Source: Fibrobacter sp. (lineage in GTDB: Bacteria; Fibrobacterota; Fibrobacteria; Fibrobacterales; Fibrobacteraceae). From it: a stretch of DNA of 64,000 bases. Within the stretch, counting starts at the first letter, position 1; every line of letters starts with the position of its first letter. The DNA is taken from assembly GCA_017503015.1 (NCBI GenBank), contig JAFVTX010000031.1, positions 14,022-78,021 of the forward strand, read 5' to 3'. Below are positions 1 through 64,000 of this stretch, one piece after another. The translations under genes were made by a program, and so were the position numbers. The notes under the pieces were generated by a model. That model worked only from the letters and a program-made list of their open reading frames with translations. It did not search any database and was not told the origin of the DNA.

Positions 1-48
1 TTTTCGCAAAAATGCTATGATTTATCGTGTATAAATAGGAGAGTCTTT

Positions 49-801
49 ATGAACCTGCTCGATATTATTAATAAAGCCAAGGCCGAAAAAGCCAAAACCC
101 TGGACCTATCCCAGCAGGGACTTCGCCTGTTACCCCCCGAACTTTTCGAAATCCAGTCCCTGGAGGAGCTGAACCTGGACCGGAACAAGCTGGTGGAGCT
201 CCCCGACGACATCGGGCTCCTGAAGAACCTGAAAAGCCTTTCCGTCAGTGAAAACGACCTGATGGAGCTTCCGGACACCATCGGGAACCTTACCACCCTG
301 GAACACCTTTACCTGGGCTACAACAGCCTGTCGGAACTCCCCGCCACCGTCGGAAAGCTCACGAACCTCCATACGGTGAATATCGCAAAGAACCAGCTTC
401 TGGAACTCCCCGACGAAATCGGCAACTGGACCAAGGTGGTAAAACTCTCCCTCCACGACAACATGCTCACCACCATCCCCGATTCCATCGGCAAGCTGAA
501 AAGCCTGGTGAAGCTGTACCTGGACAACAACGACCTGACCGAGGTCCCCGCCACCCTCGGGAACCTCGCAAGCCTCGAAATCCTGATGATTTCCGGCAAC
601 CAGCTGAGCGTGATTCCTCAGGAATTCGGCAAGCTTTCCAAGCTCCGGGAACTGGTGCTGGACGCAAACCAGCTGGAGACACTGCCCGAGGCCCTCGCCG
701 ACTGCAAGAGCCTCGAGACCATCTCCATTAACGAGAACCCCATGGAAGACGGCCTGCCCCGAGCGATTCTTGACAAGAAGGGGCTGAAGATAGACCAGTA
801 G
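49..801 (+). CDS. Leucine-rich repeat protein (about ten 23-residue LRRs), no signal peptide
   Basis: Complete ORF. Tandem LxxLxLxxNxLxxLPxxIGxL units, e.g. LEELNLDRNKLVELPDDIGLLKNL and LKSLSVSENDLMELPDTIGNLTTL. Confidence 0.85.
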   Translation: MNLLDIINKAKAEKAKTLDLSQQGLRLLPPELFEIQSLEELNLDRNKLVELPDDIGLLKNLKSLSVSENDLMELPDTIGNLTTLEHLYLGYNSLSELPATVGKLTNLHTVNIAKNQLLELPDEIGNWTKVVKLSLHDNMLTTIPDSIGKLKSLVKLYLDNNDLTEVPATLGNLASLEILMISGNQLSVIPQEFGKLSKLRELVLDANQLETLPEALADCKSLETISINENPMEDGLPRAILDKKGLKIDQ

Positions 802-846
802 CGCGCCAAGGGCGCGGTGGTTAGTGGTTGGGGTGTGAGGTGTGAA

Positions 847-2202
847 ATGACAAGTGAGAAATCAGTAATTCCACATTCCACATTCCACATAGCCATTCTC
901 TCCCTCCTCTTGCTTGCTGCCTGTGGGGACTTTATGGAGCCGGTGGAAAGCACTCCGGAGCCCACCGCCTACGAGTTCAACTACTGGCTGATCAACCAGA
1001 CCTACCTCTACGAAGAAGAACTGAAAAATCTTCCCGAAACGGGGGACAGCATCCCCCTGTTGTACGAATCGCTCAGCGACCGATACACCCGCTACTACCC
1101 GCCCTCCAAAAGCGAGGCCGCCGAAAACCAGATGAACACCTCCATTGTAGAAGGCGATCTGGGCATGGAATACCTGGTCATCTACACCGAAGGGGATGAC
1201 CACCCCTACCCCATCTTGATATCGAGAGTCTATGCCGATAGTCCTGCCGGCAGGGCCAAGATTCCCCGCTACGGACGGATCATTTCGGCAAACGGCATTT
1301 CAATGGAGGGTTACAACTCCAAGATGGTGTATGATTCCATTGTCGCCTACAGTGCCGATGTTTCGCTCACGATTTTCTTTGACGACAGCCTGTTTCAGTT
1401 TGACCTGACCAAGGAAACGGTTTACGCCCCTACCGTGTTTTTGGACACCATCGAGGGAATCACCTTCGTAACCATCACCGAATTCAAGGAATCCACCGCC
1501 GATAGGGAGAATGGCACCTTTGGCGAGCTTAGGGCATACCTGGATTCTACGGCTGGTGTTTCCGAGCCCAGGGTGTTAGACCTGCGGAACAATCCCGGCG
1601 GGCTAATCAGCCAGTGCCTGCCTGCCGCAGACCTCTTTGTAAAAGAAGGCCTCTTGTCTAGGCGGCAATTTGTAAGCCTAACCCCCGACGGAAAAAGGAC
1701 GCACCAGTCCCTGGATGTTTTGGCAAACCCCGGCGACTTCGGCGAAAACGGGAAATTCCTAATGCTTGCCAACAGGGCTTCGGCCTCCTGTGCCGAAATA
1801 TTCATCGCCGCAGCCAAGGAACAGGGAGGCATTCCCCTGGCAGGCGAAACCACCTTCGGCAAGGGCATAGGGCAAAGCCAGTGGAAGACCCTAGAAGGTG
1901 GGCTTGCCGTCATTACCAACCTGGAATTCTACACGCCCAAGGGCAACAGCTATCACAAAAAAGGAATCGCCCCCGATATGGACTGTCCGGAAGGAGCTTC
2001 AAGGACATGCGCCCTAAATGCCGTCAAAACCCTATATGGTAATTCACCCAAGACACAAAGTGCCAAAATGTCTGTGGCAGAGCGTGCCATCAAGGAATCT
2101 TTGCTGGCCTCGACAAAAACAACTATTCCTGCAAAGAGTTTCGACATGGGTGGCGCTTTGGATTCCGTCGTCCATTTTGTAAATTATCCCTATTCACCGT
2201 AG
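847..2202 (+). CDS. S41 family C-terminal processing peptidase, lipoprotein
   Basis: Motifs LDLRNNPGG, SASCAEIF and TFGKGIGQ (S41 Ser/Lys region). Lipobox LLLAAC after the ATG at 847. The ORF track starts at a GTG at 817. Confidence 0.8.
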   Translation: MTSEKSVIPHSTFHIAILSLLLLAACGDFMEPVESTPEPTAYEFNYWLINQTYLYEEELKNLPETGDSIPLLYESLSDRYTRYYPPSKSEAAENQMNTSIVEGDLGMEYLVIYTEGDDHPYPILISRVYADSPAGRAKIPRYGRIISANGISMEGYNSKMVYDSIVAYSADVSLTIFFDDSLFQFDLTKETVYAPTVFLDTIEGITFVTITEFKESTADRENGTFGELRAYLDSTAGVSEPRVLDLRNNPGGLISQCLPAADLFVKEGLLSRRQFVSLTPDGKRTHQSLDVLANPGDFGENGKFLMLANRASASCAEIFIAAAKEQGGIPLAGETTFGKGIGQSQWKTLEGGLAVITNLEFYTPKGNSYHKKGIAPDMDCPEGASRTCALNAVKTLYGNSPKTQSAKMSVAERAIKESLLASTKTTIPAKSFDMGGALDSVVHFVNYPYSP

Positions 2203-2208
2203 GTCGTT

Positions 2209-3615
2209 ATGAATTTCAAGAAAATTTCACTTTATAGTCTTGTTTCTGTTTCACTTGCGCTATGGACTGGTTGCACGGTCAAGCATGCCGACAGCGAAAT
2301 CGCAATGCCCGACGAAGAGGAGGAAATTCCACAGGAACTTACTGTCGCTGAACAGGAACTGGTCGAAAACCACCAATTGCTCCATTTCTTCTTTTTAAAC
2401 GCCAATCAAAAGCTTGGCGACATCAATAGCTATAACGGTCACGGCGAAGATGCGGGATATTCTCCCGACTATTATGAATTTCCAGACGTCTATTATATGT
2501 ATAGCCAAATGGACGACAATTATACCAGGTATTTCGGGCCCTACTATGTAAGCAAATACGATTTGGATATGGCATCGGAGCCCATATACAGTATCGCCGT
2601 TTCCGTACAGCCCGCCGATTCCCAGCTGGTAATCACCCAGGTGTATCCTAACGGTCCGGGCGACAAGGCCGGACTCAAGGCTGGTGACACCGTACTCTAC
2701 GTGGGCTCTACCAAGCCCGGCGACGAAAAGAGTTTCGAAAAGCTCACCTCCGGAAGCGAAGGGGACAGTATTTCCTTTAAAATCTTAAGAGGTAGCGACA
2801 CGCTGGATATCTCGGCGGAACTTTTCTGCTACCTTGAGCCAACCGTGCACATCAGCTATCATGATTCTATCCCCGTCATCAAAATCACTTCCTTTGAAAA
2901 TTTCAGTGGCATAAGTTGCAACGAGGCAAACTCCGCCAGCGAAGACAGCACCAAAGGAACCTCGGACGAAGTCAAAGCGGCTCTTCAAGCCACCAAAGGA
3001 GCCGCCATCATCGACCTGAGAGGTAACCCTGGCGGTGCCCTTGACGCATGCCTTAAAGCTACCGAGCTATTTCTTTCCAAAGGAGACACCATCGGATCTC
3101 TCGAATACACGGAGATTGCACCCGACGAAGTCAACCAGATGATCCTTTCAGACCGCATGGTGGCCACCGAAGACGGCGTTGCCAAAGGGCGGTACTTTGT
3201 ATTTATGGCAGACACCAATAGCGCAAGTTGCTCAGAAACCATGCTCATGGGCGTCACCAATACCACTCAGGCTCCCATTGTAGGCATGCTGACTTACGGA
3301 AAGGGAATCGGGCAATACAACATACCGACTAGTGCCGGCGGACTCAGCATGATTACCGCCATGAAACTTTACGACAAAAACGACATTTCGTACCACGACA
3401 AGGGTATCGTACCGGACTACGATATCCCCGACTCTCTAAAGGCCCTGGACAAGGCGGTAGAAATTGCCAAACTCGGAAAAGAAAAGAGAACCAAGGGGTA
3501 TGGCGCTGAAAATCAGGGTCACTTCGAGAACTCCCTTGCCAAAAAGGCATTTTCATCAAAGGAACCAGCCAGAGGCGGGGCGTATAAGGTGATAAAGAAC
3601 CCGCTGATGAAGTAG
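2209..3615 (+). CDS. S41 family peptidase with PDZ-like segment, lipoprotein (tandem paralog)
   Basis: IIDLRGNPGG, SASCSETM and TYGKGIGQ motifs. PDZ-like VITQVYPNGPGDKAGLKAGDTVLYVG. Lipobox LWTGC. Confidence 0.8.
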   Translation: MNFKKISLYSLVSVSLALWTGCTVKHADSEIAMPDEEEEIPQELTVAEQELVENHQLLHFFFLNANQKLGDINSYNGHGEDAGYSPDYYEFPDVYYMYSQMDDNYTRYFGPYYVSKYDLDMASEPIYSIAVSVQPADSQLVITQVYPNGPGDKAGLKAGDTVLYVGSTKPGDEKSFEKLTSGSEGDSISFKILRGSDTLDISAELFCYLEPTVHISYHDSIPVIKITSFENFSGISCNEANSASEDSTKGTSDEVKAALQATKGAAIIDLRGNPGGALDACLKATELFLSKGDTIGSLEYTEIAPDEVNQMILSDRMVATEDGVAKGRYFVFMADTNSASCSETMLMGVTNTTQAPIVGMLTYGKGIGQYNIPTSAGGLSMITAMKLYDKNDISYHDKGIVPDYDIPDSLKALDKAVEIAKLGKEKRTKGYGAENQGHFENSLAKKAFSSKEPARGGAYKVIKNPLMK

Positions 3616-3833
3616 TGAGTAGTGAGTTATGGGTTATGAGTTGTGAGTTATGAGTTGTGAGTAATGTGGGATGGGAAATGAATTCGTCATCCTCACGCAG
3701 GTGAGGATCCGCTTACTGCAATCTAGCAGATCCTCGCCTTGATTCGACTTCGCTCACCACAGGTCGCGAGGATGACATCCCTCAAAGCGAAGCGACCTCA
3801 AACCCCTAGCCCCTAGATCCTAAGCCCTAAGCC
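3616..3833. repeat. Convergent intergenic region filled with repeats
   Basis: GTGAGTT/ATGAGTT heptamer tract (3616-3680). Hairpin cgtcatcctcacgcaggtgaggatccgc (3685-3712). Long-loop hairpin variant (3726-3776, reverse of 21884-21934). CCCTAAG/CCCCTAG tract (3804-3836). Confidence 0.85.
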
Positions 3834-5159
3834 CTATTTCACCACCCGCATGTGGACCATCACGTCGGTAGTGTCGTTGGCACGAACCGCCGGGGCCGCC
3901 TGCGTGAGTTCTATCTGCTTGCGGATTTCAGCCACCTGCTTCTTGAGTCGGGCAAGACGGGCGCCTTCTAGCTTGGGCGTTGCAATCATAGTCTTGCTCA
4001 GAGGGTTTATCCAGGCGCCATTTGCATCCTTGAATCCAAAGTGCAGGTGAGGCCCAGTGCTGCGGCCCGTGGAGCCTACACGACCGATGGCCTGGCCCGG
4101 AGACACCTTGGCCCCGACAGCGACACCCCTAGATTGCAGATGCATATACCAGCTTACAGAATTGTCCCTGTGCTTAATGGCAATCTTATTTCCGCTCAGA
4201 TCGTCGTACCCAGACACGGTTACGTTACCTTCGGCCACGGCATGGACAACAGTTCCCGTTGGAGCACCATAGTCCACGCCATAGTGAACCTTGCGCTGAC
4301 CCGTAATCGGGTGAATACGGGAACCAAATGAACTGGTGATACGCAGGTGTTCCAGCGGATAGCGGAGTCCATCAAAGACCAGGGCGTCGCCCGCTTCGGT
4401 ATAATGGGCGTTATAGGAACTCTTGGGATCTTCGTCCTCGTAGCGGAAGGCCTCGTGATGGCCAACGTTCCTGCCGTCAAATTCAGCGTAGATAACCTTA
4501 CCACTCACCCAGATGGAATCCTGGTAGTAGGAATCTTCCAGCAATACGCGGAACCTGTCTCCTGGGCGGGCCAATGGGAAGGCCACCTTGCACTGCAGCA
4601 CCCCACTCACTATACCAACCATACGGCCAGGAATACCAACCTTGAAAAGGATACCGTTCAGAGTGCTATTCTCTTCAAGCATGCCCTCGTAAAAAGACTG
4701 CTTCTTGACTACAGGTTTCTCAATAAGTTGATAAACATAACCCGTATCCGTTTTGCTTACCAGATGAACAGTTATGGGGTTGGGCGCATAGCGGAAACGC
4801 TGTACCCTATTAGTCGAATCTACGGAGACATAAAAAATTTCGCCAACGCGGAGCTTGAATTCCACACTGTCTTGCATGGCGGCATAGACGCGGCCCAAGT
4901 CTTCTTCGCCATGGCTTACCTGGGCCTTAAGCCTTGTAAACAGGTGGAAAGGGCCCTCCCCCGCGCGGACCGTGTCGCGAATGACTCGGACATTTTTGAC
5001 AAGGGCTTCGGCCGAGGCAATTTCTGCATTCAGGGAGTCCACTCGGCTGCGGAGAACTTCCCGCTCCGTCTTTAAATTCTGGATAATTTCTTCTTCGTTA
5101 CAGGCGATTAACGGAAGAATAAGGAATATGGAAAGTGCGAAGCGCAAGAAAAAGTTCAT
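3834..5159 (-). CDS. M23 family metallopeptidase (peptidoglycan endopeptidase-like), probable lipoprotein
   Basis: HYGVDYGAPTGT (HxxxD) and GSTGRSTGPHLHF (HxH) motifs. N-terminal coiled-coil region. MNFFLRFALSIFLILPLIAC signal from the ATG at 5159; the ORF track start is 5186. Confidence 0.85.
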   Translation of the reverse strand: MNFFLRFALSIFLILPLIACNEEEIIQNLKTEREVLRSRVDSLNAEIASAEALVKNVRVIRDTVRAGEGPFHLFTRLKAQVSHGEEDLGRVYAAMQDSVEFKLRVGEIFYVSVDSTNRVQRFRYAPNPITVHLVSKTDTGYVYQLIEKPVVKKQSFYEGMLEENSTLNGILFKVGIPGRMVGIVSGVLQCKVAFPLARPGDRFRVLLEDSYYQDSIWVSGKVIYAEFDGRNVGHHEAFRYEDEDPKSSYNAHYTEAGDALVFDGLRYPLEHLRITSSFGSRIHPITGQRKVHYGVDYGAPTGTVVHAVAEGNVTVSGYDDLSGNKIAIKHRDNSVSWYMHLQSRGVAVGAKVSPGQAIGRVGSTGRSTGPHLHFGFKDANGAWINPLSKTMIATPKLEGARLARLKKQVAEIRKQIELTQAAPAVRANDTTDVMVHMRVVK

Positions 5160-5220
5160 GGAGTAAATATAAAAAATCCCCTGCAAAATGCAGGGGAATT
5201 CAAATCGTCAAGAAATACGA

Positions 5221-5640
5221 TTACTGAGCAGCAGCCGGGGCAGCAGGAGCAGCAGCGGGCTGTGCGGCAGGAGCCGGAGCTGCAGCGGGCTTAGCGGCGG
5301 GAGCGGCAGCAGGCTGAGCTGCAAGAGCAGCGGCAGCAGCAGGCTTAGCAGCCGGAGCAGCTGCGGGCTTAGCGGCAGGGGCGGGAGCTGCGGCAGCGGG
5401 CTTGGCTTCAGCCTTAGCAGGAGCGGCCTTCGGGGCAGCTGCGGGAGCAGCGGCAGCGGGCTTAGCTTCGGCCTTAGCAGGAGCAGCTGCGGGCTTAGCG
5501 GCAGGTGCGGGAGCAGCGGCAGCAGGCTTGGCTTCAGCCTTAGCGGCAGCGGGAGCTGCGGCAGGAGCAGCCTTTTCGGCGGGCTTAGCTTCGGCCTTAG
5601 CATCTTCCTTAGCAGGTTCAGCAGCGGCGATGGCGTTAGA
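5221..5640. repeat. Imperfect in-frame tandem repeats encoding the Ala/Pro/Lys tail of the FKBP gene
   Basis: The unit gcgggagc(a/t)gcggcagc(g/a)ggcttggcttcagccttagc recurs several times. GC-rich low complexity creates long spurious ORFs on both strands. Confidence 0.8.
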
Positions 5641-6381
5641 AGGTGCGCCCGGAGCGTGGGTATCAATCAGTTCCATCTCGAAAATCAGCATGCTGTTGCC
5701 GGGAATCTGCGGGCCACGACCGCGGGGGCCGTAAGCGAGGTCGCTAGGAATCCAGGCGGTGACCTTCTCGCCCACCTTCATGAGCTTGAGCATTTCGGTC
5801 CAGCCGGGGATCACGGCGCCGATGGGGAACTCCAAGGGTTCGCCACGATCAACAGAGCTATCGAACTTGGTGCCGTCCAGGAGAGTGCCGGTGTAATGAA
5901 CCTTCACCACGTCGGTATCGGAAGGAGTCACGCCAGTACCTTCGGTAATCACCTTGTACTGGAGTCCACTTTCGGTGGTCACCACGCCTTCGGCAGTCTT
6001 GTTCTGAGCCAGGAAGGCTTCGCCCTTGGCCTTGTTCTCGGCGGCGGCGACGCTATCCTTACGGGCCTTTTCGGCCTGGCGGGACTGGGAAAGTTCGGTC
6101 AATGTCTGGAAAATGGTGGAATCGGCCATCAGGTACTTGGCGCTATCCTGCTTGTAGCGTTCCACAAAAGCCTGGATAAAGAGGTCCAAATCCAAATCGA
6201 TGGAATCGCGGGCCACCAGCTGGAACTGGGCTTGGTTTCCGAAATGGGCACCCAGAGCATAGCTATACTTATCCTTTTCGGTGACCAGAGCGGTCTTGGT
6301 CTTGGGGCCCTGGCACAACTGATCACAACCTGTCAAGAGCAGGGCAAGAGCACCTGCAGCAACAATCACTTTTTTATTCAT
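5221..6381 (-). CDS. FKBP-type peptidyl-prolyl isomerase (FkpA/Mip-like) lipoprotein with long Ala/Pro/Lys-rich C-terminal tail
   Basis: FKBP core VKVHYTGTLLDGTKFDSSVDRGEPLEFPIGAVIPGW...IPSDLAYG. Signal MNKKVIVAAGALALLLTGC. About 140 aa of AKAEAKPAAAAPA-type repeats at the C-terminus. Confidence 0.85.
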   Translation of the reverse strand: MNKKVIVAAGALALLLTGCDQLCQGPKTKTALVTEKDKYSYALGAHFGNQAQFQLVARDSIDLDLDLFIQAFVERYKQDSAKYLMADSTIFQTLTELSQSRQAEKARKDSVAAAENKAKGEAFLAQNKTAEGVVTTESGLQYKVITEGTGVTPSDTDVVKVHYTGTLLDGTKFDSSVDRGEPLEFPIGAVIPGWTEMLKLMKVGEKVTAWIPSDLAYGPRGRGPQIPGNSMLIFEMELIDTHAPGAPSNAIAAAEPAKEDAKAEAKPAEKAAPAAAPAAAKAEAKPAAAAPAPAAKPAAAPAKAEAKPAAAAPAAAPKAAPAKAEAKPAAAAPAPAAKPAAAPAAKPAAAAALAAQPAAAPAAKPAAAPAPAAQPAAAPAAPAAAQ

Positions 6382-6509
6382 AAGTTGTCCTCTTCTTTTG
6401 AATTGACCCCCATAAAATAGCAAATCCTGCGAAAAAAGGGACCTAAAATGCTAAATTTTACTTATAAGTTTTCATATATTGTGTAAAACGAGTTTTTCAA
6501 GGATTCTAT

Positions 6510-8339
6510 ATGTGCGGAATAGTCGCCTATATCGGTCAAAATGAAGCTCTTCCTGTTCTCGTGGGCGGTCTTAAGAAGCTGGAATATCGTGGCTACGACA
6601 GCTCGGGGGTATCCCTTATCGACCACGGGAAAATCAAGACCGTCCGTGCTTCCGGTAAAATCAGCGCCCTGGAATCCAAGCTCAAGGAAACTCCCGTCCA
6701 AGGAAACATCGGTATCGCCCACACCCGCTGGGCCACCCACGGTGCCCCTACCGAACAAAATGCCCACCCCCACATGAGTTTTGACGGGAAAATTTCCATC
6801 GTCCACAACGGCATTATCGAAAACTACGCGAGCCTCAAGGCGAAACTTATTGAAAAAGGCGTCACCTTCAAGTCCGAAACAGATACCGAAGTGGTTGCCC
6901 ACCTGATTGCCAAGAACTACAACGGCAACCTGAAAGAGGCAGTCCTCAAGGCCCTTTCCCTTATCGAGGGCACATTTGGCCTTGCGGTGATATGCAGCGA
7001 CGAACCCGACACCCTGATTGGCGCCCGCCGAGGGAGCCCCCTGATTCTCGGTATCGGGAACGAAGGTGAATTTTTCTTGGCCAGCGACGTGTCCGCCATC
7101 ATCAACCACACCCAGAAGGTGGTGTACCTGGACGACAACGACGTGGTGGAAATCAAGCGGAGCGGATACTCCATCGTGAACATGAACAGCCACGAAGTGA
7201 CCCGCGACATCCAAGACGTGGACTTTGACGCCGAATCCATCGCCAAGGGCGGGTTCGCCCACTTCATGCTGAAAGAAATTTTTGAGCAACCCGAAGTGCT
7301 CAAGAACACCATGCGCGGCCGCCTGCTCATCGCCGAAGGAAACGCCAAACTGGCAGGCCTCGACACCAACATCAAGGAACTGAGAAACATCAACCGCATT
7401 ATCATCACCGCCTGCGGCACCAGCTACTATGCGGGCATGGTCGGCGAATACATGATAGAGGATTTGGCCGGTGTTCCCGTAGAGGTGGAATACGCCTCGG
7501 AGTTCCGCTACCGCAACCCCATCATCAAGCCGGGGACCTTGGTCCTCGCCATTTCCCAATCCGGCGAAACCGCCGACACACTTGCGGCATTGAAAGAAGC
7601 CCAGCAAAAAGGCGCTACCGCCCTTGCCATCTGTAACGGTGTGGGTTCCACCATCGCCCGCACCAGCGACGGCGGCGTGTATCTGCACGCAGGTCCAGAA
7701 ATCGGTGTGGCCAGCACCAAGGCATTCACCAGCCAGGTGACGGTGCTTGCCATGATCGCCCTCTTGCTCGGCCGCCAGCGTAGGCTAAGTTTCGAGACCG
7801 GAGCAGACATCGCCCGAGCTCTCACTGAACTCCCTGCCCTGGTAGAAGAAACCCTCAAGCTTTCTGACAGCATTGCCGAAATCGCCAAACAGTACGTGAA
7901 GGCCAACAACTTCTTGTACCTGGGTCGCCACTTCAACTATCCCGTGGCCATGGAAGGAGCCCTGAAGCTCAAGGAAATCAGTTACATCCACGCCGAGGGC
8001 TACCCCGCCGCCGAAATGAAGCACGGCCCTATCGCCCTCATCGACGAGAACATGCCCGTGGTGGTCATCGCCCCCAAGGACGCCCTGTTCGACAAGGTCA
8101 TCAGCAACGTGCGCGAAATCAAGGCCCGCGGCGGCCGAGTCATCGCCGTCACTACCGAAGACTGCAAGCCCCTGGACGAATTTGCGGACCACCTGATCAA
8201 GGTACCAAAAACCATCCCCATGCTCATGCCTATCGTCACTTGCGTGCCGCTGCAGCTTTTGGCCTACCACATCGCCGTGCTCCGCGGAAACGACGTGGAC
8301 CAGCCGAGGAACCTGGCTAAGAGTGTGACGGTGGAATAG
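6510..8339 (+). CDS. glmS: Glutamine--fructose-6-phosphate aminotransferase (isomerizing)
   Basis: 609 aa starting MCGIVAYIG (N-terminal Cys nucleophile), two SIS domains, C-terminal ...DQPRNLAKSVTVE. Confidence 0.97.
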   Translation: MCGIVAYIGQNEALPVLVGGLKKLEYRGYDSSGVSLIDHGKIKTVRASGKISALESKLKETPVQGNIGIAHTRWATHGAPTEQNAHPHMSFDGKISIVHNGIIENYASLKAKLIEKGVTFKSETDTEVVAHLIAKNYNGNLKEAVLKALSLIEGTFGLAVICSDEPDTLIGARRGSPLILGIGNEGEFFLASDVSAIINHTQKVVYLDDNDVVEIKRSGYSIVNMNSHEVTRDIQDVDFDAESIAKGGFAHFMLKEIFEQPEVLKNTMRGRLLIAEGNAKLAGLDTNIKELRNINRIIITACGTSYYAGMVGEYMIEDLAGVPVEVEYASEFRYRNPIIKPGTLVLAISQSGETADTLAALKEAQQKGATALAICNGVGSTIARTSDGGVYLHAGPEIGVASTKAFTSQVTVLAMIALLLGRQRRLSFETGADIARALTELPALVEETLKLSDSIAEIAKQYVKANNFLYLGRHFNYPVAMEGALKLKEISYIHAEGYPAAEMKHGPIALIDENMPVVVIAPKDALFDKVISNVREIKARGGRVIAVTTEDCKPLDEFADHLIKVPKTIPMLMPIVTCVPLQLLAYHIAVLRGNDVDQPRNLAKSVTVE

Positions 8340-8362
8340 GCCTTCGGCCAGTGATTAAGCTA

Positions 8363-8482
8363 GTCATCCTCGCGCAGGCGAGGATCCGCTAGAGAACTTG
8401 CAAGCGGATCCTCACATTCGTGAGGATGACGAAAAAAAATGATTTATTTTTCATATCTCACTACTCACAACTCATAACCGAC
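8363..8482. repeat. Two oppositely oriented GTCAT...ATGAC hairpin repeats plus a heptamer tract downstream of glmS
   Basis: gtcatcctcgcgcaggcgaggatccgc (8363-8389). gcggatcctcacattcgtgaggatgac (8404-8430). ctcactactcacaactcataac (8457-8480) is the reverse of the 3616-3650 tract. Confidence 0.85.
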
Positions 8483-8527
8483 AACTGAAAACTCGTAGCC
8501 GAATTTCTTTTTCTACATTATCTCACA

Positions 8528-9817
8528 ATGACCGATATCGAAGAACAGGAAGATTACGAAGTACGCATCGGGTCCTTCAACGGCCCTATGGATTTGCTTT
8601 TGTACCTGGTCCAGAAAAAGGAAATGTCCCTGGACCAGATTCCTATCGCCGAAATTGCCGACGATTTTTTGATGTGGGTCAACAAGATCGGAGTCACCGA
8701 CCTTTCCAAGGCGGGCGATTTTCTGTACATGGCGAGCCGCCTCATGGCCCTGAAGGTCCAGGAGCTGTTGCCTGCCGAAGAACGTGACCCGGCCATCATC
8801 GAAGAATACAACGAAGACCGCGAACAGCTCATGCGGGAAATGCTGGAATACCAGCGTTACAAGCAGGTGGCAGGCGGCCTCCAAGAGATGGAAAGCGAGA
8901 ACTACGGCACCTACAGCCGTGGCCGCCTGGAAAAGACCCAGAACGACGACGAGACCCTGGCCGATGCAAACATCTGGCAGCTGTTCCGGGCCTACCAGAA
9001 AAGCTTAAAGACAAAGATTTCGGAGACCATCCACCATATTGAACTGGACTACGTGACCATCCAGGACCGTCAGCAGGCCATCAACAACTACCTGAACGTC
9101 CATGGCCGAGCCCTTTTCGAAGACCTGCTGGACAACGACAGCCACCCCATCGTGGCGGCGGTGACTTTTATGGCCCTGCTGGAGATGATCAAGACCGACG
9201 AGCTGGTGTTCCGCCAGAGCGAACTCTTTGGCCCCATCTGGATCTACCGCAAAAAGAACAACGAGGAATACGCCGAAGAAATGGCCCACGAGACGGTGTT
9301 CCTTTCCAAGGATCCGGACGTAAAGCCCGGCCTTGTAGAAGAAATCCGGCGGGAGGCCACGGCACGCTCCCAGGCTGGGAGCGTGGGCGACATCGCTGCC
9401 GTGATGCGCGAGGCCCTTTTATGGGCCAGCCGTGGCCGGGACGTAACCGAAGACGACCTGATAGCCATGCTGGAAGGCCGGGAAGACCTGAGCGAAGTGC
9501 AAGAGGACCCCTTCGGAGACAAGGACGACGACACCCCGGCAGGTACTGCCTCCACGGAACAGCCGCAGGAACCCGCACCGTCCGTTGAACAGCCTGTGGA
9601 GCAACCGCAACAGGCGCAACCGACAGCGGATCCTCGCCTACGCGAGGATGACGAAAAAGGAACTGCTCAGGATGGCGCCGCCGGCGTCACTCCGGACCTC
9701 GGGCAAGACGTCATTCCGGGCTACGACACGGAACCCGGAACCCCTGTCGAACATTCTACTCCAGAGAATAACGAAACATCCCAAGATGACGAAGGCCCCG
9801 TCGTTTACGGAGCCTAA
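8528..9817 (+). CDS. scpA: Segregation and condensation protein A with atypical ~150-aa acidic/Pro-rich C-terminal extension
   Basis: N-terminal FNGPMDLLLYLVQKKEMSLDQIPIAEIADDFL is ScpA-like. The last ~65 codons run through hairpin-repeat DNA (9626-9740). Confidence 0.8.
   Translation: MTDIEEQEDYEVRIGSFNGPMDLLLYLVQKKEMSLDQIPIAEIADDFLMWVNKIGVTDLSKAGDFLYMASRLMALKVQELLPAEERDPAIIEEYNEDREQLMREMLEYQRYKQVAGGLQEMESENYGTYSRGRLEKTQNDDETLADANIWQLFRAYQKSLKTKISETIHHIELDYVTIQDRQQAINNYLNVHGRALFEDLLDNDSHPIVAAVTFMALLEMIKTDELVFRQSELFGPIWIYRKKNNEEYAEEMAHETVFLSKDPDVKPGLVEEIRREATARSQAGSVGDIAAVMREALLWASRGRDVTEDDLIAMLEGREDLSEVQEDPFGDKDDDTPAGTASTEQPQEPAPSVEQPVEQPQQAQPTADPRLREDDEKGTAQDGAAGVTPDLGQDVIPGYDTEPGTPVEHSTPENNETSQDDEGPVVYGA
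9626..9740. repeat. Hairpin repeats embedded in the 3' coding end of scpA
   Basis: gcggatcctcgcctacgcgaggatgac (9626-9652). gtcactccggacctcgggcaagacgtcattccgggc...cccggaa (9686-9740), repeated at 9893-9940. Confidence 0.8.
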
Positions 9818-9825
9818 GAGTAAAG

Positions 9826-10017
9826 GCTAGATGGCGTGTCGGAGCACGCCATGACGTTTAACTTTTTCGTCATTCCGGGCCATGTACAAAACGTCACTCC
9901 GGACCTCGGGCAAGACGTCATTCCGGGCCACGACCCGGAATCTAGATGGCGGCTCATGGCCGCCATGACGTTTAACTTTTTCGTCATTCCGGGCCACGAC
10001 CCGGAACCTAGACTAGA
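9826..10017. repeat. Composite tandem array of hairpin repeats between convergent scpA and the fibro-slime gene
   Basis: Unit ctagatggcg..gccatgacgtttaactttttcgtcattccgggcc occurs twice (9827, 9941). A gtcactccggacctcgggcaagacgtcattccgggccacgacccggaat unit lies between them. Confidence 0.85.
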
Positions 10018-13000
10018 TTACTTCACAATACCCTTGCCGCGCTTGGCGCCCCACATGTCGGTCTCTTCGGCCTTACTGGACTTGGCCTTGCCAAGCTGAG
10101 CAAGTTTCACGAAGGAGGAAAGCTTCGCGATATAGGCACCGGTACCCACCAGGCGCTTCTTATCGGAAAGCATATTCCAAGCAATGTAGAAGTTTCCTTG
10201 GGTAGAGCGGCAATCCTTGCCTCCGAAGTACTGCTTGTGATACTTTTCTTCGTTCTTGCTGTCCAAGCAGTAAATCTTGTCGCTCTGGCCAGCAACGTAC
10301 GTACCCAAGTTAGTATAGTACTTTACATCGTACTGGAAGTACACATCAGCCAAGGCTTCTGGGTGTTCGTTGAAGAACTTCTCCGTCACAGAGTCCTTGC
10401 TCATGAACGATGCCATGTCAGACTTCACGATAAAGCCTAAGGTGTTAGGATACAGAGCCGCAATTTCGTCCTTACCCATAGTGGTAGGAATCGTGAACAC
10501 CTCCACAGCAGGCGTATTCTTGGCGTCGATATCCTTGTTCATGGTAGCAAGCTTGATAGCCGACACTTCTACGGAGTAGTCGCCCACGATGGTCACCCAA
10601 GGAGACGGAAGTCTCTTGGTGGAGTTGTAGTCCGTGGGAGAATTCCAGTGCATGGCGCTATCACCAGCAACACGCTGGGCAACATCACTTGAAACATTAG
10701 CTGTATCACTCCACATCCAGGAATCGGCGCGGAAACGGATAAAGTCTCCCAGACGCGGTGTGGGGTTCTTGGTGCTCTGGGTCTTGTCGAACACCAAGGT
10801 CAGCTTTTCGGAACCAAGTCCGCCGGGGGCTGCGTTAGCCGTAGGCGAAGCATAACGGGCCGCCTCGGCCACTTCCGTCGCAGAGTTCATATAGAAGGTG
10901 AAGGGAGCCTTGCTATTGGTTTCGTCAATCATCTTTACCGGTTCTGAGAGCGTCACCGTCAAACGGTTCAGCTGTTCAGAGAAGTTGTCCACACGAGCAG
11001 AAACAATCACGGGAGCCATACGGTCGGTAATGCTACCGTCGAAGTGGCCCTTGGTAATCTTCTTACGGTCTTCGTAGGTGGCAAAGTTCAGAACCTTTCC
11101 GCGGCCGTATGTCTTTACCAGAGACGAGAAGGTAGAATCCGAAACAAAGGAAAGAACGCTGTCACTCTTGTTGCCGTTAGCCTTGTACTTGGCCATGAAA
11201 GTATTGTAGATTGTCACGGAGTCGATCATGTAGGAGCACGCCACGGCGGTATCCTTCTTGGTCTTGGAGAATCCCTTCTCCACAAAGTTTATTTCTTCGT
11301 AAACGTTTTCATCCCAGTCGATACATATCAAGAACGGCAAGGAGTCCTTGTAATCACCCTGGGGGTTCGGAACGAAAGGCCTGTCGTAGTGGATAACGAT
11401 AGAGTCGCCCTTACCGTCCAGGTACTCCTTGGACTGCGAGTAATAGGGTTCAGGAATGCTGATGGCGCCCAAAGAAGCACCACGGACGTCGAACATATCC
11501 ACCAGCTGCGGGAACGGTACCGGCGGCTTGCGGAAACGCAGGTTGGTATAAGAGGACAGGCTCAGGCCCTTGGCATCTTCGGCAGTCGAAATCGTGATAT
11601 AAGCCGTGGAATCCATATATTCCTTGCGGGAACGAATAGAAATCACATAGGCACCGTCGCCGAGAGAAATGGCATCGCCAGGCATAGTCACACCGGCAGA
11701 AGCATCAGTCATAGTCAGAGTCATCTGGCAATCCGTGCAAATCTCATTGGTAGCCGGGTTCACAATCAACACATACAGATCCACATCGGAACCAATCCAG
11801 TGGAAGTATTCGTCGCCGTCCAAGCTATCCGGGTCACCCGCAATCGGGTGTTTCCAGGCCGTCACCTTTCCAGTAGAATCAACGGTCACCGGTTCGGCAA
11901 AGTCCAAGCGCGGAGCATAGAACTTGATCTTGGCCTGGGACTTCAAGGACACCGTCTTTTCTTCGGGGTTTGTCGTCAGGCCATCCAGTCCTTGATAAAT
12001 CCAAATGGTATCAATACCCGATTCACCAATGGTCTTGGGCCAGGTTATGGGCGTTTCTCCGGTCTTGGTGGCATAGGCTGTCATGCCCTTGTCCAGCACC
12101 AGAGTGTACTTCTGGCCAACAGCACTCAGCAGGTCTACGCCGCCATCGGCAAAGGCAGATACATACACCGGCACGCGGCTACCAGCCAGGCCCTCGCCTA
12201 CGAAGGTCCACTTGGAGCCCGACGCATAGAAGGGGCTCTTTTCGTCGCCGGCATTCACCGTATAGGTAGAGGTCTGGGTCATCACATCCAGGTTACCCTT
12301 GATGCGGAAGTTGATGTAGGTACGAGCCTTTTCGTCAAGATTTCCACTCAAATCGTAGAAATCAATCACCAGGCGGTAGCTACCCGGAGCCAGTCCGTTA
12401 ATCTTATCGGTATTCACAATGGGCTTGAACGGGTTACCGACATCGATACCGCCATACTGCCAGCCAGTTTTCGCCTCAAGAGTTGCAATTTCCTGACCTG
12501 CCCTAGTAGTAATCTTGTACTTCAAGGTACCATACTGCTTGATAGCCTCGTCGCAGGCATGGACAGTTCCACCATCGCCACCACCAGCCTGGCCAAGAGC
12601 TACAGAGGCACAGGAGCCATCACCGCTCTTGTCGTAGCAGACGCTATAACTCGTCGTACCGTCAGAATTCTTTTTACCATTGGCGTTCAAGCCGCTGGTC
12701 TGCTTGATGAACATGTTGGTCTTGATAATCACGTTACTCATGGTGGTTCTGCGGTCGCAGAAGAAAATATCCAAGGAGTAGTCTTGTCCAGGGACCAGGA
12801 AGCCGGCACCATACGTGGTGTTCAAGTTTTTCAGCACCACATGCCCCGGAGCGGCAAGGTGTGCACCGCCGTTATCCACGGCAAGCCTCTTGTTGATGAA
12901 CACCCAGATGTCGTCGTCACCACGGAAGGTGAATTCCTGATCTTCACTGTAGGTGAAGGTGGCATGGGATTCAAAGCAGAAGTGCTGGTTACGGGTTTGG

Positions 13001-14475
13001 CTACCCCAGCGGCCACCACCACCTGCACCCTGGTCCCAGTTCCATTTAACGTAGCCGGCATCATCAGAGATGAACATGCCTTCGCAATCCACACCGCCAG
13101 ACCAGCCAGGGCCGTTGCACAGGTAGTCGAGGTTCGTGATTCCCGGATATTCAACCGTATACGTCACAGGGCCTTCGGCATTGCGCTTTGTACGGCACGC
13201 CGGGCACTTTTGCGGACTTATGGAGGTAATCACGTCATTACCGGCGGTAGTCGGAGTTTCGTCTTCACGGGGAGAAAAGCCTCCTATGACGGTTCCATTC
13301 TTAACATGGTCGGAATCAAACGCCCAACGGCCATCGGCGGCACGGGAGAAAGGCATGTTGTAGCACACCACCTCGTTCTTGCCTGGAGAATAATTGAACA
13401 GCGTTGCAAAATCAGCTTCACTGGTGAAGCAAGTCGGTCCATTGGACCCACTCATGTTAAGGTGAGGTTTGTCGTCGGTGCCTAACTGATCCTGGACAAT
13501 ACCATGATGCACGCCAACACAATTTGTCGCCCGCGAACTTGAAATACCCTGGTACTCCGAGAATAGGTCATTCACGCTCACATCAGAGTCATAGATAATA
13601 GCAGCAAGGTCGAAGGAGCAGACACCGCTTACGCCGGGGTCCGTCACAAACAGGCCCTGGGCATCTTCCATACCCTCAGGCCATTGTGAATCGTCCGGGA
13701 TAAAATACAACCTGTCCGTTCCAAGGGCTTCCAAAATGGATTTCAGTGGCAAAGGAGTCGGTTCAGCTTCGTTGCCCCACAAGCCCGTGGCGCCAAGCTT
13801 CTCATCGGGCTTATTCTTGAGGTACACTAGCACTTCGTCGGGGACCTTGCTCTCTTCAAAGACCATCATCATCCAGCCGCACATATCCGGGGCCGTCGTC
13901 ATCTGCACACCAGCGCCACCGTTGGCACTGACCATCATGTTGTCGGACTGCCACTCCTTGTCGTCGGGAGTAAGCACGTAGAGATACTTGGCAGAAGGCG
14001 GAACCGTACCCATATAGGTCTTAGGCGTGGCGCTCAAAGGATCCTGTGCAATGAAGATGGTATTGCCAGCACCCGGGCAGGCAAAAACAGCATTGTTCGT
14101 AAGAGCGTTCTGAGGAGCCTCGCCAGCACCGACTGACGTTTCCCATGCAGTTCTAGATATCATGGAAATGCTACCCTGCGTAACACTGCTGAGAATACTG
14201 AAGCTAGTCGCACCGTTTTCCTGGTGGCCGATACCGCTCAAGTCAAACGTAAAGTATCCATCTGCATCTAGGGTAGTGGCATGACCAGCTTCTGCTGCAG
14301 AACAATTTCGTGTACCAAAATACGCCTGAGTCCAACTAGTAGGGGGCTTAAAGCGCACTGTTCCCGCGCACTGAGCGTCTGCAGTGCCGCTAAACGCACC
14401 TACAGTGACCAGCAGTACCGGTAAGACCTTTCCAAACACGTTCCCTAATCCCGATATGGAAAATCTTTTTGACAT
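10018..14475 (-). CDS. Giant secreted fibro-slime / PA14-like domain protein (1485 aa)
   Basis: Signal peptide ...AFSGTADAQ. Block HFCFESHATFTYSEDQEFTFRGDDDIWVFINKRLAVDNGGAHL...DYSLDIFFCDRR matches my recollection of the fibro-slime/PA14 signature. Basic C-terminal tail. Confidence 0.75.
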   Translation of the reverse strand: MSKRFSISGLGNVFGKVLPVLLVTVGAFSGTADAQCAGTVRFKPPTSWTQAYFGTRNCSAAEAGHATTLDADGYFTFDLSGIGHQENGATSFSILSSVTQGSISMISRTAWETSVGAGEAPQNALTNNAVFACPGAGNTIFIAQDPLSATPKTYMGTVPPSAKYLYVLTPDDKEWQSDNMMVSANGGAGVQMTTAPDMCGWMMMVFEESKVPDEVLVYLKNKPDEKLGATGLWGNEAEPTPLPLKSILEALGTDRLYFIPDDSQWPEGMEDAQGLFVTDPGVSGVCSFDLAAIIYDSDVSVNDLFSEYQGISSSRATNCVGVHHGIVQDQLGTDDKPHLNMSGSNGPTCFTSEADFATLFNYSPGKNEVVCYNMPFSRAADGRWAFDSDHVKNGTVIGGFSPREDETPTTAGNDVITSISPQKCPACRTKRNAEGPVTYTVEYPGITNLDYLCNGPGWSGGVDCEGMFISDDAGYVKWNWDQGAGGGGRWGSQTRNQHFCFESHATFTYSEDQEFTFRGDDDIWVFINKRLAVDNGGAHLAAPGHVVLKNLNTTYGAGFLVPGQDYSLDIFFCDRRTTMSNVIIKTNMFIKQTSGLNANGKKNSDGTTSYSVCYDKSGDGSCASVALGQAGGGDGGTVHACDEAIKQYGTLKYKITTRAGQEIATLEAKTGWQYGGIDVGNPFKPIVNTDKINGLAPGSYRLVIDFYDLSGNLDEKARTYINFRIKGNLDVMTQTSTYTVNAGDEKSPFYASGSKWTFVGEGLAGSRVPVYVSAFADGGVDLLSAVGQKYTLVLDKGMTAYATKTGETPITWPKTIGESGIDTIWIYQGLDGLTTNPEEKTVSLKSQAKIKFYAPRLDFAEPVTVDSTGKVTAWKHPIAGDPDSLDGDEYFHWIGSDVDLYVLIVNPATNEICTDCQMTLTMTDASAGVTMPGDAISLGDGAYVISIRSRKEYMDSTAYITISTAEDAKGLSLSSYTNLRFRKPPVPFPQLVDMFDVRGASLGAISIPEPYYSQSKEYLDGKGDSIVIHYDRPFVPNPQGDYKDSLPFLICIDWDENVYEEINFVEKGFSKTKKDTAVACSYMIDSVTIYNTFMAKYKANGNKSDSVLSFVSDSTFSSLVKTYGRGKVLNFATYEDRKKITKGHFDGSITDRMAPVIVSARVDNFSEQLNRLTVTLSEPVKMIDETNSKAPFTFYMNSATEVAEAARYASPTANAAPGGLGSEKLTLVFDKTQSTKNPTPRLGDFIRFRADSWMWSDTANVSSDVAQRVAGDSAMHWNSPTDYNSTKRLPSPWVTIVGDYSVEVSAIKLATMNKDIDAKNTPAVEVFTIPTTMGKDEIAALYPNTLGFIVKSDMASFMSKDSVTEKFFNEHPEALADVYFQYDVKYYTNLGTYVAGQSDKIYCLDSKNEEKYHKQYFGGKDCRSTQGNFYIAWNMLSDKKRLVGTGAYIAKLSSFVKLAQLGKAKSSKAEETDMWGAKRGKGIVK

Positions 14476-14623
14476 AGATTTTTCACCTTTTTAATATGCA
14501 ACTAAATGCGGCAAGCATAAACTCGCCACATAATACCCCCCAAAATCTATTCTTTTATTATTGAAAAAGCAAACGAAAAAATGAAAAAAAAAGGCAAATT
14601 TCAAAAATATGTGACTTATTACA

Positions 14624-14660
14624 AGGCAAAAGGCTCCCTGCAATATCTGCGGGAGGCCTG
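14624..14660 (-). terminator. Rho-independent terminator after lipoprotein paralog 1
   Basis: Minus strand: ggcctcccgcagatattgcagggagcc followed by ttttgcc. Confidence 0.7.
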
Positions 14661-14693
14661 TTTGTAAAAATCTGTTAACCGAAACTATTCTGA

Positions 14694-16517
14694 TTACTCA
14701 ACTTCGTATTCTACTTCACAGACCGTGTTGCCGTGGAAGTCGAGGCGGAATACATGGGTACCGGTCTCAGTAGATGGAGTATACTGGTACCAATCCCCAT
14801 TTGAATATCGGCTCACTGCCTTATCAGCGACTTCTTCATTGTCGTGATATAGAGTCATATTCAGCGATGCACCAATGACATTCGCATCCCAGTTACCAAA
14901 GCTTGCTCCAGGAGTAAAGTAGTGCGTATGGTCCCAACTGTGTTCAGTCAAAGCGCAACTCGTCGAGGTAATCGCGGGATATGCGGTCGTAACGGAACCG
15001 GCGCAAACCTCCTTACCCCCATAGGTAACTGTATAGTTGTACGCGCCAAGCGCATCGGGGACTTTAATTTTACCACTATAGCCATTCCAGCGATCAACAC
15101 TCAAATTGGAGGTTGTACCATCCAGCGTAAGCACCATTGTTGCACTACCACCCATAGCATCTGTCCAGCCAGAGCACTTGGCCATGTTGAACTGGACAGA
15201 ACTTCCAGGCATTACGGGCGTTCCCCAGGAACATGTCGTAGTCAAGGTAGGGTATTCCACCGTCACATTGGCAGAGCACACTTCCTCGCCATCCACGGAA
15301 AGAGTATAGGGATACGCCCCCAAATCGGTGGGTGCAGTCAGTTCCGTAGCCGAATTGTTGGTTCCGTTGGCAACGGAAATGGTCTTGGAAGAACCGCCAC
15401 CGGCCAAAGTCATGCTCATGGTTCCGGTAACACCCGTTACATTGTTAGGCTTAAAATAGAAGGTTTGTCCAGGAACCACACTCATAGATGCCTTGTTGGC
15501 ATCGTAATTATGCTCACCAACATTACACGCCGCCCCCGGCAACTCCGAAGCCGACACCGAGTTGCAGGTGGGGCTCATAGTCATGCCATCGCTATTGGTG
15601 ATGGTGACCGTCGGGGCATATGTCCCGACACTCTTGAGGGTCATGCTGGCAGACGCTTCCGTTCCCGAAGCACCGCCCGCCCACGCATAGGTGAAAGGCT
15701 CTGCACCGGTACAACCACTAACGGACCAGGTCACATCCTTGGGCTTGGAAGAAGACACCACCACGGATGTGGATGGCGTTGTACAAGTACAGCCGCTCAC
15801 CTTGATGCCAGTCACTTCCACCTTGGACTGGCACTTGACCTCTTTCTCCGTGGCAAGCCCCTTGTTTATCACCACCATGGCGCCATAGGATCCCTTTGCG
15901 GCATAACTTACACTGGGCGTGGCATCCTTGCTAGTCGTTATGGAGCTCCCTTCGTCAAAGGTCCAGTCGTAGCTTTCGATGGTGACTGTCGAATTGATGG
16001 CCACATACTTCCAGATAGTAGAACCACCCCTCTCTACGCTGTTGGGGGTCGGGCTGCAGATTCCGTTGACTATAGGTGTCGTTGACTTGGAAGACGAGGA
16101 TGCTACCGTCGTGCTGCTACCGGGATTCACGGCAGAACAGCTGGACGCTACCGACGAAGTATCAGCCTTTATCGACGAGGAGCTAGGGATTACAGGACCC
16201 TTCTGGGCAGACGAGGAGCTCCCCTTAGCAGAGGAATCTGCAGCAGAACTGGTCGCTTCTTCTTGAGCTTCGCTAGAACTGAGGATCAGCTCGCCGTTGC
16301 CGGCGGCCTTCTCCATGGCGGCCACGCATTCGGGGTCGTCGTTACAGGCGGCCATGGCGTCGGGAATGAGGTTCGCCATGCCGTCTTCGTTGAATTCACC
16401 ATAGTTCAATAGGGCCATTTCGTCTTCTAGGCCTTTGGCCTCTACGGCACCCATGTCGCAGGCCCACAAGATAGCCACTACGCATACGAAAAATACGCTT
16501 AAAAACACCCGTTTCAT
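14694..16517 (-). CDS. Cys-rich surface lipoprotein, paralog family member 1 (PKD/Ig-like repeats)
   Basis: MKRVFLSVFFVCVVAILWAC lipobox. Conserved N-module LEDEMALLNYGEF...AACNDDPECVAAMEKA, a Ser-rich linker, then Cys-bounded beta-repeat units. Confidence 0.7.
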   Translation of the reverse strand: MKRVFLSVFFVCVVAILWACDMGAVEAKGLEDEMALLNYGEFNEDGMANLIPDAMAACNDDPECVAAMEKAAGNGELILSSSEAQEEATSSAADSSAKGSSSSAQKGPVIPSSSSIKADTSSVASSCSAVNPGSSTTVASSSSKSTTPIVNGICSPTPNSVERGGSTIWKYVAINSTVTIESYDWTFDEGSSITTSKDATPSVSYAAKGSYGAMVVINKGLATEKEVKCQSKVEVTGIKVSGCTCTTPSTSVVVSSSKPKDVTWSVSGCTGAEPFTYAWAGGASGTEASASMTLKSVGTYAPTVTITNSDGMTMSPTCNSVSASELPGAACNVGEHNYDANKASMSVVPGQTFYFKPNNVTGVTGTMSMTLAGGGSSKTISVANGTNNSATELTAPTDLGAYPYTLSVDGEEVCSANVTVEYPTLTTTCSWGTPVMPGSSVQFNMAKCSGWTDAMGGSATMVLTLDGTTSNLSVDRWNGYSGKIKVPDALGAYNYTVTYGGKEVCAGSVTTAYPAITSTSCALTEHSWDHTHYFTPGASFGNWDANVIGASLNMTLYHDNEEVADKAVSRYSNGDWYQYTPSTETGTHVFRLDFHGNTVCEVEYEVE

Positions 16518-16621
16518 AAGCAACTCCATACCCTATATTACACCTAAACCTTAATATATACTTTTTTTTACCAACGTAAACAAAAATTTTGATTTGTTGA
16601 TAAAAAACACAAAAAAGTGCA

Positions 16622-16650
16622 AAAAAAACCTCCCGGGGAGGGAGGGGGCG
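16622..16650 (-). terminator. Rho-independent terminator after the Rpn-like gene 16669-17688
   Basis: Minus strand: ccctccctccccgggagg followed by tttttttt. Confidence 0.7.
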
Positions 16651-16668
16651 TCTGGCTATATGGCGTTG

Positions 16669-17688
16669 CTACGGTTTGCTAGGAGATTCCTTGGCCTTTT
16701 CCGCTGCGATTTTCCGAGCTTTTTCGATTAGGTTGGCCGGCACGCCAAGGGACTCCAGAATGTCGATTCCTTTGGCAAGACCTTTGGCAAGACCTTTGGC
16801 AAGGCCTTCGGCACTAGCTTTCTCACAGGCTTCGGCACAGGCTTTTTCCGTGCCACGACGTATGCCGCTGGCAATAATCGTATCTATCTCTTCCCGCGTT
16901 ACCATGTCCTTCTCCTGCCTCGTCAAGAGTTCGTCGTCTGCGTTGTCCACCCGGATGCGTTCCAGGGCCTCCTCCAGAATCTCGTTGCCAAAATGCGGCA
17001 GTTCCTTGCCATCGCCGGCGTGGTTCAGCAGGTACAGCCAAGCGTCCACGGATCCTGAGACTTCGCTTTCGGATTTCTTGAACTTGGGCAGACTAATCAT
17101 AATATACTTATTTTTCCCGAAAACGGGTGCCGCACTGCCTTTTTTTAGCGCATTGCGACTATATAGCGCCCATTCGTCTATGTATTCATCATTACCGTAG
17201 TCGCCCGAGTCAAAGTCGCAAATCCAGATGGAGACCGTTTCCGGAAGCTCGTACCGCTTGCTTTCTCGTATATCCCTGGGAAGTGCCTGGAACTCCTTGG
17301 TCCGTTCCATCTCCTGCTTGCCCTTGATAATCAAGAAAGCCTTGTAAAGAACAGCCCTGTCGGTAAAGAAGTCGTGTTCGGCCTTCTGCATCTCTATGTC
17401 GATAAAGCGTCCTGTGCCCGTGGTGGCGAAGATATCCAGGATTACCTTCTTGCTGCGGGCAGAACGCATCGTTATGGTCTTGTCGAAGGTGAAGGTGAGG
17501 TTCTTGATTTTGTCGTCGCCTTCCAGTTGCAGGACTCCGTCCAGAAAATCCTTGAGGGCGCTTTCGCTGTCAAAGAGTTCCTTGAAGCCCGTATCGTATC
17601 TAGGGTCCAGATAGACTTGACCCTGTAGCGATTCGGGGATAGGTCTCTTGCGGACGGGTTTGGTTTTTCTTTGCCTGTTTTTTCTCAT
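16669..17688 (-). CDS. PD-(D/E)XK nuclease family putative transposase (Rpn-like, PDDEXK_2 type)
   Basis: YLDPRYDTGFKELF N-terminus, ILDIFATT...FIDIEMQKAEH nuclease motif, C-terminal (GLAK)x3 repeat. Confidence 0.8.
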   Translation of the reverse strand: MRKNRQRKTKPVRKRPIPESLQGQVYLDPRYDTGFKELFDSESALKDFLDGVLQLEGDDKIKNLTFTFDKTITMRSARSKKVILDIFATTGTGRFIDIEMQKAEHDFFTDRAVLYKAFLIIKGKQEMERTKEFQALPRDIRESKRYELPETVSIWICDFDSGDYGNDEYIDEWALYSRNALKKGSAAPVFGKNKYIMISLPKFKKSESEVSGSVDAWLYLLNHAGDGKELPHFGNEILEEALERIRVDNADDELLTRQEKDMVTREEIDTIIASGIRRGTEKACAEACEKASAEGLAKGLAKGLAKGIDILESLGVPANLIEKARKIAAEKAKESPSKP

Positions 17689-17800
17689 AGCGTCTTAATC
17701 CGGGTGCGCCCCGGTGAACGGCGAGGCGGAATGCCCCGTACTGTATAAGACGCTTTTTTGAAACGAAAAAGGCCCTGTAAAGAATCTTTTTACAAAGTGA
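17689..17800 (-). promoter_or_regulatory. Conserved 5' flank shared by Rpn-like genes (copy 1)
   Basis: Contains ggcggaatgccccgtactgtataagacgcttttttg, as in the other copies. Confidence 0.45.
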
Positions 17801-17801
17801 A

Positions 17802-17828
17802 CAAAAAAGACCCTCCCGGGAGGGAGGG
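17802..17828 (-). terminator. Rho-independent terminator after lipoprotein paralog 2
   Basis: Minus strand: ccctccctcccgggaggg followed by tctttttt. Sequence-related to the terminator at 16622-16650. Confidence 0.7.
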
Positions 17829-17855
17829 AATGAACTTTTTAAGGGTAATGCCGAA

Positions 17856-19091
17856 TTACCAGCAAGATATCGAGTACCCATCACAAGCGGACATCACCGT
17901 GTATGTTCCGGGACTTGTATCCACCTGTAGGTTCCAACCGACACTCTGACTGACTCCATTAATTTCAACAGAACAATTTCCATTACCCTGAGGAGGCGCA
18001 ATCTGCATCTTTTGTGAACAAGAATGGGTAACCGTATATTCCACATTTGCCTTTAACGGATCTGAGTAAGGCAACGTAATCTTGTCTTCAGGATTATTAC
18101 CATCAATCACCTTTGGCGACGGGCAAGTAATGACGGTATCCGATTCCGCCGTGCTTACAGTAACCTTCGGCGAAAGCGGCTGCTTTTGGGTAAACGTATA
18201 CTCTGCAGTTGTCGCGGTTCCAAGGTTATTATCCCACTTATATCCTGTAATCGTTTCATTGTTCTCATCTATACAAGCAACACTCCAAGCCCCCTTTGCA
18301 GGGTATTCTATACCTGCTATATCAACAATCGGCGTTGTCGCTTCGCATGAGCACCCCTTGATGGGCAGACCGTTCACCTTGACAGAACCACAATCAATGG
18401 TCTTATCCCCAATTTTCAGCGTTGCAGAATACCTATCCGCCTTGGTGTAGGTGGCCGTCGCCGTATTGGTCTTGCAGGGAGCGCTAGCCGTCCCTTCGGT
18501 TGACCCTGTCATGGTCCATTCACAGGTAGCGGCATTCACCATGTTGTTGTAATCCATCACCTGTTGTACGCTAGAACCAGCAGGCAGGCTAGCCTTGGTG
18601 AACGTCCAGGTTACAGAGCCCCCCTTCTGGATAGAGGCCGGAACGGGAGCGCAGGAACCGTCGGGCTTGGTGCCGTCCGAAATGACTGCACTAGACGGTG
18701 GCGGATTGTTGCCACCGGAGGCCGAACTGCCGGTGGGGGTTGACGAAGTGGAAACCGGACCGGAGTTGGTGCTGACAGGTCCCGATGCGGAACTCTTCGG
18801 GGCCTCGCCGCCTTCACCACCTTCCCCGCCTTCGGCGCTGCTCTCAGGCGGAACGTATTCGGCACCTTCCATCTTGGCTGCGCAGGCCTCGTCGGCAGCG
18901 CAGTCAGCCATGGCCTGGTTCAACAGGGTCTTCATGTTGCCCTCGTCACCTTCGGCGAACGGGGGGCCGTAGTTCAACAGGGCCAGCTCGTCGTCGCCGC
19001 CCTTGGTAATCACATCACCGTCACCGCAGGCCCAGAAAGCCGCAGCGGCAACGCCCAAAACAGAAAATCCCACAAGAAATTTCTTGTTCAT
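17856..19091 (-). CDS. Cys-rich surface lipoprotein, paralog family member 2
   Basis: Lipobox AAFWAC. N-module GGDDELALLNYGPPFAEGDEGNM...CAADEACAAKMEGA, a Ser/Gly linker and Ig-like repeats. Ends ...CDGYSISCW. Confidence 0.7.
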   Translation of the reverse strand: MNKKFLVGFSVLGVAAAAFWACGDGDVITKGGDDELALLNYGPPFAEGDEGNMKTLLNQAMADCAADEACAAKMEGAEYVPPESSAEGGEGGEGGEAPKSSASGPVSTNSGPVSTSSTPTGSSASGGNNPPPSSAVISDGTKPDGSCAPVPASIQKGGSVTWTFTKASLPAGSSVQQVMDYNNMVNAATCEWTMTGSTEGTASAPCKTNTATATYTKADRYSATLKIGDKTIDCGSVKVNGLPIKGCSCEATTPIVDIAGIEYPAKGAWSVACIDENNETITGYKWDNNLGTATTAEYTFTQKQPLSPKVTVSTAESDTVITCPSPKVIDGNNPEDKITLPYSDPLKANVEYTVTHSCSQKMQIAPPQGNGNCSVEINGVSQSVGWNLQVDTSPGTYTVMSACDGYSISCW

Positions 19092-19293
19092 AATAAACCT
19101 CTTTGAGGTAAATATATGCTTTTTCAGGAGAAATTTCTAGTAAAAAGTTTCAAATAAAAGCTCACAGCGAGTGTTTTACGCTTTTACGTGAGCTATTTCC
19201 CGCTTTTTTGTAAAGCGGGATTTACCTTGTACCGTAACGATGGTTCAACCCATATTTCCAAAGAGGCAAAAAACAGGGAACATCTTTACCTTT

Positions 19294-20619
19294 TTACCAT
19301 AAAGCCATCACAAAATTGAAGTCTCCTACAGGATACATATACATAGTGCAGCTAGATCCATCTTGATACCCTGTTTGTAATCCTGAAAAGCCTCCAGTTT
19401 TCAAGGATTCCGTTTTTTTCTCGCCACTGCAGTCAGTGAAGTATATCTTCTGTTCGTTTCCACTCCAGTTTCCACCTTGAACAGTTGCATTGTAGCCCTT
19501 AGAGGCTTTTATGCTTATCGCATAACACTGGTTAGCCGTGACTGCAAATTCAATTTGGTTTCCATCAAAATTCTTCGCCGTGCTGTTGCCAGAATTGCAC
19601 TTGAAGGGAGTATTGTCTATAATGGTCGCTGCAGGGCAAGAAACGATAGCCGAATTGCCATCGGGATTTTTGACCGTCGCAGAAACAGTGTAGGAACCCA
19701 GTTCAGTGAAACTCGCCGTGGCGGTCGCCCCCGAACCAGTCGCACCGGTCCAGCTATAATCAAACCTTTCCGCCTCCCTGCCTAGACCGTCAACACTTGA
19801 GCACCCGGTAATTTCCCATTTAACCGTTACAGGACTGCCATCCTTCAAGTCGGCACTAGACGGCGTGTATACCGGAGCCCCGCAAGTACACCCCGTAACC
19901 TCCGGGCCCACCACGGTCAGCTTGTTGCAGGTGATGGCCTTAGACTCTCCATCGATGGTCAACTTTGGTGTGTAGACACCCGTTTCAGCGAACACGGTAG
20001 TGGGCGATTCCTCCTCGCTGGTAGTAATGTCGGCCCCAGTAAAGCTCCAGCTATAACTTTTGGCGGCCTCACCGTTGGTCCTAAACTGCCACTGGATAGG
20101 CGTCCCCTTGACTACAGTCGTTACACCCCCTGCTGGTTGGCAATATCTGAGCACCACACCTGCAATGGAGGAATTGCTGCTGGTGGCTACACTTGCAGAA
20201 GACGTTTCCGGCACATCGCCAGACCCGCCCTGGGAGTCTGAACTGACCGTAGATATAACGGGAGCTCCCGCAGAGTTGATAACGATGCCACGAGAAGAAC
20301 TGGAGCGTGATTCCGTCGCGGCGCTGCTTTCTTCGAGGACCGCTTCTGAGCTGCTGCTTTCTTCTTCGGGAATGTCCAATTCTCCATCGGCATTCTCCAT
20401 GGCGGCCTTGCAGACGTCGTCGGCTTCGCAGTCCTTGATGGCGTTGTTCCTAAGGGTCCACATGTTACCGGTATCGCCTTCCACAAACGGAGGGCCATAG
20501 TTCAGCAAGGCAAGTTCGTCTTCGCCGCCACGAGCATCTACGGTGCCATCTCCGCAAGCCCAAAAGGTTGCGGTAACCATAACTACAGAGGAAAAAAAGA
20601 TAAAAGGATTCTTACCCAT
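19294..20619 (-). CDS. Cys-rich surface lipoprotein, paralog family member 3
   Basis: Lipobox ATFWAC. N-module GGEDELALLNYGPPFVEGDTGNM...CEADDVCKAAMENA. C-terminal ~100 aa resembles the C-terminus of the 2381-aa pilus-associated giant protein. Confidence 0.7.
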   Translation of the reverse strand: MGKNPFIFFSSVVMVTATFWACGDGTVDARGGEDELALLNYGPPFVEGDTGNMWTLRNNAIKDCEADDVCKAAMENADGELDIPEEESSSSEAVLEESSAATESRSSSSRGIVINSAGAPVISTVSSDSQGGSGDVPETSSASVATSSNSSIAGVVLRYCQPAGGVTTVVKGTPIQWQFRTNGEAAKSYSWSFTGADITTSEEESPTTVFAETGVYTPKLTIDGESKAITCNKLTVVGPEVTGCTCGAPVYTPSSADLKDGSPVTVKWEITGCSSVDGLGREAERFDYSWTGATGSGATATASFTELGSYTVSATVKNPDGNSAIVSCPAATIIDNTPFKCNSGNSTAKNFDGNQIEFAVTANQCYAISIKASKGYNATVQGGNWSGNEQKIYFTDCSGEKKTESLKTGGFSGLQTGYQDGSSCTMYMYPVGDFNFVMALW

Positions 20620-20699
20620 AACCCATACTCCCTAAATTACCCAACCATAAATATATATTTTTTTTTACGAATAGAAGGCGCAGGCAAGGACCCGCTATC

Positions 20700-20817
20700 A
20701 AAAAAGCGCCTGTAAACAAAATTTTCAGGCATATTTCGCCCCAAAGAAACGTCTTATACATAGACGGGACCTTCCCCGTCTGCGATACGGGCGCGTTCCC
20801 GCATTTTTGGAATAAAA
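20700..20817 (+). promoter_or_regulatory. Conserved 5' flank shared by Rpn-like genes (copy 2)
   Basis: In gene orientation: ctgtaaacaaaattttcaggc ... aaagaaacgtcttatacat. Confidence 0.45.
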
Positions 20818-21756
20818 ATGACAAGAGAGGAATTCCTCGCCATGGTCAAGGACGTGCACGAGCATCCCGAACACCTGGCGAAATACCGCAAGAAGTACAA
20901 GAACGTTTACCCGTTCAGCGACGGCATCTTCAAGATGCTCATGGCGAACGAGGCCAAGCCGCAGCGCACCGTAAAGTTCCTGAACGCCATGCTCGGGCTT
21001 ACCGGACGCAAGGCCATCAAGACATACACCCTCGGGGTTCCGGAGAACCCTGGTGTACTGAATGACAAGACCGCCATCTTCGACATCTACGGCACTACGC
21101 AATCCGGTGAGCCGGTGCTTATCGAGGTGCAGCAGACATTCAACAAGCTGTTCGTCGACAGGCTCATCTACTACACCGGCCGCGTCGTCTCGCGCACCGT
21201 CAAGAAATCGCAAGATTACAAGTTGCCACACATCTACGTGCTCTCGCTTTTGACCGAGAACCAGTTCCCGAAGGAACCGGACACCTACCTGCACCATGCG
21301 CAAATCGTGCGGAATCGTCGCATTTTCTACAAAAAAATGGACATCTATCTGGTCGAAATCGAGAAGTTCTTCGCCATCGACAAGCGCACCTCACCGTGCA
21401 AGCGCGAAGCGACCGACAGGGCCGAAATGCTGCGCCTGTTCCGCGACGTGCTCGAGGAAAATGATATCCCCGAGGAAAAGCTGAAGAAACTGCTTGACAA
21501 GGACTTCATGAAAGATGTATCTTTAGTGGGGTACACCGACGAGACACTCCTGAACGAGGTTGACGGGATGACGAATATTATTTACGAAAAACAGGGATCA
21601 TATTTGCAGGGTGGCGAAGACAAGGCGAACGAAATCGCCCTCGCGATGCTTGCCGAAGGCGATTCCGTTGACAAAATTGTCCGTGTAACCAAGCTCCCGA
21701 AGCAGGAAGTGGTCAAACTGAAGCGGCAAGCCGCGAAAGAACTGGCCACAGCGTAG
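20818..21756 (+). CDS. PD-(D/E)XK nuclease family putative transposase (Rpn-like, PDDEXK_2 type)
   Basis: IFDIYGTTQSGEPVLIEVQQ nuclease motif. Family-typical length and C-terminal helical region. Confidence 0.7.
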   Translation: MTREEFLAMVKDVHEHPEHLAKYRKKYKNVYPFSDGIFKMLMANEAKPQRTVKFLNAMLGLTGRKAIKTYTLGVPENPGVLNDKTAIFDIYGTTQSGEPVLIEVQQTFNKLFVDRLIYYTGRVVSRTVKKSQDYKLPHIYVLSLLTENQFPKEPDTYLHHAQIVRNRRIFYKKMDIYLVEIEKFFAIDKRTSPCKREATDRAEMLRLFRDVLEENDIPEEKLKKLLDKDFMKDVSLVGYTDETLLNEVDGMTNIIYEKQGSYLQGGEDKANEIALAMLAEGDSVDKIVRVTKLPKQEVVKLKRQAAKELATA

Positions 21757-21762
21757 CTCCAT

Positions 21763-21934
21763 TGTCATCCCCGACTCGGTCGGGGATCTCCTAGCCCCCC
21801 TTCGTCATCCTCGCGGAGGCGAGGATCCGTGTACATCCCTCCAGCGGATGTTCGCCTACGCGAACATGACGAAAGCCTTCCTTGTCATCCTCGCGACCTG
21901 TGGTGAGCGAAGTCGAACCAAGGCGAGGATCCGC
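21763..21934. repeat. Cluster of four GTCAT...ATGAC-type hairpins between an Rpn-like gene and the left cassette
   Basis: tgtcatccccgactcggtcggggatc, cgtcatcctcgcggaggcgaggatccg, gcggatgttcgcctacgcgaacatgac, and the long-loop tgtcatcctcgcgacctgtggtgagcgaagtcgaaccaaggcgaggatccgc. Confidence 0.85.
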
Positions 21935-21950
21935 TTGAATCAATCAAATG

Positions 21951-21983
21951 GCAAAAGCCCCCGGACGGCGTGCGTCCTGGGGC
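21951..21983 (-). terminator. Terminator of the left pilus cassette
   Basis: Minus strand: gccccaggacgcacgccgtccgggggc followed by ttttgcc. Confidence 0.65.
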
Positions 21984-22063
21984 TTTGTTTGTTTAGGGGT
22001 AAAGGAAAGGCACCCCGACACGGATGTGGGGGAGCCTTGTGCGTAGGAAACTATTCTTTGAGG
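21951..22063. repeat. Outer inverted repeat, left copy (3' flank and terminator of the left cassette)
   Basis: The reverse complement aligns with 45228-45340: aaggctcccccacatc...acccctaaaca..caaag.cccaggac.cac.ccgtccgggg.cttttgcc. Roughly four-fifths identical by eye. Confidence 0.75.
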
Positions 22064-25000
22064 CTACCAGCAGCCAATAGAACACTTCATCACGCCATCA
22101 GTATCACAGGATGTTGTATATGTATTATTTAGATTCTGCCATGCAGCATAGTAATTCAAAGTGTTATTCTTATCTGCAGACTGTGTTCCTACGGTCTTAT
22201 AAAAAGCTCCTGAACAAGATATTACAACATTTCCTGAACAAGTCGCCTTTGCCTTTATATCCACACCACATGGGACATCAACATTCGATGATCCGTTCGT
22301 CAACGAGATTGGACCCAGGTAGCCTACAGTGCAATTTTCGGAGTCTGATCCTTTTGAATTGGTTAGTGTCAATGAATATGTGATATTACCAGCAGAAGTT
22401 GCTCCAGCATCAGTAAAAGAAATTTTTCCACTTCGCCATGTTCCACTAGCAATGGAAACACCCGACTTCTTGATGGAATAATTACATTCTTCCAATGCAA
22501 AACATGCCGGAGCAACAGGCGTTATTGAAGCACTCTTCCCAATACCAACCTGTACTGTAGGACACGAAGATATAGAGGGCGCAACTATAGGCGCACACGG
22601 ATTATACCCAGAAGAGCGAATAGAGACATACTTGTTCGCAATATTGAAATACCATCCACCATCCACTGCCGTATAATTTGCAAGGGCATTTGCACAATTT
22701 GTAGCATTATCATAACACAATTGTCCATTTGACGGAGTACTTCCATTAACTGTATATCCCTGATTTACATCAAGTCTTGTTGCAGATGCTACAAATACAC
22801 ATCCTGTAAACGGGTTTTGATCAATATTGCCTGTTACGATATTATTTTCGCACCCGCTTCCGCAGTAATCCGCACAATGGCATACACTAGTAGGTGACGC
22901 ATATGTCACATCGAAATTGCAGGACTTTGTCGTGGCGACATCGGGGTGCGAGACGGTCAGCGTGTAGGTAACCTTACCAGAACCATTGGCATCCGTGAAA
23001 GTATTTGTAGCGGAATAGCCGTCGTAACTGCTGACTTCGCCTCCATAAACGCTCGTTCCACCCTTGGTGATATTGTACGTGCAGTTCCCTCCGCAGCCAG
23101 TGTAGCTGGTATTGCTGCTGCCCGCTTTGGTCTTGACAGGCGTTATTGTGGTTCCGGCGGCGACAGGCGTGCTCGCTCCAGGATCCGTCCAAGAATCGCA
23201 ATCTAGGTTCAACGGGTAGTTTATGGTGTAGGAGCCCGAACAATCAACAGCACCTTCGGAATCTCGCGTTACCGATGCCGTATAGGTATGGGAACCCGCC
23301 TCGATTGCTCCGTTGCTAATAGAGAATCCGTATGTGTCAGAGTAGGTGCCGCTACCCACAGTTGAACCGTTCTCCTTGACGGTATAGGTACAGGTGCCTT
23401 CGGGGCAACTGACGCTTATCTTATTTGACGGAATTTCTGCCGAACCACCAAGATCCGCAGCAGAGGCATTTGTTGTTCCGCTCGTAATGCTACATGTCAC
23501 CGGATCCTTCACATGCTCAACAACTTTGAATGTCTGGTCGCAAGCATCTAGGCTCTTGATTTCGGTAGCCGAGCCCGCAGGGTTCCTTACCTCGTACTTG
23601 TACAGGTTATCGCTCACGGCCATCTGGGTCGGGCCCACAACATGGGGGTTCTTTGAACAGCCCGTGCTTGCGGCCTGGGCATTTGTACATTCGGAAATCT
23701 TCGTCCCGTTGAGGTAGACCTCGTAGGCGCATCCCTTGGTGGGGCAGCCGCTCAACTCGAAAGAATACTCAGGGTTCCCCTCACCGTACTCGATCTCGTT
23801 GGATGCGTTCATCTTATTGTGTTGCAGGGTCGCGTCGCCACAGGTAATGGAACCGATGGAACAGTCGTTGCCTGGGCAGGTACACGCCACCCACTCACTC
23901 GTGTAGTTGTTCAGTTCCGAATACACCTGGGCACTAAATGTGTAGGTCTTGCCGGCATTGGCGAATGCACCCGGGTCAGCGATTCCGTATTCAAGCCCAG
24001 CATAGTCGCGTTCTATGTCGGAGAGGTAACTTGCACCATTGACATCGGCCTTCAATCTGACTTTTGCCAGCTTATCTGCATTTTCGGGAACGCTGAGCGT
24101 CACCTTCCATTCCGTTTCACCGGCGCGAGTCACCGTACACCCGTCAAACCTGACGGAGTTCTTGCAGAGGGCCTCCGCCGATGTGATCGTCACGGGGTTG
24201 CTCCCGTTATTCCTAAAGGACATGGCGACAATGTTTTCCGGGTCAAACCCTGCGGCATTGTCTGCAAAGTCTTCGTAGGCCGAAGTGCTTGCCGCAACGC
24301 TGAAATGCTTGGTAATCGTCGAGCCAGAGCCGGTTATCCTTACATGGCGGCTTTCGTGGTCTTCGCCACCCCATGCGGCACTGTTACTGATGAGCCAAAC
24401 TTCAAGGTCGACATCGGCATAGTCGTTCGAAAGGGTGATAGCGAGATCCTTTATGCCTCGCAGGTCCTTTGCGGGGGTGAATGTCGGTGTATAGGTTTCG
24501 CCAGCTATAACGGACCTTTCGTTGGCAAGCAACGAAACATCGGCCTGGCACTCATTGAATTTTCCTGTCCAGAAGGGGCCGCAATGGGCCGGGTCTACCG
24601 TTGATTCCCAAGCCAGCACATCCGTCTTCGCGTACTTGCAGTTTGCAAGGGTGGCATAGGCGGTCTTTACATCTTGATCGTTGTTGTCCCTGTAGCCATG
24701 CGCACCGACTCCACTTTCGTCGAAATAGTAGCCGTTTTCACTATCTACAGTGGCATCGTTTGTGGCAGAGCCTGCCACATAGGAGTAGGACACAGAACAA
24801 TCCTTGCTGTCGAACCAGCCGGAATGGCCGACCCAGGGCCTCTGGTAGTCGTTGGACTGGCCAAGACCCGTACCGTAAGTGGGCACAACCCCGTCTACCG
24901 CCACGGCGGCAAAGGAGCACTTGACAGACGGAGGGCCGTCAAAGCATTCTGAACCGTAGTCGTCACTCTGCCAGCCGATACCGTATATTTTGAAATCGCG

Positions 25001-28000
25001 GTCGGCCAAGCTGAATCCCACATACTGATAGTTCATGATGGCGTGGTTGTTCCCTATAGAGGAGAGGATGAACACAGCCTTGTAATAATCAGATTCTTCG
25101 AAGACACTGCTGCTGTAGAAATTGTCAGTGATAGCCTTGATCTTGAGGGAGTCGCTTCCCTTGAGTGTGACAGAGAGCATGACCATACTGGAAGTAGTTA
25201 CGCTAGCCTTGGAATAGTTGTCTTTAGCGAGTTCAACTTCGGCACTGCAACTGCCGGCAGCATCAAGGCATACCCGTGCGGCAAGGTGGCCTGAAGTGTT
25301 CTCGTAAACATTCAATCTCCAGAAGCTGCTTCCATCGTCTTCGGCTCGGAACAGGAATCCCGAATTCTTGATTCTCGGAGAATCCTTTCCATAGCTAGAA
25401 GTTGCATGGGGCGGCTGGAACAGGGCCTTAAGTGTACCATGGATACCCGCATGTACGGTGCTCATGATTTTGACACCTTCCTTTGGGGCGTCCTTTGACG
25501 CCACAATGTACCCCTGGTAGGGGTCCCTCTCAACATAGGTCGTGTCGCTAATGTGTCCGCTGGCAAAGCTCCACTTGGCACTAGCTCCACTTCCGATGCA
25601 ATACGCGGTTTCCGTTTCTCCCGGCTTGCTACAGGCATGCCGGTCGTTGTGTTGAGCGGTTTTCCTGAATTCGTCAAAGAAGCAATGATTGTCATTCTCG
25701 CCGAAATGGGCGTAGATGATAGCGTTATTGTCCTTCACTGTGAATCCGTTTTTATCTTCGCTAGCACTGAACTTGGCACTGGAAATCGGATCGGTCGTGG
25801 GGCAGGTCATGCCTCCATTGTTATCGCAGGTCCAATAATTGAAATCCTTGTATAGATCCCTATCGATACTTATGAACACGGAATCTCCGTCAAAAACGGA
25901 AACAGGACAAACGACATCCTTGTTCACATAGTCGCAATCGGTTGTGTGACCTCCAGCAACGACCGTTACTTTGGGCGAGCCCACTATACTACCGGTAAAC
26001 TTAATACCAATCTTGCGGAGCTTCGCCTTAGCAGTAGCGCATAGGGAGATATTCTCGTTGACCTCAATTGGGGCCGATTTGGAAGCCTCGGGAATGATAA
26101 CCACGCACTCACCCGCATCATCGCCCTCCGTAAGGGAGAGTGTGCCTGTACCGCTGGTGACCACATTCCACAGGCTGTTCCTTGTTTCCGTAGAGTAACC
26201 CGGTGACCAGGAGGGTTTTACCCATTCCTTCGATGTGCTGTTGATGATTGGGCAATCGGGCCAAGCATTTATCATTGAATTTTCAGGACAAAGGTCGGCA
26301 TTCTCGCTCTTGTTACAGAAATCTTTGATGTCGTTTATATCGCTTACATTGCAACGCGTGAGACTTGCCGTGGAAGCCATGAGAAGCGTCGATGTCCATG
26401 GACTTGCCAACTGGTATGCATCTCCAGGTTGCAAGGTGAAGGTCACCGAGCCATTGGAGGCATCCCCAGCCGGCGTCAGAGTGAACAGCGTGGGAGTTTG
26501 GTGATTGACATCCACCCCAAAGTGGAATGTGTAAACATCATTCTCCGGCTCTACGTTGTCCTTCACTTGCAGAGTCCAGCCAGAAGGGACGGAAGATCTG
26601 TGCACCTTGACATTAATTTCGTTGGAGTGGGGTGGGAGATTTATCTTGACTTCGTGGGGGGCGCCTGCAGTGAGGTTGGCTGAAGGTTCCAAGAAGTTGA
26701 CTGGCGGGGCTGCACTCTGCGAGCCCTTGACCCAGACATAGAAGGGAACCGACTTGTAACCATCCGCAGAGGCGGTACAGGTATAAAGTCCCTCATCCAG
26801 TTTGGCATCCCCAGAAACCAGGTTGGAACTTATATTAAGCGAGGGGGAGCAACTATAACTAGCCGTTGCTTTGCTGACATTAGCTCCATTCAACGGAAGC
26901 ACATTAAAGTAGTCGATAAGTTTCCCGTAAGGATCCTTGGTCAGGTAAATGATACGGGGCAACACGATAAACGACTGGCTCAACGGGGAGATTCCATTGG
27001 CCGCATCAACAACCGGCACCATCTCGCTGGATTCGTATTGCGTTTCCAAAGTCACGCCTAACTGCGGAGCCATGGAAATGTAGTAGGGGTCCTTACCTGC
27101 GGACTTGAACACGGCCTGAGTATTTCCGCCTGCTGCTGCAGCGGCGGCGTTTACAGCGTCGGCACCACAGGGCTTACCCTTATCGCAGACAATACCGTTT
27201 TTACCCAAATCCTTCAACAATTCTCTGTCTGTAACAAACGCTGCATTTTCGAATCGATTGTTAGCACACTTTGCCGCCGGGAAATAGAGCGTTCCCGTAA
27301 GCTTGATTTTACTTCCCTCACTAAATCCCTGATCCGTGTCCATGAAGATGAACACATGCTTGATAGTTGCTGAAGTGGATAACTTATCCGCACCCTTCTT
27401 TAGGTAAAGCAAGACAAAAGAACCAGGATCAGAGGTGCCCATGATACCGTTGTCGGAGGCCGTTATCAAGGAGTTTTGTGCAGTAATTTGATCCTTGACG
27501 ATGATAACAAATTTTCCAACCAATGTTCCACTGATATTGTTCATCGCACCTGGTATTTTTACAACCAGATATTCCTTATTGTACAGCTTGTTGGCCCGAC
27601 TGGTAGAGTCTAGATAAAGCCTCGAATAACAAGCATTCAAGGAATCAACCAGCGTACTATTCCACCCCGTTGCAGTGGGGCAGGCATTCTTAGATTCTGC
27701 GAAAGATTCTAGCTCATCCAGGGGAATTTCTATGGGGTCATCCACAAAGTAATCTGCCCCGCATTTTTGTGTAGTTAGCTTATTTCCCCAAATTTTCCTA
27801 CATTTTTCTTCAACGGCATCCCCACAGGCAAAATCAGGCTTTGCAACCCAATCCGACTTGTTGTGCATGTTTCCGCCGATTTTGAACCAGGGGTTCACCC
27901 CGCAAGTCGGTCGGTTGGCGTCTCCGCTACTGCTCTTGCAGAAGGGGGATCCCGTAATTCTGGACTCTTCGTAATTGTAGAAATTATAGGTGGCGTTTGT

Positions 28001-29980
28001 GGCATCATAAAAATACTGTCCACCGACCTTGTACAGGCCTGCTGTTACGGCACTCTTGAAATAATTGTCAAACTTGTTATTGTCATTGGACCACATCGGT
28101 ATGGGGAACCAGCCACCACCCTTGTCGCCCTTCCACCCGCTAATGGGAGTTACATCGTACTTTCTCCAGTCGCTAGTGCTATAGGTCTTTTGTTCAAAAG
28201 CGACAAAGCCCGTTTGTGTTTTTGTGTTATCAAAAATGTAATATCTATCGCTGTTTACCGGTCGACCAGAAGGGAAAATACCAGAAACCGTGGCAGTCGT
28301 CCAATCTTCCCAGCCTTTAGAATAGTCGGTCCACTCGTTCAACCCTTCAGAACCATACGTATATGTGATGTATTCCCCATTGTCTTTAGCCAGCTCGCCG
28401 CAAACCAACGGCCCTTCTGTCGGGTTCTTCTTTATAAAATGACCGATATTACTCCCCGGATTCACCCTCTCCCAGTTGTCGGAATTATCACCATAAATTC
28501 TGAACCTCTTGTTTTCCGGACAGCGTTTTTTTCCGGTTTCTGTGTAGGTCTTGCTGGAAAGACTTGAATAATCTGACGACGCGCGGGCTGATTTGATATA
28601 GACCTCGGAGCCGGACGTACCCATAACTATCTGGTCGTAATTATCCGTATTTTCCTGGAAATTATTTATTCTGACTACGCTTTCCGTAGCGCATCCGATA
28701 AAGTCCTCATCTCCATAGTTACAGGATTTTGTACCCGTTAGCACGCATCCGATATTTTCTTTTTCGACCCAATACAGGTTATTACCGTTTGTCTTATAAT
28801 TCCTTGCACAAGCATAAGTCTTACCTCCATTATACCAGTCGTAATCCTTGCACTGGCATGAAGAATACGCCTGACATGTGCAACCACTTCTAGCTGTAGT
28901 CTTGGCCGTACTACCCCAACCCAGGGGTTGCTTTCCCGGCATCCATACATTGCCTTCCACAACAAAAGTACTATTGTTGTTAAAATGAAGAACTACCGCA
29001 CCGTCTTCATCAACACAGAGGTTTCCTTTTATCTTGGCTTTTTTTGACCTGTCATACGAAGACATGTATCCCTTTAAGGTAACATTGCTATCTATTAGCA
29101 AATTATAGTTAGCATCAGTAGTTATGCCTGTGGCCCCGAGGATGACATCTCCACTAAAGTAGGCGCTCCCCGACAGATCAAAGGAACTTGCGGTGGGGAT
29201 TCCTGCATCCTTACCCACAAACAAATCTTTGCCCTTAATACCGTCGTTTTGTGCAGAGAGATTCCCGCCAATACAGGTAAGCTCGCCCAGATTCATGCCG
29301 GATCCGCTCAAATTTGCGTTTCCCGTGACAATCCAGTTACTCGTTGCTGTCGGCGGGTTCACGCCTGTTTCTTCAGTACCCCAGTTTCCATTTACTACGG
29401 CCGACTCATAGTCCGTCCCCGTTCCCGAAACACCGCCTCCAAAGTATGAGTAGTCAAAGTCAGGAGGATCACCATCGTATTCCTCCTGTACCGTGGGTTT
29501 GTCTACCTGGTAAAGACCCGATATATTGAGAATGGCCACCTCGGTGTGCCTGGCTAATCCGTCCCGAGAAATGCCTTCAGAGAGAATTTTCACCTTGTAC
29601 AAGCCGTTTTGTGTAGTTACACCTGTGACCCACACATGGTGGTCCTGGGTCCCCCCCTGGACAAAGCTCCTTATCTGGTTATCCAGGTTGATTGGTTTCT
29701 TTTGGGACTTCGGTTCGTCAGTATTCAAATCATAGATGTACTGCCTAATAAGGGCTCCCACATCGTTGGCGTGGAATGTCATCCAAGCGCGAGTATTCTC
29801 GATACCCGCTACGGCACTCTGGTAGGCCTCCCGCTGCATCATACGGCTGGCACTGGAGTGGCCCTCGCTGGTAATCCACTTGTAGGTGGCGGTGGCCGCG
29901 ATGGTGGCCACCAGCATGAACATGAGAACGGTGACTAAGGAGACACCCGCTCTTTTCTTGTTTTTCATTCCAAATTTCAT
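22064..29980 (-). CDS. Giant PilX-N-terminal-domain protein (2638 aa), left cassette; candidate pilus-tip adhesin
   Basis: N-terminus KKRAGVSLVTVLMFMLVATIAATATYKWITSEGHSSASRMMQREAYQSAVAGIENTRAWM is PilX_N-like. Strong RBS AGGAGGGAATTATG. Very Cys-rich, with many Ig-like repeats. Paralog of 38082-45227. Confidence 0.8.
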   Translation of the reverse strand: MKFGMKNKKRAGVSLVTVLMFMLVATIAATATYKWITSEGHSSASRMMQREAYQSAVAGIENTRAWMTFHANDVGALIRQYIYDLNTDEPKSQKKPINLDNQIRSFVQGGTQDHHVWVTGVTTQNGLYKVKILSEGISRDGLARHTEVAILNISGLYQVDKPTVQEEYDGDPPDFDYSYFGGGVSGTGTDYESAVVNGNWGTEETGVNPPTATSNWIVTGNANLSGSGMNLGELTCIGGNLSAQNDGIKGKDLFVGKDAGIPTASSFDLSGSAYFSGDVILGATGITTDANYNLLIDSNVTLKGYMSSYDRSKKAKIKGNLCVDEDGAVVLHFNNNSTFVVEGNVWMPGKQPLGWGSTAKTTARSGCTCQAYSSCQCKDYDWYNGGKTYACARNYKTNGNNLYWVEKENIGCVLTGTKSCNYGDEDFIGCATESVVRINNFQENTDNYDQIVMGTSGSEVYIKSARASSDYSSLSSKTYTETGKKRCPENKRFRIYGDNSDNWERVNPGSNIGHFIKKNPTEGPLVCGELAKDNGEYITYTYGSEGLNEWTDYSKGWEDWTTATVSGIFPSGRPVNSDRYYIFDNTKTQTGFVAFEQKTYSTSDWRKYDVTPISGWKGDKGGGWFPIPMWSNDNNKFDNYFKSAVTAGLYKVGGQYFYDATNATYNFYNYEESRITGSPFCKSSSGDANRPTCGVNPWFKIGGNMHNKSDWVAKPDFACGDAVEEKCRKIWGNKLTTQKCGADYFVDDPIEIPLDELESFAESKNACPTATGWNSTLVDSLNACYSRLYLDSTSRANKLYNKEYLVVKIPGAMNNISGTLVGKFVIIVKDQITAQNSLITASDNGIMGTSDPGSFVLLYLKKGADKLSTSATIKHVFIFMDTDQGFSEGSKIKLTGTLYFPAAKCANNRFENAAFVTDRELLKDLGKNGIVCDKGKPCGADAVNAAAAAAGGNTQAVFKSAGKDPYYISMAPQLGVTLETQYESSEMVPVVDAANGISPLSQSFIVLPRIIYLTKDPYGKLIDYFNVLPLNGANVSKATASYSCSPSLNISSNLVSGDAKLDEGLYTCTASADGYKSVPFYVWVKGSQSAAPPVNFLEPSANLTAGAPHEVKINLPPHSNEINVKVHRSSVPSGWTLQVKDNVEPENDVYTFHFGVDVNHQTPTLFTLTPAGDASNGSVTFTLQPGDAYQLASPWTSTLLMASTASLTRCNVSDINDIKDFCNKSENADLCPENSMINAWPDCPIINSTSKEWVKPSWSPGYSTETRNSLWNVVTSGTGTLSLTEGDDAGECVVIIPEASKSAPIEVNENISLCATAKAKLRKIGIKFTGSIVGSPKVTVVAGGHTTDCDYVNKDVVCPVSVFDGDSVFISIDRDLYKDFNYWTCDNNGGMTCPTTDPISSAKFSASEDKNGFTVKDNNAIIYAHFGENDNHCFFDEFRKTAQHNDRHACSKPGETETAYCIGSGASAKWSFASGHISDTTYVERDPYQGYIVASKDAPKEGVKIMSTVHAGIHGTLKALFQPPHATSSYGKDSPRIKNSGFLFRAEDDGSSFWRLNVYENTSGHLAARVCLDAAGSCSAEVELAKDNYSKASVTTSSMVMLSVTLKGSDSLKIKAITDNFYSSSVFEESDYYKAVFILSSIGNNHAIMNYQYVGFSLADRDFKIYGIGWQSDDYGSECFDGPPSVKCSFAAVAVDGVVPTYGTGLGQSNDYQRPWVGHSGWFDSKDCSVSYSYVAGSATNDATVDSENGYYFDESGVGAHGYRDNNDQDVKTAYATLANCKYAKTDVLAWESTVDPAHCGPFWTGKFNECQADVSLLANERSVIAGETYTPTFTPAKDLRGIKDLAITLSNDYADVDLEVWLISNSAAWGGEDHESRHVRITGSGSTITKHFSVAASTSAYEDFADNAAGFDPENIVAMSFRNNGSNPVTITSAEALCKNSVRFDGCTVTRAGETEWKVTLSVPENADKLAKVRLKADVNGASYLSDIERDYAGLEYGIADPGAFANAGKTYTFSAQVYSELNNYTSEWVACTCPGNDCSIGSITCGDATLQHNKMNASNEIEYGEGNPEYSFELSGCPTKGCAYEVYLNGTKISECTNAQAASTGCSKNPHVVGPTQMAVSDNLYKYEVRNPAGSATEIKSLDACDQTFKVVEHVKDPVTCSITSGTTNASAADLGGSAEIPSNKISVSCPEGTCTYTVKENGSTVGSGTYSDTYGFSISNGAIEAGSHTYTASVTRDSEGAVDCSGSYTINYPLNLDCDSWTDPGASTPVAAGTTITPVKTKAGSSNTSYTGCGGNCTYNITKGGTSVYGGEVSSYDGYSATNTFTDANGSGKVTYTLTVSHPDVATTKSCNFDVTYASPTSVCHCADYCGSGCENNIVTGNIDQNPFTGCVFVASATRLDVNQGYTVNGSTPSNGQLCYDNATNCANALANYTAVDGGWYFNIANKYVSIRSSGYNPCAPIVAPSISSCPTVQVGIGKSASITPVAPACFALEECNYSIKKSGVSIASGTWRSGKISFTDAGATSAGNITYSLTLTNSKGSDSENCTVGYLGPISLTNGSSNVDVPCGVDIKAKATCSGNVVISCSGAFYKTVGTQSADKNNTLNYYAAWQNLNNTYTTSCDTDGVMKCSIGCW

Positions 29981-29989
29981 AATTCCCTC

Positions 29990-31366
29990 CTAGTCGCGGG
30001 GTCCGTTGCTTGGGATAGGTATAACTACAATAGTTTCGCCGGTTTCTCCCGCGCCTCGAGTAATCTGCAGCGACAGCTGCAAAGCCTTGATGTTCTGCTT
30101 GTCGGCCTTATGTGCTTCCGGGTTGTAAGCCGTTTCAAAACTGTAGTTCAAGCCGGGTACTTCCGTAACCTTCAGGTTCTTGATTTTCAGTATCGCCTGA
30201 GAAGCCTTCGGCGAATAGCAGGCAAAGGTAAATGCAATGCAGCCAGAAACATCTGTCGGTACGGTGAACCTCATATTACGCTTGCCTGTTCCTTGTGAGT
30301 TATACGGTGGAAAAAACAAAAAGTCGTCGAGCATTCTCTTTGGCGGGTCAGCGGCAGCGTCCATCAGGTAATTACCGTTAATATCCCTGAGCCCAACGGA
30401 CATGTGGTCCTCGCCAGGCACAAAGACCTGCAAGGGTATGTTGGGATCCGAGGACATGTTGGTAAAGGGTATTTCGAAGGATATCTCGTATGTGTGCCCC
30501 TTTTGGAATGTAATCAGACCCAGATTTTGGCAGTATTCCTTCCAAGATCCCGCATCGCCGCTTGATATAACAGCGAATGCCTGGTTCATGTTGTTATGGT
30601 CGGACTTGAGCTGTCCCTGGGCGTTGTCATAGTTGGTATAGAACTGCGAAAGCGTAATCTCTTCTCCAGCCCCCATTTCTTCTTTGCCATCGTTTTCCGA
30701 CTTGAAGTTGAAGAAATGCTCGTCGCCAGTCCTTGGTATCAGGCGGAACGAGTTCCCAGGAGTCGGGAAAATCTGCTCCTCGGCCCCGGTTACGGGGTTC
30801 GGAGCCACAACCTGGAACAACCCCACATTCGTTGAAATTTCCACAGCATCTGCGCGGGCCGCATCGGCGCTCCTTGACGGACACGCCTCTTCGGCCTCGC
30901 CCGAAACCGTACGACAACTGCGTTTAAGAACCTGGCCCTCATCAACAAACCAGCAAATCTCTTCCACAGCCTTGTAAAGGCCGTTGGCATCATAACGGGC
31001 CCGCCTAAAGTACAGAACACTCTGCCCATTAAGGGGAATCGTATCTATAAAGAATGAGGAAGAATCCCCGCTGGCCTTGTCCCAATAGACATCATCATAA
31101 ATACTGCTAAAGTTGTCACCAAAGGAACTTCCATCAGTGGCATCGCCCGCCTCTTTTGAACTCTTTGCCCCCATCTGAGATGCATCTGCTTTAAAAAGCG
31201 TTGCTACATTCTCGACCTCCTGGGTGGCCTTGAGGATATTCTGGGTGCGCACACGGAACTTGGTGGAGTCGCTGAAGGCGCGCCCCGCCACGATGACAAT
31301 AATGCCGAGGATGGCCATATAGACCATCAGTTCCATGAGGGTGAACCCGTTCTTGCGTCTAATCAT
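29990..31366 (-). CDS. PilW/GspJ-like minor pilin, left cassette
   Basis: Prepilin leader and cleavage/methylation motif MIRRKNG|FTLMELMVYMAILGIIVIVAG with Glu at +5. Position after the PilV-like gene, with an ATGA overlap. Confidence 0.75.
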   Translation of the reverse strand: MIRRKNGFTLMELMVYMAILGIIVIVAGRAFSDSTKFRVRTQNILKATQEVENVATLFKADASQMGAKSSKEAGDATDGSSFGDNFSSIYDDVYWDKASGDSSSFFIDTIPLNGQSVLYFRRARYDANGLYKAVEEICWFVDEGQVLKRSCRTVSGEAEEACPSRSADAARADAVEISTNVGLFQVVAPNPVTGAEEQIFPTPGNSFRLIPRTGDEHFFNFKSENDGKEEMGAGEEITLSQFYTNYDNAQGQLKSDHNNMNQAFAVISSGDAGSWKEYCQNLGLITFQKGHTYEISFEIPFTNMSSDPNIPLQVFVPGEDHMSVGLRDINGNYLMDAAADPPKRMLDDFLFFPPYNSQGTGKRNMRFTVPTDVSGCIAFTFACYSPKASQAILKIKNLKVTEVPGLNYSFETAYNPEAHKADKQNIKALQLSLQITRGAGETGETIVVIPIPSNGPRD

Positions 31367-31872
31367 CTGATTACCCCCGAAACTGAAATGGACTGGATGG
31401 AACCTTTGTAGGGCCAGCTAACCGTGACATTGACCCGCTTGGCGTAAACATGAGCAGCGCCATTTTCACCCACAAGAAGGCTACTCGAATTCGCCTCAAA
31501 TGTTTCGTCGCCGGAAACTTTTACATTGACTGTGTAAGTAATGCTTATGTTGTGTTGCACAATTCCTGGCTGACCTTTCCACTCCTGGACAATTTCTTGC
31601 GGAGGAAGGCTCCAAGTCCCGTCCTCGTTGTTGGTGAGGTGAGCGTCCGTAAAGCTCGCAAGCCCCTTGGAACTCAAATCGTCAATCACATTTTGGGCCA
31701 CCTCGGTAGCGCCATCGCGGCCACGGATACGCAACAAGGCGTCACGGTTGCCCGTCTGCAGGTTGCAGACCGCGGTGTACAGAAGTCCAAGCACCAGTGC
31801 CGCAACAATGACCTCCATGATGCCAAAACCGCGCTTGGGCTTGCACAAAACTGGTAAACGCTGAACGAACAT
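31363..31872 (-). CDS. PilV/GspI-like minor pilin, left cassette
   Basis: MFVQRLPVLCKPKRG|FGIMEVIVAALVLGLLY. The ATG at 31872 is chosen by comparison with the paralog; the ORF track start is 31911. Confidence 0.7.
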   Translation of the reverse strand: MFVQRLPVLCKPKRGFGIMEVIVAALVLGLLYTAVCNLQTGNRDALLRIRGRDGATEVAQNVIDDLSSKGLASFTDAHLTNNEDGTWSLPPQEIVQEWKGQPGIVQHNISITYTVNVKVSGDETFEANSSSLLVGENGAAHVYAKRVNVTVSWPYKGSIQSISVSGVIR

Positions 31873-31882
31873 TGTGGCCTCC

Positions 31883-32422
31883 CTATAGCTTCGACCAGTC
31901 ATCCGATCCACTCTTCAACTTGGATATAAACACATTTTTAGTCCTTTCTTTAACCGCGGCTGCATACAAGTCGCGGTCGCCATATTTCACCACTATGTAA
32001 CCCTCGTAAGGGGCGGTAGAAAGTCCTGGACGCGGGATAAAGGATGCCTGGGCTTCCGTCGAAGATACTAGGTTATAGCCATCAAGCCCACCAAAATCAC
32101 TAGTGATAATCGAGGACTGAGCATCAAGCACCAAACTATCGATAGGGGTGTCGAAATTGCCAGAGGCACACGACGCTCTGTAAGTTTTGAGCATTCTGTC
32201 CCCGTCATTTCGGACGCACAGAGAATCGTTAATCTGGCGAGCCTTGTTGGCAACCATTTCTAGGTAGGCCGCTACATTGAGAGCCGAATCCTTGGTTCGA
32301 GCATTAGCCACCGCACTTTGAAACCCGACCACACCCATGCCCGATAGGATGCCCATAATAGAAATCACCGCCAGTAACTCGACCAGCGTGTATCCCGCTT
32401 TTTTATGTGGTTTGCTCTGCAT
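31883..32422 (-). CDS. GspH/FimT-FimU-like minor pilin, left cassette
   Basis: MQSKPHKKAG|YTLVELLAVISIMGIL followed by ALNVAAYLEMVANKARQ (GspH/FimT-like helix). ATG at 32422; the ORF track start 32446 is a GTG inside the conserved leader. Confidence 0.7.
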   Translation of the reverse strand: MQSKPHKKAGYTLVELLAVISIMGILSGMGVVGFQSAVANARTKDSALNVAAYLEMVANKARQINDSLCVRNDGDRMLKTYRASCASGNFDTPIDSLVLDAQSSIITSDFGGLDGYNLVSSTEAQASFIPRPGLSTAPYEGYIVVKYGDRDLYAAAVKERTKNVFISKLKSGSDDWSKL

Positions 32423-32520
32423 ATACAGTTCCCTATTCAAAATCACCCTACGACCAAAAACTGGGTGGGCACACCTCCCTAAGCCCGGAAACCCAGTTTC
32501 CCTTCCTGCTTAAAATAGCT
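32413..32520. repeat. Inner inverted repeat, left copy (leader plus first 3 codons of the left cassette)
   Basis: The reverse complement matches 35554-35661 with 2 mismatches in 108 nt by hand alignment (90 nt uninterrupted). Identity stops abruptly at both ends. Confidence 0.9.
32456..32502 (-). promoter_or_regulatory. Identical leader hairpin and T-run in the left cassette 5' leader
   Basis: Mirror copy of 35572-35618 within the inner inverted repeat. Confidence 0.45.
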
Positions 32521-32528
32521 TTTTTTTT
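32520..32528. repeat. T9 (A9 on the coding strand) homopolymer at the inner edge of the left inverted repeat
   Basis: In cassette orientation: gcgAAAAAAAAAgcTATTTTAAGC. An A-tract directly upstream of a TAT-rich -10-like box. The right-hand copy lacks the tract (acatacaagcTATTTTAAGC). Confidence 0.8.
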
Positions 32529-32560
32529 CGCAAATAGTTCACATTTTTTTACAAAGGGGA

Positions 32561-32590
32561 CAAAAACCGCCTTTTCGAGGTAAAAAAGGC
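32561..32590 (-). terminator. Terminator after the central Rpn gene, insulating it from the left cassette
   Basis: Minus strand: gccttttttacctcgaaaaggc followed by ggtttttg. Confidence 0.6.
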
Positions 32591-32650
32591 AGTTTGTGAC
32601 GAGTGATGGGGTGGAATACGCTTGTTTAACGCAAGAAATGCGTCAAATGT

Positions 32651-33610
32651 TTATTTTAGCGCTTCTGCTTTGGCGATAATGCTCTTGGAAACGCCCTGGG
32701 ACCGGAGCAGTTCAATCACTTTGTCTATTCCTTTCTCCATTCCTTTCTCCATTCCTTTCTCCATTCCCTTTTTCATGCCTGCACGACGGCCTGCCCGCTC
32801 TGCGGCACGTCGAGCATCGCCGGCACTTACAAATCCCAGTCTTTGTCCTATGCTTTTCCATGCCATCTGCAATTCCTCCAGGCTTTCCTCGTCGATGAAC
32901 TCTCCTAAATATAAATTAATTTTGTCAAGAAAGACATTCTTGCCGTAATTCCCCAACATCCAAAGACGCTCTCCTATGGCTCGCGCCAAGTCTGACAGTC
33001 CTCGCTTATCAAAGGCATATTTCAGTATAAGCGCTCCAATCGCTGCTTCCACATTGTCGTCGGCGAGACACGATTCATCGTTCAGTTCAGACATGTTCAC
33101 CATCACGAGTTCAAACGGAAGATCTTTTCCCTGAAATTTTGCGCGATTCTTACGCTTGAAGGCTGCCACCGGGTCCCAGCTTCGTTTTCCGTTGTAGATT
33201 ATTATCGCTTTGGTCGGATACCAGCGGAATTCCGGGTCGTTTTTGTTTACCATTACATTGAACGCATATCGCCCCACCTGGTCGAGAAGTGCTCTGTCGG
33301 AAGCGGACTTGTGTTCTAACAGGATTCCCACGAACACATCTTTGCCCCTATACGCCTTCGCCGTGAACGCGAGATCCGATTCGCCCTTCTCGCCAACTTC
33401 GTTGTAAAAGCCGGGAAACAGCGTAAGTGTGTCGAGGTTCACGTCTTCGAGCATGGCATCTAGCTCCCTGTTGGCTTCACGTGCAAGGGTCAGGAGAGTC
33501 TTTGCGTTGGTCGGTTTGGAATAGATGTAACGGAAGAACCCGTCATGGTTCCTTCTTGTTGGATTGTTGCGTTTCTTCAAGTTTCTTGAATCCACCTGCT
33601 TGTTATTCAT
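32651..33610 (-). CDS. Rpn family recombination-promoting nuclease / putative transposase (YhgA-like)
   Basis: N-terminus ...RRNHDGFFRYIYSKPTNAKTLL resembles the RpnA/YhgA HDxxFK start. ILLEHKS nuclease block. C-terminal (GMEK)x3 repeat. Confidence 0.75.
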   Translation of the reverse strand: MNNKQVDSRNLKKRNNPTRRNHDGFFRYIYSKPTNAKTLLTLAREANRELDAMLEDVNLDTLTLFPGFYNEVGEKGESDLAFTAKAYRGKDVFVGILLEHKSASDRALLDQVGRYAFNVMVNKNDPEFRWYPTKAIIIYNGKRSWDPVAAFKRKNRAKFQGKDLPFELVMVNMSELNDESCLADDNVEAAIGALILKYAFDKRGLSDLARAIGERLWMLGNYGKNVFLDKINLYLGEFIDEESLEELQMAWKSIGQRLGFVSAGDARRAAERAGRRAGMKKGMEKGMEKGMEKGIDKVIELLRSQGVSKSIIAKAEALK

Positions 33611-33735
33611 TTCATTGTCGTGTGCGTCCCGTTAAACGGTAGGGCGGAATGGCCCTACATTGTATAAACGCTTTTTTGGGCCAAAACTTGCCTGAAAATT
33701 TTGTTTACGTACGATGTTTTACAAATGAAAGGGGA
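33611..33735 (-). promoter_or_regulatory. Conserved 5' flank shared by Rpn-like genes (copy 3)
   Basis: Plus strand: ggcggaatggccctacattgtataaacgcttttttgggccaaaacttgcctgaaaattttgtttacgtacgatgttttacaaatgaaagg. Confidence 0.45.
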
Positions 33736-33740
33736 TGGCG

Positions 33741-33781
33741 ATGGTAGGGATAGGAGATCCCGGCACTGTGGCCGGGATGAC
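33741..33781. repeat. Hairpin repeat with gatggtagggataggagat leader upstream of the central Rpn gene
   Basis: gatggtagggataggagatcccggcactgtggccgggatgac. The same leader recurs at 46688 and 46749. Confidence 0.75.
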
Positions 33782-34155
33782 AATGAAAGAGCGCGAGTAA
33801 AACGAGGAAGATGTTCGTCATGTTCGTCCTGGAACACTGGTGGTGTGAGCGCTTGCAAATGTTGTTTTTTGAGAATTGGACCTATAAAACGGCGCGTTTT
33901 GCCACTTTTATATGCCCCTGAAATCAAAAAAATGCCTCGGAGTGGCCTTTTTGAGGCATCATGCTCAGAAAAAGGGCCGAAAAACGGTCTGTTTTGACGG
34001 AATTCTGTTAGTTTGTATGGAAAAAGGGCATATAAGAAGACATTTTTCCCAGTTTTATAGGTACATGTCGAACGCACCGCCTTCTTGGAGACATATAAAT
34101 CGCCTCAAAAAACTGGTTTTATAGGTCCGTCGGGAGAAATCGGGGGTGTTAGGGG

Positions 34156-34244
34156 GTCCCGGCACTAGGCCGGGATGACAACCCCCTAGGGGAAGGGGGT
34201 GATGAAAGACACGGCTAGATGGCGGGTCGTGGCCCGCCATGACG
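34156..34244. repeat. Two hairpin repeats upstream of the recombinase gene
   Basis: gtcccggcactaggccgggatgac and ctagatggcgggtcgtggcccgccatgacg. Confidence 0.75.
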
Positions 34245-34345
34245 CCGTGGCTGCAATCAGGGGGAAGGCTTTCCCCCTTTTTTAGGTAGGAAAGAGTCGC
34301 TCCTTTTGGCGAAAAACGGGGATTTTGCGGGTGGTGTGACATTCC

Positions 34346-35356
34346 GTGCACACCGCTTTGCCTATTATTTGGGGCATGGAGTGGAAACGTTTGTCGGTGG
34401 TACAGCGGCACAAGAGTCGCGGGATAAAGACCTGGTACCTCCGGGAAAATTCGGGCGGCGTGATTTCGTACAGGTCGCTGGGGACCACGTGCAAGAGGGT
34501 GGCGGAGGAGTGCCTGCAGAGGCTTCTGGTGCTGCGTTTCGCCATGCCCGGGGAGGTGCTGGAGGGGGTGCCCATGGAGGGTGCTATGCGGGAGTTTCTG
34601 GAGCGTCCGGGCCTGAAAATGGGCAGCGTGGAGCAGTACCGCCGTATTCTGGAGCATTTTTCGGGGTGGTGCAAGGCCCAGCGGGTCCATGACCTGCTTT
34701 CTGTGGACGAGAGGCTCGCGCGGAAGTACTATGCGTCGCTCCGGGGGAAGTCGGCGCGGCACAAGTGTCGCGTGTGCGGGTGCTTTTTGAGCTGGGTTTA
34801 CCGGGAAAATCGGGTGGAGCGGGCCCAGCCTTTCAAATTCGTGGATTTTCGGCGGGTGGCGAAGGTGGAAAGGGACGCCTGGAGTGTCGATGAGGTGGAG
34901 CGCATCGTGGAGACGGCGCCTACGGCCGAGATGCGGATGCTGTGGGCGCTGATGGCCTACGCGGGGCTTCGGGTCCACGAGGCGGCGGGGCTTAGGCAGG
35001 CCGACATTCTGGGGGACCGTTTCCAGGTTGTGGGAAAGGGGGACAAGTTCGCGGTGCTGCCCATAAACGGGCGGCTCCGGCGGGAACTGGAGCGGTTCGG
35101 AAGCCTGGGAGACGGGCTGAAAATCGACAAGCAGAAATCTATTCGTGAAATCAAGAAGGTCTGCGCGCGGCTGAAGATTGAAGGCTGGGCGTCGAACCAC
35201 AAGTTCCGTCACAGTTTCGCGACGAATCTCGCGGCCAGCGGGTGCCCTGTGGCGGTGGCCATGCGGCTGTTGCGGCACAGTTCCAGCGCCATGACGCTGG
35301 ACGTTTATACCCACATTGTGCCCGCCGATATGCGGGAGTGGGCGGAAAAAGTGTAA
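34346..35356 (+). CDS. Tyrosine site-specific recombinase (XerC/D-phage integrase family)
   Basis: Catalytic pattern AGLRVHEA (Arg), HKFRHSFAT (HxxR), LLRHSS and LDVYTHI (Tyr). Alternative ATG start at 34376. Markedly GC-rich relative to its neighbours. Confidence 0.85.
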   Translation: MHTALPIIWGMEWKRLSVVQRHKSRGIKTWYLRENSGGVISYRSLGTTCKRVAEECLQRLLVLRFAMPGEVLEGVPMEGAMREFLERPGLKMGSVEQYRRILEHFSGWCKAQRVHDLLSVDERLARKYYASLRGKSARHKCRVCGCFLSWVYRENRVERAQPFKFVDFRRVAKVERDAWSVDEVERIVETAPTAEMRMLWALMAYAGLRVHEAAGLRQADILGDRFQVVGKGDKFAVLPINGRLRRELERFGSLGDGLKIDKQKSIREIKKVCARLKIEGWASNHKFRHSFATNLAASGCPVAVAMRLLRHSSSAMTLDVYTHIVPADMREWAEKV

Positions 35357-35373
35357 AAGTTGCGCCGAACTGG

Positions 35374-35505
35374 GCGCAAAAATCATGCCAAATACAGGTG
35401 GGCGCGGACCTGGCTCCGGTTAGCTTCGATTAGCTCCGGGTGCAAAAATCGAGCCAAATGCGGATAAACGCGGGTAGGCTCAGACGCAAAAACTGTGCCC
35501 AAATA
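35374..35505 (+). promoter_or_regulatory. Three direct ~20-bp iterons between the recombinase gene and the right inverted repeat
   Basis: gcgcaaaaatcatgccaaata (35374), gtgcaaaaatcgagccaaatg (35440), acgcaaaaactgtgcccaaata (35484). GCAAAAA cores are 66 and 44 bp apart. A weaker copy gcaagaaatgcgtcaaatg lies near 32625-32645. Confidence 0.5.
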
Positions 35506-35553
35506 ATGCACACAACGCGCCAATTCCTTTATTCTAAAGGGAAAATACATACA

Positions 35554-35661
35554 AGCTATTTTAAGCTGGACGGGAAACTGGGTTTCCGGGCTTAGGGAGG
35601 TGTGCCCACCCAGTTTTTGGTCGTAGGGTGATTTTGAATAGGGAACTGTATATGCAGAGCA
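35554..35661. repeat. Inner inverted repeat, right copy (leader plus first 3 codons of the right cassette)
   Basis: agctattttaagctggacgggaaactgggtttccgggcttagggaggtgtgcccacccagtttttggtcgtagggtgattttgaatagggaactgtatatgcagagca. Confidence 0.9.
35572..35618 (+). promoter_or_regulatory. Leader hairpin followed by a T-run (possible attenuator) in the right cassette 5' leader
   Basis: gggaaactggg ... cccagttttt arms enclose an inner gggc/gccc stem. Competing small palindrome ggaaactgggtttcc (35573-35587). Confidence 0.45.
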
Positions 35662-36188
35662 CATCGCATAAAAAGGCAGGCTTTACGCTAGTGGAAATGC
35701 TGGCGGTTATTTCCATTATGGGTATCCTTGCTGGCATGGGGGTTGTCGGTTTCCAAACCGCCGTGGCGCACGCCCGCACTAAAGACGCCGCCCTCAATGT
35801 GGCTGCCTTCTTGGAGCGCACGGCCAACGAGGCCCGCAAGTTGAACACCTCCCTGTGTATCCGCAATGACGGCACCAGCAAGCTGGTGGTCTACAAGTCC
35901 GCCTGCAATGCCGGTACCATGGGCGATGCTGTGGACCAGCTGGTTCTGGAAAGTCAGGTTACAGTTGTTGTTAGCGATGTGGATGATGTTGGCGGTGGCG
36001 GAATCAACTTAATCACTTCGACAGACGCCAAAGCCACGTTCAAACCGCGCCTGGGGCTTTCATCGGCACCCTATGAAGGGTATGTAGTCGTGAAGTACGG
36101 CAGTGAACGCGGAGCGGCGGTCAAGGAAAAGACAAAGAATTCGTTCAAACCCAAGTGGAGCCCTTCGGGGTCCTGGTCGGATTTGTAG
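35652..36188 (+). CDS. GspH/FimT-FimU-like minor pilin, right cassette
   Basis: MQSTSHKKAG|FTLVEMLAVISIMGIL...ALNVAAFLERTANEARK. Paralog of 31883-32422. Confidence 0.7.
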   Translation: MQSTSHKKAGFTLVEMLAVISIMGILAGMGVVGFQTAVAHARTKDAALNVAAFLERTANEARKLNTSLCIRNDGTSKLVVYKSACNAGTMGDAVDQLVLESQVTVVVSDVDDVGGGGINLITSTDAKATFKPRLGLSSAPYEGYVVVKYGSERGAAVKEKTKNSFKPKWSPSGSWSDL

Positions 36189-36198
36189 GGGGCCTACG

Positions 36199-36705
36199 AT
36201 GCACGTGCAGAATGACATAAAGCAATCCCGCAAGCGTGGCTTCGGCATCATGGAAGTCATGGTGGCGGCTTTGGTGCTTGGCCTCTTGTATGCTGCAATC
36301 TGCCAGCTACAGAAAGGTAACCGCGATGCGTTGCTGCGCATCCGTGGACGCGACGGCGCTACTGAGGTGGCTCAGAATGTGATTGACGATTTGAGCTCTA
36401 AGGGACTTGCAAGTTTTGCAGACATGAACCTCACCGAAAACGGTGACGGGACCTATAGCCTCGAGCCACAGACAATTGTCAGGGAGTGGAAAGGTCAACC
36501 GGGAACAGTACCTTATACCATAAGCATCGATTATACGGTCAATGTGAAAGTCTCTGGTGACGACGAATACAAGGCAAACACAGGGAGCCTTCTTTTGGGA
36601 GCAAACAGCGTCTCCCACATTTATGCCAAACGGGTGGACGTCACAGTTAGCTGGCTCTACAAGGGGTCCACCCAGTCCATCTCTGTCTCGGGGGTAATCA
36701 GATGA
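36199..36705 (+). CDS. PilV/GspI-like minor pilin, right cassette
   Basis: MHVQNDIKQSRKRG|FGIMEVMVAALVLGLLY. Closely similar to 31363-31872 along its whole length. Confidence 0.7.
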   Translation: MHVQNDIKQSRKRGFGIMEVMVAALVLGLLYAAICQLQKGNRDALLRIRGRDGATEVAQNVIDDLSSKGLASFADMNLTENGDGTYSLEPQTIVREWKGQPGTVPYTISIDYTVNVKVSGDDEYKANTGSLLLGANSVSHIYAKRVDVTVSWLYKGSTQSISVSGVIR

Positions 36706-38072
36706 TTAGACGAGAAAAAGCCGGTTTCACCCTCATGGAACTGATGGTCTACATGGCCATTTTGGGCATTATCGTTATTGTGGCTGGCCGTGCCTTTAGC
36801 GACTCCACTAAATTCCGCATACGTACCCAGAACATACTCAAAGCTACCCAGGAGGTTGAAAATGTGGCGACGCTGTTCAAGTCAGATGTGGCTCAGATGG
36901 GAGCGAAGAGCTCAAAAGAAGCAACCGTAGCTGGAGGAAATGACTCTTTTGAAAAAATCACAAACTGCACTTCCACTGCAGATTGCATTTACATGGACCC
37001 CAACAACGCTTCAGCGAACAATAAGGATTCTTCTTCTTTTGCAATCACAAGCAAGGAAAAGAATAAATATGACAGCATTGCGTTATTGCGCATTCGCTAC
37101 GATGAACAGGGAAAATACCAAGCGCTAGAAAAAGTGGAGTGGTACGTAGAGGATGAAGTTTTGAAACGAAGCTGCCGACTAATGCAAAAGATAAGCAGCC
37201 TTAATGTAACCGACGACCCATGTTCCAATGGGCCAAATTCAACACCTACACCTGTTGAAATGGCGACAGGTGTAAAAAAATTTACTGTCATTCCGGGATT
37301 GCCAAATATCCGCAGCAACGCTGCCGCAGGCTATACAGAAGAACAACTGTTTCCTCCTGGAGGGGGTGAATCCTTTAAATTTCTTTCTCGCTATGGTGAG
37401 ACAGACTATATCATACTTTCCATTCTGGATAATGGAACTTCGTCTACTTTGAGCGGATTCAAGCGAAATTACGACCTTACCGATGCGACAATAACCACAG
37501 AAAGTAAACAAATGAACCAGGTTTTTGCGGCAACAAACGAGGACTTGGAAGGCGATTGGAAGGATCGATGCTACAAGTTTAAGCTAGAGCCGGGAATAGA
37601 GTATGAAATCTCTTTTGATATGCCGTATCCTACATCCGCAAAAGACATGGCACAACTTTTCGTTCCTGGTCGAGACCACATGTCTGTGGGGTTCCGTGAC
37701 ATTAATGGGGATGCACCTGCAACAATTGACGACTTCCTCTTTTATCCGCCAACAAGCAACGAATCCGTTGGTAAGCGAGCTATGCGCTTTACAGTACCAG
37801 ATACACTAAAAAATCAGTGTTTGGCATTCACATTTTCAACTTACTCACCAAAAGCTGCAGAAGGGACAGTCACTATTTCAAATCTAAGGCTTAGGCGAGT
37901 TGCCAGTTCCACCTACAATTTTAATCCATCAGTTAGTTTGCCCATTAAGGACAAGAAAAATGTCAAGGCTTTGAAAATCAATCTGCAGATTGCTCGAGGC
38001 GACAAGAACCCCGGTGAAACAGGTGAAATTGAAGTGGTTATACCAACTCCCAGCAATGGCCCCAGGGACTAG
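36702..38072 (+). CDS. PilW/GspJ-like minor pilin, right cassette
   Basis: MIRREKAG|FTLMELMVYMAILGIIVIVAGRAFSDSTKF. N-terminal ~60 aa and the C-terminal ...VVIPTPSNGPRD are conserved with the left copy; the middle is diverged. Confidence 0.75.
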   Translation: MIRREKAGFTLMELMVYMAILGIIVIVAGRAFSDSTKFRIRTQNILKATQEVENVATLFKSDVAQMGAKSSKEATVAGGNDSFEKITNCTSTADCIYMDPNNASANNKDSSSFAITSKEKNKYDSIALLRIRYDEQGKYQALEKVEWYVEDEVLKRSCRLMQKISSLNVTDDPCSNGPNSTPTPVEMATGVKKFTVIPGLPNIRSNAAAGYTEEQLFPPGGGESFKFLSRYGETDYIILSILDNGTSSTLSGFKRNYDLTDATITTESKQMNQVFAATNEDLEGDWKDRCYKFKLEPGIEYEISFDMPYPTSAKDMAQLFVPGRDHMSVGFRDINGDAPATIDDFLFYPPTSNESVGKRAMRFTVPDTLKNQCLAFTFSTYSPKAAEGTVTISNLRLRRVASSTYNFNPSVSLPIKDKKNVKALKINLQIARGDKNPGETGEIEVVIPTPSNGPRD

Positions 38073-38081
38073 GAGGGAATT

Positions 38082-41000
38082 ATGATGTTCGGAATTCAAA
38101 ATTCAAAAATAGGAACGAAAGCCGGTGTATCCTTAGTTACCGTACTTTTGTTTATGCTGGTAGCCACCATCGCGGCTACTGCTACCTACAAGTGGATTAC
38201 CAGCGAAGGTAAATCTAGCACGAGTCGTATGATAGAACGTGAGGCGTACCAAAGCGCTATTGCGGGTATTGAAAACGCCCGTAGCTGGATGACATATCAT
38301 GCAAACGATGTAGGTGCGTTGATTAAGCAATATAAAGAAAATGGTAGTAAGCCAGTGAAACTGGATGGACAGTTGGCTGAGTTTATGCGTGCGGGACAAA
38401 CTTTTCATGTTTGGCTTACTGGCGTAAATACAGAAAGTTCAACATATAAGTTGAAGATCGTATCACAGGGCATTGCTCGCGATGGCGGAGCAACACATAG
38501 CGAAGTGGCGATTCTTGATGTAAATGGGCTATACCAGGTAAAGATTCCCTCAGTAAAATATACAGGAGAGGCGATATTCAACGAGGCTTTCTTTGGTTCT
38601 GCAAAAAATGGAATCAGTCTAGAAGTGAACTCGGCGATTTTCAATGGCGATACAAAGTTCAACACAAAATTTAATGCATCTGATTACGTTATCGTTACAG
38701 GAAATGTTAACGTTAATAGCAATACGAATGTAGGGGACCTTTATGTTAAAGGAAATTTATGCTCTTGTACAAACCTTAATGTAAGTGGCAACACCTATGT
38801 AGAAAGTAAGATGTACATAAATGGAACACATGTATACAATGGTGACATTTATGCAAAAGGAGGAATAGACCTATCAAAGAAAGGCGCAACGGGGTGTCAG
38901 TGTAACACTGGCTATGGAGGCGATTTTACCGTTGGTGGAAATGTTTCAACAGAGGGGGATCTCGTAATGTCACGGGCAACCTCACCAAATGTAAATACAT
39001 TTGGTGGAAATCTCGTCTTAAAAAATGGTGCAAAAATCGATTTCCCTACTCTTTCGGAGTTCTCGTATAGCACTGCAGGGGGATTGCCGACTCAAACACA
39101 TATTAGCGGGAATGTTTTTCTAGATGGTGGATTTTCAAACGGATGGTTCATGGGATATGCAAGAGCTGGTCAGGTGTCGCTTACCTCCGCAGGAAAAACA
39201 TTTTACTCATCAACCCCAATGTATCGGGTTTCTGACGCAAATCAGAATGTCGTGTATAGTTGGTGGAAAAAAGCAAATAACGAGCATCAAGATACTGATA
39301 TTTCAGGAGACGCAGATGGGCTTTATGCAATCGATAAAGGTGGCCGCAGCTACAAACTGACGGCGGTTCCCAAAAACACTTTTTGCAACAAGTCTAATTG
39401 CCAACCTACAGATGATTTTTCTGACACTTACTTTTGGGACAACGCACATTTTTACTGTCCAAGTTGGGAACAAAAGGGATATTGGGAGGGATTTAACTGG
39501 ATTACGTATAGTGAGCCATCTGGATGTGGAAATTGTTCTTGGTATCAAGAAAAAGCTGGTGTAGGGGACCGGAATGGCTACAGATGGAAATGCGATACAA
39601 AAGGAAAGCAAACAAGCCGAAATGAAATCTTTGTGCAAATCAACGGAACATACTCCGCTACTAAACCGGATACCACCGGCTGGGGAGCAGACAGATTAAT
39701 GGACTATGAGAATAAAATTACTGATGAGAATACGGGGTCGGGATGCGGAACATCAAATCATGTAGCAGATCCTATACAGTTCAATAAGGATCTTCTCACC
39801 CACAACTTGATGCATACGAAAGATAAGCCGATGGAATGTGATGATGCGACGCTTTGGAATTCTTGGCCAAATGATCCCTGGGGTCAGTTGAACTCCTGCT
39901 ATCAGAAAGCGAAGGCGGCCAATAAGCTTTATGACAATCAGTGGCTTTTAATAAATGTCGGCAAGGCGGTTTGGGCAACGGAAAATTCTCATTATCTGCA
40001 AGGCAACTTTATAATTGTGATTGAAGGCGATAATGGCTACGGTTTATATTTGCCACAAACAAGGGCTCAGGCCGATGAGTCCCCTTCCCATGTAATTCTT
40101 TATTTCCCCAATGGATATGACAAAACGCTCAATAGCAAAGCATCCTCTGGCCCAATGAATTATTTTGTCTTCAGCGACGGAGATTTAAAGAATACACAGC
40201 TGGGCGGAACAAAAATCAACGGCTCGGTTTTCCTGACAGATTGCCATAATATGGGAAGCGACCAAACGATTAAAATCGAGTTCAATCCAGACCTTGTCGC
40301 AGCCCTTGAAGGCTCCGGCGTCATCTGTACTAATGATGGTACTGATAAGTGTTCTCCCAACGCAGGTAGCTCATCGTCCGCCGCTTCTTCGGCTTCTTCT
40401 GAAACAATTTCTTTCGGTGGAACAGACAGTTACTATATCTCTACAGCTCCGCAGCTTTCTATCACGCTGGAAAGCCAGTATGCAAACAACGAAAATGTTG
40501 AAAATATTGCTAGCACAGGGGAAGACTCTAAGGGGAGTTTCGTAGTTCTGCCCCGTGTCATCTATTTGCCAACCGACCCACCAGGAAAACTTGAACATTA
40601 CTACAATGTAATTCCGCTTAATTCAAAACAAACTGTGGAATCCCAGTCCATTACTTGTGAGGGCGGAATTCCGACCAGCGGCAAGCTTTACGACGGAACA
40701 ACATCCCTTGTAGAAGGCTACTACACTTGCAATGTGTCAGGAACTGTTTCTGGAGTAAGTTCCACCGTCCCGTTATATGTTGTAGTTCGTGGAACCGATG
40801 CCACCACCCCGAAGGTTACATTTGTTACAGATGATGTAGAATTGCCCAAAGAAGAGGCTACAACAGTTCAATTAACGGTCCCCAATACCACAGGAGCCGC
40901 CCAAACCTTCAAAGTCAAGGTAGCCCGTAGCGGAACAGAGACTGGCTGGACCGTAACGCCTATAAACCCCATCGGAGCGTGCGATGCAAATAGCGAATGT

Positions 41001-44000
41001 ACCTTCCAAGTCAGCACCACTGGCGGTCCAACGAACATTTTTACGGTCACGAATAATTCCGCAAGTTCTGGAATACTTACCTTCCAGATTTTGGACTGCA
41101 TAGAGGGCGGTTGCAATGTAGGCATCCCCAATATTGAGCTCGTCTACATATTTAGTAGCGTCAAAGTCAAAAGGAAAACACTTGCCGAATGGTGTGCCGA
41201 AAATGGGGATGATGCTGATGCAACGAAATGTGCTAAGAAAAATCAACCTGACTGTCCTTTATCAGACGAATGGATTCGTGCAAATGGAACAAATTGTACC
41301 GCAAATCCAATCAACAATGCTTGGGATTGCGACATTACAGATGACATAAGTCTGGAACTCATTAATTCAAATATTCCCGATGGCTGTGAAGCTATAATTC
41401 CAGGAGACAACCTACTAGAAGCACCTTTTGCCAACAAGTCAACAAGGTATCTTTATGCCTCACTCAAGGCAAAGAAAAAAATGTTCCATACAGGGTTCAA
41501 AATACCTTCTGATATTGACCCTGATCAGACAATTCATATTCTTGCAGAACACAACGGAGTTGCTGATGAAGAAAAGGATTGTTCCTATTCTGATTTCACA
41601 AGCAACACGGATGGTGTCCGAGAAGAACACTGTGATATTGATGTTTACTACGGATCGCGTGTAACCCTGAGCCTAAAGAATGACTCCGACCGAGACAATT
41701 TTAACTACTGGCTATGCACCTCTGGTGTAGATTGTCCTAGCGAAAAGATTCCTGTCAACACCTACACTTACTCTATTTCCATCACTGGTGAGAATACGGT
41801 CTACGCACACTATAACGAAAAAGATAAGCATTGTTTCTTTGACGAGTTTAAAGACAAGAAGAATTCTTACGGAAACCGCGCTACCATGGCGTGTGGAACA
41901 GAAAAAGAGTACTGCATTGATGTATGTAATGGCACATGTTCTAACGCAATTACTACTAGTTCTGGTGATGGCGCCATGCCAGATGCAAAATGGAGACTTA
42001 TTGATGGAGACTTGAGCAATATTGAGTTCTCTGGCGATGGGAAAATCAGCCTAAAATCGAACACCACGCGGGGGCGCAAGGAAAACACCAAGGGTTCCGC
42101 TACAATTATGAGTTCCGTGCAGGCAGGCATCTATGGAACACTTAAGGCTCAGTTCCAGGTCCCCCGTGAGGGCGTGAACGAGAATGACGAAGCCAAGTCA
42201 ACAATAAAAAAATCAGGTTTTATGTTACGCTCCAACACCAATGGAAGCAGCTATTTAATGCTGAATATCTTTAGCGACATATCTGGATATCTAAAGGCTA
42301 GAATTTGTTTGAATGGCGGTAATACCTGTAAAGAGAAAAGGATTGGTTCCGCTAGCGCCAATGAGGGTGCCATTGTCACAATTTCTGCGACACTGCAAAA
42401 ACTAGTCAATCCAAGTGATGGAACCTATAAGGACGAACTTGAAATTCGCGCCTATACAAACGCATTTAGCAGCTACTATGAATTCACGACCTTCGATTTA
42501 ACCAATTCAGAACTGAATGGCGTTGAGGATTTGGCAAATCAGACTCATGAATATCTGGGAATGAAGCTTTCTGACCAAAATTTCAAGATTTATGGAATTG
42601 GATGGAAGAGTGACGACTATGTTTCAGAATGCTGGGATGTTTATCCAACAGTTTCATGTTCTTTCAAAGCTGCATACGCAGGCGGCATTGTTCCTCAATC
42701 CACAGCGCTTTCGAGTAAACCCGTTAAGCCATGGGTCGGACTTTCCAGCTGGTTCGAAAATGCTGGTGGATGCACTCGCGTATATTACTACAAGGGAAAC
42801 GACGCCGGTTGTTACGGCAGTGTGACGGGAACCGATGATTACAAGGAATGTACGAATAATTATTATGAATTTACCACAAGTGGCCCCCACGGTGCAACTG
42901 CGGATGGCGATAAAACGGCAAAAGCAGGTGTTAGTGGGTGTACTGTTTATGGAGAGGCTGCCGCCTGGGCGAATAGCGCTGTAGCGGCACACTGTGGTGC
43001 TTTCTGGGTGGGTGAATTTAAGAATTGTAGTCAAAATGTGGCTTTTGGTCATACAGTCGATGGAGCTGACGGTAGTTACTTTGCGCTTGATGCAAATGGA
43101 TCCGGGGCTGCCAATCTTCGAGATGCCGATTTAATCGTCACCCTAGACAATCCCAATGGTGCAGAAGTATCGGTTTATCTATTCAGTAAGAATTCAGAAA
43201 ATGGTTACACCTACGGCAGTGCCCCTGTTTACAGCCAGTCCTATACCACGACTATGCAAGGGACCAATTTCGACATCTCCATAGCCGTATCCAACATCTC
43301 TAATGTGGAGGGATTTGATCCTGAACATGTGGTGGGAGTGTACATAAAGACTGATGACGCAAATGTGAATATCCGTGCGGTACGAAGCAGTTGCGAACAT
43401 GTGTTGAAAATAGCAAGCTGCTCGGCCAGTTGGGATGGAGTAAATCGGAAGTTTAACATTTCTGCCAAAGTGAACAACCATTCCGATGCGGGTAGTTTTA
43501 CAGTTACTGAGAAAAACAGCAACATTACAGGGAGCATTGCAAAGGATTGCAAAAATAGCGAATGCAGCTGGTCGGGAGACAATGCCGAGTTTGAATGGAG
43601 TTACAATGCGTTCGACGATGTTGTCTCTGATCCTTCGGGGTACAGGGATTACTATTTCGTGATAGGCATGAAGGACAAGGAAGGAGGGGATACTGAGGAC
43701 TCCCCCTGCACTACTCCGGCGGTCCGAGTAAGCAAGATTTCTGCCACATGCAGTGTAAATAAGGAATCTGTAGAGAGAGGTACCGGACTACCCGTCTTTA
43801 CCTATTCCATAAGTGGGTGTCCTTCAGATAACACTGGTTGCCCGTATGAAATTAAACTTCAAGATATTGATCAACAACTGATTAGCGCCTCTAGTGGCAA
43901 TTTCAACGGAAAGACAACAGATCCAGAAGCAGCCAACACAAGCGGGAATCCGCTTGATGCGGGAACCTACAAATTTGTCATGAAAAGTACCAATGCCAAC

Positions 44001-45227
44001 CAGCCGTTTGCTGATTGTGAGGAAGAATTTACCGTGACAATTCCGTCAAGCTCATCGGTAGAAAGCAGCAGTAGCATTCCTTCGAGTAGCAGTGTGGCAA
44101 GTAGCAGTTCTGTCGCTTCGAGCAGTAGTGTAAGTGGAGGCGGATTCTCTTGCACTTACACAGGCACAACAGGTGTAAAAATCCAGGGAGGAGTCGGCAA
44201 TCAAAATCTGGCTTCGACCAACGCACCGCATGCACAATATGACTTGTACATTGATGATGAAAAAAAGGTTACCGGTACTTGGGGACTTGGATTCAATTTT
44301 ACTACGCCCACGTCGCTTGGCAATCATACTTATAAGGTTACTAAAATGGGAGAAACAGCTCCACAATGTCAGGGATCTTTCGAAGTGGTCAACCCATTGC
44401 AATGTAGCGTCGATGATGTGATTCCATTAAATGTTGCAAAAACATTTAGTGTATCCGTGATGGACAATTTTAGTTGTTCAAATTGCAATTACACTAATGT
44501 CGATTGCGGATACAGTTGTAGCGGAGGGAGTGTAACCAATTACAGCTTTACGCTAACAAACATGAATACAACAGAATTGAAGGTTCAATGTCAGTGCAAC
44601 GACAACATCAATCAGACATGTGCAAAATCTGTCACTGCAGTTCGTACCGCACCAACATTTAGTTGCAAAACGGGGCTGAAAGCCACCGTAGGTGAAACGA
44701 ACAATGTGAAAATTGTTTTGCTGGGTGTCACTGGTTGTGATGAAAATAGCCCTTGGTGCCGCTCCACCATTACGGGAACAGGAATCAGCGATCAAACAGG
44801 AATTGGCGTTTCTGACGGATCAACTGTAAATCTCACGGCTTTCACGGATAATGGTGGTACTGACGGGGCTACTAAGACCTATACGGTAACTCTTGAAAAT
44901 TCTGTCGGCCTTAGCGATGCCAGAACCTGCAGTGTGGAATTTACCGCAGGTTCCAGCTTTGCGTGCAATAGTGGTAATTCTGCGGCTTTGTCAAGCATGA
45001 CAGTACAGACAAACAAGTGCTACAAATACACTGTCGCGAGTTCGGGCAATTTCTATGTTGGAAACTGGTCTGGATCCGGAGTTGGAATGACCTATACTGA
45101 TTGCGGAGGAACTCCGCATACAGTCACTGTGGCTAATGGTAATTGGACTACATATGCCGTGGGTGGCGGGTGTGAAATCTACGCTGAATTTACAACAAGC
45201 GCCTATGTGCAATTTAACACTTACTAA
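38082..45227 (+). CDS. Giant PilX-N-terminal-domain protein (2381 aa), right cassette; candidate pilus-tip adhesin
   Basis: TKAGVSLVTVLLFMLVATIAATATYKWITSEGKSSTSRMIEREAYQSAIAGIENARSWM. Same RBS as the left copy. Cys-rich with a Ser-rich linker (SSSVESSSSIPSSSSVASSSS). Visibly AT-richer gene. Confidence 0.8.
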   Translation: MMFGIQNSKIGTKAGVSLVTVLLFMLVATIAATATYKWITSEGKSSTSRMIEREAYQSAIAGIENARSWMTYHANDVGALIKQYKENGSKPVKLDGQLAEFMRAGQTFHVWLTGVNTESSTYKLKIVSQGIARDGGATHSEVAILDVNGLYQVKIPSVKYTGEAIFNEAFFGSAKNGISLEVNSAIFNGDTKFNTKFNASDYVIVTGNVNVNSNTNVGDLYVKGNLCSCTNLNVSGNTYVESKMYINGTHVYNGDIYAKGGIDLSKKGATGCQCNTGYGGDFTVGGNVSTEGDLVMSRATSPNVNTFGGNLVLKNGAKIDFPTLSEFSYSTAGGLPTQTHISGNVFLDGGFSNGWFMGYARAGQVSLTSAGKTFYSSTPMYRVSDANQNVVYSWWKKANNEHQDTDISGDADGLYAIDKGGRSYKLTAVPKNTFCNKSNCQPTDDFSDTYFWDNAHFYCPSWEQKGYWEGFNWITYSEPSGCGNCSWYQEKAGVGDRNGYRWKCDTKGKQTSRNEIFVQINGTYSATKPDTTGWGADRLMDYENKITDENTGSGCGTSNHVADPIQFNKDLLTHNLMHTKDKPMECDDATLWNSWPNDPWGQLNSCYQKAKAANKLYDNQWLLINVGKAVWATENSHYLQGNFIIVIEGDNGYGLYLPQTRAQADESPSHVILYFPNGYDKTLNSKASSGPMNYFVFSDGDLKNTQLGGTKINGSVFLTDCHNMGSDQTIKIEFNPDLVAALEGSGVICTNDGTDKCSPNAGSSSSAASSASSETISFGGTDSYYISTAPQLSITLESQYANNENVENIASTGEDSKGSFVVLPRVIYLPTDPPGKLEHYYNVIPLNSKQTVESQSITCEGGIPTSGKLYDGTTSLVEGYYTCNVSGTVSGVSSTVPLYVVVRGTDATTPKVTFVTDDVELPKEEATTVQLTVPNTTGAAQTFKVKVARSGTETGWTVTPINPIGACDANSECTFQVSTTGGPTNIFTVTNNSASSGILTFQILDCIEGGCNVGIPNIELVYIFSSVKVKRKTLAEWCAENGDDADATKCAKKNQPDCPLSDEWIRANGTNCTANPINNAWDCDITDDISLELINSNIPDGCEAIIPGDNLLEAPFANKSTRYLYASLKAKKKMFHTGFKIPSDIDPDQTIHILAEHNGVADEEKDCSYSDFTSNTDGVREEHCDIDVYYGSRVTLSLKNDSDRDNFNYWLCTSGVDCPSEKIPVNTYTYSISITGENTVYAHYNEKDKHCFFDEFKDKKNSYGNRATMACGTEKEYCIDVCNGTCSNAITTSSGDGAMPDAKWRLIDGDLSNIEFSGDGKISLKSNTTRGRKENTKGSATIMSSVQAGIYGTLKAQFQVPREGVNENDEAKSTIKKSGFMLRSNTNGSSYLMLNIFSDISGYLKARICLNGGNTCKEKRIGSASANEGAIVTISATLQKLVNPSDGTYKDELEIRAYTNAFSSYYEFTTFDLTNSELNGVEDLANQTHEYLGMKLSDQNFKIYGIGWKSDDYVSECWDVYPTVSCSFKAAYAGGIVPQSTALSSKPVKPWVGLSSWFENAGGCTRVYYYKGNDAGCYGSVTGTDDYKECTNNYYEFTTSGPHGATADGDKTAKAGVSGCTVYGEAAAWANSAVAAHCGAFWVGEFKNCSQNVAFGHTVDGADGSYFALDANGSGAANLRDADLIVTLDNPNGAEVSVYLFSKNSENGYTYGSAPVYSQSYTTTMQGTNFDISIAVSNISNVEGFDPEHVVGVYIKTDDANVNIRAVRSSCEHVLKIASCSASWDGVNRKFNISAKVNNHSDAGSFTVTEKNSNITGSIAKDCKNSECSWSGDNAEFEWSYNAFDDVVSDPSGYRDYYFVIGMKDKEGGDTEDSPCTTPAVRVSKISATCSVNKESVERGTGLPVFTYSISGCPSDNTGCPYEIKLQDIDQQLISASSGNFNGKTTDPEAANTSGNPLDAGTYKFVMKSTNANQPFADCEEEFTVTIPSSSSVESSSSIPSSSSVASSSSVASSSSVSGGGFSCTYTGTTGVKIQGGVGNQNLASTNAPHAQYDLYIDDEKKVTGTWGLGFNFTTPTSLGNHTYKVTKMGETAPQCQGSFEVVNPLQCSVDDVIPLNVAKTFSVSVMDNFSCSNCNYTNVDCGYSCSGGSVTNYSFTLTNMNTTELKVQCQCNDNINQTCAKSVTAVRTAPTFSCKTGLKATVGETNNVKIVLLGVTGCDENSPWCRSTITGTGISDQTGIGVSDGSTVNLTAFTDNGGTDGATKTYTVTLENSVGLSDARTCSVEFTAGSSFACNSGNSAALSSMTVQTNKCYKYTVASSGNFYVGNWSGSGVGMTYTDCGGTPHTVTVANGNWTTYAVGGGCEIYAEFTTSAYVQFNTY

Positions 45228-45340
45228 AAGCAGGTAATACTTAAGGCTCCCCCCACATCAGCACCGGGGGGGCTTCCCTTCACCCCTAAACAATCAAAGT
45301 CCCAGGACACACCGTCCGGGGCTTTTTGCCGTTTTAATAA
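45228..45340. repeat. Outer inverted repeat, right copy (3' flank and terminator of the right cassette)
   Basis: See 21951-22063. Confidence 0.75.
45299..45335 (+). terminator. Terminator of the right pilus cassette
   Basis: gtcccaggacacaccgtccggggc followed by tttttgccgtttt. Homologous to 21951-21983. Confidence 0.65.
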
Positions 45341-45347
45341 GCTCTAG

Positions 45348-45446
45348 CGGATCCTCGCCTTCGCGAGGATGACGAAGGGCGATCCCCGCCTGCGCGGGGA
45401 TGACAAAGAGGGTGTGCGGGGATGACAATGGAGGGGCGAGGATGAC
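45348..45446. repeat. Hairpin-repeat cluster between the right cassette and the Rpn-like pseudogene
   Basis: gcggatcctcgccttcgcgaggatgac, gatccccgcctgcgcggggatgac, then half-sites ...gcggggatgac...gcgaggatgac. Confidence 0.85.
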
Positions 45447-45453
45447 GAGGGGA

Positions 45454-45463
45454 GGGGGGGGGG
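45454..45463. repeat. G10 homopolymer abutting the stop codon of the Rpn-like pseudogene
   Basis: ggaGGGGGGGGGGctattta. Confidence 0.8.
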
Positions 45464-46516
45464 CTATTTACCCAATGCCGCCAATTTTGCCTTGAATTCG
45501 GAAATCTGTTCGGGCGACAAGTCCATGCCCTGCAGCACGGCGATGGCATCGCTGTGCCCCTTAGATTCGCCCTCCCTGCGGGCACGGACCTTCAGTGAGG
45601 CCAGATAGTCCAGTTCTTCTTCCGTGAAAACCATATCCCTTGCCTGCTCCTTGATAAGTTTGTCCGACGCATTCACTACCAAAATACGCTTGATTGCCTG
45701 CGAAATCACGTCGTCGCCGAAATCCGGAAGGTCGTTGGCCCCGCCCGCATGCTTGAGCAGGTACAGCCAGCGGTCTTCGGTGGTCCGGACGGAATCGGTC
45801 GTCTTGTTGAACCGTGTCAGGTCATACAAAATATACTTCACCTTGTCGGTAATTGTCAACCCCCTCTCGTTACGAATTGCCCAGGTGCCGCGGTAACTGT
45901 CTTGTTGTTCAACTGCAAAGTCGCATATCCAGATAGCATAGGTGAGCGGGATTTCGTAGCGACGTTCCTCGCGACGTGCCCGTTCTTCGTCGGTAAGGTC
46001 TTTTTGCGGGTCCTTGAAAAACTCGTGATCCCACTCGTACTTGCTCTGAAGCAAGAAAGCGCTGTGCTGCAGCAGAATGCGGTCGATGAATCGACTGTGC
46101 TTTGCCTTTTGCATTTGACGCCTACGGCGTCCGCGACTGCGCCTCAGAAATAAAAACAAACAAGTTTGTTTTTGCTTCATTCGGCTTGTACGCTATTCGA
46201 TGTTCACGCTTAGCCCGTTGGAAGTGGTGGCGCGGATATCGAGCCTAAAGGATTTTACCTGCGGGAAGATGATGTTCACCTCGGTGTTCTTGACGGTGAC
46301 GGAAGTAATCCGGTTGTCACCTTCCAGATGAAATACCCCGTTCAGAAAACTCACAAGCGCCTGTTCATCGCTCAGGAACGCCTTAAATCCGGTGTCGTAG
46401 AGCGGGTCGATGTAGGTCCGCTTTTTGATTTCTTCGTAGGTCCTCTGCACCCAGAATTCCTGCGAGGTAGCGATGGTGAACTCGGGGCTGATTTCGTTAA
46501 TGTTCGTATTGTTCAT
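45464..46516 (-). pseudogene. PD-(D/E)XK/Rpn-like putative transposase gene interrupted by an 81-nt in-frame insertion carrying a stop codon
   Basis: ORFs 46193-46516 (...RLDIRATTSNGLSVNIE*) and 45464-46180 are in the same frame. Removing 46115-46195 restores VNIE-MQKAKH, matching IDIEMQKAEH of the intact paralog. Confidence 0.7.
46115..46195. repeat. 81-nt insertion with two small palindromes inside the Rpn-like pseudogene
   Basis: Contains gacgcctacggcgtc and aaaaacaaacaagtttgttttt palindromes. Sits exactly within the catalytic IEMQK motif. Confidence 0.6.
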
Positions 46517-46640
46517 ATCTATAACCGGGTACGCTCCGGAAAGCGGGAGCGCAGAATTGCCCTCCTCTTGTATAGACGCTTTTTTGAAGGAAAACTTGCC
46601 TGAAAATTTTGTTTACAGCGAGTGTTTTACAAATGAAAGG
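46517..46640 (-). promoter_or_regulatory. Conserved 5' flank shared by Rpn-like genes (copy 4)
   Basis: Plus strand: cttgtatagacgcttttttgaaggaaaacttgcctgaaaattttgtttacagcgagtgttttacaaatgaaagg. Confidence 0.45.
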
Positions 46641-46641
46641 A

Positions 46642-46790
46642 GATCCCCGCCTTCGCGGGGATGACAATGGAGGAGCGCAAGGATGACGATGGTAGGGATA
46701 GGAGATGCCCGGTCAAGCCGGGCATGACAGCGAGAGGGGCGAGGATGACGATGGTAGGGATAGGAGATCCCCGCCTGCGCGGGGATGACA
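46642..46790. repeat. Three hairpin repeats in the Rpn-pseudogene / SulP intergenic region
   Basis: gatccccgccttcgcggggatgac, gatgcccggtcaagccgggcatgac, gatccccgcctgcgcggggatgac, each preceded by gaggatgacgatggtagggataggag-type spacers. Confidence 0.85.
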
Positions 46791-46816
46791 AAGAGAGTGT
46801 GCGGGGACGCCCGCCC

Positions 46817-48727
46817 CTACTTCCCGGGTTTTTCCTCGATCTTCACGATGGGTTCGTCCATCATGCGCTCGGCGATAACCTCGGGAGTCTCTTCGGCAAC
46901 AGCAGCGTTGGATTCTTCGGGCATCCAGGGCTTGTCCAGGCTCTTTTCCCAAGAAACGGTAGGCGCCTGCACCACCTCGTGGGACGTATCCACCACGGGG
47001 AGGCCCAGAATTTCGCGGGCACGGTTCAGGGCGGCATCGATATTGCCCAGGGCGTTCTCCTCACCGAGCTGCTTGAGCACCCCTGCGCGGGTCAGGGCCA
47101 CCACGGGCTGGGCATGCACACCGCTCAAGAGCAGCTGGGTGCCTTCGCTATTGCAGCGATTCAGCAGATCCTCGATCATCTGGATACCGGCGGCATCAAT
47201 ACTGGACACGCTACGCATACGCAAGATAAGAATCTTCGGTTTGTCGGAGATACGGGCCATGGTATCCTTGAACTTGTCCACGGCCCCAAAGAACAGGGAA
47301 CCGGCCAGTTCGTACACCGCCACGCCCTTGGGCACCTGGCGGCTGAGCTCGTTGTGGGCAGCCTCTTCGTCGTCTTCCCTGAGGGCCTCGGTCACCGTCT
47401 CCATCTCGGACACATCGCTCATGCGCTTAATGAACAGCACCGCAGCAAGGAGCACGCCCACCTCGATAGCTACCGTCAGGTCGATAATCACCGTAAGGAA
47501 GAAGGCCACCAGCATCACGATGGCATCGCTCTTGGGAGCCTTGAACATCTTGATAAAGCTGCGATAGCCACACATGTTAAAGGCCACCTGGAAAAGCACC
47601 GCAGCCAGCGCCGCCATGGGGATCATCTCGGCATACTTGCCCAGCACCAGCATAATGAGCAGAAGCACCACCGCATGCACCAGGCCCGAAACCGGGCTCA
47701 CGGCGCCATTACGAATGTTGGTAGCCGTACGGGCAATGGCGCCCGTAGCGGGAATACCGCCGAACACAGGGGATAAAATGTTGGCGATACCCTGGCCAAA
47801 AAGTTCGGTATTGGAGCGGTGCTTGGTACTGGTCATACCGTCGGCCACCACGGCACTGAGCAAAGACTCTATAGCACCCAGCATGGCGATGGTAAGGGCC
47901 GGCTGGAACACCTTCTGCATCATCTCGAGGCTAATGTTCGGCAAATGGGGCACCGGGAAACCGCTGGGGATATGGTTCTTCATGCCGATGGTCACTACGC
48001 CGTGACCGTTAATCGGATCGTCCCAGCCCAGCACCTTCACAAGGACCGTCGCCACCACGATAGCCACCAGGGAACCCGGAACCTTCGTGGTAATTTTCGG
48101 CCACAAGATACAAACCGCCAGAGCAACAAGCCCCACGATAACGGCATACATATTTACAGTGTCAAAAGAGGATGCGTAAAGCTTGATTTTCCCAACTGCA
48201 TCGGCAGGGTCCTTGGCCAAGAAACGCAGGCCAAAGAAGTTGGGCACCTGGCCCAGGGCGATGATGATGGCAATACCCGCCGTAAAGCCCACCGTCACAG
48301 GGTACGGGATGAACTTGATAATGGCACCAAACTTAGCCAGCCCAAAAATCACGAGGAAAATACCGGCAAGCAATGTAGCAGAAGCAAGACCGTCATAGCC
48401 GTACTGTGAAACGATGCCGTAGACAATCACGATGAAGGCGCCGGTGGGGCCGCCAATCTGGAAACGGGAGCCGCCCAACAGGGAAATGGCAAAGCCTGCG
48501 ATGATGGCCGTATAAAGGCCCTGCTCAGGACCCACGCCCGAGGCGATAGCAAAAGCGATGGCCAGGGGGAGCGCCAAAATGCCCACGATAAGCCCGCTCA
48601 TCAGGTCGCGGGTCAAATCCTTGCGGGTGTAGCCACGCCTTACGACGCGGGCAAATTCAGGGGTAATAGTCGCCACGACACCGTTCAGATAGTTCTTGAC
48701 GGAATTCTTGGCATCAATAGTCTGCAT
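46817..48727 (-). CDS. SulP family inorganic anion transporter with C-terminal STAS domain
   Basis: GLIVGILALPLAIAFAIASGV and multiple TM segments. STAS-like ILILRMRSVSSIDAAGIQMIEDLL...LLLSGVHAQP. Start taken at MQTIDAK; the ORF track start is 48757. Confidence 0.85.
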   Translation of the reverse strand: MQTIDAKNSVKNYLNGVVATITPEFARVVRRGYTRKDLTRDLMSGLIVGILALPLAIAFAIASGVGPEQGLYTAIIAGFAISLLGGSRFQIGGPTGAFIVIVYGIVSQYGYDGLASATLLAGIFLVIFGLAKFGAIIKFIPYPVTVGFTAGIAIIIALGQVPNFFGLRFLAKDPADAVGKIKLYASSFDTVNMYAVIVGLVALAVCILWPKITTKVPGSLVAIVVATVLVKVLGWDDPINGHGVVTIGMKNHIPSGFPVPHLPNISLEMMQKVFQPALTIAMLGAIESLLSAVVADGMTSTKHRSNTELFGQGIANILSPVFGGIPATGAIARTATNIRNGAVSPVSGLVHAVVLLLIMLVLGKYAEMIPMAALAAVLFQVAFNMCGYRSFIKMFKAPKSDAIVMLVAFFLTVIIDLTVAIEVGVLLAAVLFIKRMSDVSEMETVTEALREDDEEAAHNELSRQVPKGVAVYELAGSLFFGAVDKFKDTMARISDKPKILILRMRSVSSIDAAGIQMIEDLLNRCNSEGTQLLLSGVHAQPVVALTRAGVLKQLGEENALGNIDAALNRAREILGLPVVDTSHEVVQAPTVSWEKSLDKPWMPEESNAAVAEETPEVIAERMMDEPIVKIEEKPGK

Positions 48728-48822
48728 CTGGGCTCTCCTAGGTAAAGGCGGGCCCAAACTTAGAAAACTTTACATTGTTCGTTAAGGGCGATAAGAAAAA
48801 AGAATGCTTAATGTGGAAGCCG

Positions 48823-49155
48823 CTACAGAAGGCCCTTCTTAGCAGAACGCATCAGGTTCTTGACCTGCTTGTTGGAAAGCTGGGGAACCTCGGCATCCCG
48901 TTCACGGCGGGACTTGGGTGCACATTCCTCGCACAAAAGCCTGGTCACCGTACCAAAGCTGGTGGCACCGTCCATCTTGTCGGCCTGGCGAGAACGGTAG
49001 GGCCGGACTAGGGCTTCGCGGTGGCACTTGTCGCACACACCCATTTTCGGAGGAAGCGGTTCACGCTTGTCCCTTTTCTTCTTTTCTTCGTCCATGGCCC
49101 AGGCGCGAGCGCTCGCGGCATTCTTTGCGGCAAAATGATCATCAAAAAGACTCAT
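48823..49155 (-). CDS. Small basic hypothetical protein with CxxC...CxxC zinc-ribbon-like pattern
   Basis: 110-aa ORF with CDKCH...CEEC and a Lys/Arg-rich sequence. Confidence 0.5.
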   Translation of the reverse strand: MSLFDDHFAAKNAASARAWAMDEEKKKRDKREPLPPKMGVCDKCHREALVRPYRSRQADKMDGATSFGTVTRLLCEECAPKSRRERDAEVPQLSNKQVKNLMRSAKKGLL

Positions 49156-49168
49156 GGCAACTCCTTTT

Positions 49169-49753
49169 CTACTTTAGCTCCCTCAATATACAATCTTCCA
49201 GGAACATGGACAGCAAAGTCACGCACAAAGAGGTGGGTTTAGAGGCCTCCGAGAAGAGACTGCGACCAAACTTGCCTCGTTCTTCCTGCTTGGCCTGGAA
49301 CTTTTGCACGTGGGCCTCCCAGTCAAAAATTTTCACACGGTCTGGTGCCATGTCTACGAAGTCCCGAATGGACTGGTTCAGCGCCGCCACCTGGTCTCCC
49401 CCTTCAGGAAGCATTTCGGTAGGAATTGTAAGCAGGTCCAAGCCGGACTGGGTCTTTTTCAAGAGTTCTTCCAGCAGGGTGCGGTAATGTTCCGCCACCA
49501 CCTCGGCCACGCCACGCTCACGCTTCAAGTCGTTATAGCCGAGCCCAAGCACAATGCGACCCGCCTTCTTGCCGATAATGTCGGAAGAGGCGCGGGCAAA
49601 GAGCTGCGGAATAGACAGCGACATGGGAGCGTTGATAGAAAACTGCATGGGCCGGTTGGGCTCTGCGCACAGGAGCATTTCGGAACAGCGGAAGGCAGCC
49701 TCGCCCTCGCTTCCAAGCAGTTCGTCACCGATTATCAGAATCCGGTTTTCCAC
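49169..49753 (-). CDS. Hypothetical protein, SGNH/GDSL-hydrolase-like fold (block I reads GDE rather than GDS)
   Basis: ILIIGDELLG and LGLGYNDL blocks. Weak assignment. Confidence 0.4.
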   Translation of the reverse strand: MENRILIIGDELLGSEGEAAFRCSEMLLCAEPNRPMQFSINAPMSLSIPQLFARASSDIIGKKAGRIVLGLGYNDLKRERGVAEVVAEHYRTLLEELLKKTQSGLDLLTIPTEMLPEGGDQVAALNQSIRDFVDMAPDRVKIFDWEAHVQKFQAKQEERGKFGRSLFSEASKPTSLCVTLLSMFLEDCILRELK

Positions 49754-49762
49754 ACTTCTAAT

Positions 49763-50299
49763 CTACACATTCTCATCCGGCTTGACCACCGAGAGCACCC
49801 AATAATTTCCCGTTTTCTTCCGGGAAAGCACCTTTATGCCGTCGGCCACCAGGGAGCCCGGCACGTTTTCGATAGGGGAACCATCATCCAGGTATATTTC
49901 CAGCGGCCGCCCCGCAGGAAACCCCGCCATCACCAGGCGGGACCGGACCGAGTTCCCGGGGCAGGCCACGCCCCGCAAGTCCAGCACCTTCGGAAACTCC
50001 ATCTTCAGGCTCTCCGGAATGGGCGCCGTCTTGGACCGCTCGCAAAAGTCCACGATGGCCTCCGCATGTTCTTCCGGACTCTGCACCCACTCCCCCATGG
50101 GGATTTCGGCAGGGGCCTTCGCCAAAAACCAGGCTAGACCATCGGTGCCGGTAAGACTTGCAGAACACTCCCTGCGGATCCAGTCCGTGCAGGCGTACCC
50201 CAAGAGCTGGACCAGAGACTTGCCGAAGCCCTCTTTTTTCCGGTTGTTTTCAACCCAAACTAAAAGCGGATTTTTGTCCATCTGGCGGTGCCTTGTCAA
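49763..50299 (-). CDS. Protein with C-terminal TusA/SirA-like sulfurtransferase domain
   Basis: VLDLRGVACPGNSVRSRLVMAGFPAGRPLEIYLDDGSPIENVPGSL resembles the LDxRGxxCPxP TusA signature. The N-terminal ~95 aa are uncharacterised. Confidence 0.55.
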   Translation of the reverse strand: MTRHRQMDKNPLLVWVENNRKKEGFGKSLVQLLGYACTDWIRRECSASLTGTDGLAWFLAKAPAEIPMGEWVQSPEEHAEAIVDFCERSKTAPIPESLKMEFPKVLDLRGVACPGNSVRSRLVMAGFPAGRPLEIYLDDGSPIENVPGSLVADGIKVLSRKKTGNYWVLSVVKPDENV

Positions 50300-50448
50300 G
50301 GGGTAAAACCGAGAAAATTTTCTTTTTTTTCAAAATTTTCAAAAGCGATAAAAAAACTATCAAAAAATTCGTATAAGGTGTAGAAAAGTTTTGTTAACCT
50401 TTCTATAATTGGCGTCAAGCATTCAAGAATGCAAAGGTTTTTGGAATT

Positions 50449-51984
50449 ATGATAAACAGTGTCCTACTCTATGCGATGTTCGTGGTATACGTCATCGCAG
50501 GCGTTGGCTTGGTCATTTACGGTTTTAGCTGCTATTACAGTATTTACCTGTTCCTGAAGAACAGCCGAAAGACCCGTCTTACCGACCGCAAGAACATTCT
50601 CCAGTTTTACCGTGAACATTCCATGGCGGACCTGCCCCAGGTTACCACCCAGCTGCCCGTGTTCAATGAGGCCAACTGCGTGGAGCGACTGCTGGAGGCG
50701 GTCTGCGCTATCGACTACCCCAAGGACAAGCACGAAATCCAGGTCCTGGACGACTCCACCGACGAATGCTACGAAGTAGCCAAGAAAAAGGTGGAAGAAC
50801 TGGCCGCCAAGGGTTACGACATCAAGCTTATCCACCGCACGAACCGTTCCGAATTCAAGGCCGGCGCCCTCAAGGAGGCCATGCAGGTTGCCAAGGGCGA
50901 TTTCCTCGCCATATTCGACGCGGACTTCGTGCCCGAGAAGGACTTCCTCCTCAAGACCATCCCCTACCTGGTGATGGACGAAAAGATTGGTCTGGTCCAG
51001 GGACGCTGGGGCCACCTGAACCGCACCGAGTCCGGTTTGACCCTCGCCCAGTCCATCGGTATCGACGGACACTTCGTGGTGGAACAGTCGGCCCGTAGCT
51101 GGGGCAAGCTGTTCATGAACTTCAACGGCACCGCCGGCGTGTGGCGCAAGCAGGCCATCTACGGCGGTGGCGGCTGGGAAGGCGACACCCTGACCGAAGA
51201 CATGGACCTCTCCTACCGGTCCCAGCTGGCCGGCTGGAAAATGAAGTTCGTGTTCGACGTAATCGTTCCCGCCGAACTCCCCAACGACATCAACGCCTTC
51301 AAGGCGCAGCAGTTCCGCTGGGCCAAGGGTTCTATCCAGACCGCCATCAAGATCCTGCCCCGTGTGCTCAAGGCGAAGGTCCCGCTCCGCGTAAAGATCG
51401 GCGCCATCCTCCACACGACCCACTACTCGATTCACCCCTGCATGTTGTTTACCGCCCTCTGCGCCTGGCCTCTGCTCGCCTTCTTTGAGCCGGTGGCACA
51501 CCTGCCGGGCTGGGCCTACACCATCGGTTTCAGCTTTATCTTCCTCGCCGCTATCGCTCCTTCCGTGCTTTACTTTGTGGCCCAGCGCTGCTCCGGCTAT
51601 ACCGGCTGGAAAATCCGCCTGCTGAGTCTGCCTATCTTGATGGCCCTCGGCGTGGGCATCGCCGTGAGCAACTCCCGTGCCGTGTTCTCCGCCATCATCG
51701 GAAGCAAGGGCAGCTTCGTGCGCACCCCCAAGAGCGGCGGCTCCAAGAAAAAGGCCAAGAGCCACTATGCCCAGAAGTTCCCTTGGCAGGCCGTGGTGGA
51801 ACTGGGTGTGGGCGCTTACTGCATTTTCGGTCTTCTGGAATACATCGGCGCACAAAAGTTCATTATCGGGCCGTTCCTCGCCCTCTACGCCATCGGGTTC
51901 CTTTCTGTTGGCGTACTCTCCTTTATGCACTACATCGGAAACATCATCGAGATGCACCGGGCAAAGAAGAATTCGGAATCCTGA
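50449..51984 (+). CDS. Processive family-2 glycosyltransferase (BcsA/CslA-like beta-glycan synthase)
   Basis: D,D,D,QxxRW pattern: VLDDSTD, IFDADFVP, TEDMDLSYR, QQFRWAKG. TM helices flank the catalytic domain. Confidence 0.8.
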   Translation: MINSVLLYAMFVVYVIAGVGLVIYGFSCYYSIYLFLKNSRKTRLTDRKNILQFYREHSMADLPQVTTQLPVFNEANCVERLLEAVCAIDYPKDKHEIQVLDDSTDECYEVAKKKVEELAAKGYDIKLIHRTNRSEFKAGALKEAMQVAKGDFLAIFDADFVPEKDFLLKTIPYLVMDEKIGLVQGRWGHLNRTESGLTLAQSIGIDGHFVVEQSARSWGKLFMNFNGTAGVWRKQAIYGGGGWEGDTLTEDMDLSYRSQLAGWKMKFVFDVIVPAELPNDINAFKAQQFRWAKGSIQTAIKILPRVLKAKVPLRVKIGAILHTTHYSIHPCMLFTALCAWPLLAFFEPVAHLPGWAYTIGFSFIFLAAIAPSVLYFVAQRCSGYTGWKIRLLSLPILMALGVGIAVSNSRAVFSAIIGSKGSFVRTPKSGGSKKKAKSHYAQKFPWQAVVELGVGAYCIFGLLEYIGAQKFIIGPFLALYAIGFLSVGVLSFMHYIGNIIEMHRAKKNSES

Positions 51985-52042
51985 ATTCGGGGTTCGGAAT
52001 TATCGAAGGACTCAAGAAGTTCTGAGAAATTCGAGAAAGTAA

Positions 52043-52267
52043 TTAATAACGATTAGAGATTGATTTCGGGTCTGGATTCACCACGAGCCGGTTTTTAGTT
52101 TGTATCAAGTCCTGCAAGAGCGCTCCCGTGCTGGTCTGGTAATCCCTCTGCAGCCGCACGTAATCCCCATGCATGCCTTTCCACACACCAAAGGCCACCA
52201 GTGCCACAATTCCCGCACAGGCCATGGTCACTATCAGTTCCATCAATGTGAATCCGTCTCTTCGCAC
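52043..52267 (-). CDS. Very short prepilin-type protein (about 74 aa)
   Basis: (V)RRDG|FTLMELIVTMACAGIVALVAF with Glu at +5. The GTG at 52267 is preferred because the ORF-track start 52330 overlaps the upstream gene by 88 nt. Confidence 0.6.
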   Translation of the reverse strand: MRRDGFTLMELIVTMACAGIVALVAFGVWKGMHGDYVRLQRDYQTSTGALLQDLIQTKNRLVVNPDPKSISNRY

Positions 52268-52629
52268 CGCACAATCCTTTTCAAGGTCAAGTCGCTCCAG
52301 TATCCCGAAGTTTCGTGAACGGCCACCCACTGCAAGGGGGCACCTCCCGGGACACGTTCAAACGACAGTGAAAAATCAATCCCCTGCCTCGATACCGAAA
52401 CCATGGTCAAGGCAGTGTCGGCCTGGTCGCGCCTAGGCTTTACGCAGGGGGCCGGCTTTGCCACATTCTCTTCTATCAGGGCCACCGCCTCCAAAATGGC
52501 ATGGCCCTTTTTGGACTCCCTCTCCTTTATCTGCGAAAAACTGACAATGGTGTGTCCGATTCCCATGGCTCCGATAGAGAGCACCACCACGGCCACCATG
52601 ACCTCCATCAAGGTAAAGCCCCGTTTCAT
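52243..52629 (-). CDS. Prepilin-type pseudopilin (PilV/GspI-like)
   Basis: MKRG|FTLMEVMVAVVVLSIGAMGIG. Confidence 0.7.
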   Translation of the reverse strand: MKRGFTLMEVMVAVVVLSIGAMGIGHTIVSFSQIKERESKKGHAILEAVALIEENVAKPAPCVKPRRDQADTALTMVSVSRQGIDFSLSFERVPGGAPLQWVAVHETSGYWSDLTLKRIVRCEETDSH

Positions 52630-53504
52630 AGGCGCCCCCAGATTTTGCGTTTGCCCTCTATAAAGGCAGGGAACAGAATCCCGCCAGGATCATCCTCAGA
52701 GTTCTGCGCAGTCTCATTCTCGTCACTTTCGGACCAGGTTGCCACTATAGCCGTCGGAAATAGACTCCGGGCACGGTCTTGCATCCGGAAACTTGAAGCA
52801 AGTACCACCCCCCGAAAACACGCATCCTCTTCGGCGCGAAAACCACCTCGAGTGAAGAGTTCCAGGTACCCGACAGACATTTCTCCCTGAAACACAACAT
52901 CGCCCAAGGAATATAACCGGAGGGTATCAAAATGGGCCTTCCCGCGGACAAGGGCGGTCCCTTCCACCCAGAAGCTAGCCGAACGAACGCTATCGGAAAA
53001 ATTCATCTCGAGATCGCCCTGATGAATAGCGCCCGACATAAACTGTTCGCCCTGGAAATAGCGTCTATTTCCGTACAGGTCTTTTTCCGCCGTCATCTCC
53101 TGCAGCCGCTTTTCCAAATCGGCCCTGTAAGCAGAAATCCCGTTCGACCATTCCCAAAAAGAAACGTCGTGAGGTTCCGTTCCCGCCACAAAGCAAAGCT
53201 CCCCCACGCCCGACGTCTTGCCGGAACTGTCCACGACAGCAGAAGCGCAAATCTTTTCCCAAGGGCCGAAGGGTTCCGCCTGCACGGGAGGCAGCTCCGG
53301 ATAATACCCCGACGGAAACCCCTGCAAATGGAGCAGCACGGCGGATTCCGCCTTGTAGAAATTCTCGAAATCCGACTTGAACCGGGCATACACCGGATTC
53401 ATGTGTCCTGCCGTTTTCAGCAGGGTGGTAAAAAGCAGCGTCAGGCTCAGCAGCAGAACCGCCACCAGGGGCAGCACGAACCCTCGGGAACTAGGGCGCA
53501 CCAT
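52626..53504 (-). CDS. PilX_N/GspK-like minor pseudopilin candidate
   Basis: N-terminus SSRGFVLPLVAVLLLSLTLLFTTLL resembles the PilX_N hydrophobic segment. ATGA overlap with the downstream pseudopilin gene. Confidence 0.5.
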   Translation of the reverse strand: MVRPSSRGFVLPLVAVLLLSLTLLFTTLLKTAGHMNPVYARFKSDFENFYKAESAVLLHLQGFPSGYYPELPPVQAEPFGPWEKICASAVVDSSGKTSGVGELCFVAGTEPHDVSFWEWSNGISAYRADLEKRLQEMTAEKDLYGNRRYFQGEQFMSGAIHQGDLEMNFSDSVRSASFWVEGTALVRGKAHFDTLRLYSLGDVVFQGEMSVGYLELFTRGGFRAEEDACFRGVVLASSFRMQDRARSLFPTAIVATWSESDENETAQNSEDDPGGILFPAFIEGKRKIWGRL

Positions 53505-54540
53505 TGAGCACCTCCCACTGCGTACCTCCGCACTCCAGCACCACCCGGTCCCGGAGCACGGATTTCACCCGGTACGACTCCAGGGAATCTCCCGCCCTTT
53601 TCACGACCCGCGCACCGACAAACACACCCGAAAACAGCTTGTCCCCTACGATTCCCTGAACGGAAATAGACGGCCTTGGGCACTCGGTAGCCGCCTCTCT
53701 GGCTTTCGGGCGCGAGCTTTTTGCATTTTTTTGGATACGGGGTTCTTTTGATATGGGCCCTGTCGCGGGTGTGGATAGCACAGGGGCCTCCGGACCAGGC
53801 ATCGCCACGCCACCGACATCAAGATTTTCCCGCACAAGGATTCCCGCAAACATCATCAGGAAAAATAGAATTAAAGAAAGTCCCGCCGCCCTCCCCCGCT
53901 TCCTGGATTCAAGATGCAGGGCCTTCCAGAACGGATCCTTTGCAGCTTTTCCAAGCTGTACCACCCATACCGCCGCAGGGTCGCCGAAGTCCACTTCCAG
54001 GAATTCCAGCTCGCCCTGCCGGAAGTTTCCCGCCTTTGAAAACAGCGGGTCCTGCCGCAAGAATTCGTCCATCCGCTGCAGGCGACCGACAGCCATTTCC
54101 TTCCCGCAAGCACCCCCGTAGCCCCGTTCTTCGGACCAGTGGCAAAGCCGGCCTTCGTAAAAGACCAGCACGAACAAGATGCCGTTCACGATAGCGGCAT
54201 AGCGAAAGTTCTCGTAGCTCTCCCAGGATTCCATCTGGGCGTCGGCCCTGGCGTACAGGAACAGGGAGCGAGGCAGGGCGCGCCTCCCCCGCCAACAACG
54301 CTTGCCGAAACCTTTTTCGCCGTCGCTTGACCTAGGCGAGCCGAGGATTACCAGGTATCGGTGCCTGCGGCCCTCCGGCGAATTGAAGGAAACCATCTTC
54401 CAGAATTTCGGCGAGCCCTCCACTTCCGGAAAATCCCTTCGGAAATATTCCAGCAGGTTTTCGGGTGCAAGACTTTCTTCAAATCCCGTCACCAGCTCCC
54501 AGGTGCAAATCCGGGCGTCAACGCCCTGAACGCGGGCCAT
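53491..54540 (-). CDS. Bitopic membrane protein, possible pilus/T2SS alignment component (GspL/GspC/PilP-like C-terminus)
   Basis: Single TM GLSLILFFLMMFAGILV. C-terminal beta-rich region SVQGIVGDKLFSGVFVGARVVKRAGDSL...VVLECGG. Located immediately downstream of the secretin gene. Confidence 0.4.
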   Translation of the reverse strand: MARVQGVDARICTWELVTGFEESLAPENLLEYFRRDFPEVEGSPKFWKMVSFNSPEGRRHRYLVILGSPRSSDGEKGFGKRCWRGRRALPRSLFLYARADAQMESWESYENFRYAAIVNGILFVLVFYEGRLCHWSEERGYGGACGKEMAVGRLQRMDEFLRQDPLFSKAGNFRQGELEFLEVDFGDPAAVWVVQLGKAAKDPFWKALHLESRKRGRAAGLSLILFFLMMFAGILVRENLDVGGVAMPGPEAPVLSTPATGPISKEPRIQKNAKSSRPKAREAATECPRPSISVQGIVGDKLFSGVFVGARVVKRAGDSLESYRVKSVLRDRVVLECGGTQWEVLNGAP

Positions 54541-56249
54541 CAGAACTTCACCTCCGGTGTGATGAAGATGGCAAGCTCGCTTTCTTCCTCTTCTTCACTC
54601 TCGTAACTGAACAGCCTGCCGATGAACGGGATGCTCCCCAGGAAGGGCACGGCCGTGCGCACCTCGGTCTTGTTCTTGCGCACCAGTCCCCCGAGGCAAA
54701 GGGTTTCCCCGTTTTTCAAAAGCACCATGGTCTTTAGGTTCCGGGTGCTGATGTCCCGCGGGCCGTCACCGGAGCTGCGTCCCGCCGTCTTGATTTCGGG
54801 AGCCACGTCCAGAGTGATTACGCCCTCCCGGGTTACCGATGGCGTGAGCTCCAGAGAAATGCCGTCGTTGAAGGAACGGTAGTCTGTAATGGGGTAACCT
54901 TCGGCGCTGACCTGGCTCACCAGGTAATAGACAGTATTGGTCACGTTCAGCTCCGCCTTGTTGCCGTTCAGGGTGGTAAGCCGCGGGCGGGCAAGGACCT
55001 TCGCCTGGTTGTTTTCTTCCATGGAGGCAAGTTCCAGCTCGAATCGGTCCGGCAAGATGCCGATTTTACCGACGGCCCCCTTGCCCGAAGCATCCTTTCC
55101 CAAAAAGTCCAGGAAACCTTTCAGTCCCAAATCGCCCTCCTTGGTACGGCGGCCAGAGCCTCCCCGTAGCCCGATTTCAAAAGCGCTCCCCTTCCGGAAT
55201 TCCACGATTACGCAAGAAAGCGTCACCTGCATCAGGGGAACGTCTATTTTCTGTAAAAGGGCCTCCGCCGATTCAATCCGGTCCGTCGCTCCCGAAAGCA
55301 GCACGGCGTTCTGCTCCTTCACTTCCGAAACAGTCATCTCCGTTCCAGAAAACATCTTTCCCAGCTGTTGCAGGGCGTGCTCGCAAGAGACGTGTTTCAG
55401 CGCGTAAAGTTTCGTCACCGAAAGGGGATTTCGGTTTCCGCCCTCCGATACAGAAAGCGTATTGGAATCCAGCCGGAAGGTGTATCGGCTCCCCCGGAAC
55501 AGGGCCTCCAAAAAATCCTGGAGCCTTACGTTTGTAAAATCCAGGCGGACCTTTTCGTCCAGGTTCCCGTACATGGCAAGGTTCAGCTCTGCAAGGGCGG
55601 CAAGCTCCTTCACGGCCTCCCCTACGGGGACGCCGTCCAGATGGGCTTCGTAGAGCGAATCCTCTTTCCAGATTCGTGCAGACGATTCCGGCTGTGCGCC
55701 CGCGGCCTCCCTGCGGTCCCCCGCCTGCACCATCCGGACCATCAGGCAGCCGTTCTTCTTTTCTACCCCAAAGCCGTTGATTTCTAGCAGGGAGCGAAAC
55801 GCACGCTCCGCAGGCAGACTGCGGATACTTCCGGAGAGATTCCCCTGCACATCCGGCTTCCACAAGACGTTCAGCCCCGTGGTGGCGCTGAACTCTTCCA
55901 GAAATTCAAGAACGTCCTTATCCTGCACCTGGACCGACACCAGGGAATCCTGCAGGCGGATGTCGCTTTTCCCGCGAAGCTTTTGAGGCTGGATTACCAG
56001 CAGGTTCTCCTTCTGGACCAGTTCCAGCCCGTTGGATTCGCACAGGGCGGACAAGCCCTCCAAAAGGGAAACCCCTTCCAGATGGAATGTGACTCGACGG
56101 TCCACGCCGGCATCCACCATCACGGGAACATCGTAGGCCAGCGACAGAGAACGGGCCACCTCCTGCACGGGAGTGTCCACAAAATCAAGGGTTACGGCGC
56201 CCGACGCAAGGGCGCCCAACAAAAGAACTAGGGGGAAAAGGGCACGCAC
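54540..56249 (-). CDS. Secretin (GspD/PilQ family outer-membrane channel)
   Basis: C-terminal secretin signature ...LCLGGLVRKNKTEVRTAVPFLGSIPFIGRLF...LAIFITPEV. Signal peptide and N0/N1-like repeats. Confidence 0.85.
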   Translation of the reverse strand: MRALFPLVLLLGALASGAVTLDFVDTPVQEVARSLSLAYDVPVMVDAGVDRRVTFHLEGVSLLEGLSALCESNGLELVQKENLLVIQPQKLRGKSDIRLQDSLVSVQVQDKDVLEFLEEFSATTGLNVLWKPDVQGNLSGSIRSLPAERAFRSLLEINGFGVEKKNGCLMVRMVQAGDRREAAGAQPESSARIWKEDSLYEAHLDGVPVGEAVKELAALAELNLAMYGNLDEKVRLDFTNVRLQDFLEALFRGSRYTFRLDSNTLSVSEGGNRNPLSVTKLYALKHVSCEHALQQLGKMFSGTEMTVSEVKEQNAVLLSGATDRIESAEALLQKIDVPLMQVTLSCVIVEFRKGSAFEIGLRGGSGRRTKEGDLGLKGFLDFLGKDASGKGAVGKIGILPDRFELELASMEENNQAKVLARPRLTTLNGNKAELNVTNTVYYLVSQVSAEGYPITDYRSFNDGISLELTPSVTREGVITLDVAPEIKTAGRSSGDGPRDISTRNLKTMVLLKNGETLCLGGLVRKNKTEVRTAVPFLGSIPFIGRLFSYESEEEEESELAIFITPEVKF

Positions 56250-56349
56250 CGCAAGACCTCCATGAAAGACATATTCAAAAGAGATTCCTGCGGAATCCGC
56301 CGAAGAACGCTGCTAAAGGGACCCTTTAGGCATTCCGCGGGATAAAATA

Positions 56350-56384
56350 CAAAAAAAGAATTCCCCGAGACTAGCCCGGGGAAG
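56350..56384 (-). terminator. Terminator after pilT
   Basis: Minus strand: ttccccgggctagtctcggggaa followed by ttcttttttt. Separates the Trm112-TPR-pilT unit from the secretin operon. Confidence 0.7.
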
Positions 56385-56409
56385 TAAAAAAATGACGATC
56401 CGAATAAAA

Positions 56410-57510
56410 TTACATCCAGCCGCGCTCGGACGTGCCGGTAATACCGCGAATCTTCAGTTCGAAGTCATCCCTGTTGGTAGCCGCATTCAGGGCCACGTCC
56501 AGAGAAATCTTTTCTTCGTTGTAGAGTTCCAGCAGGGACTGGTCGAAGGTCTGGCTATGGTACTGCATGTGGCCTTCGGCAATGGCCGTTTCCACCATAG
56601 GAAGCTTGTCCTTGTCCTTGATGTATTCCTTGATGGCCGCCGTATTCACCAAAATTTCGGCAGCAGGCACGCGGCCCTTGCCGTCCTTGGTGGGCAACAG
56701 GCGGAGCGAAATAATGCCAGCCAGAACTTCTGCCAGCAGCAAGCGGATTTCGTCGTGCTGGTGGGGCGGGTACATAGAAAGCACACGCTGAATTGTTTCG
56801 GTAGCGTTGGTGGTATGGATGGTGGCGAACACCATGTGGCCCGTATCCGCTGCCGTAAGCGCAATGGCCATAGTCTCCAGGTCACGAATTTCACCCACCA
56901 GAAGCACATCCGGGTCCTGACGAAGCGCCGCACGCAAGGCATTCGCGTAAGACAGGGTATCCACGCCAAGCTCACGCTGAGAGATAATGGCCTTGTTGTC
57001 GTTGTACAGGTATTCGATAGGGTCTTCTACCGTAATGATGTTCACCGACTCGTTCTGGTTGATGTAATCCAGCATAGAGGCCAAGGTCGTAGACTTACCG
57101 GAACCCGTCGTACCCGTCACCAGAATAAGGCCACGGCGGGTCAAGGCCAAGTCCTTCACCACATCGGGGAGTCCCAGCTCTTCGAAAGGAGGAATCTTCG
57201 CCTTGATATGACGAATCACCACGGCAATGGTGCCGCGCTGGCGGAACACGTTCACACGAAAACGGCCCATGTCGCGGGCGCCTACGGCAAAGTCACATTC
57301 CTTGTTGGTTTCAAAGCGCTGTTTCTGGTCCCGGTTCATGATATCGTCCAAGAAGGAATCCATCATGGCGGGGTCGATGCGGGTATCAAAAATTTTTACC
57401 AGGGAGCCGTTGATGCGGAAAATAGGAGGAGTCCCGACGCGAATGTGCAAGTCAGAGGCCTTGCTCTTTACCATTTCGCGAAGTAACTGCTCAATCCTTA
57501 AATCAGCCAT
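56410..57510 (-). CDS. pilT: Type IV pilus retraction ATPase PilT
   Basis: ASDLHIRVGTPPIFRINGSL, Walker A GTTGSGKSTT, LLVGEIRDLETM, FATIHT, AIAEGHMQYHSQTFDQSL. Confidence 0.9.
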   Translation of the reverse strand: MADLRIEQLLREMVKSKASDLHIRVGTPPIFRINGSLVKIFDTRIDPAMMDSFLDDIMNRDQKQRFETNKECDFAVGARDMGRFRVNVFRQRGTIAVVIRHIKAKIPPFEELGLPDVVKDLALTRRGLILVTGTTGSGKSTTLASMLDYINQNESVNIITVEDPIEYLYNDNKAIISQRELGVDTLSYANALRAALRQDPDVLLVGEIRDLETMAIALTAADTGHMVFATIHTTNATETIQRVLSMYPPHQHDEIRLLLAEVLAGIISLRLLPTKDGKGRVPAAEILVNTAAIKEYIKDKDKLPMVETAIAEGHMQYHSQTFDQSLLELYNEEKISLDVALNAATNRDDFELKIRGITGTSERGWM

Positions 57511-57513
57511 CTA

Positions 57514-60165
57514 CTAGCCTCCAAACTTTTCGTTGTAAATCTTGCGAACCTGTTCCAGGCGATCCTGAATTTCCTTGTTCTCGGGTTCCTTCTTGGCCAG
57601 GTCCTGGTAGATTTCCAGAGCCTTGTCGCAGATTCCCTGTTCCAAGTAGATTTCAGCCATGGTACGGGTATTCTGGCTTGCTTCCAGGTCAGCATTGACA
57701 CTGTCCAGAGTAGCCGAAGGATCCTTCACAAGGCCTGCAGAGACTTCGTCATCGGAATCGCCGGACATCAAAAAGTCAACGCCCTTGTTCGAAGGCTTTT
57801 CGACCGGAAGGTCATCATCATCGCTTTCAAAAAGACCCTTGAAGGCCCCCGAAACTTCAGATTCCAAATTGTCGAAATCCGTTTTCGGAGTGGCAGCTTC
57901 GGCCTGAGGCGCGGCAGGCTTTTCTTCAACAGGAACGTCTGCCGCCACATCGTCGCTTTCTCCGAACAAATTATCAAAGGACTTGTCCAGGCCTTCTTCC
58001 AGGGATTCTGTCGAGATGTTCTTTTCTTCGACAGCCGCACCGGTACTTTCTTCTTCGCTACCGAACAGGCTATCGAAGGCACCGCCCATCTCCTTCTCGA
58101 AATCGCTTGCATTCTGAGAGAAAGATTCTGCACTAGTGGCGGGTTCAACGGCAGGCTCTTCGGCAGGTACTTCTGCAACCGGTTCTGCAGCAGGCAGCTC
58201 TTCCGTAGTCGCTGTCTCACCGCCCACGGCAAGGTCTTCTTGCGGCAGGTCGTCGTCGCTTCCGAAAATGGAACTGAAAGCATTGTCTACACTGCTTTCC
58301 ACTTCCTTGGTTTCTTCGGCAGGCATTTCCAATTCTGCAGTCGGTTCCTCGATTGCAGGTTCCGCAGTCTGTTCAACCGGAGATTCCTCTATGTCCGGTT
58401 CTTCGGGCAAGGTTTCGGCTGCAGGCTCAGTTGCATCAATCGAAGGGGCCGAAATTTCGGCAGACTTCTGGAAAAGGCCAGACGACTCTTCGGGCAGGTC
58501 TTCGTCGGCACCGAAGAGAGAATCAAAGGCTCCACCAACACTGTCAGAGGATTCTTCCTTGGCCGGTTCTGTCTCCGCAGACTTTTCGAACAGGGAATCT
58601 CCAGATGCAGGAGCCTCTTCAACAGGCGTTTCTTCAATCGTAGTATCCGCGGATTTCTGGAACGGAGACCAGTCACTTGCGTCTACAGGAGTATCGTCAA
58701 GATTCAAAGAGTCATCGCCTGCAAGCGACAATTCGTCTGCGGCAGGTTCAACCGTTTCAGCCACTGCAGGAGCATCTCCCGTCAGGTTCATCGATTCATC
58801 TGCAGACTTCTGGAATGCCGCAGGTTCTTCGGGCAGTTCATCTTCACCGAAAATATCACCAAAGGCATCGTCGATGCTCTGGGGCTTGTCTGCAGCAGGA
58901 GCTGCAGGAGCCGACTCTGCCACTGGCGGTTCAACTTCGGCAGGAGGTTCCACCTCTGCAGACTTCTGGAACGCAGCCGGTTCTTCGGGCAGTTCGTCTT
59001 CGCCGAAAATATCACCGAAAGCATCATCGATGCTCTGGGGCTTATCTGCTGCAGGAGCTGCGGTCGCAGAAGGTTCTTCGGGCAGTTCGTCTTCGCCAAA
59101 GATGGAGCCGAAAGCGTCGTCCACGCTCTGAGGTTTGTCTTCGGGTGCAGGAGAGCTGAACACCTTATTTGCGTTTTCCGCCGCCGCAGGTTCGTCGTCG
59201 ATACCCGCCGAAAGGTTCAGGTTGGAGAACGGAGAGGCCGGGGCCGCCGGTTCTTCGGGTTCCAGGTCGTCGTCCACGCCAAAGAAGTTGGACATGGCGG
59301 AATTCACGTCGCCGCCAGAAATGTCGTCGTCGGCAGGGAATACCTCCGGAGCCGACGGTTCTTCGGCACTGATGGATTCCATAGCGGAATCCAGAGATGC
59401 CTGCAGGCTATCCATTGCGGCCTCGTCACCGGCATCGGAGTCAGGAATCAAGGCCGACAAAGCAGCAAAGGGATCATCCGCATTGCTAGCTTCCGCGGCC
59501 AGAGATTCAAATGCAGTTGTTTCCGGAGTCGCAGATTCAGGCTCCGGCGTTGCAGTAGCCGCAGCAGGTTCCTCGTTTACAAACTCAAAGCCACTGCCAA
59601 ACTTGGGCCCCTTTTCTTCAGGAACCACAGCCTCTTCGGGGGATTTTTCAAAGAAGGGAGCCTCTTCACCCATAGAGTAGTTCATAGAGGCGTCGGCATT
59701 TGCGGGTTCCAAGCCAGGCATGGTCAGATCCATCTCTCCCAGTTCCGCACCCGCAGCAGCGGCTGTGGCGGCAGCCACAACATCGTACTCGTCTTTCCAG
59801 AACTGGTCCAGCGGATCCATATCGTGGACCTTGCGGTAGCACTGGTTGCGCTCGTTAATCTTCTCCACCTTCTCATAGGCATCGCCCATACGTTTCTGGG
59901 CAGACAGGCAGAAAGGATCCATCTTGAGGACCTTGGCGCACTCTTCTATACAGCCCTCATAGTCACCCTTCTCAAACAAAATCTTGGTACGGACAAGGTG
60001 AGCGGCCAAATCTCCAGGATACAGGGTCAACCCACCGTCAATGCGCTCTAATGAGGTGTCCAGGTCACCCGCTTCTCTCTCAAAATCGGCAAGCCAAGCA
60101 AAGGCCTGGGTATTTACCTTCTTTTTACCGATGGTCTTTCTCAAAGATTCCAGCGTTACCGTCAT
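57514..60165 (-). CDS. TPR protein with ~650-aa highly acidic repeat region and FimV-C-like terminal TPR
   Basis: N-terminal TPRs. Repeated DDAFGxIFGEDELPEEP and FQKSA motifs. C-terminus MAEIYLEQGICDKALEIYQDLAKKEPENKEIQDRLEQV. Ends 4 nt upstream of pilT. Confidence 0.7.
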   Translation of the reverse strand: MTVTLESLRKTIGKKKVNTQAFAWLADFEREAGDLDTSLERIDGGLTLYPGDLAAHLVRTKILFEKGDYEGCIEECAKVLKMDPFCLSAQKRMGDAYEKVEKINERNQCYRKVHDMDPLDQFWKDEYDVVAAATAAAAGAELGEMDLTMPGLEPANADASMNYSMGEEAPFFEKSPEEAVVPEEKGPKFGSGFEFVNEEPAAATATPEPESATPETTAFESLAAEASNADDPFAALSALIPDSDAGDEAAMDSLQASLDSAMESISAEEPSAPEVFPADDDISGGDVNSAMSNFFGVDDDLEPEEPAAPASPFSNLNLSAGIDDEPAAAENANKVFSSPAPEDKPQSVDDAFGSIFGEDELPEEPSATAAPAADKPQSIDDAFGDIFGEDELPEEPAAFQKSAEVEPPAEVEPPVAESAPAAPAADKPQSIDDAFGDIFGEDELPEEPAAFQKSADESMNLTGDAPAVAETVEPAADELSLAGDDSLNLDDTPVDASDWSPFQKSADTTIEETPVEEAPASGDSLFEKSAETEPAKEESSDSVGGAFDSLFGADEDLPEESSGLFQKSAEISAPSIDATEPAAETLPEEPDIEESPVEQTAEPAIEEPTAELEMPAEETKEVESSVDNAFSSIFGSDDDLPQEDLAVGGETATTEELPAAEPVAEVPAEEPAVEPATSAESFSQNASDFEKEMGGAFDSLFGSEEESTGAAVEEKNISTESLEEGLDKSFDNLFGESDDVAADVPVEEKPAAPQAEAATPKTDFDNLESEVSGAFKGLFESDDDDLPVEKPSNKGVDFLMSGDSDDEVSAGLVKDPSATLDSVNADLEASQNTRTMAEIYLEQGICDKALEIYQDLAKKEPENKEIQDRLEQVRKIYNEKFGG
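58795..59140. repeat. Near-identical ~156-nt tandem duplication (plus a partial third copy) within the acidic TPR gene
   Basis: Encodes APAADKPQSIDDAFGDIFGEDELPEEPAAFQKSA twice, with a related KPQSVDDAFGSIFGEDELPEEP copy. Confidence 0.8.
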
Positions 60166-60422
60166 TTTTCCTCCAATGAGAGCAAAATCGCTTCGTCAAC
60201 CAACAGAACAGGGATTCCTTCACGGATGGGGTACACCCGTTTCCCGTCCATTGTGACCAGGGCCTCATCCAAAATTTCGGCCACTTTCTCGCCACCAATG
60301 TTCTTTGTCGTACCGGCAGCAATGGCACTATTCAGCGTCGAAAGAGTACTTTCATCCGCCATTTTGAGTTTACCCCTGGTTTCGGGGCAACATAGAATAT
60401 CTAAAAGGGACTGATCGAACAT
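60162..60422 (-). CDS. Trm112/UPF0434 family small zinc-ribbon-like protein
   Basis: LLDILCCPETRGKL ... YPIREGIPVLLVDEA. 4-nt overlap with the downstream TPR gene. Confidence 0.8.
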   Translation of the reverse strand: MFDQSLLDILCCPETRGKLKMADESTLSTLNSAIAAGTTKNIGGEKVAEILDEALVTMDGKRVYPIREGIPVLLVDEAILLSLEEK

Positions 60423-60499
60423 AACACCTTAAAAATCAACAACTTACACAAGAGTAAAAATAACTCTATTTTGGCAAAAACGAAAAAAAGAAACTGTAT

Positions 60500-62206
60500 T
60501 TATTGCAAATATTTAAGGTTTATTAAGGCAAAATTGCCGTTTTTACCGTTTCCGATGAGCAAATAGACCCTCAGGCCGAGTTTGCCGAGCCAATTGATGT
60601 CAAAATCCTCGCGATAACCCGAGAAATTGGACACCACCAGGAGCTCGCGGCAGCCCGTGCGGTTGCAGATGGATTCCATGTCCGAAAGGGGCCCGAGCAG
60701 GTGCTTGCGGTTCTCTTCGGAAAGCTTTTCGGGTTCGCCACTCACGCAGCCGAGAATCTCAATGCCGGGAATCACGTTGTAGCTATCGAACCAGTTATTG
60801 AGAGAATCTTCGCGACCGCCGAGCAGAATGGAGCGGTGGCGCTTTTTCGCAAAGATACGGTAGAAATAGTTTATCCAGAATGCGACGCGGCGCCAGGCAA
60901 GGAGTGCCAGCGGGATAAAGAGGCTGGAACAGACGGCAAAAAGGGCAAGACCGGGGAAATACGGCAAGCCATCTACGGCATCGCCAATAGACGGTCGCTG
61001 CGTAAGATAAGCAAAAGTCTCATAACCCGCGATTGCCAAGATATTCAGCGGTACTAAATAGCGTAGGAACTTCTCCCCCTTGAGGTTCGATTCCGTATAT
61101 TCCCCGCGAAAAACGAGGAACACCATATTCACTAGGGCGACTATGACGATAAGCCACAAATCCATGAACTGATTGAAATCCCAAATACAGTTAGTCGGAG
61201 CGGAATCTGGTCCACCGCAATCCCCCATACCAACAATACGGCCAACAGAATTCACCTCAAAACTGCAACCACCGACATCGTAGCATTCCATACGCAGGCT
61301 TACAATCGCCCACACGGCGATCATGCCCAAATCCAGGAACATCTTCCAAAACTTGGGAATCAGGCGCGAGAACATGCCCACAAAAGCCGCAAACATGATA
61401 CCAAACGACACGAGAAAATTCGGAACAAAGTAAAGGTCCTTGTGTTTCTTTACAAAGATAAGCATGGCCTTATAAAAATCCACATAGGACCCCCAGCGAC
61501 GAGTACGACAGCTCTGGCCCTTGAAATGCAAGATGTTCGTGACCGGAGTGTAGTAATTGTGGAGTCCCATTTCCTTGGTGCGAAAACAGAGGTCCAGATC
61601 TTCGCCATACATGAAAAAGTCTTCATCAAAGCCATTCAGCTTTTCATAAACATCGCGGCGGATGCAGAAAAACGAGCCGCTTATGGCATCGACCTCGATC
61701 ATCTCATCGGGATCGGCGTATGTCATGTTGTAGCTCGCCAGCGTCTTGCTTTTCGGGAAAAGTGAAGCAAGACCTATCGTCTTAGACACCGCAGAAACAA
61801 TCGTAGGAAAAGACCTACGACAAGCCCACTGAAGAGAACCATCTTCATTCAAGATACGGCAGCCCACTGTTCCCGCTTCAGGGTGCTCCTTCATAAAGTC
61901 CAGCGCCCTGGTAAAGGAATCACGTGACACCACCGTATCGGGATTCACAAAGAACAAATAGGGGTTGGTCGCATGCTTCTCGGCTAAATTACAGCCTTTA
62001 CCAAATCCTAAGTTTTCCTTGGATTCCAACCAAGTGACTTCGGGGAAAAACTCCTTTATTTCAGGAAGCACCGGTTCCTTGGAACCGTTGTCCAGAACAA
62101 TCACCTGGGCATCCACATTCTCACAAGCATTCCGAATGGACTTTAGACAGGCCGGAATAAAGTCGCAGGAATTATAGGCGATAATGATAACAGAGCAAGA
62201 ATACAT
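60500..62206 (-). CDS. Family-2 glycosyltransferase fused to a multi-TM and Rossmann-like C-terminal region
   Basis: SVIIIAYNSCDFIPACL...VLDNGS...GEDLDLCFR GT2 core. C-terminal TM helices, then ILLGGRE...ILGCVSG...ELLVVS. Confidence 0.7.
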   Translation of the reverse strand: MYSCSVIIIAYNSCDFIPACLKSIRNACENVDAQVIVLDNGSKEPVLPEIKEFFPEVTWLESKENLGFGKGCNLAEKHATNPYLFFVNPDTVVSRDSFTRALDFMKEHPEAGTVGCRILNEDGSLQWACRRSFPTIVSAVSKTIGLASLFPKSKTLASYNMTYADPDEMIEVDAISGSFFCIRRDVYEKLNGFDEDFFMYGEDLDLCFRTKEMGLHNYYTPVTNILHFKGQSCRTRRWGSYVDFYKAMLIFVKKHKDLYFVPNFLVSFGIMFAAFVGMFSRLIPKFWKMFLDLGMIAVWAIVSLRMECYDVGGCSFEVNSVGRIVGMGDCGGPDSAPTNCIWDFNQFMDLWLIVIVALVNMVFLVFRGEYTESNLKGEKFLRYLVPLNILAIAGYETFAYLTQRPSIGDAVDGLPYFPGLALFAVCSSLFIPLALLAWRRVAFWINYFYRIFAKKRHRSILLGGREDSLNNWFDSYNVIPGIEILGCVSGEPEKLSEENRKHLLGPLSDMESICNRTGCRELLVVSNFSGYREDFDINWLGKLGLRVYLLIGNGKNGNFALINLKYLQ

Positions 62207-62223
62207 TGCAAATGCGGAATTGC

Positions 62224-62955
62224 TTAAGCCAGCCCAAGGCGAAGTTTAAGAACCAGGAAGAACGCCTCGGAAATGATACCGCCGCTCATCTTGGAGGTCC
62301 CGCGGGTGCGGTCCGTAAACACGATGGGGATTTCCTTAACCCGAAGGCCCTTTTTCCAGATTTTGAAGGTGGTTTCAATCTGAAAGCAATAGCCGTCGCT
62401 CTTCATCTTGTCGAGATTCAGGGCCTGCAGGGCCTCGCGACGAAAGCACTTGAAACCACCGGTAGCATCACTTACCGGAAGCCTAGTCACTAAACGGGTG
62501 TAGACATTAGCACCGTAGCTCAAGATAAGGCGGCGCAAATCCCAGTTCACCACGCTGATACGACGGTCCTGATAGCGGCTACCCAAAACCAGGTCGGCAT
62601 CTTCAGCCATTTCCAAAAAACGGCTCAAGTCCGCAGGGGAATGACTAAAGTCCGCATCCATCTCAACGACGCGCTCGTAATCCCGTTCCAAAGCCCACTT
62701 AAAGCCCGTCACGTATGCCGAGCCAAGGCCCATCTTACCCTTGCGACGAATCAAGTGGATTCTCGGGTTCTTTTCCGATTCAGCCTGTACCAGGTCACCC
62801 GTACCATCGGGACTTCCGTCATCCACCACCAGAATTTCCAGACAGGGATTCTGCTCCAGAATGGCCGGCATAATGAGAAGGATGTTTTCCTTTTCGTTAT
62901 AGGTGGGTATAATGACCAGGCTTTTCGGGTAAGACATAAATTCCTCTACATTCAC
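62224..62955 (-). CDS. Polyprenol-phosphate mannosyltransferase-like GT2 (Dpm1/Ppm1 type)
   Basis: IIPTYNEKENI, VVDDGSPDGTGD, MDADFSHSP, LVLGSRY. Confidence 0.8.
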   Translation of the reverse strand: MNVEEFMSYPKSLVIIPTYNEKENILLIMPAILEQNPCLEILVVDDGSPDGTGDLVQAESEKNPRIHLIRRKGKMGLGSAYVTGFKWALERDYERVVEMDADFSHSPADLSRFLEMAEDADLVLGSRYQDRRISVVNWDLRRLILSYGANVYTRLVTRLPVSDATGGFKCFRREALQALNLDKMKSDGYCFQIETTFKIWKKGLRVKEIPIVFTDRTRGTSKMSGGIISEAFFLVLKLRLGLA

Positions 62956-62970
62956 TTACAATCTACAAAA

Positions 62971-63897
62971 TCATTCCTCACCGAGAGTATCAGCAATGGG
63001 GAAAGTCTGCTTGCGGTGACCGTTTACCATCTCTCCAAGAAGTCCCAAGGAGAAAAACTGCACGCTCATGACCAGGGCAAAACCGCCTGCAAGCAGGAGC
63101 GGACGCACATGGAGCGCCCCCGTCTGGAGCCATTCGTAGCCAAAATAGCCGCAAATGCCCAGGCCCACCAGCATAAACAAGAGGCCGATCAGGCCAAAGA
63201 AATGAAGGGGCTTAGTCGAAAAGCTCCGCATGAACATTAGGGACACCAAATCAAGGAATCCTGACACCAAGCGGGAAATGCCATACTTGGACACCCCATG
63301 AACGCGGGCCCTGTGGGCCACGGGCATTTCGGTAATGCGGAATCCCTGCCATTTGGCCATGACAGGAATAAAGCGATGGTAATCGCCATAAAGTTCGATA
63401 TAGCGCACCACGGAGCGGCGGTAGGCCTTGATTCCGCAGTTAAAGTCGTGAAGGCGCTTGCCGCAGACCATGGAAACGGTCAAGTTGAAAAGCTTGGAAG
63501 GCCAGGTCTTGTGCCAAGGATCCAGACGACGAATTTTCCAGCCGGATACTAGGTCGTAGCCTTCGTCCAAAATCTTGATCATCTTGGGGATTTCTAGAGG
63601 GTCGTCCTGAAGGTCCCCATCCAAAGTGGCCACATAGTTGCCCTTGGCCTTCGAAAAGCCCAAGGCAAGAGCATCGGCCTTGCCGCAGTTGAACTGGAAA
63701 CGGAACCCGCGAATAAAGGGATATTCCTTAGAAAGGCTTTCTACAACATCCCAAGTGTTATCCCTGCTGCCATCATCGATAATGATGACTTCGTAACTAA
63801 AACCCGTAGGCTCTATGGCGGCTACGATTTCCTTGAGCAGTTCCGGAAGGTTTTCGCTTTCTTCCTTGACCGGGATGACCATCGACAAATCCATCAT
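62971..63897 (-). CDS. Polyprenyl-phosphate glycosyltransferase (GtrB/ArnC-like GT2 with two C-terminal TM helices)
   Basis: VIPVKEESENL, IIIDDGSRDNT, LDGDLQDDP. C-terminal hydrophobic helices. Confidence 0.8.
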   Translation of the reverse strand: MMDLSMVIPVKEESENLPELLKEIVAAIEPTGFSYEVIIIDDGSRDNTWDVVESLSKEYPFIRGFRFQFNCGKADALALGFSKAKGNYVATLDGDLQDDPLEIPKMIKILDEGYDLVSGWKIRRLDPWHKTWPSKLFNLTVSMVCGKRLHDFNCGIKAYRRSVVRYIELYGDYHRFIPVMAKWQGFRITEMPVAHRARVHGVSKYGISRLVSGFLDLVSLMFMRSFSTKPLHFFGLIGLLFMLVGLGICGYFGYEWLQTGALHVRPLLLAGGFALVMSVQFFSLGLLGEMVNGHRKQTFPIADTLGEE

Positions 63898-63906
63898 GAC
63901 CTCGAT

Positions 63907-64000
63907 TTACTGAGCCATCGCTACTGTAGGAGTGGAATCAGAAGTTTCAACGGTAGAATCCGTCTCAGGAAGAGGTTCCTCTACCTGCAAAGGTTCATCC
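63907..64000 (-). CDS. 3' end of an unidentified gene running off the window
   Basis: Open frame ...DEPLQVEEPLPETDSTVETSDSTPTVAMAQ* ending at TAA (63907-63909). Too short to assign. Confidence 0.3.
   Translation of the reverse strand, partial: DEPLQVEEPLPETDSTVETSDSTPTVAMAQ

Follow-up and report, generated by a model that had tools for sequence, protein, structure and literature searches.

Several invertible promoters are controlled by tyrosine recombinases, among them Escherichia coli fimS with FimB/FimE, Proteus mrp with MrpI, and the Tsr-controlled promoters of Bacteroides fragilis; in these systems, inverted repeats of 9 to 30 bp, a dedicated PF00589 recombinase, and a promoter located on the segment control a surface appendage or adhesin. 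The sap locus of Campylobacter fetus has a promoter-bearing invertible segment between two opposed homologous surface-protein cassettes with conserved 5' ends, and inversion, which is RecA dependent and takes place within hundreds of base pairs of conserved 5' sequence, picks the cassette that is expressed. The R64 shufflon (Rci) and the vsa locus of Mycoplasma pulmonis (HvsR) have many sites, at which 3' gene segments or silent genes are exchanged; the type IV pilus tip adhesin PilV is varied in R64, and surface proteins are varied in M. pulmonis.

In the window analyzed here, a stretch of Fibrobacter DNA with a total length of 64 kb, a 3.0-kb core (positions 32522 to 35552) separates two divergent four-gene operons, operon A (22064 to 32422, minus strand) and operon B (35652 to 45227, plus strand), which are mirror images of each other and are highly diverged. 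Public assemblies contain this segment in both orientations, and we therefore regard it as very probably a switch that flips to determine which operon is expressed. Taken as a whole, site-specific inversion by the segment's own recombinase, with a promoter at one end and two toggled operons, is the best explanation for the locus, and we consider it likely to be correct. The core shares with fimS, mrp, and the Tsr-controlled promoters its short inverted repeats, a PF00589 recombinase, the association with appendage or adhesin genes, and, putatively, a promoter. Unlike those systems, the segment is 3 kb long (1.3 to 6 kb in relatives) and bears the recombinase gene itself; furthermore, because it is located between two alternative operons, it would act as an either/or toggle and not as an ON/OFF switch. 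The tyrosine recombinase, the short repeats, and a candidate type IV pilus tip adhesin, comparable to R64 PilV, recall the R64 and vsa systems; however, there are two sites in the window, and whole four-gene operons would be switched from the 5' untranslated region.

Each operon is predicted to specify three minor pilins of the prepilin type together with a PilX/GspK-like protein of 2,400 to 2,600 amino acids. In operon A (all genes on the minus strand), gene 1 (31883 to 32422) encodes a 179-amino-acid GspH/FimT-like minor pilin (PF07963, with a sub-cut-off GspH match), and this exact protein is present in 16 public contigs. Gene 2 (31363 to 31872), identified from its open reading frame and from gene calls in public contigs, encodes a 169-amino-acid prepilin-like protein with a KRG|FGIMEV motif. 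Gene 3 (29990 to 31366) encodes a 458-amino-acid prepilin-type minor pilin that is GspJ/PilW-like by operon position (PF07963, E = 1e-7; weak GspJ/GspH NCBIfam matches). Gene 4 (22064 to 29980) encodes a giant 2,638-amino-acid protein with a PilX/GspK-like hydrophobic N terminus (G-VSLVT, no Glu at +5), a putative pilus-tip adhesin in which no Pfam domain was found. Operon B (all genes on the plus strand) comprises gene 1 (35652 to 36188), for a 178-amino-acid GspH/FimT-like minor pilin (PF07963 and sub-cut-off GspH matches; exact protein in 23 public contigs), gene 2 (36199 to 36705), for a 168-amino-acid prepilin-like protein that is the paralogue of the operon A gene 2 product and has a weak N_methyl match, gene 3 (36702 to 38072), for a 456-amino-acid prepilin-type minor pilin, and gene 4 (38082 to 45227), for a giant 2,381-amino-acid PilX/GspK-like protein with a weak PilX_N match (E = 0.002; 18 bits, below the 25.5-bit cut-off).

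In both operons, the N_methyl domain (PF07963) scored above the cut-off in genes 1 and 3 and weakly in gene 2. The GspH/FimT-like label that the original prediction gave to the first genes should be read loosely: they match PF07963, and their NCBIfam GspH matches are below threshold (E = 5e-10 to 8e-9), as all GspH and GspJ family matches are below the curated cut-offs. In having four co-oriented genes, both operons resemble the GspH-I-J-K, FimU-PilV-W-X, and "Verru_Chthon" cassettes (TIGR02596 and relatives): the products of genes 1 to 3 appear to have prepilin-type N termini, the last and largest protein is PilX/GspK-like with no Glu5, and weak matches to GspH, GspJ, PilX_N, and Verru_Chthon protein D were obtained. 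They differ from these minor-pilin tip sets in that the fourth protein is so large (2,400 to 2,600 amino acids) and has no recognized domains, and in that the family matches fall below curated cut-offs. The scan of neighboring open reading frames turned up no genes for assembly machinery. Past the repeat, the first genes of operons A and B have 63% nucleotide and 62% amino acid identity, and the third base is kept in only 46 of the 109 codons for identical residues; dS is saturated and undefinable because pS is 0.78. Amino acid identity over genes 1 to 4 is 62, 75, 53, and 33%, respectively. As had been proposed, the adjacent codons are synonymously saturated and the flanking genes are old paralogues.

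The core carries two divergent genes. The Xer-like tyrosine recombinase gene (34376 to 35356, plus strand) encodes 326 amino acids (PF00589, E = 7e-18), or 336 amino acids from the start at 34346 that is called by some gene callers. In 18 homologues, the catalytic residues, assigned by motif, do not vary: Arg199, Lys221/224, His275, Arg278, His301, and Tyr311. The nearest solved structures are XerC-like, XerD, and XerA, the best NCBIfam matches are Xer models, far below their cut-offs, and the protein is not close to any curated family. The cargo gene (32651 to 33610, minus strand) encodes a 319-amino-acid Rpn/YhgA-like PD-(D/E)XK nuclease (PF04754, E = 1.5e-14) and contains a 12-nt tandem repeat at 32719 to 32767; it is missing from the 1.3- to 1.4-kb cores of two relatives (L011 and L013). 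It is followed by an intrinsic terminator (32560 to 32600, minus strand), a 13-bp hairpin and then a U run, with a folding energy of -16.9 kcal/mol (z = -3.3; 0 of 200 shuffles as stable). In the intergenic region between the two genes (33611 to 34375), there are GC-rich hairpin elements, and the sequence is patchy among strains, which differ by indels. The core end on the recombinase side (35357 to 35552, plus strand) includes two 36-nt direct repeats (35372 to 35407 and 35438 to 35473) and a conserved block that ends in TTCCTTTATTCTAAAGGGAAAATACATAC; no -35-like element and no plus-strand terminator were found in it.

Inverted repeats bound this segment. A repeat search and MAFFT alignment showed that the reverse complement of 32413 to 32521 matches 35553 to 35661 over 109 nt, with two mismatches (A/T and A/C, at +3 and +7 after AAGCTATTTTA) and 90 nt without interruption (35572 to 35661); an 89-nt piece of the repeat has exactly two matches in the window, compared with none expected from 100 shuffles. 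The original prediction of a near-perfect inverted repeat of about 108 bp, with two mismatches and a 90-nt uninterrupted run, is therefore upheld with one extra base at the inner edge, and its limits also stand, since identity extends from (A)AGCTATTTTAAGC to one base past the third codon (ATG CAG AGC). The arms are the 5' leaders of operons A and B: the left arm (32413 to 32521, minus strand) and the right arm (35553 to 35661, plus strand) each consist of an 11-nt motif (32511 to 32521 and 35553 to 35563, respectively), a leader of type 1, and the initial 10 nt of gene 1. In the right arm, the leader contains a hairpin and then a U run at about 35575 to 35618.

Comparison of public assemblies indicated that inversion of the core is real. 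The flipped junction was constructed in silico with no sequence other than that of the window, by joining the reverse complement of 32522 to 32921 to 35553 to 35952, and it was found with 100.000% identity over 800 nt in contigs from three independent assemblies, ERZ28593846 (L051), ERZ12289771 (L056/L083), and ERZ14209545 (L058), as well as over 615 nt in a MEGAHIT k141 contig (L057). The prediction of an invertible element was thus borne out. One of these contigs (L083) extends from the Rpn-like core end across operon B and continues in the outer flank of the window itself as far as 46920; therefore, the core was inverted in place. Sample ERZ14209545 contained the flipped B junction (L058) as well as operon A at 100% identity (L090). 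A census of 39 junctions, in which the contigs behind the counts per operon were de-duplicated, revealed three operon types, A, B, and C, each joined to both core ends: operon B was joined to the recombinase end in six contigs and to the Rpn-like end in six, operon A to the Rpn-like end in seven and to the recombinase end in three, and operon C to the Rpn-like end in six and to the recombinase end in two. Three independent contigs (L050, L062, and L071) start exactly at AAGCTATTTTA; such ends are only suggestive of both orientations in one population. Near-identical strains carry different partner operons (A-B, C-A, and C-B pairs), and a simple two-state inversion does not explain this variation. 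A shufflon or other multiple-inversion system was considered and rejected: AAGCTATTTTA occurs in only two copies in the 64 kb, and every one of the 39 junctions has a core end or a contig end upstream, with no "parked" operon.

A conserved promoter-like block (32522 to 32559, minus strand), with an A9 tract and A/T-rich sequence upstream, is present at the Rpn-like core end only, directly after the strong terminator of the Rpn-like gene. Its -35-like hexamer, GTGAAC (32537 to 32542), is 19 nt from TATTTT (32512 to 32517), a -10-like hexamer that the motif overlaps; other species have TTGAAC or TTGAAA in this position, and the GTGAAC of the window is weaker. The block is conserved where the recombinase is only 60% identical and also in cores without the Rpn-like gene, and this conservation, together with its position, suggests a promoter function. 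A 19-nt spacer is atypical for sigma-70, and because of this spacer, a sigma-70 consensus scan did not call the block; a spacer-length survey of Fibrobacter DNA provided no independent support for a promoter. It is conceivable, though improbable, that the core inverts without choosing an operon, either because the motif or leader supplies a separate promoter to each operon or because the switch acts on the core genes or on another target. Both copies of the motif include the -10-like TATTTT, the leaders are conserved across species and could hold signals of their own, and the recombinase gene is not separated from the neighboring operon by a terminator, all of which fit such an arrangement. 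However, the A tract and -35-like hexamer are found at one core end only in every species, minimal cores included, the strong terminator lies immediately upstream of the block, and either core end works with two unrelated leader types. If the core is a toggle, as we favor, the operon on the recombinase side may not be fully off, because no plus-strand terminator lies between the recombinase gene and that operon.

On the evidence of the breakpoints and of related loci, the proposed substrate of recombination is not the whole 108-nt repeat but the 11-nt motif that lies at its inner edge. The motif is present at both core ends in 11 of 11 species-level loci (L003 to L013; recombinase identity, 60 to 99%), in L013 as the variant AATCTATTTTA, and it is the sole sequence that both core ends have in common across all of these loci. 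All interassembly breakpoints fall on it, with alignments to the window ending exactly at 32521 or 35553 and not scattered along the repeat. The two leaders belong to unrelated types in six cases (L004, L005, L007, L008, L044, and L051), with 11 to 12 nt in common, yet type 2 leaders and operon C are found at either core end. The leader of operon C is of this unrelated type 2, and operon C shares with its partner nothing but the motif. Since relatives with unrelated leaders share the motif alone, the exchange appears to be site specific, not homologous. We therefore regard it as very unlikely that the inversion is RecA dependent and takes place between the long conserved leaders, with the recombinase as a bystander, particularly as this recombinase clade tracks the pilin-operon architecture across the genus; neither pilin clusters nor flanking repeats were found with recombinases at ≤41% identity. 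What speaks for a homologous route, besides the 109-nt repeat of the window, is that in L045 to L050 the +3/+7 variants are not tied to operon A and that the perfect tract of L009 is displaced into the coding region, and these observations do imply that the leaders undergo a degree of homologous exchange or conversion. The suggested parallel with C. fetus sap consequently holds for the geometry, in that two oppositely oriented homologous cassettes surround the segment, but not for the mechanism: here, the breakpoints fall on an 11-nt motif, a recombinase gene is part of the element, and unrelated leaders sharing 11 to 12 nt occur in both orientations, so that a long repeat is not required.

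The near-identity of the leaders has an explanation of its own. The operon B leader is 98% identical to the paralogous A leader in the same genome and 77% identical to the orthologous leader in L005, the opposite of the coding identities (64% and 94%, respectively), as expected under concerted evolution. Both leader types are, in addition, conserved from species to species; of the two processes originally put forward, homogenization and constraint, both therefore operate. The 109-nt near-identity is a secondary, local outcome of leader homogenization in this lineage. In some relatives, the leaders of orthologous loci are as diverged as the coding DNA, a pattern that had been expected to count against inversion; it does not, because relatives that share the motif alone occur in both orientations. 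Both leader types contain a hairpin and then a U run, which hints at a further regulatory layer outside the toggle model.

We find it hardly credible that the core is a mobile element inserted in either direction between preexisting operons. It has short (11-nt) terminal inverted repeats and a tyrosine recombinase, its Rpn-like gene bears PF04754 ("Transposase_31") and PHROG "transposase" labels, and its cargo differs between species, in cores of 1.3 to 6 kb; however, no empty site or copy in another context was seen in 11 species loci and more than 40 contigs, in which the recombinase was always between pilin operons, the flipped state retains the same operon and outer flank, and minimal cores consist of the recombinase gene and the promoter-like block only. 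Misassembly at the 109-nt repeat, at which Logan (k = 31) contigs L002, L085, L089, and L091 do break, can be dismissed almost entirely as the source of the flipped arrangements, since operon C shares with its partner 11 to 12 nt, less than any assembly k-mer, and is nevertheless joined to both core ends in independent assemblies, and since four assemblies generated by different programs, among them one by MEGAHIT with a k-mer (141) longer than the repeat, contain the identical flipped B junction.

We propose that the core-encoded tyrosine recombinase would exchange DNA within the inverted copies of AAGCTATTTTA, thereby flipping the core in place. The core end distal to the recombinase stop codon would present a terminator and then an outward-facing promoter, composed of the A/T-rich sequence, TTGAAC or GTGAAC, a 19-nt spacer with the A9 tract, and TATTTT inside the motif, with no counterpart at the other end. 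The operon abutting the promoter end would be strongly transcribed, and the other would be silent or would receive only read-through from the recombinase gene. Operons A and B both happen to bear the type 1 leader, and its two copies have been homogenized in this lineage, either through conversion or through crossovers farther into the leader.

In the collection of papers searched, no report of such a switch for Fibrobacter was found; the switch would be the first seen in this genus, and the kind of system is already known elsewhere. Its host is an uncultured gut or rumen Fibrobacter, whose cells would alternate between two antigenically and functionally distinct type IV filament tip sets, in each of which three minor pilins would be combined with a giant PilX/GspK-like adhesin.

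In this analysis, we have demonstrated that the core between operons A and B is a genuine invertible segment that flips naturally. This 3.0-kb core (32522-35552) is bounded by inverted copies of the 11-nt motif AAGCTATTTTA (32511-32521 on the minus strand and 35553-35563 on the plus strand); we refer to the end beside the Rpn-like gene, where ...GTGAACTATTTGCGAAAAAAA runs directly into AAGCTATTTTA, as the Rpn end and to the other, where ...GGGAAAATACATAC runs into AAGCTATTTTA, as the recombinase end. A flipped junction constructed in silico from the window sequence alone, by joining the reverse complement of 32522-32921 to 35553-35952, has an 800-nt match of 100.000% identity in each of three independent public assemblies (L051, L056/L083, and L058), and a MEGAHIT contig (k = 141) also matches it over 615 nt, which bears out the original prediction of an invertible element. 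One of these contigs, L083, runs through operon B and on into the window's own outer flank as far as 46920; the core has therefore inverted in place. In addition, sample ERZ14209545 contained both the flipped operon B junction and operon A at 100% identity.

Dozens of public contigs were retrieved by exact-protein look-ups with the first pilin genes, and their alignments to the window ended exactly at 32521 or 35553; two other exact-protein look-ups gave no match. After the removal of duplicate contigs, operon B was joined to the recombinase end in six contigs and to the Rpn end in six, operon A to the Rpn end in seven and to the recombinase end in three, and operon C, a third operon type known from other contigs, to the Rpn end in six and to the recombinase end in two. 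Mis-assembly is excluded in the case of operon C, because its leader has only the motif in common with that of its partner and the motif is shorter than any assembly k-mer. Contigs from three different assemblies (L050, L062, and L071) start exactly at the motif, the expected product of a graph branch from mixed orientations, although this observation is suggestive only. Contigs of metagenome assemblies are likely to be broken repeatedly at the switch.

The inverted repeat was accurately described in the original prediction: 35553-35661 is the reverse complement of 32413-32521 over 109 nt apart from 2 mismatches, with an unbroken identical run of 90 nt, and identity starts at AAGCTATTTTA and ends 1 base past the third codon of each adjoining gene. 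An 89-nt piece of the repeat has two exact matches in the window, compared to zero expected in shuffled sequences. Beyond the repeat, the first genes of operons A and B are synonymously saturated, as had been proposed from their codons (63% nucleotide identity; pS = 0.78). The entire 22064-45227 region is a mirror-image duplication in which the four gene pairs have amino acid identities of 62, 75, 53, and 33%. Each operon encodes a GspH/FimT-like prepilin, a second prepilin-like protein, a large prepilin-type protein, and a giant protein (179, 169, 458, and 2638 aa in operon A, 22064-32422, minus strand; 178, 168, 456, and 2381 aa in operon B, 35652-45227, plus strand), which is the arrangement of a putative minor-pilin tip set. 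Both giant proteins have a PilX/GspK-like N terminus without Glu5; among the family matches of the A and B proteins, only the N-terminal methylation motif passes curated cut-offs, and all others fall below them. The nine neighbouring ORFs scanned yielded no assembly genes for type IV pili or type II secretion. Left of operon A, the window encodes large putative surface proteins (10018-14475, 14694-16529, and 19294-20619), one of 1485 aa with a PA14 domain and two with PKD domains.

Within the core, an Rpn/YhgA-like nuclease gene (32651-33610, minus strand; PF04754) is directed towards operon A and a Xer-like tyrosine recombinase gene (34376-35356, plus strand; PF00589) towards operon B. The Arg, Lys, His-x-x-Arg, His, and Tyr residues of the recombinase, which we assigned as the predicted catalytic residues, are invariant among 18 homologues; public source annotations call the protein only a "site-specific integrase" or "XerD". 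A very probably spurious antisense ORF of 443 aa (34055-35386, minus strand) covers the GC-rich recombinase gene and is called in its place in some public assemblies (L054 and L055, at 419 aa). Close to its C terminus, the Rpn-like protein contains (GMEK)n, which is encoded by 4.1 copies of a 12-nt tandem repeat (32719-32767); gaps in the L059 and L060 alignments suggest a copy number that differs between assemblies, and the homologue in the related locus L009 carries repeated EGRA units, (EGRA)n, at the equivalent place. GC-rich, REP-like hairpin elements that end in GGATGACA occupy the core intergenic region (33740-33790 and 34150-34190) and are responsible for most of the indels by which strains differ within the core. 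Short repeats related to them occur immediately beyond both operons (45350-45408, a 31-nt tandem; 21762-21829; 46541-46644; and 20712-20760). Besides the PF04754 gene, the window has three PD-(D/E)XK_2 "nuclease family transposase" genes (PF12784; 16669-17688, minus; 20818-21756, plus; 45464-46180, minus). The outer edge of each operon is adjoined by one such gene in convergent orientation, so that the mirror symmetry reaches beyond the operons; the copy beside operon B is split or truncated in the window (gene calls of 216 and 107 aa), whereas it is intact (323 aa) in L083. The GC content is 56 to 59%, with a strong positive GC skew, in the recombinase region (34001-36000), 42 to 46% in operon B (37001-45000), near 50% in operon A, and 50 to 58%, above that of operon B, in the flanking chromosome. 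This base composition suggests that the operons have different histories.

The host of the window is an uncultured Fibrobacter. In a scan with each species represented by one genome, 11 Fibrobacter or Fibrobacteraceae loci (L003-L013) had a recombinase 60 to 99% identical to that of the window, and at all of those for which flanks are available the recombinase gene is bordered on its two sides by a divergent pair of pilin/giant-protein operons. No pilin genes or flanking repeats were found beside recombinase homologues of 41% identity or less (L014-L026). Nucleotide identity between species is 65 to 80% in the operons, which are hypervariable, compared to 91 to 94% in the core among the closest relatives. 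The motif AAGCTATTTTA is inverted at both core ends in every one of the 11 loci, in the form AATCTATTTTA in L013, and downstream of it there are two unrelated types of leader, the 5' stretch that precedes the first operon gene: type 1, carried by both operons of the window, and type 2, carried by operon C. In L004, L005, L007, and L008, the two core ends have different leader types, so that the inverted repeat there is only 11 to 12 nt. The divergent-operon architecture is therefore conserved among relatives, but the long repeat is not.

Since the motif is the only sequence common to heterologous leaders, exchange must take place within it, as a site-specific recombinase would act and homologous recombination would not. 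In the window's lineage, the variants of operon B at the two mismatch positions after the motif (+3 and +7) stay with operon B in flipped contigs, and those of operon A stay with operon A in L044, consistent with crossover inside AAGCTATTTTAAG. We found no third recombination site in the window, and none of 39 junctions showed a "parked" operon preceded by non-core DNA. There are also signs of exchange inside the leaders: in L045-L050, the +3/+7 variants of operon B are carried by operon A, and in L009 the perfect tract is displaced downstream and extends into the coding region.

The original prediction had offered homogenisation and nucleotide-level constraint as alternative explanations for the near-identical leaders, and we observed the marks of both. 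The leader of operon B is 98% identical to that of operon A in the same genome and 77% identical to that of its L005 orthologue, whereas coding identity runs in the opposite direction (64% to operon A and 94% to the L005 orthologue); leader identity is thus greater within than between genomes, as concerted evolution had been expected to make it. Furthermore, each leader type is conserved across species, with type 2 nearly invariant over its initial ~50 nt, which shows constraint at the nucleotide level. A structured RNA is not supported as the reason for this conservation, since RNAalifold showed compensatory changes to be essentially absent (one pair in eight type 1 leaders and none in nine type 2 leaders). 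Rfam at gathering thresholds gave no match within the window. The fold of the type 1 leader, in which a long hairpin precedes UUUUU, resembles a terminator or attenuator (plus strand 35575-35618 and minus strand 32456-32499; -31 kcal/mol; z = -2.05), and the unrelated type 2 leader contains a GC-rich hairpin followed by GTTTGTC. As judged from these predicted folds, the hairpins of both types may be a candidate attenuation or antitermination layer.

We postulate that the most likely function of the inversion is an expression toggle, in which a single outward promoter on the core would be shifted between the operons. The core ends are asymmetric throughout the relatives. At the Rpn end, a strong terminator (z = -3.3) is followed by a conserved block that comprises, in order, an A/T-rich stretch, TTGAAC (GTGAAC in the window), a 19-nt spacer with an A tract, and TATTTT inside the motif, so that the 11-nt site overlaps a -10-like element; the recombinase end has another conserved block, without a -35-like element. 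The Rpn-end block is also present in the 1.3- to 1.4-kb cores of L011 and L013, both of which are without the Rpn gene, and is located there directly upstream of the recombinase gene and divergent from it. A sigma-70 consensus scan predicted no promoter at either core end. A survey of TTGAAN-to-TAnnWT spacer lengths in 0.86 Mb of Fibrobacter DNA, in which we estimate that about half of the 19-nt matches were the switch junctions themselves, gave no usable peak and no independent support for a promoter. The stretch from the recombinase stop codon to the right-hand motif contains two 36-nt direct repeats (35372-35407 and 35438-35473; 75% identical; core GCAAAAATCnnGCCAAAT) that are present nowhere else in the window and could be candidate accessory protein-binding sites.

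Operons A, B, and C are each 97 to 100% identical between samples, occur at either core end, and are found in the pairings A-B (window), C-A (L044), and C-B (L051/L082), with identity to the window falling from 99.98% to 97 to 98% or less at or near the motif. Contig L082 (ERZ28593846 scaffold_2408) is a mosaic relative to window positions 32266-45232: operon B is 99.98% identical and the adjoining 400 nt of the core 100% identical, the recombinase gene is 97 to 98% identical and split in gene calls (194 and 103 aa), and the partner is operon C, not operon A. This pattern points to recent between-strain recombination at the locus. Recombinases that belong to the same 90% identity cluster are found with many other operon types, as in L003-L009 and in L092 (ERZ12302818 NODE_4807), whose operons include types of 202/207/517/2606 aa and 200/174/463/2752 aa; a search with the operon C pilin gave 38 clusters (90% identity) of first-pilin homologues, a repertoire that can be likened to a serotype set. 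The pairings mean either that strains have exchanged whole operons, with the site as one of the breakpoints, or that genomes hold more operons and cores than is apparent from the assemblies. Over the ~300 nt compared, a length too short to be informative, the outer flank of operon C (L061) matched neither flank of the window. We consider it rather improbable that the motif and recombinase also exchange whole 10- to 13-kb adhesin operons, as a cassette system between a shufflon and an integron would.

The system works like fimS-type and Bacteroides-type tyrosine recombinase invertons. The likeness to the Campylobacter fetus sap toggle that was originally drawn extends to geometry but not to mechanism, since sap crossover takes place in long homologous 5' regions, which is not the case here; likewise, unlike a shufflon, the system does not have multiple sites. 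Its distinctive features are the recombinase gene inside the invertible segment, the 11-nt site overlapping a -10-like element, the occurrence in Fibrobacter and, as we infer, an either/or choice between two complete 10- to 13-kb tip-adhesin operons. In the collection of papers searched, we found no report of such a locus among invertible or phase-variable loci of Fibrobacter and nothing relevant on Fibrobacter promoter mapping.

Fibrobacter species rank among the chief fibre degraders of the rumen and hindgut, for which attachment to the substrate is required. Pili and surface adhesins feature in published models of how F. succinogenes degrades cellulose (PMC4668043). If the proposed toggle is true, the reversible switch of two complete pilus-tip sets, both of which include a giant and strongly diverged tip protein, would give each lineage two adhesion or antigenic states, with a bearing on attachment to substrate or host and on escape from phage and host immunity. 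The recombinase and its putative 11-nt site constitute a compact, previously undescribed pair and, since the switch is conserved genus-wide and the operons it would control are hypervariable, the locus is likely to be a hot spot of strain-level diversity.

Follow-up and report, generated by a model that had tools for sequence, protein, structure and literature searches.

Fibrobacter is one of the main degraders of cellulose in the rumen and depends on adhesion to plant fibre for growth, and type IV pilus proteins have been implicated in fibre adhesion by F. succinogenes. The locus described here, in which two paralogous operons diverge from both sides of a 3-kb centre, raises the question of whether that centre inverts and, if it does, whether its orientation decides which of the two operons is expressed. 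We addressed this question in a 64-kb stretch of DNA, hereafter called the window. The window belongs to a rumen Fibrobacter and its relatives are Fibrobacter MAGs; ENA assembly ERZ28653793 holds a 21-kb stretch identical to it.

Two paralogous operons around a recombinase-bearing core

The locus comprises the following features, from left to right.

22064-32422, - strand: left operon, encoding prepilin-type proteins of 179, 169 and 458 aa and a protein of 2638 aa whose N-terminus is pilin-like
32413-32521, - strand: left 5' leader, the long arm of an inverted repeat, identical to the right leader at 107/109 nt
32511-32521, - strand: left copy of the 11-nt recombination site AAGCTATTTTA, common to both joints and containing the -10-like TATTTT at 32512-32517
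32522-35552, no strand assigned: invertible core of 3031 nt, which occurs both ways round with respect to identical cassettes
32651-33610, - strand: Rpn/YhgA-like PD-(D/E)XK nuclease gene (Transposase_31), an optional passenger of the core
34376-35356, + strand: tyrosine recombinase gene (Pfam Phage_integrase, 7e-18), with an alternative GTG start at 34346
35495-35543, + strand: conserved block at the recombinase end, defined from 14 aligned junction variants, consisting of GTGCCCAAATAATGCACAC followed by the hairpin TTCCTTTATTCTAAAGGGAA (35524-35543) at a distance of 9 nt from the site
35553-35563, + strand: right copy of AAGCTATTTTA, common to both joints and inverted with respect to the left copy
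35553-35661, + strand: right 5' leader, the long arm of the inverted repeat, identical to the left leader at 107/109 nt
35652-45227, + strand: right operon, encoding paralogous prepilin-type proteins of 178, 168 and 456 aa and a 2381-aa protein

In each operon, three proteins carrying a prepilin N-terminal methylation motif are followed by a giant protein with a pilin-like hydrophobic N-terminus, an arrangement that may represent three minor pilins and a giant pilin-like tip protein. Paralogues of the left and right operons are, in gene order, 60, 78, 47 and 27-41% identical, the last and lowest range being that of the giant proteins (2638 versus 2381 aa). The coding parts of the operons are only 75-83% identical, against 107/109 nt across the inverted repeat formed by the leaders. 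Many assemblies break at this 109-nt repeat. An Rfam search of positions 32200-35900 (E <= 1) gave zero matches, and the leader thus corresponds to no described RNA family. A PilT-like ATPase gene and a secretin gene lie 10 kb off.

The only recombinase encoded within the core belongs to the tyrosine family, and not to the serine (resolvase/invertase) or Piv-type families. Its catalytic set is intact, with R199, K224, H275, R278, H301 and Y311 (R..K..HxxR..H..Y) invariant across 21 homologues, and its matches to Xer-like models all fell below the family cut-offs. Twelve further Fibrobacter loci, whose recombinases are 60-99% identical, were compared. Identity reached 98-99% among five species-level genomes, and in every Fibrobacter locus examined the recombinase gene sits between both sites. 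Distant relatives of the enzyme in the Verrucomicrobiota and Planctomycetota (23-29% identical, loci L031-L046) had no neighbouring prepilin genes, so the association of this recombinase with pilins appears confined to the Fibrobacteraceae.

The core itself ranges in size from 1.4 to 3 kb. Cores without the nuclease gene occur in L027, L028 and L029, and in L008 the gene has been replaced; since the minimal core in the first three loci consists of the recombinase gene alone, we regard the nuclease gene as a passenger. An exact look-up of the nuclease protein returned 2 short contigs only, because gene calls differ. At the recombinase end, the hairpin is preserved by differing sequences in L003, L027 and L029.

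The site is short and specific to the junctions. The pattern AAKCTATTTTA has only two matches in the 64-kb window, where 0.06 would be expected, and these are the two junctions. It opens the leader of each cassette in the three leader types A, B and C alike, and the two end sequences of the core, both conserved, meet the cassettes at the identical nucleotide whatever the leader type. Where a genome's cassettes differ in their leaders, AAGCTATTTTA is all that the joints have in common. The shared stretch is only 11-13 nt in L008, L020, L021, L023, L024, L027 and L029, and in the first six of these loci the sequence common to both joints narrows to AAGCTATTTTA. In L029, both copies of the site read AATCTATTTTA, the same G>T change having occurred in each, as would be expected of a crossover region that requires identity between its partners. 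The two sites are inverted relative to each other, so recombination between them leads to inversion and not to excision.

Orientation of the core in public assemblies

The initial annotation had regarded the core as putatively invertible through the repeats. We looked up the first-pilin proteins of both operons exactly in public assemblies and then read the DNA upstream of each. In the window, the left operon faces the A-tract end of the core and the right operon faces the recombinase end; across independent assemblies, either end of the core was found before each cassette.

Left cassette (97.6-99.9% identical): at the A-tract end in the window, L054, L056, L059, L060 and L062; at the recombinase end in L055, L057 and L058
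Right cassette (100% identical over up to 4.6 kb): at the A-tract end in L063 and L068-L072; at the recombinase end in the window and L065-L067

Contigs of both orientations stem from several studies and assemblers. The proposal was borne out: the 3031-nt core inverts, and its joint always falls in AAGCTATTTTA. Contig L069 (ERZ14209545) shows the window's own sequence with one joint flipped exactly as inversion predicts: 1036 nt of the window core, without a mismatch, run directly into 4301 nt of the right cassette, with 2 mismatches. The two SNPs that distinguish the leaders remain with the cassette in this contig, which places the exchange inside the 14 nt AAGCTATTTTAAGC and not in the long identical repeat. 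L069 is the sole flipped contig whose core is identical to that of the window, and it covers one joint; among the contigs examined, there was no pair spanning both joints with the same two cassettes and differing only in the orientation of the core. L061, a contig from a single sequencing run, begins exactly at the first base of the site, a breakpoint that hints at the coexistence of both orientations in one sample.

A third cassette, 'B', with an unrelated leader, gave a similar picture. It is 98.9% identical between L055, where it lies at the A-tract end, and L063, where it lies at the recombinase end. As the repeat spans no more than 11 nt in these two genomes, the 'B' joints cannot stem from assembly errors by repeat collapse.

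Most flipped contigs have cores only 94-96% identical to that of the window beside cassettes that are 99.6-100% identical, so most of them derive from other strains with a different partner cassette. The pairings of left (L), right (R) and 'B' cassettes also differ, being L+R in the window, B+L in L055 and B+R in L063. A model of nested inversions within a single genome holding three cassettes was rejected, as it cannot yield these three pairings given the required site orientations, and the pairings were attributed to differences between strains. Nearly identical cassettes beside diverged cores, in varied pairings, suggest that cassettes are also exchanged or recombined between strains, probably with the site as the boundary. 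The 64-kb window holds no more than two alternative cassettes with sites; three or more alleles occur in the population, in different strains.

The same observations could be read as evidence that these arrangements did not arise through the recombinase, but through homologous recombination, horizontal exchange of cassettes or misassembly across the 109-nt repeat. Flipped contigs with mostly 94-96% cores beside near-identical cassettes, the variable pairings and the frequency with which assemblies break at the repeat all lean this way. We nevertheless consider such an origin highly improbable. Even in loci that have nothing else in common, the joints lie within the same 11-nt sequence, and 11 nt is too short for either RecA-type recombination or k-mer collapse. 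In addition, the exchange in L069 maps to the 14 nt before the leader SNPs, both sites co-vary in L029, and an intact tyrosine recombinase always lies between the sites.

Orthology of cassettes between species was also considered as evidence of flipping, and was dropped in favour of the exact-protein look-ups. Reciprocal-best relations were found between the left cassette of the window and the right cassette of L008, and between the cassette of L002 and that on the A-tract side of L021; at only 65-80% identity between species, these relations are suggestive at most. A scan of JGI metagenomes with the leader pattern gave 0 matches. A second scan, with A8-GCTATTTTA, gave mostly chance matches, and only L170 and L115, among the matches listed, show the junction signature.

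A candidate promoter at the A-tract end of the core

If the core inverts, the consequence for the operons depends on what its ends carry. Three features, all within or adjoining the A-tract end, bear on this.

32520-32528, - strand: A9 tract, seven A's within the core and the last two in the shared site
32537-32542, - strand: -35-like hexamer GTGAAC, 19 nt upstream of TATTTT (TTGAAC, TTGAAA or TTGATA in relatives)
32558-32596, - strand: terminator-like hairpin (13-bp stem, U run after it), which separates the -35-like hexamer from the nuclease stop codon

On the - strand, the left junction reads ...TTTGTAAAAAAATGTGAACTATTTGCG-A9-GCTATTTTAAGCAGGAAGGG..., and the A-run sits between the candidate -35-like and -10-like hexamers. 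The initial annotation had described TGAACT-N18-TATTTT before the left leader, with an A9 tract abutting the repeat edge, and we found these elements where it had placed them, at 32511-32542(-). TGAACT itself lies at 32536-32541(-), which leaves an 18-nt spacer to TATTTT; counted from GTGAAC, the spacer is 19 nt, so that the junction reads GTGAAC-N19-TATTTT in cassette orientation, with the A9 run adjoining GCTATTTTAAGC. At the right junction, which reads ...AAAATACATACAAGCTATTTTAAGCTGGACGGG... at 35553(+), the GCTATTTTAAGC box is preceded by ACATACAA and has no A-run, in agreement with the earlier statement that the right cassette has the identical box but no A-tract. Also upheld was the idea that the A-tract and the upstream half move with the core, as the A-run and the hexamer are borne by the core and TATTTT is part of the 11-nt sequence common to both joints.

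Each end of the core is conserved and the two are unlike, with a terminator, hexamer and A-run at one and a hairpin at the other. Reading outward, the A-tract end presents the hairpin, TTTGTAAAA, the TTGAAC-like hexamer, a T-rich stretch, the A-run and the site. The terminator-like hairpin has a fold z-score of -4.5, and its stem is held by compensatory changes across lineages. The hexamer is TTGAAA or TTGATA in place of TTGAAC in distant lineages, and its distance to TATTTT is 19 nt in 11/11 distinct lineages. In the aligned junctions, the recombinase end has no TTGAAC-like hexamer at the corresponding distance.

Measured against the E. coli consensus, which may not be that of Fibrobacter, the pair is weak (GTGAAC 3/6, TATTTT 4/6, spacer 19). 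A scan of positions 32300-35800 for promoters of the E. coli consensus type did not list the junction, owing to its 19-nt spacer and weak -35, an outcome that speaks neither for nor against a promoter in Fibrobacter. TTGAAC-N19-TATTTT has its sole match in the 64 kb here, at <=1 mismatch; it is conservation across lineages, rather than this match in a single sequence, that lifts the element above chance. Promoter motifs of the Bacteroidetes type (TTTG ... TAnnTTTG) were tried and rejected, the spacing being 22 nt and the -7 box wrong at the junction. Judged by its sequence, the end of the core that bears the A-tract resembles a promoter's upstream half, and its elements appear in the arrangement that a split-promoter model predicts. 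The fixed distance of 19 nt could instead reflect a protein-binding site needed for recombination.

We consider it rather probable that the locus is a site-specific invertible element, moved by its own tyrosine recombinase, whose A-tract end completes a promoter for the operon that it faces while the other operon is OFF. The core's own recombinase, the presumed catalyst, would exchange strands within the inverted 11-nt AAGCTATTTTA at each end. The mobile part of the promoter, on the core and next to the Rpn-like gene, would consist of the terminator, the -35-like TTGAAC/GTGAAC and the A-tract; the -10-like TATTTT would be supplied by the site itself, and the transcribed leader by the fixed cassettes. 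The operon facing the A-tract end would thereby receive a complete promoter insulated by the terminator from the nuclease gene, and the other, facing the recombinase end, would meet a hairpin and no -35. In the orientation of the window, the left operon (2638-aa protein) is predicted to be ON and the right operon OFF, with transcription starting at about 32503-32506 on the - strand. Since no U run follows the hairpin at the recombinase end, transcription of the recombinase gene might continue to some extent into the 'OFF' cassette.

The core might, however, invert without splitting a promoter. All elements of the outward promoter, or one that is not of the sigma-70 type, would then lie within the core and TATTTT would serve for crossover only, with the A-run and TTGAAC acting as binding sites for the recombinase or an accessory protein at a fixed distance from the crossover. 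Consistent with this, neither end of the core shows any variation in TATTTT, as would be expected of a recombination site, the sequences just inside the two sites are A-rich at matching positions (AAAAAAAA and ACATACAA), and a spacer of 19 nt is long for sigma-70. Yet both sites must be bound and nothing like TTGAAC stands at the equivalent distance at the recombinase end, and no better promoter-like pair was found between the terminator hairpin and the site. We judge an unsplit promoter to be unlikely.

Each operon could alternatively be driven by its own promoter in or near its leader, inversion being incidental or regulating genes of the core instead of the pilin operons. In favour of this, the 109-nt leaders are nearly identical within a genome and contain conserved, possibly regulatory hairpins. 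Against this, very unlike leaders (types A, B and C) lie behind the same junctions, inspection of leaders A and B revealed no convincing promoter-like pair, and the conserved asymmetry of the core ends would be left without explanation. Control of the operons from within the leaders is, in our view, very unlikely.

The A9 run had also been put forward as a site of slipped-strand variation, a proposal that found little support. Tract length was surveyed in assemblies: of the window-lineage loci that reach the A-tract end, the window counted, 23/25 have A9, several of these being duplicates of the same contig, and only L056 and L059 differ, with A10. Over 2806 nt, the extra A is all that sets these two apart from L060 (A9). 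Such a difference between assemblies is compatible with slippage and equally with homopolymer error in sequencing or assembly. A run upstream of the recombinase in a more distant related lineage is A5, A6 or A7 depending on the sequencing run, and is a point at which contigs break. Across lineages, A-runs of 8, 9 or 10 occur at the A-tract end and neighbouring bases make up the difference so that the distance stays at 19 nt, a pattern suggesting that selection favours a single length over variability. Thus, one length difference was indeed found, but the compensated spacing favours a constant tract. The proposal that the A9 run is an independent switch, in which one A gained or lost would shift the spacer and turn the facing operon down or off, draws on the A9/A10 difference and on the variable run of the related lineage; set against the prevalence of A9 and the compensation, we regard it as distinctly unlikely.

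A broader form of the split-promoter model can be entertained as a possibility, albeit a doubtful one. The 11-nt site would be both the crossover and the -10, so that each inversion rebuilds the promoter, and would in addition be a population-wide exchange point for pilus-tip operons, with slippage of the A-run as a tuning device. The mobile half would comprise the terminator, -35 and A-tract, and the resident half the -10, start site and leader. Any operon beginning with the site could then dock, making the site an exchange point for adhesin operons. If true, this would explain why cassettes of 99-100% identity lie beside cores of 94-96%, in varied pairings.

Known inversion systems and A-runs elsewhere in the window

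In mechanism, the locus appears closest to the vpma/Xer1 system of Mycoplasma agalactiae and the vsp and vsa/HvsR systems of M. bovis and M. pulmonis, in which inversion moves a single promoter. Likenesses include an Xer-like tyrosine recombinase at the locus, a short site 5' of each alternative and, putatively in the present case, one promoter that is moved. Unlike in the Mycoplasma systems, there are only two sites in the 64-kb window and these flank the recombinase gene itself, four-gene pilus-tip operons would be switched here in place of single lipoprotein genes, the -10 box seemingly falls within the site, and the host belongs to the phylum Fibrobacterota.

In layout, the closest relative appears to be the sap locus of Campylobacter fetus, whose promoter, according to Dworkin and Blaser, reportedly lies on an invertible element between oppositely oriented sapA homologues. 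Both loci have an element between divergent homologous cassettes with conserved 5' ends; it bears a promoter and its inversion picks the cassette, the promoter and the choice being predictions in the present case. Whereas sap inversion involves long 5' regions, depends mainly on RecA and has no recombinase in the element, 11 nt suffice in several of the present genomes and the element has a tyrosine recombinase of its own.

In E. coli, the ON/OFF element fimS measures 314 bp and holds an entire promoter, the FimB and FimE genes lying outside it. The present locus resembles fimS/FimB/FimE, the RecV switches of C. difficile and the invertons of Bacteroides in its short inverted repeats, tyrosine recombinase, putative outward promoter and association with a surface appendage, and the inner flanks of its repeats are asymmetric, as in invertons of the fimS type. 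It departs from fimS in that the recombinase gene lies inside the 1.4-3 kb element, two operons would be toggled and the promoter is apparently completed by the site.

A recombinase gene within the invertible segment is also a feature of Salmonella Hin/hix and of Gin and the G segment of Mu. In the Hin system an outward promoter at one end turns one operon ON or OFF, and in the Gin system coding ends are swapped behind a fixed promoter. The locus is like Gin in its putative alternation between sets of adhesins, those of Gin being tail-fibre proteins. Hin and Gin are serine invertases that need an enhancer and Fis, in contrast to the tyrosine-family recombinase found here.

Two further precedents concern the putative promoter. 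Insertion sequences (IS) whose ends carry an outward -35 form hybrid promoters with a -10 in the flanking DNA, and vlp genes of Mycoplasma hyorhinis undergo phase variation through a poly(A) promoter spacer. The combination of a mobile -35 and a resident -10 recalls the former and the homopolymer spacer recalls the latter; unlike in the IS case, the promoter would be assembled by conservative inversion and not by transposition. In the literature searched, an inversion switch of Fibrobacter pilins was not found described, and the locus would add a new case to a classical mode of phase variation.

Cassettes are hypervariable between strains and the switch is conserved, a combination that points to strong diversifying selection on the pilus tip. 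A reversible, heritable switch between pilus-tip sets as strongly diverged as these, if confirmed, would allow single lineages to hedge between adhesion specificities, or between targets for phage or protozoa, and placing the crossover over the -10 box would offer a compact route to strictly either/or expression. The locus also illustrates how assemblies break or differ at such switches, which annotation pipelines miss.

Elsewhere in the window, the combination of an A-run and a TAT-rich box recurs. There are seven A-runs of at least 8 nt, all intergenic, and 3/7 are followed by a TAT box within 2 nt. The initial annotation had likened the junction to the upstream regions of three lipoprotein genes, where the following boxes are found.

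16562-16569, - strand: A8-gTATATATT
20658-20666, - strand: A9-TATATATTT
near 19120, - strand: AAAAAgcATATATTT

The resemblance holds for the A-run and the TAT box that follows it upstream of all three genes, and does not extend to the -35 regions, which do not match. The three lipoprotein genes are paralogs, with an FWAC lipobox in each and about 30% identity.

Conserved switch and variable cassettes

The invertible core was conserved in five genomes, each from a different GTDB species (L019–L023). Compared with the window, their recombinases were 98–99% identical and their core DNA was 91–93% identical, while the flanking cassettes shared only 65–80% identity with those of the window. The exception was the right cassette of L021, which was 96% identical to that of the window. 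Given this conservation of the core and the 65–80% identity of most cassettes, the switch has therefore been kept and most of its cargo is hypervariable.

The 99-nt leaders lie directly outside the core:

32423–32521 (-), leader of the left cassette
35553–35651 (+), leader of the right cassette

Both carry a hairpin, GGAAAC-TGG-GTTTCC, nested in AAACTGGGT...ACCCAGTTT and followed by UUUUGG. Comparison of the window with five related loci (L002, L020, L021, L023 and L024) revealed that this hairpin was retained in other leader variants through two-sided changes (GGATC..GGTCC, GGAAC..GTTCC). A second, quite different leader type also exists (AGAAAGACGGAATGCG...). No Rfam match was obtained for the leaders.

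Sites and recombinase genes in related loci

In a lineage with a 60% identical recombinase (L027, L028 and L029), the core consists of the recombinase gene alone. Both recombination sites in L029 (about 9735–9790 and 11075–11090) read AATCTATTTTA, with a G>T change at each, and the distance from the TTGAAA hexamer to TATTTT in this lineage is again 19 nt. In L061, a contig assembled from a single sequencing run (Logan SRR11784279), position 1 coincides exactly with the first base of AAGCTATTTTA, and the sequence then extends 2.6 kb into the left cassette. A branch of the assembly graph located at the site's inner edge would give such a contig.

Loci from Logan runs SRR292779xx (L009–L018) likewise encode a recombinase with 60% identity. 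Downstream of this gene, ...CTAACAAGTTAT continues into three different sequences depending on the run, one of which runs into T2SSF/T2SSE pilus-assembly genes. Approximately 260 nt upstream of the recombinase, an A5/A6/A7 run (GAATTG-An-CTAATT) varies in length by run, and several contigs begin right at this tract. Similar sequence (AAAAAACTnnCAAGT) was found on both sides in L010, in direct orientation.

In the flipped contig L063, the recombinase gene (1138–2107) lacks ~41 nt relative to the window (35136–35186) and to four other genomes, and gene calls split it into two ORFs (194 and 103 aa). The gap may mean that the switch is locked in this contig, or it may have arisen through misassembly. 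A 443-aa ORF antisense to the recombinase spans the entire gene (window 34055–35386(-)); in L066 and L067 gene callers reported this ORF, as 419 aa, in place of the recombinase.

Nuclease genes, repeats and lipoprotein paralogs

The window has three Rpn-like PD-(D/E)XK genes (PDDEXK_2 / Transposase_31); the core holds one of them, and each cassette has another at its outer end:

20818–21756 (+), outer cassette end
32651–33610 (-), in the core
45464–46180 (-), outer cassette end

Each is accompanied by one copy of a 77-nt element (CTTGCCTGAAAATTTTGTTTAC...), the copies being 84% identical. The accompanying repeats are located at:

20700–20754, repeat
33660–33736, repeat
46568–46644, repeat

Short GGGGATGACAA-type repeats also accompany these genes (33722–33805, 45374–46827), and between 21.8 and 45.4 kb the window is roughly palindromic throughout. 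The 3′ end of the core nuclease gene contains a tandem repeat with ~4 copies of a 12-nt unit, TCCATTCCTTTC (32712–32771), whose copy number could be variable. Depending on the assembly, gene callers gave this gene a length of 267, 305 or 319 aa.

The three paralogous lipoprotein genes (14694–20619(-)) share an FWAC lipobox and are ~30% identical. Each has an A-run followed by TATATAT 40–55 nt upstream of its start codon, and a TTG-type hexamer at 17 nt is present only at the first.
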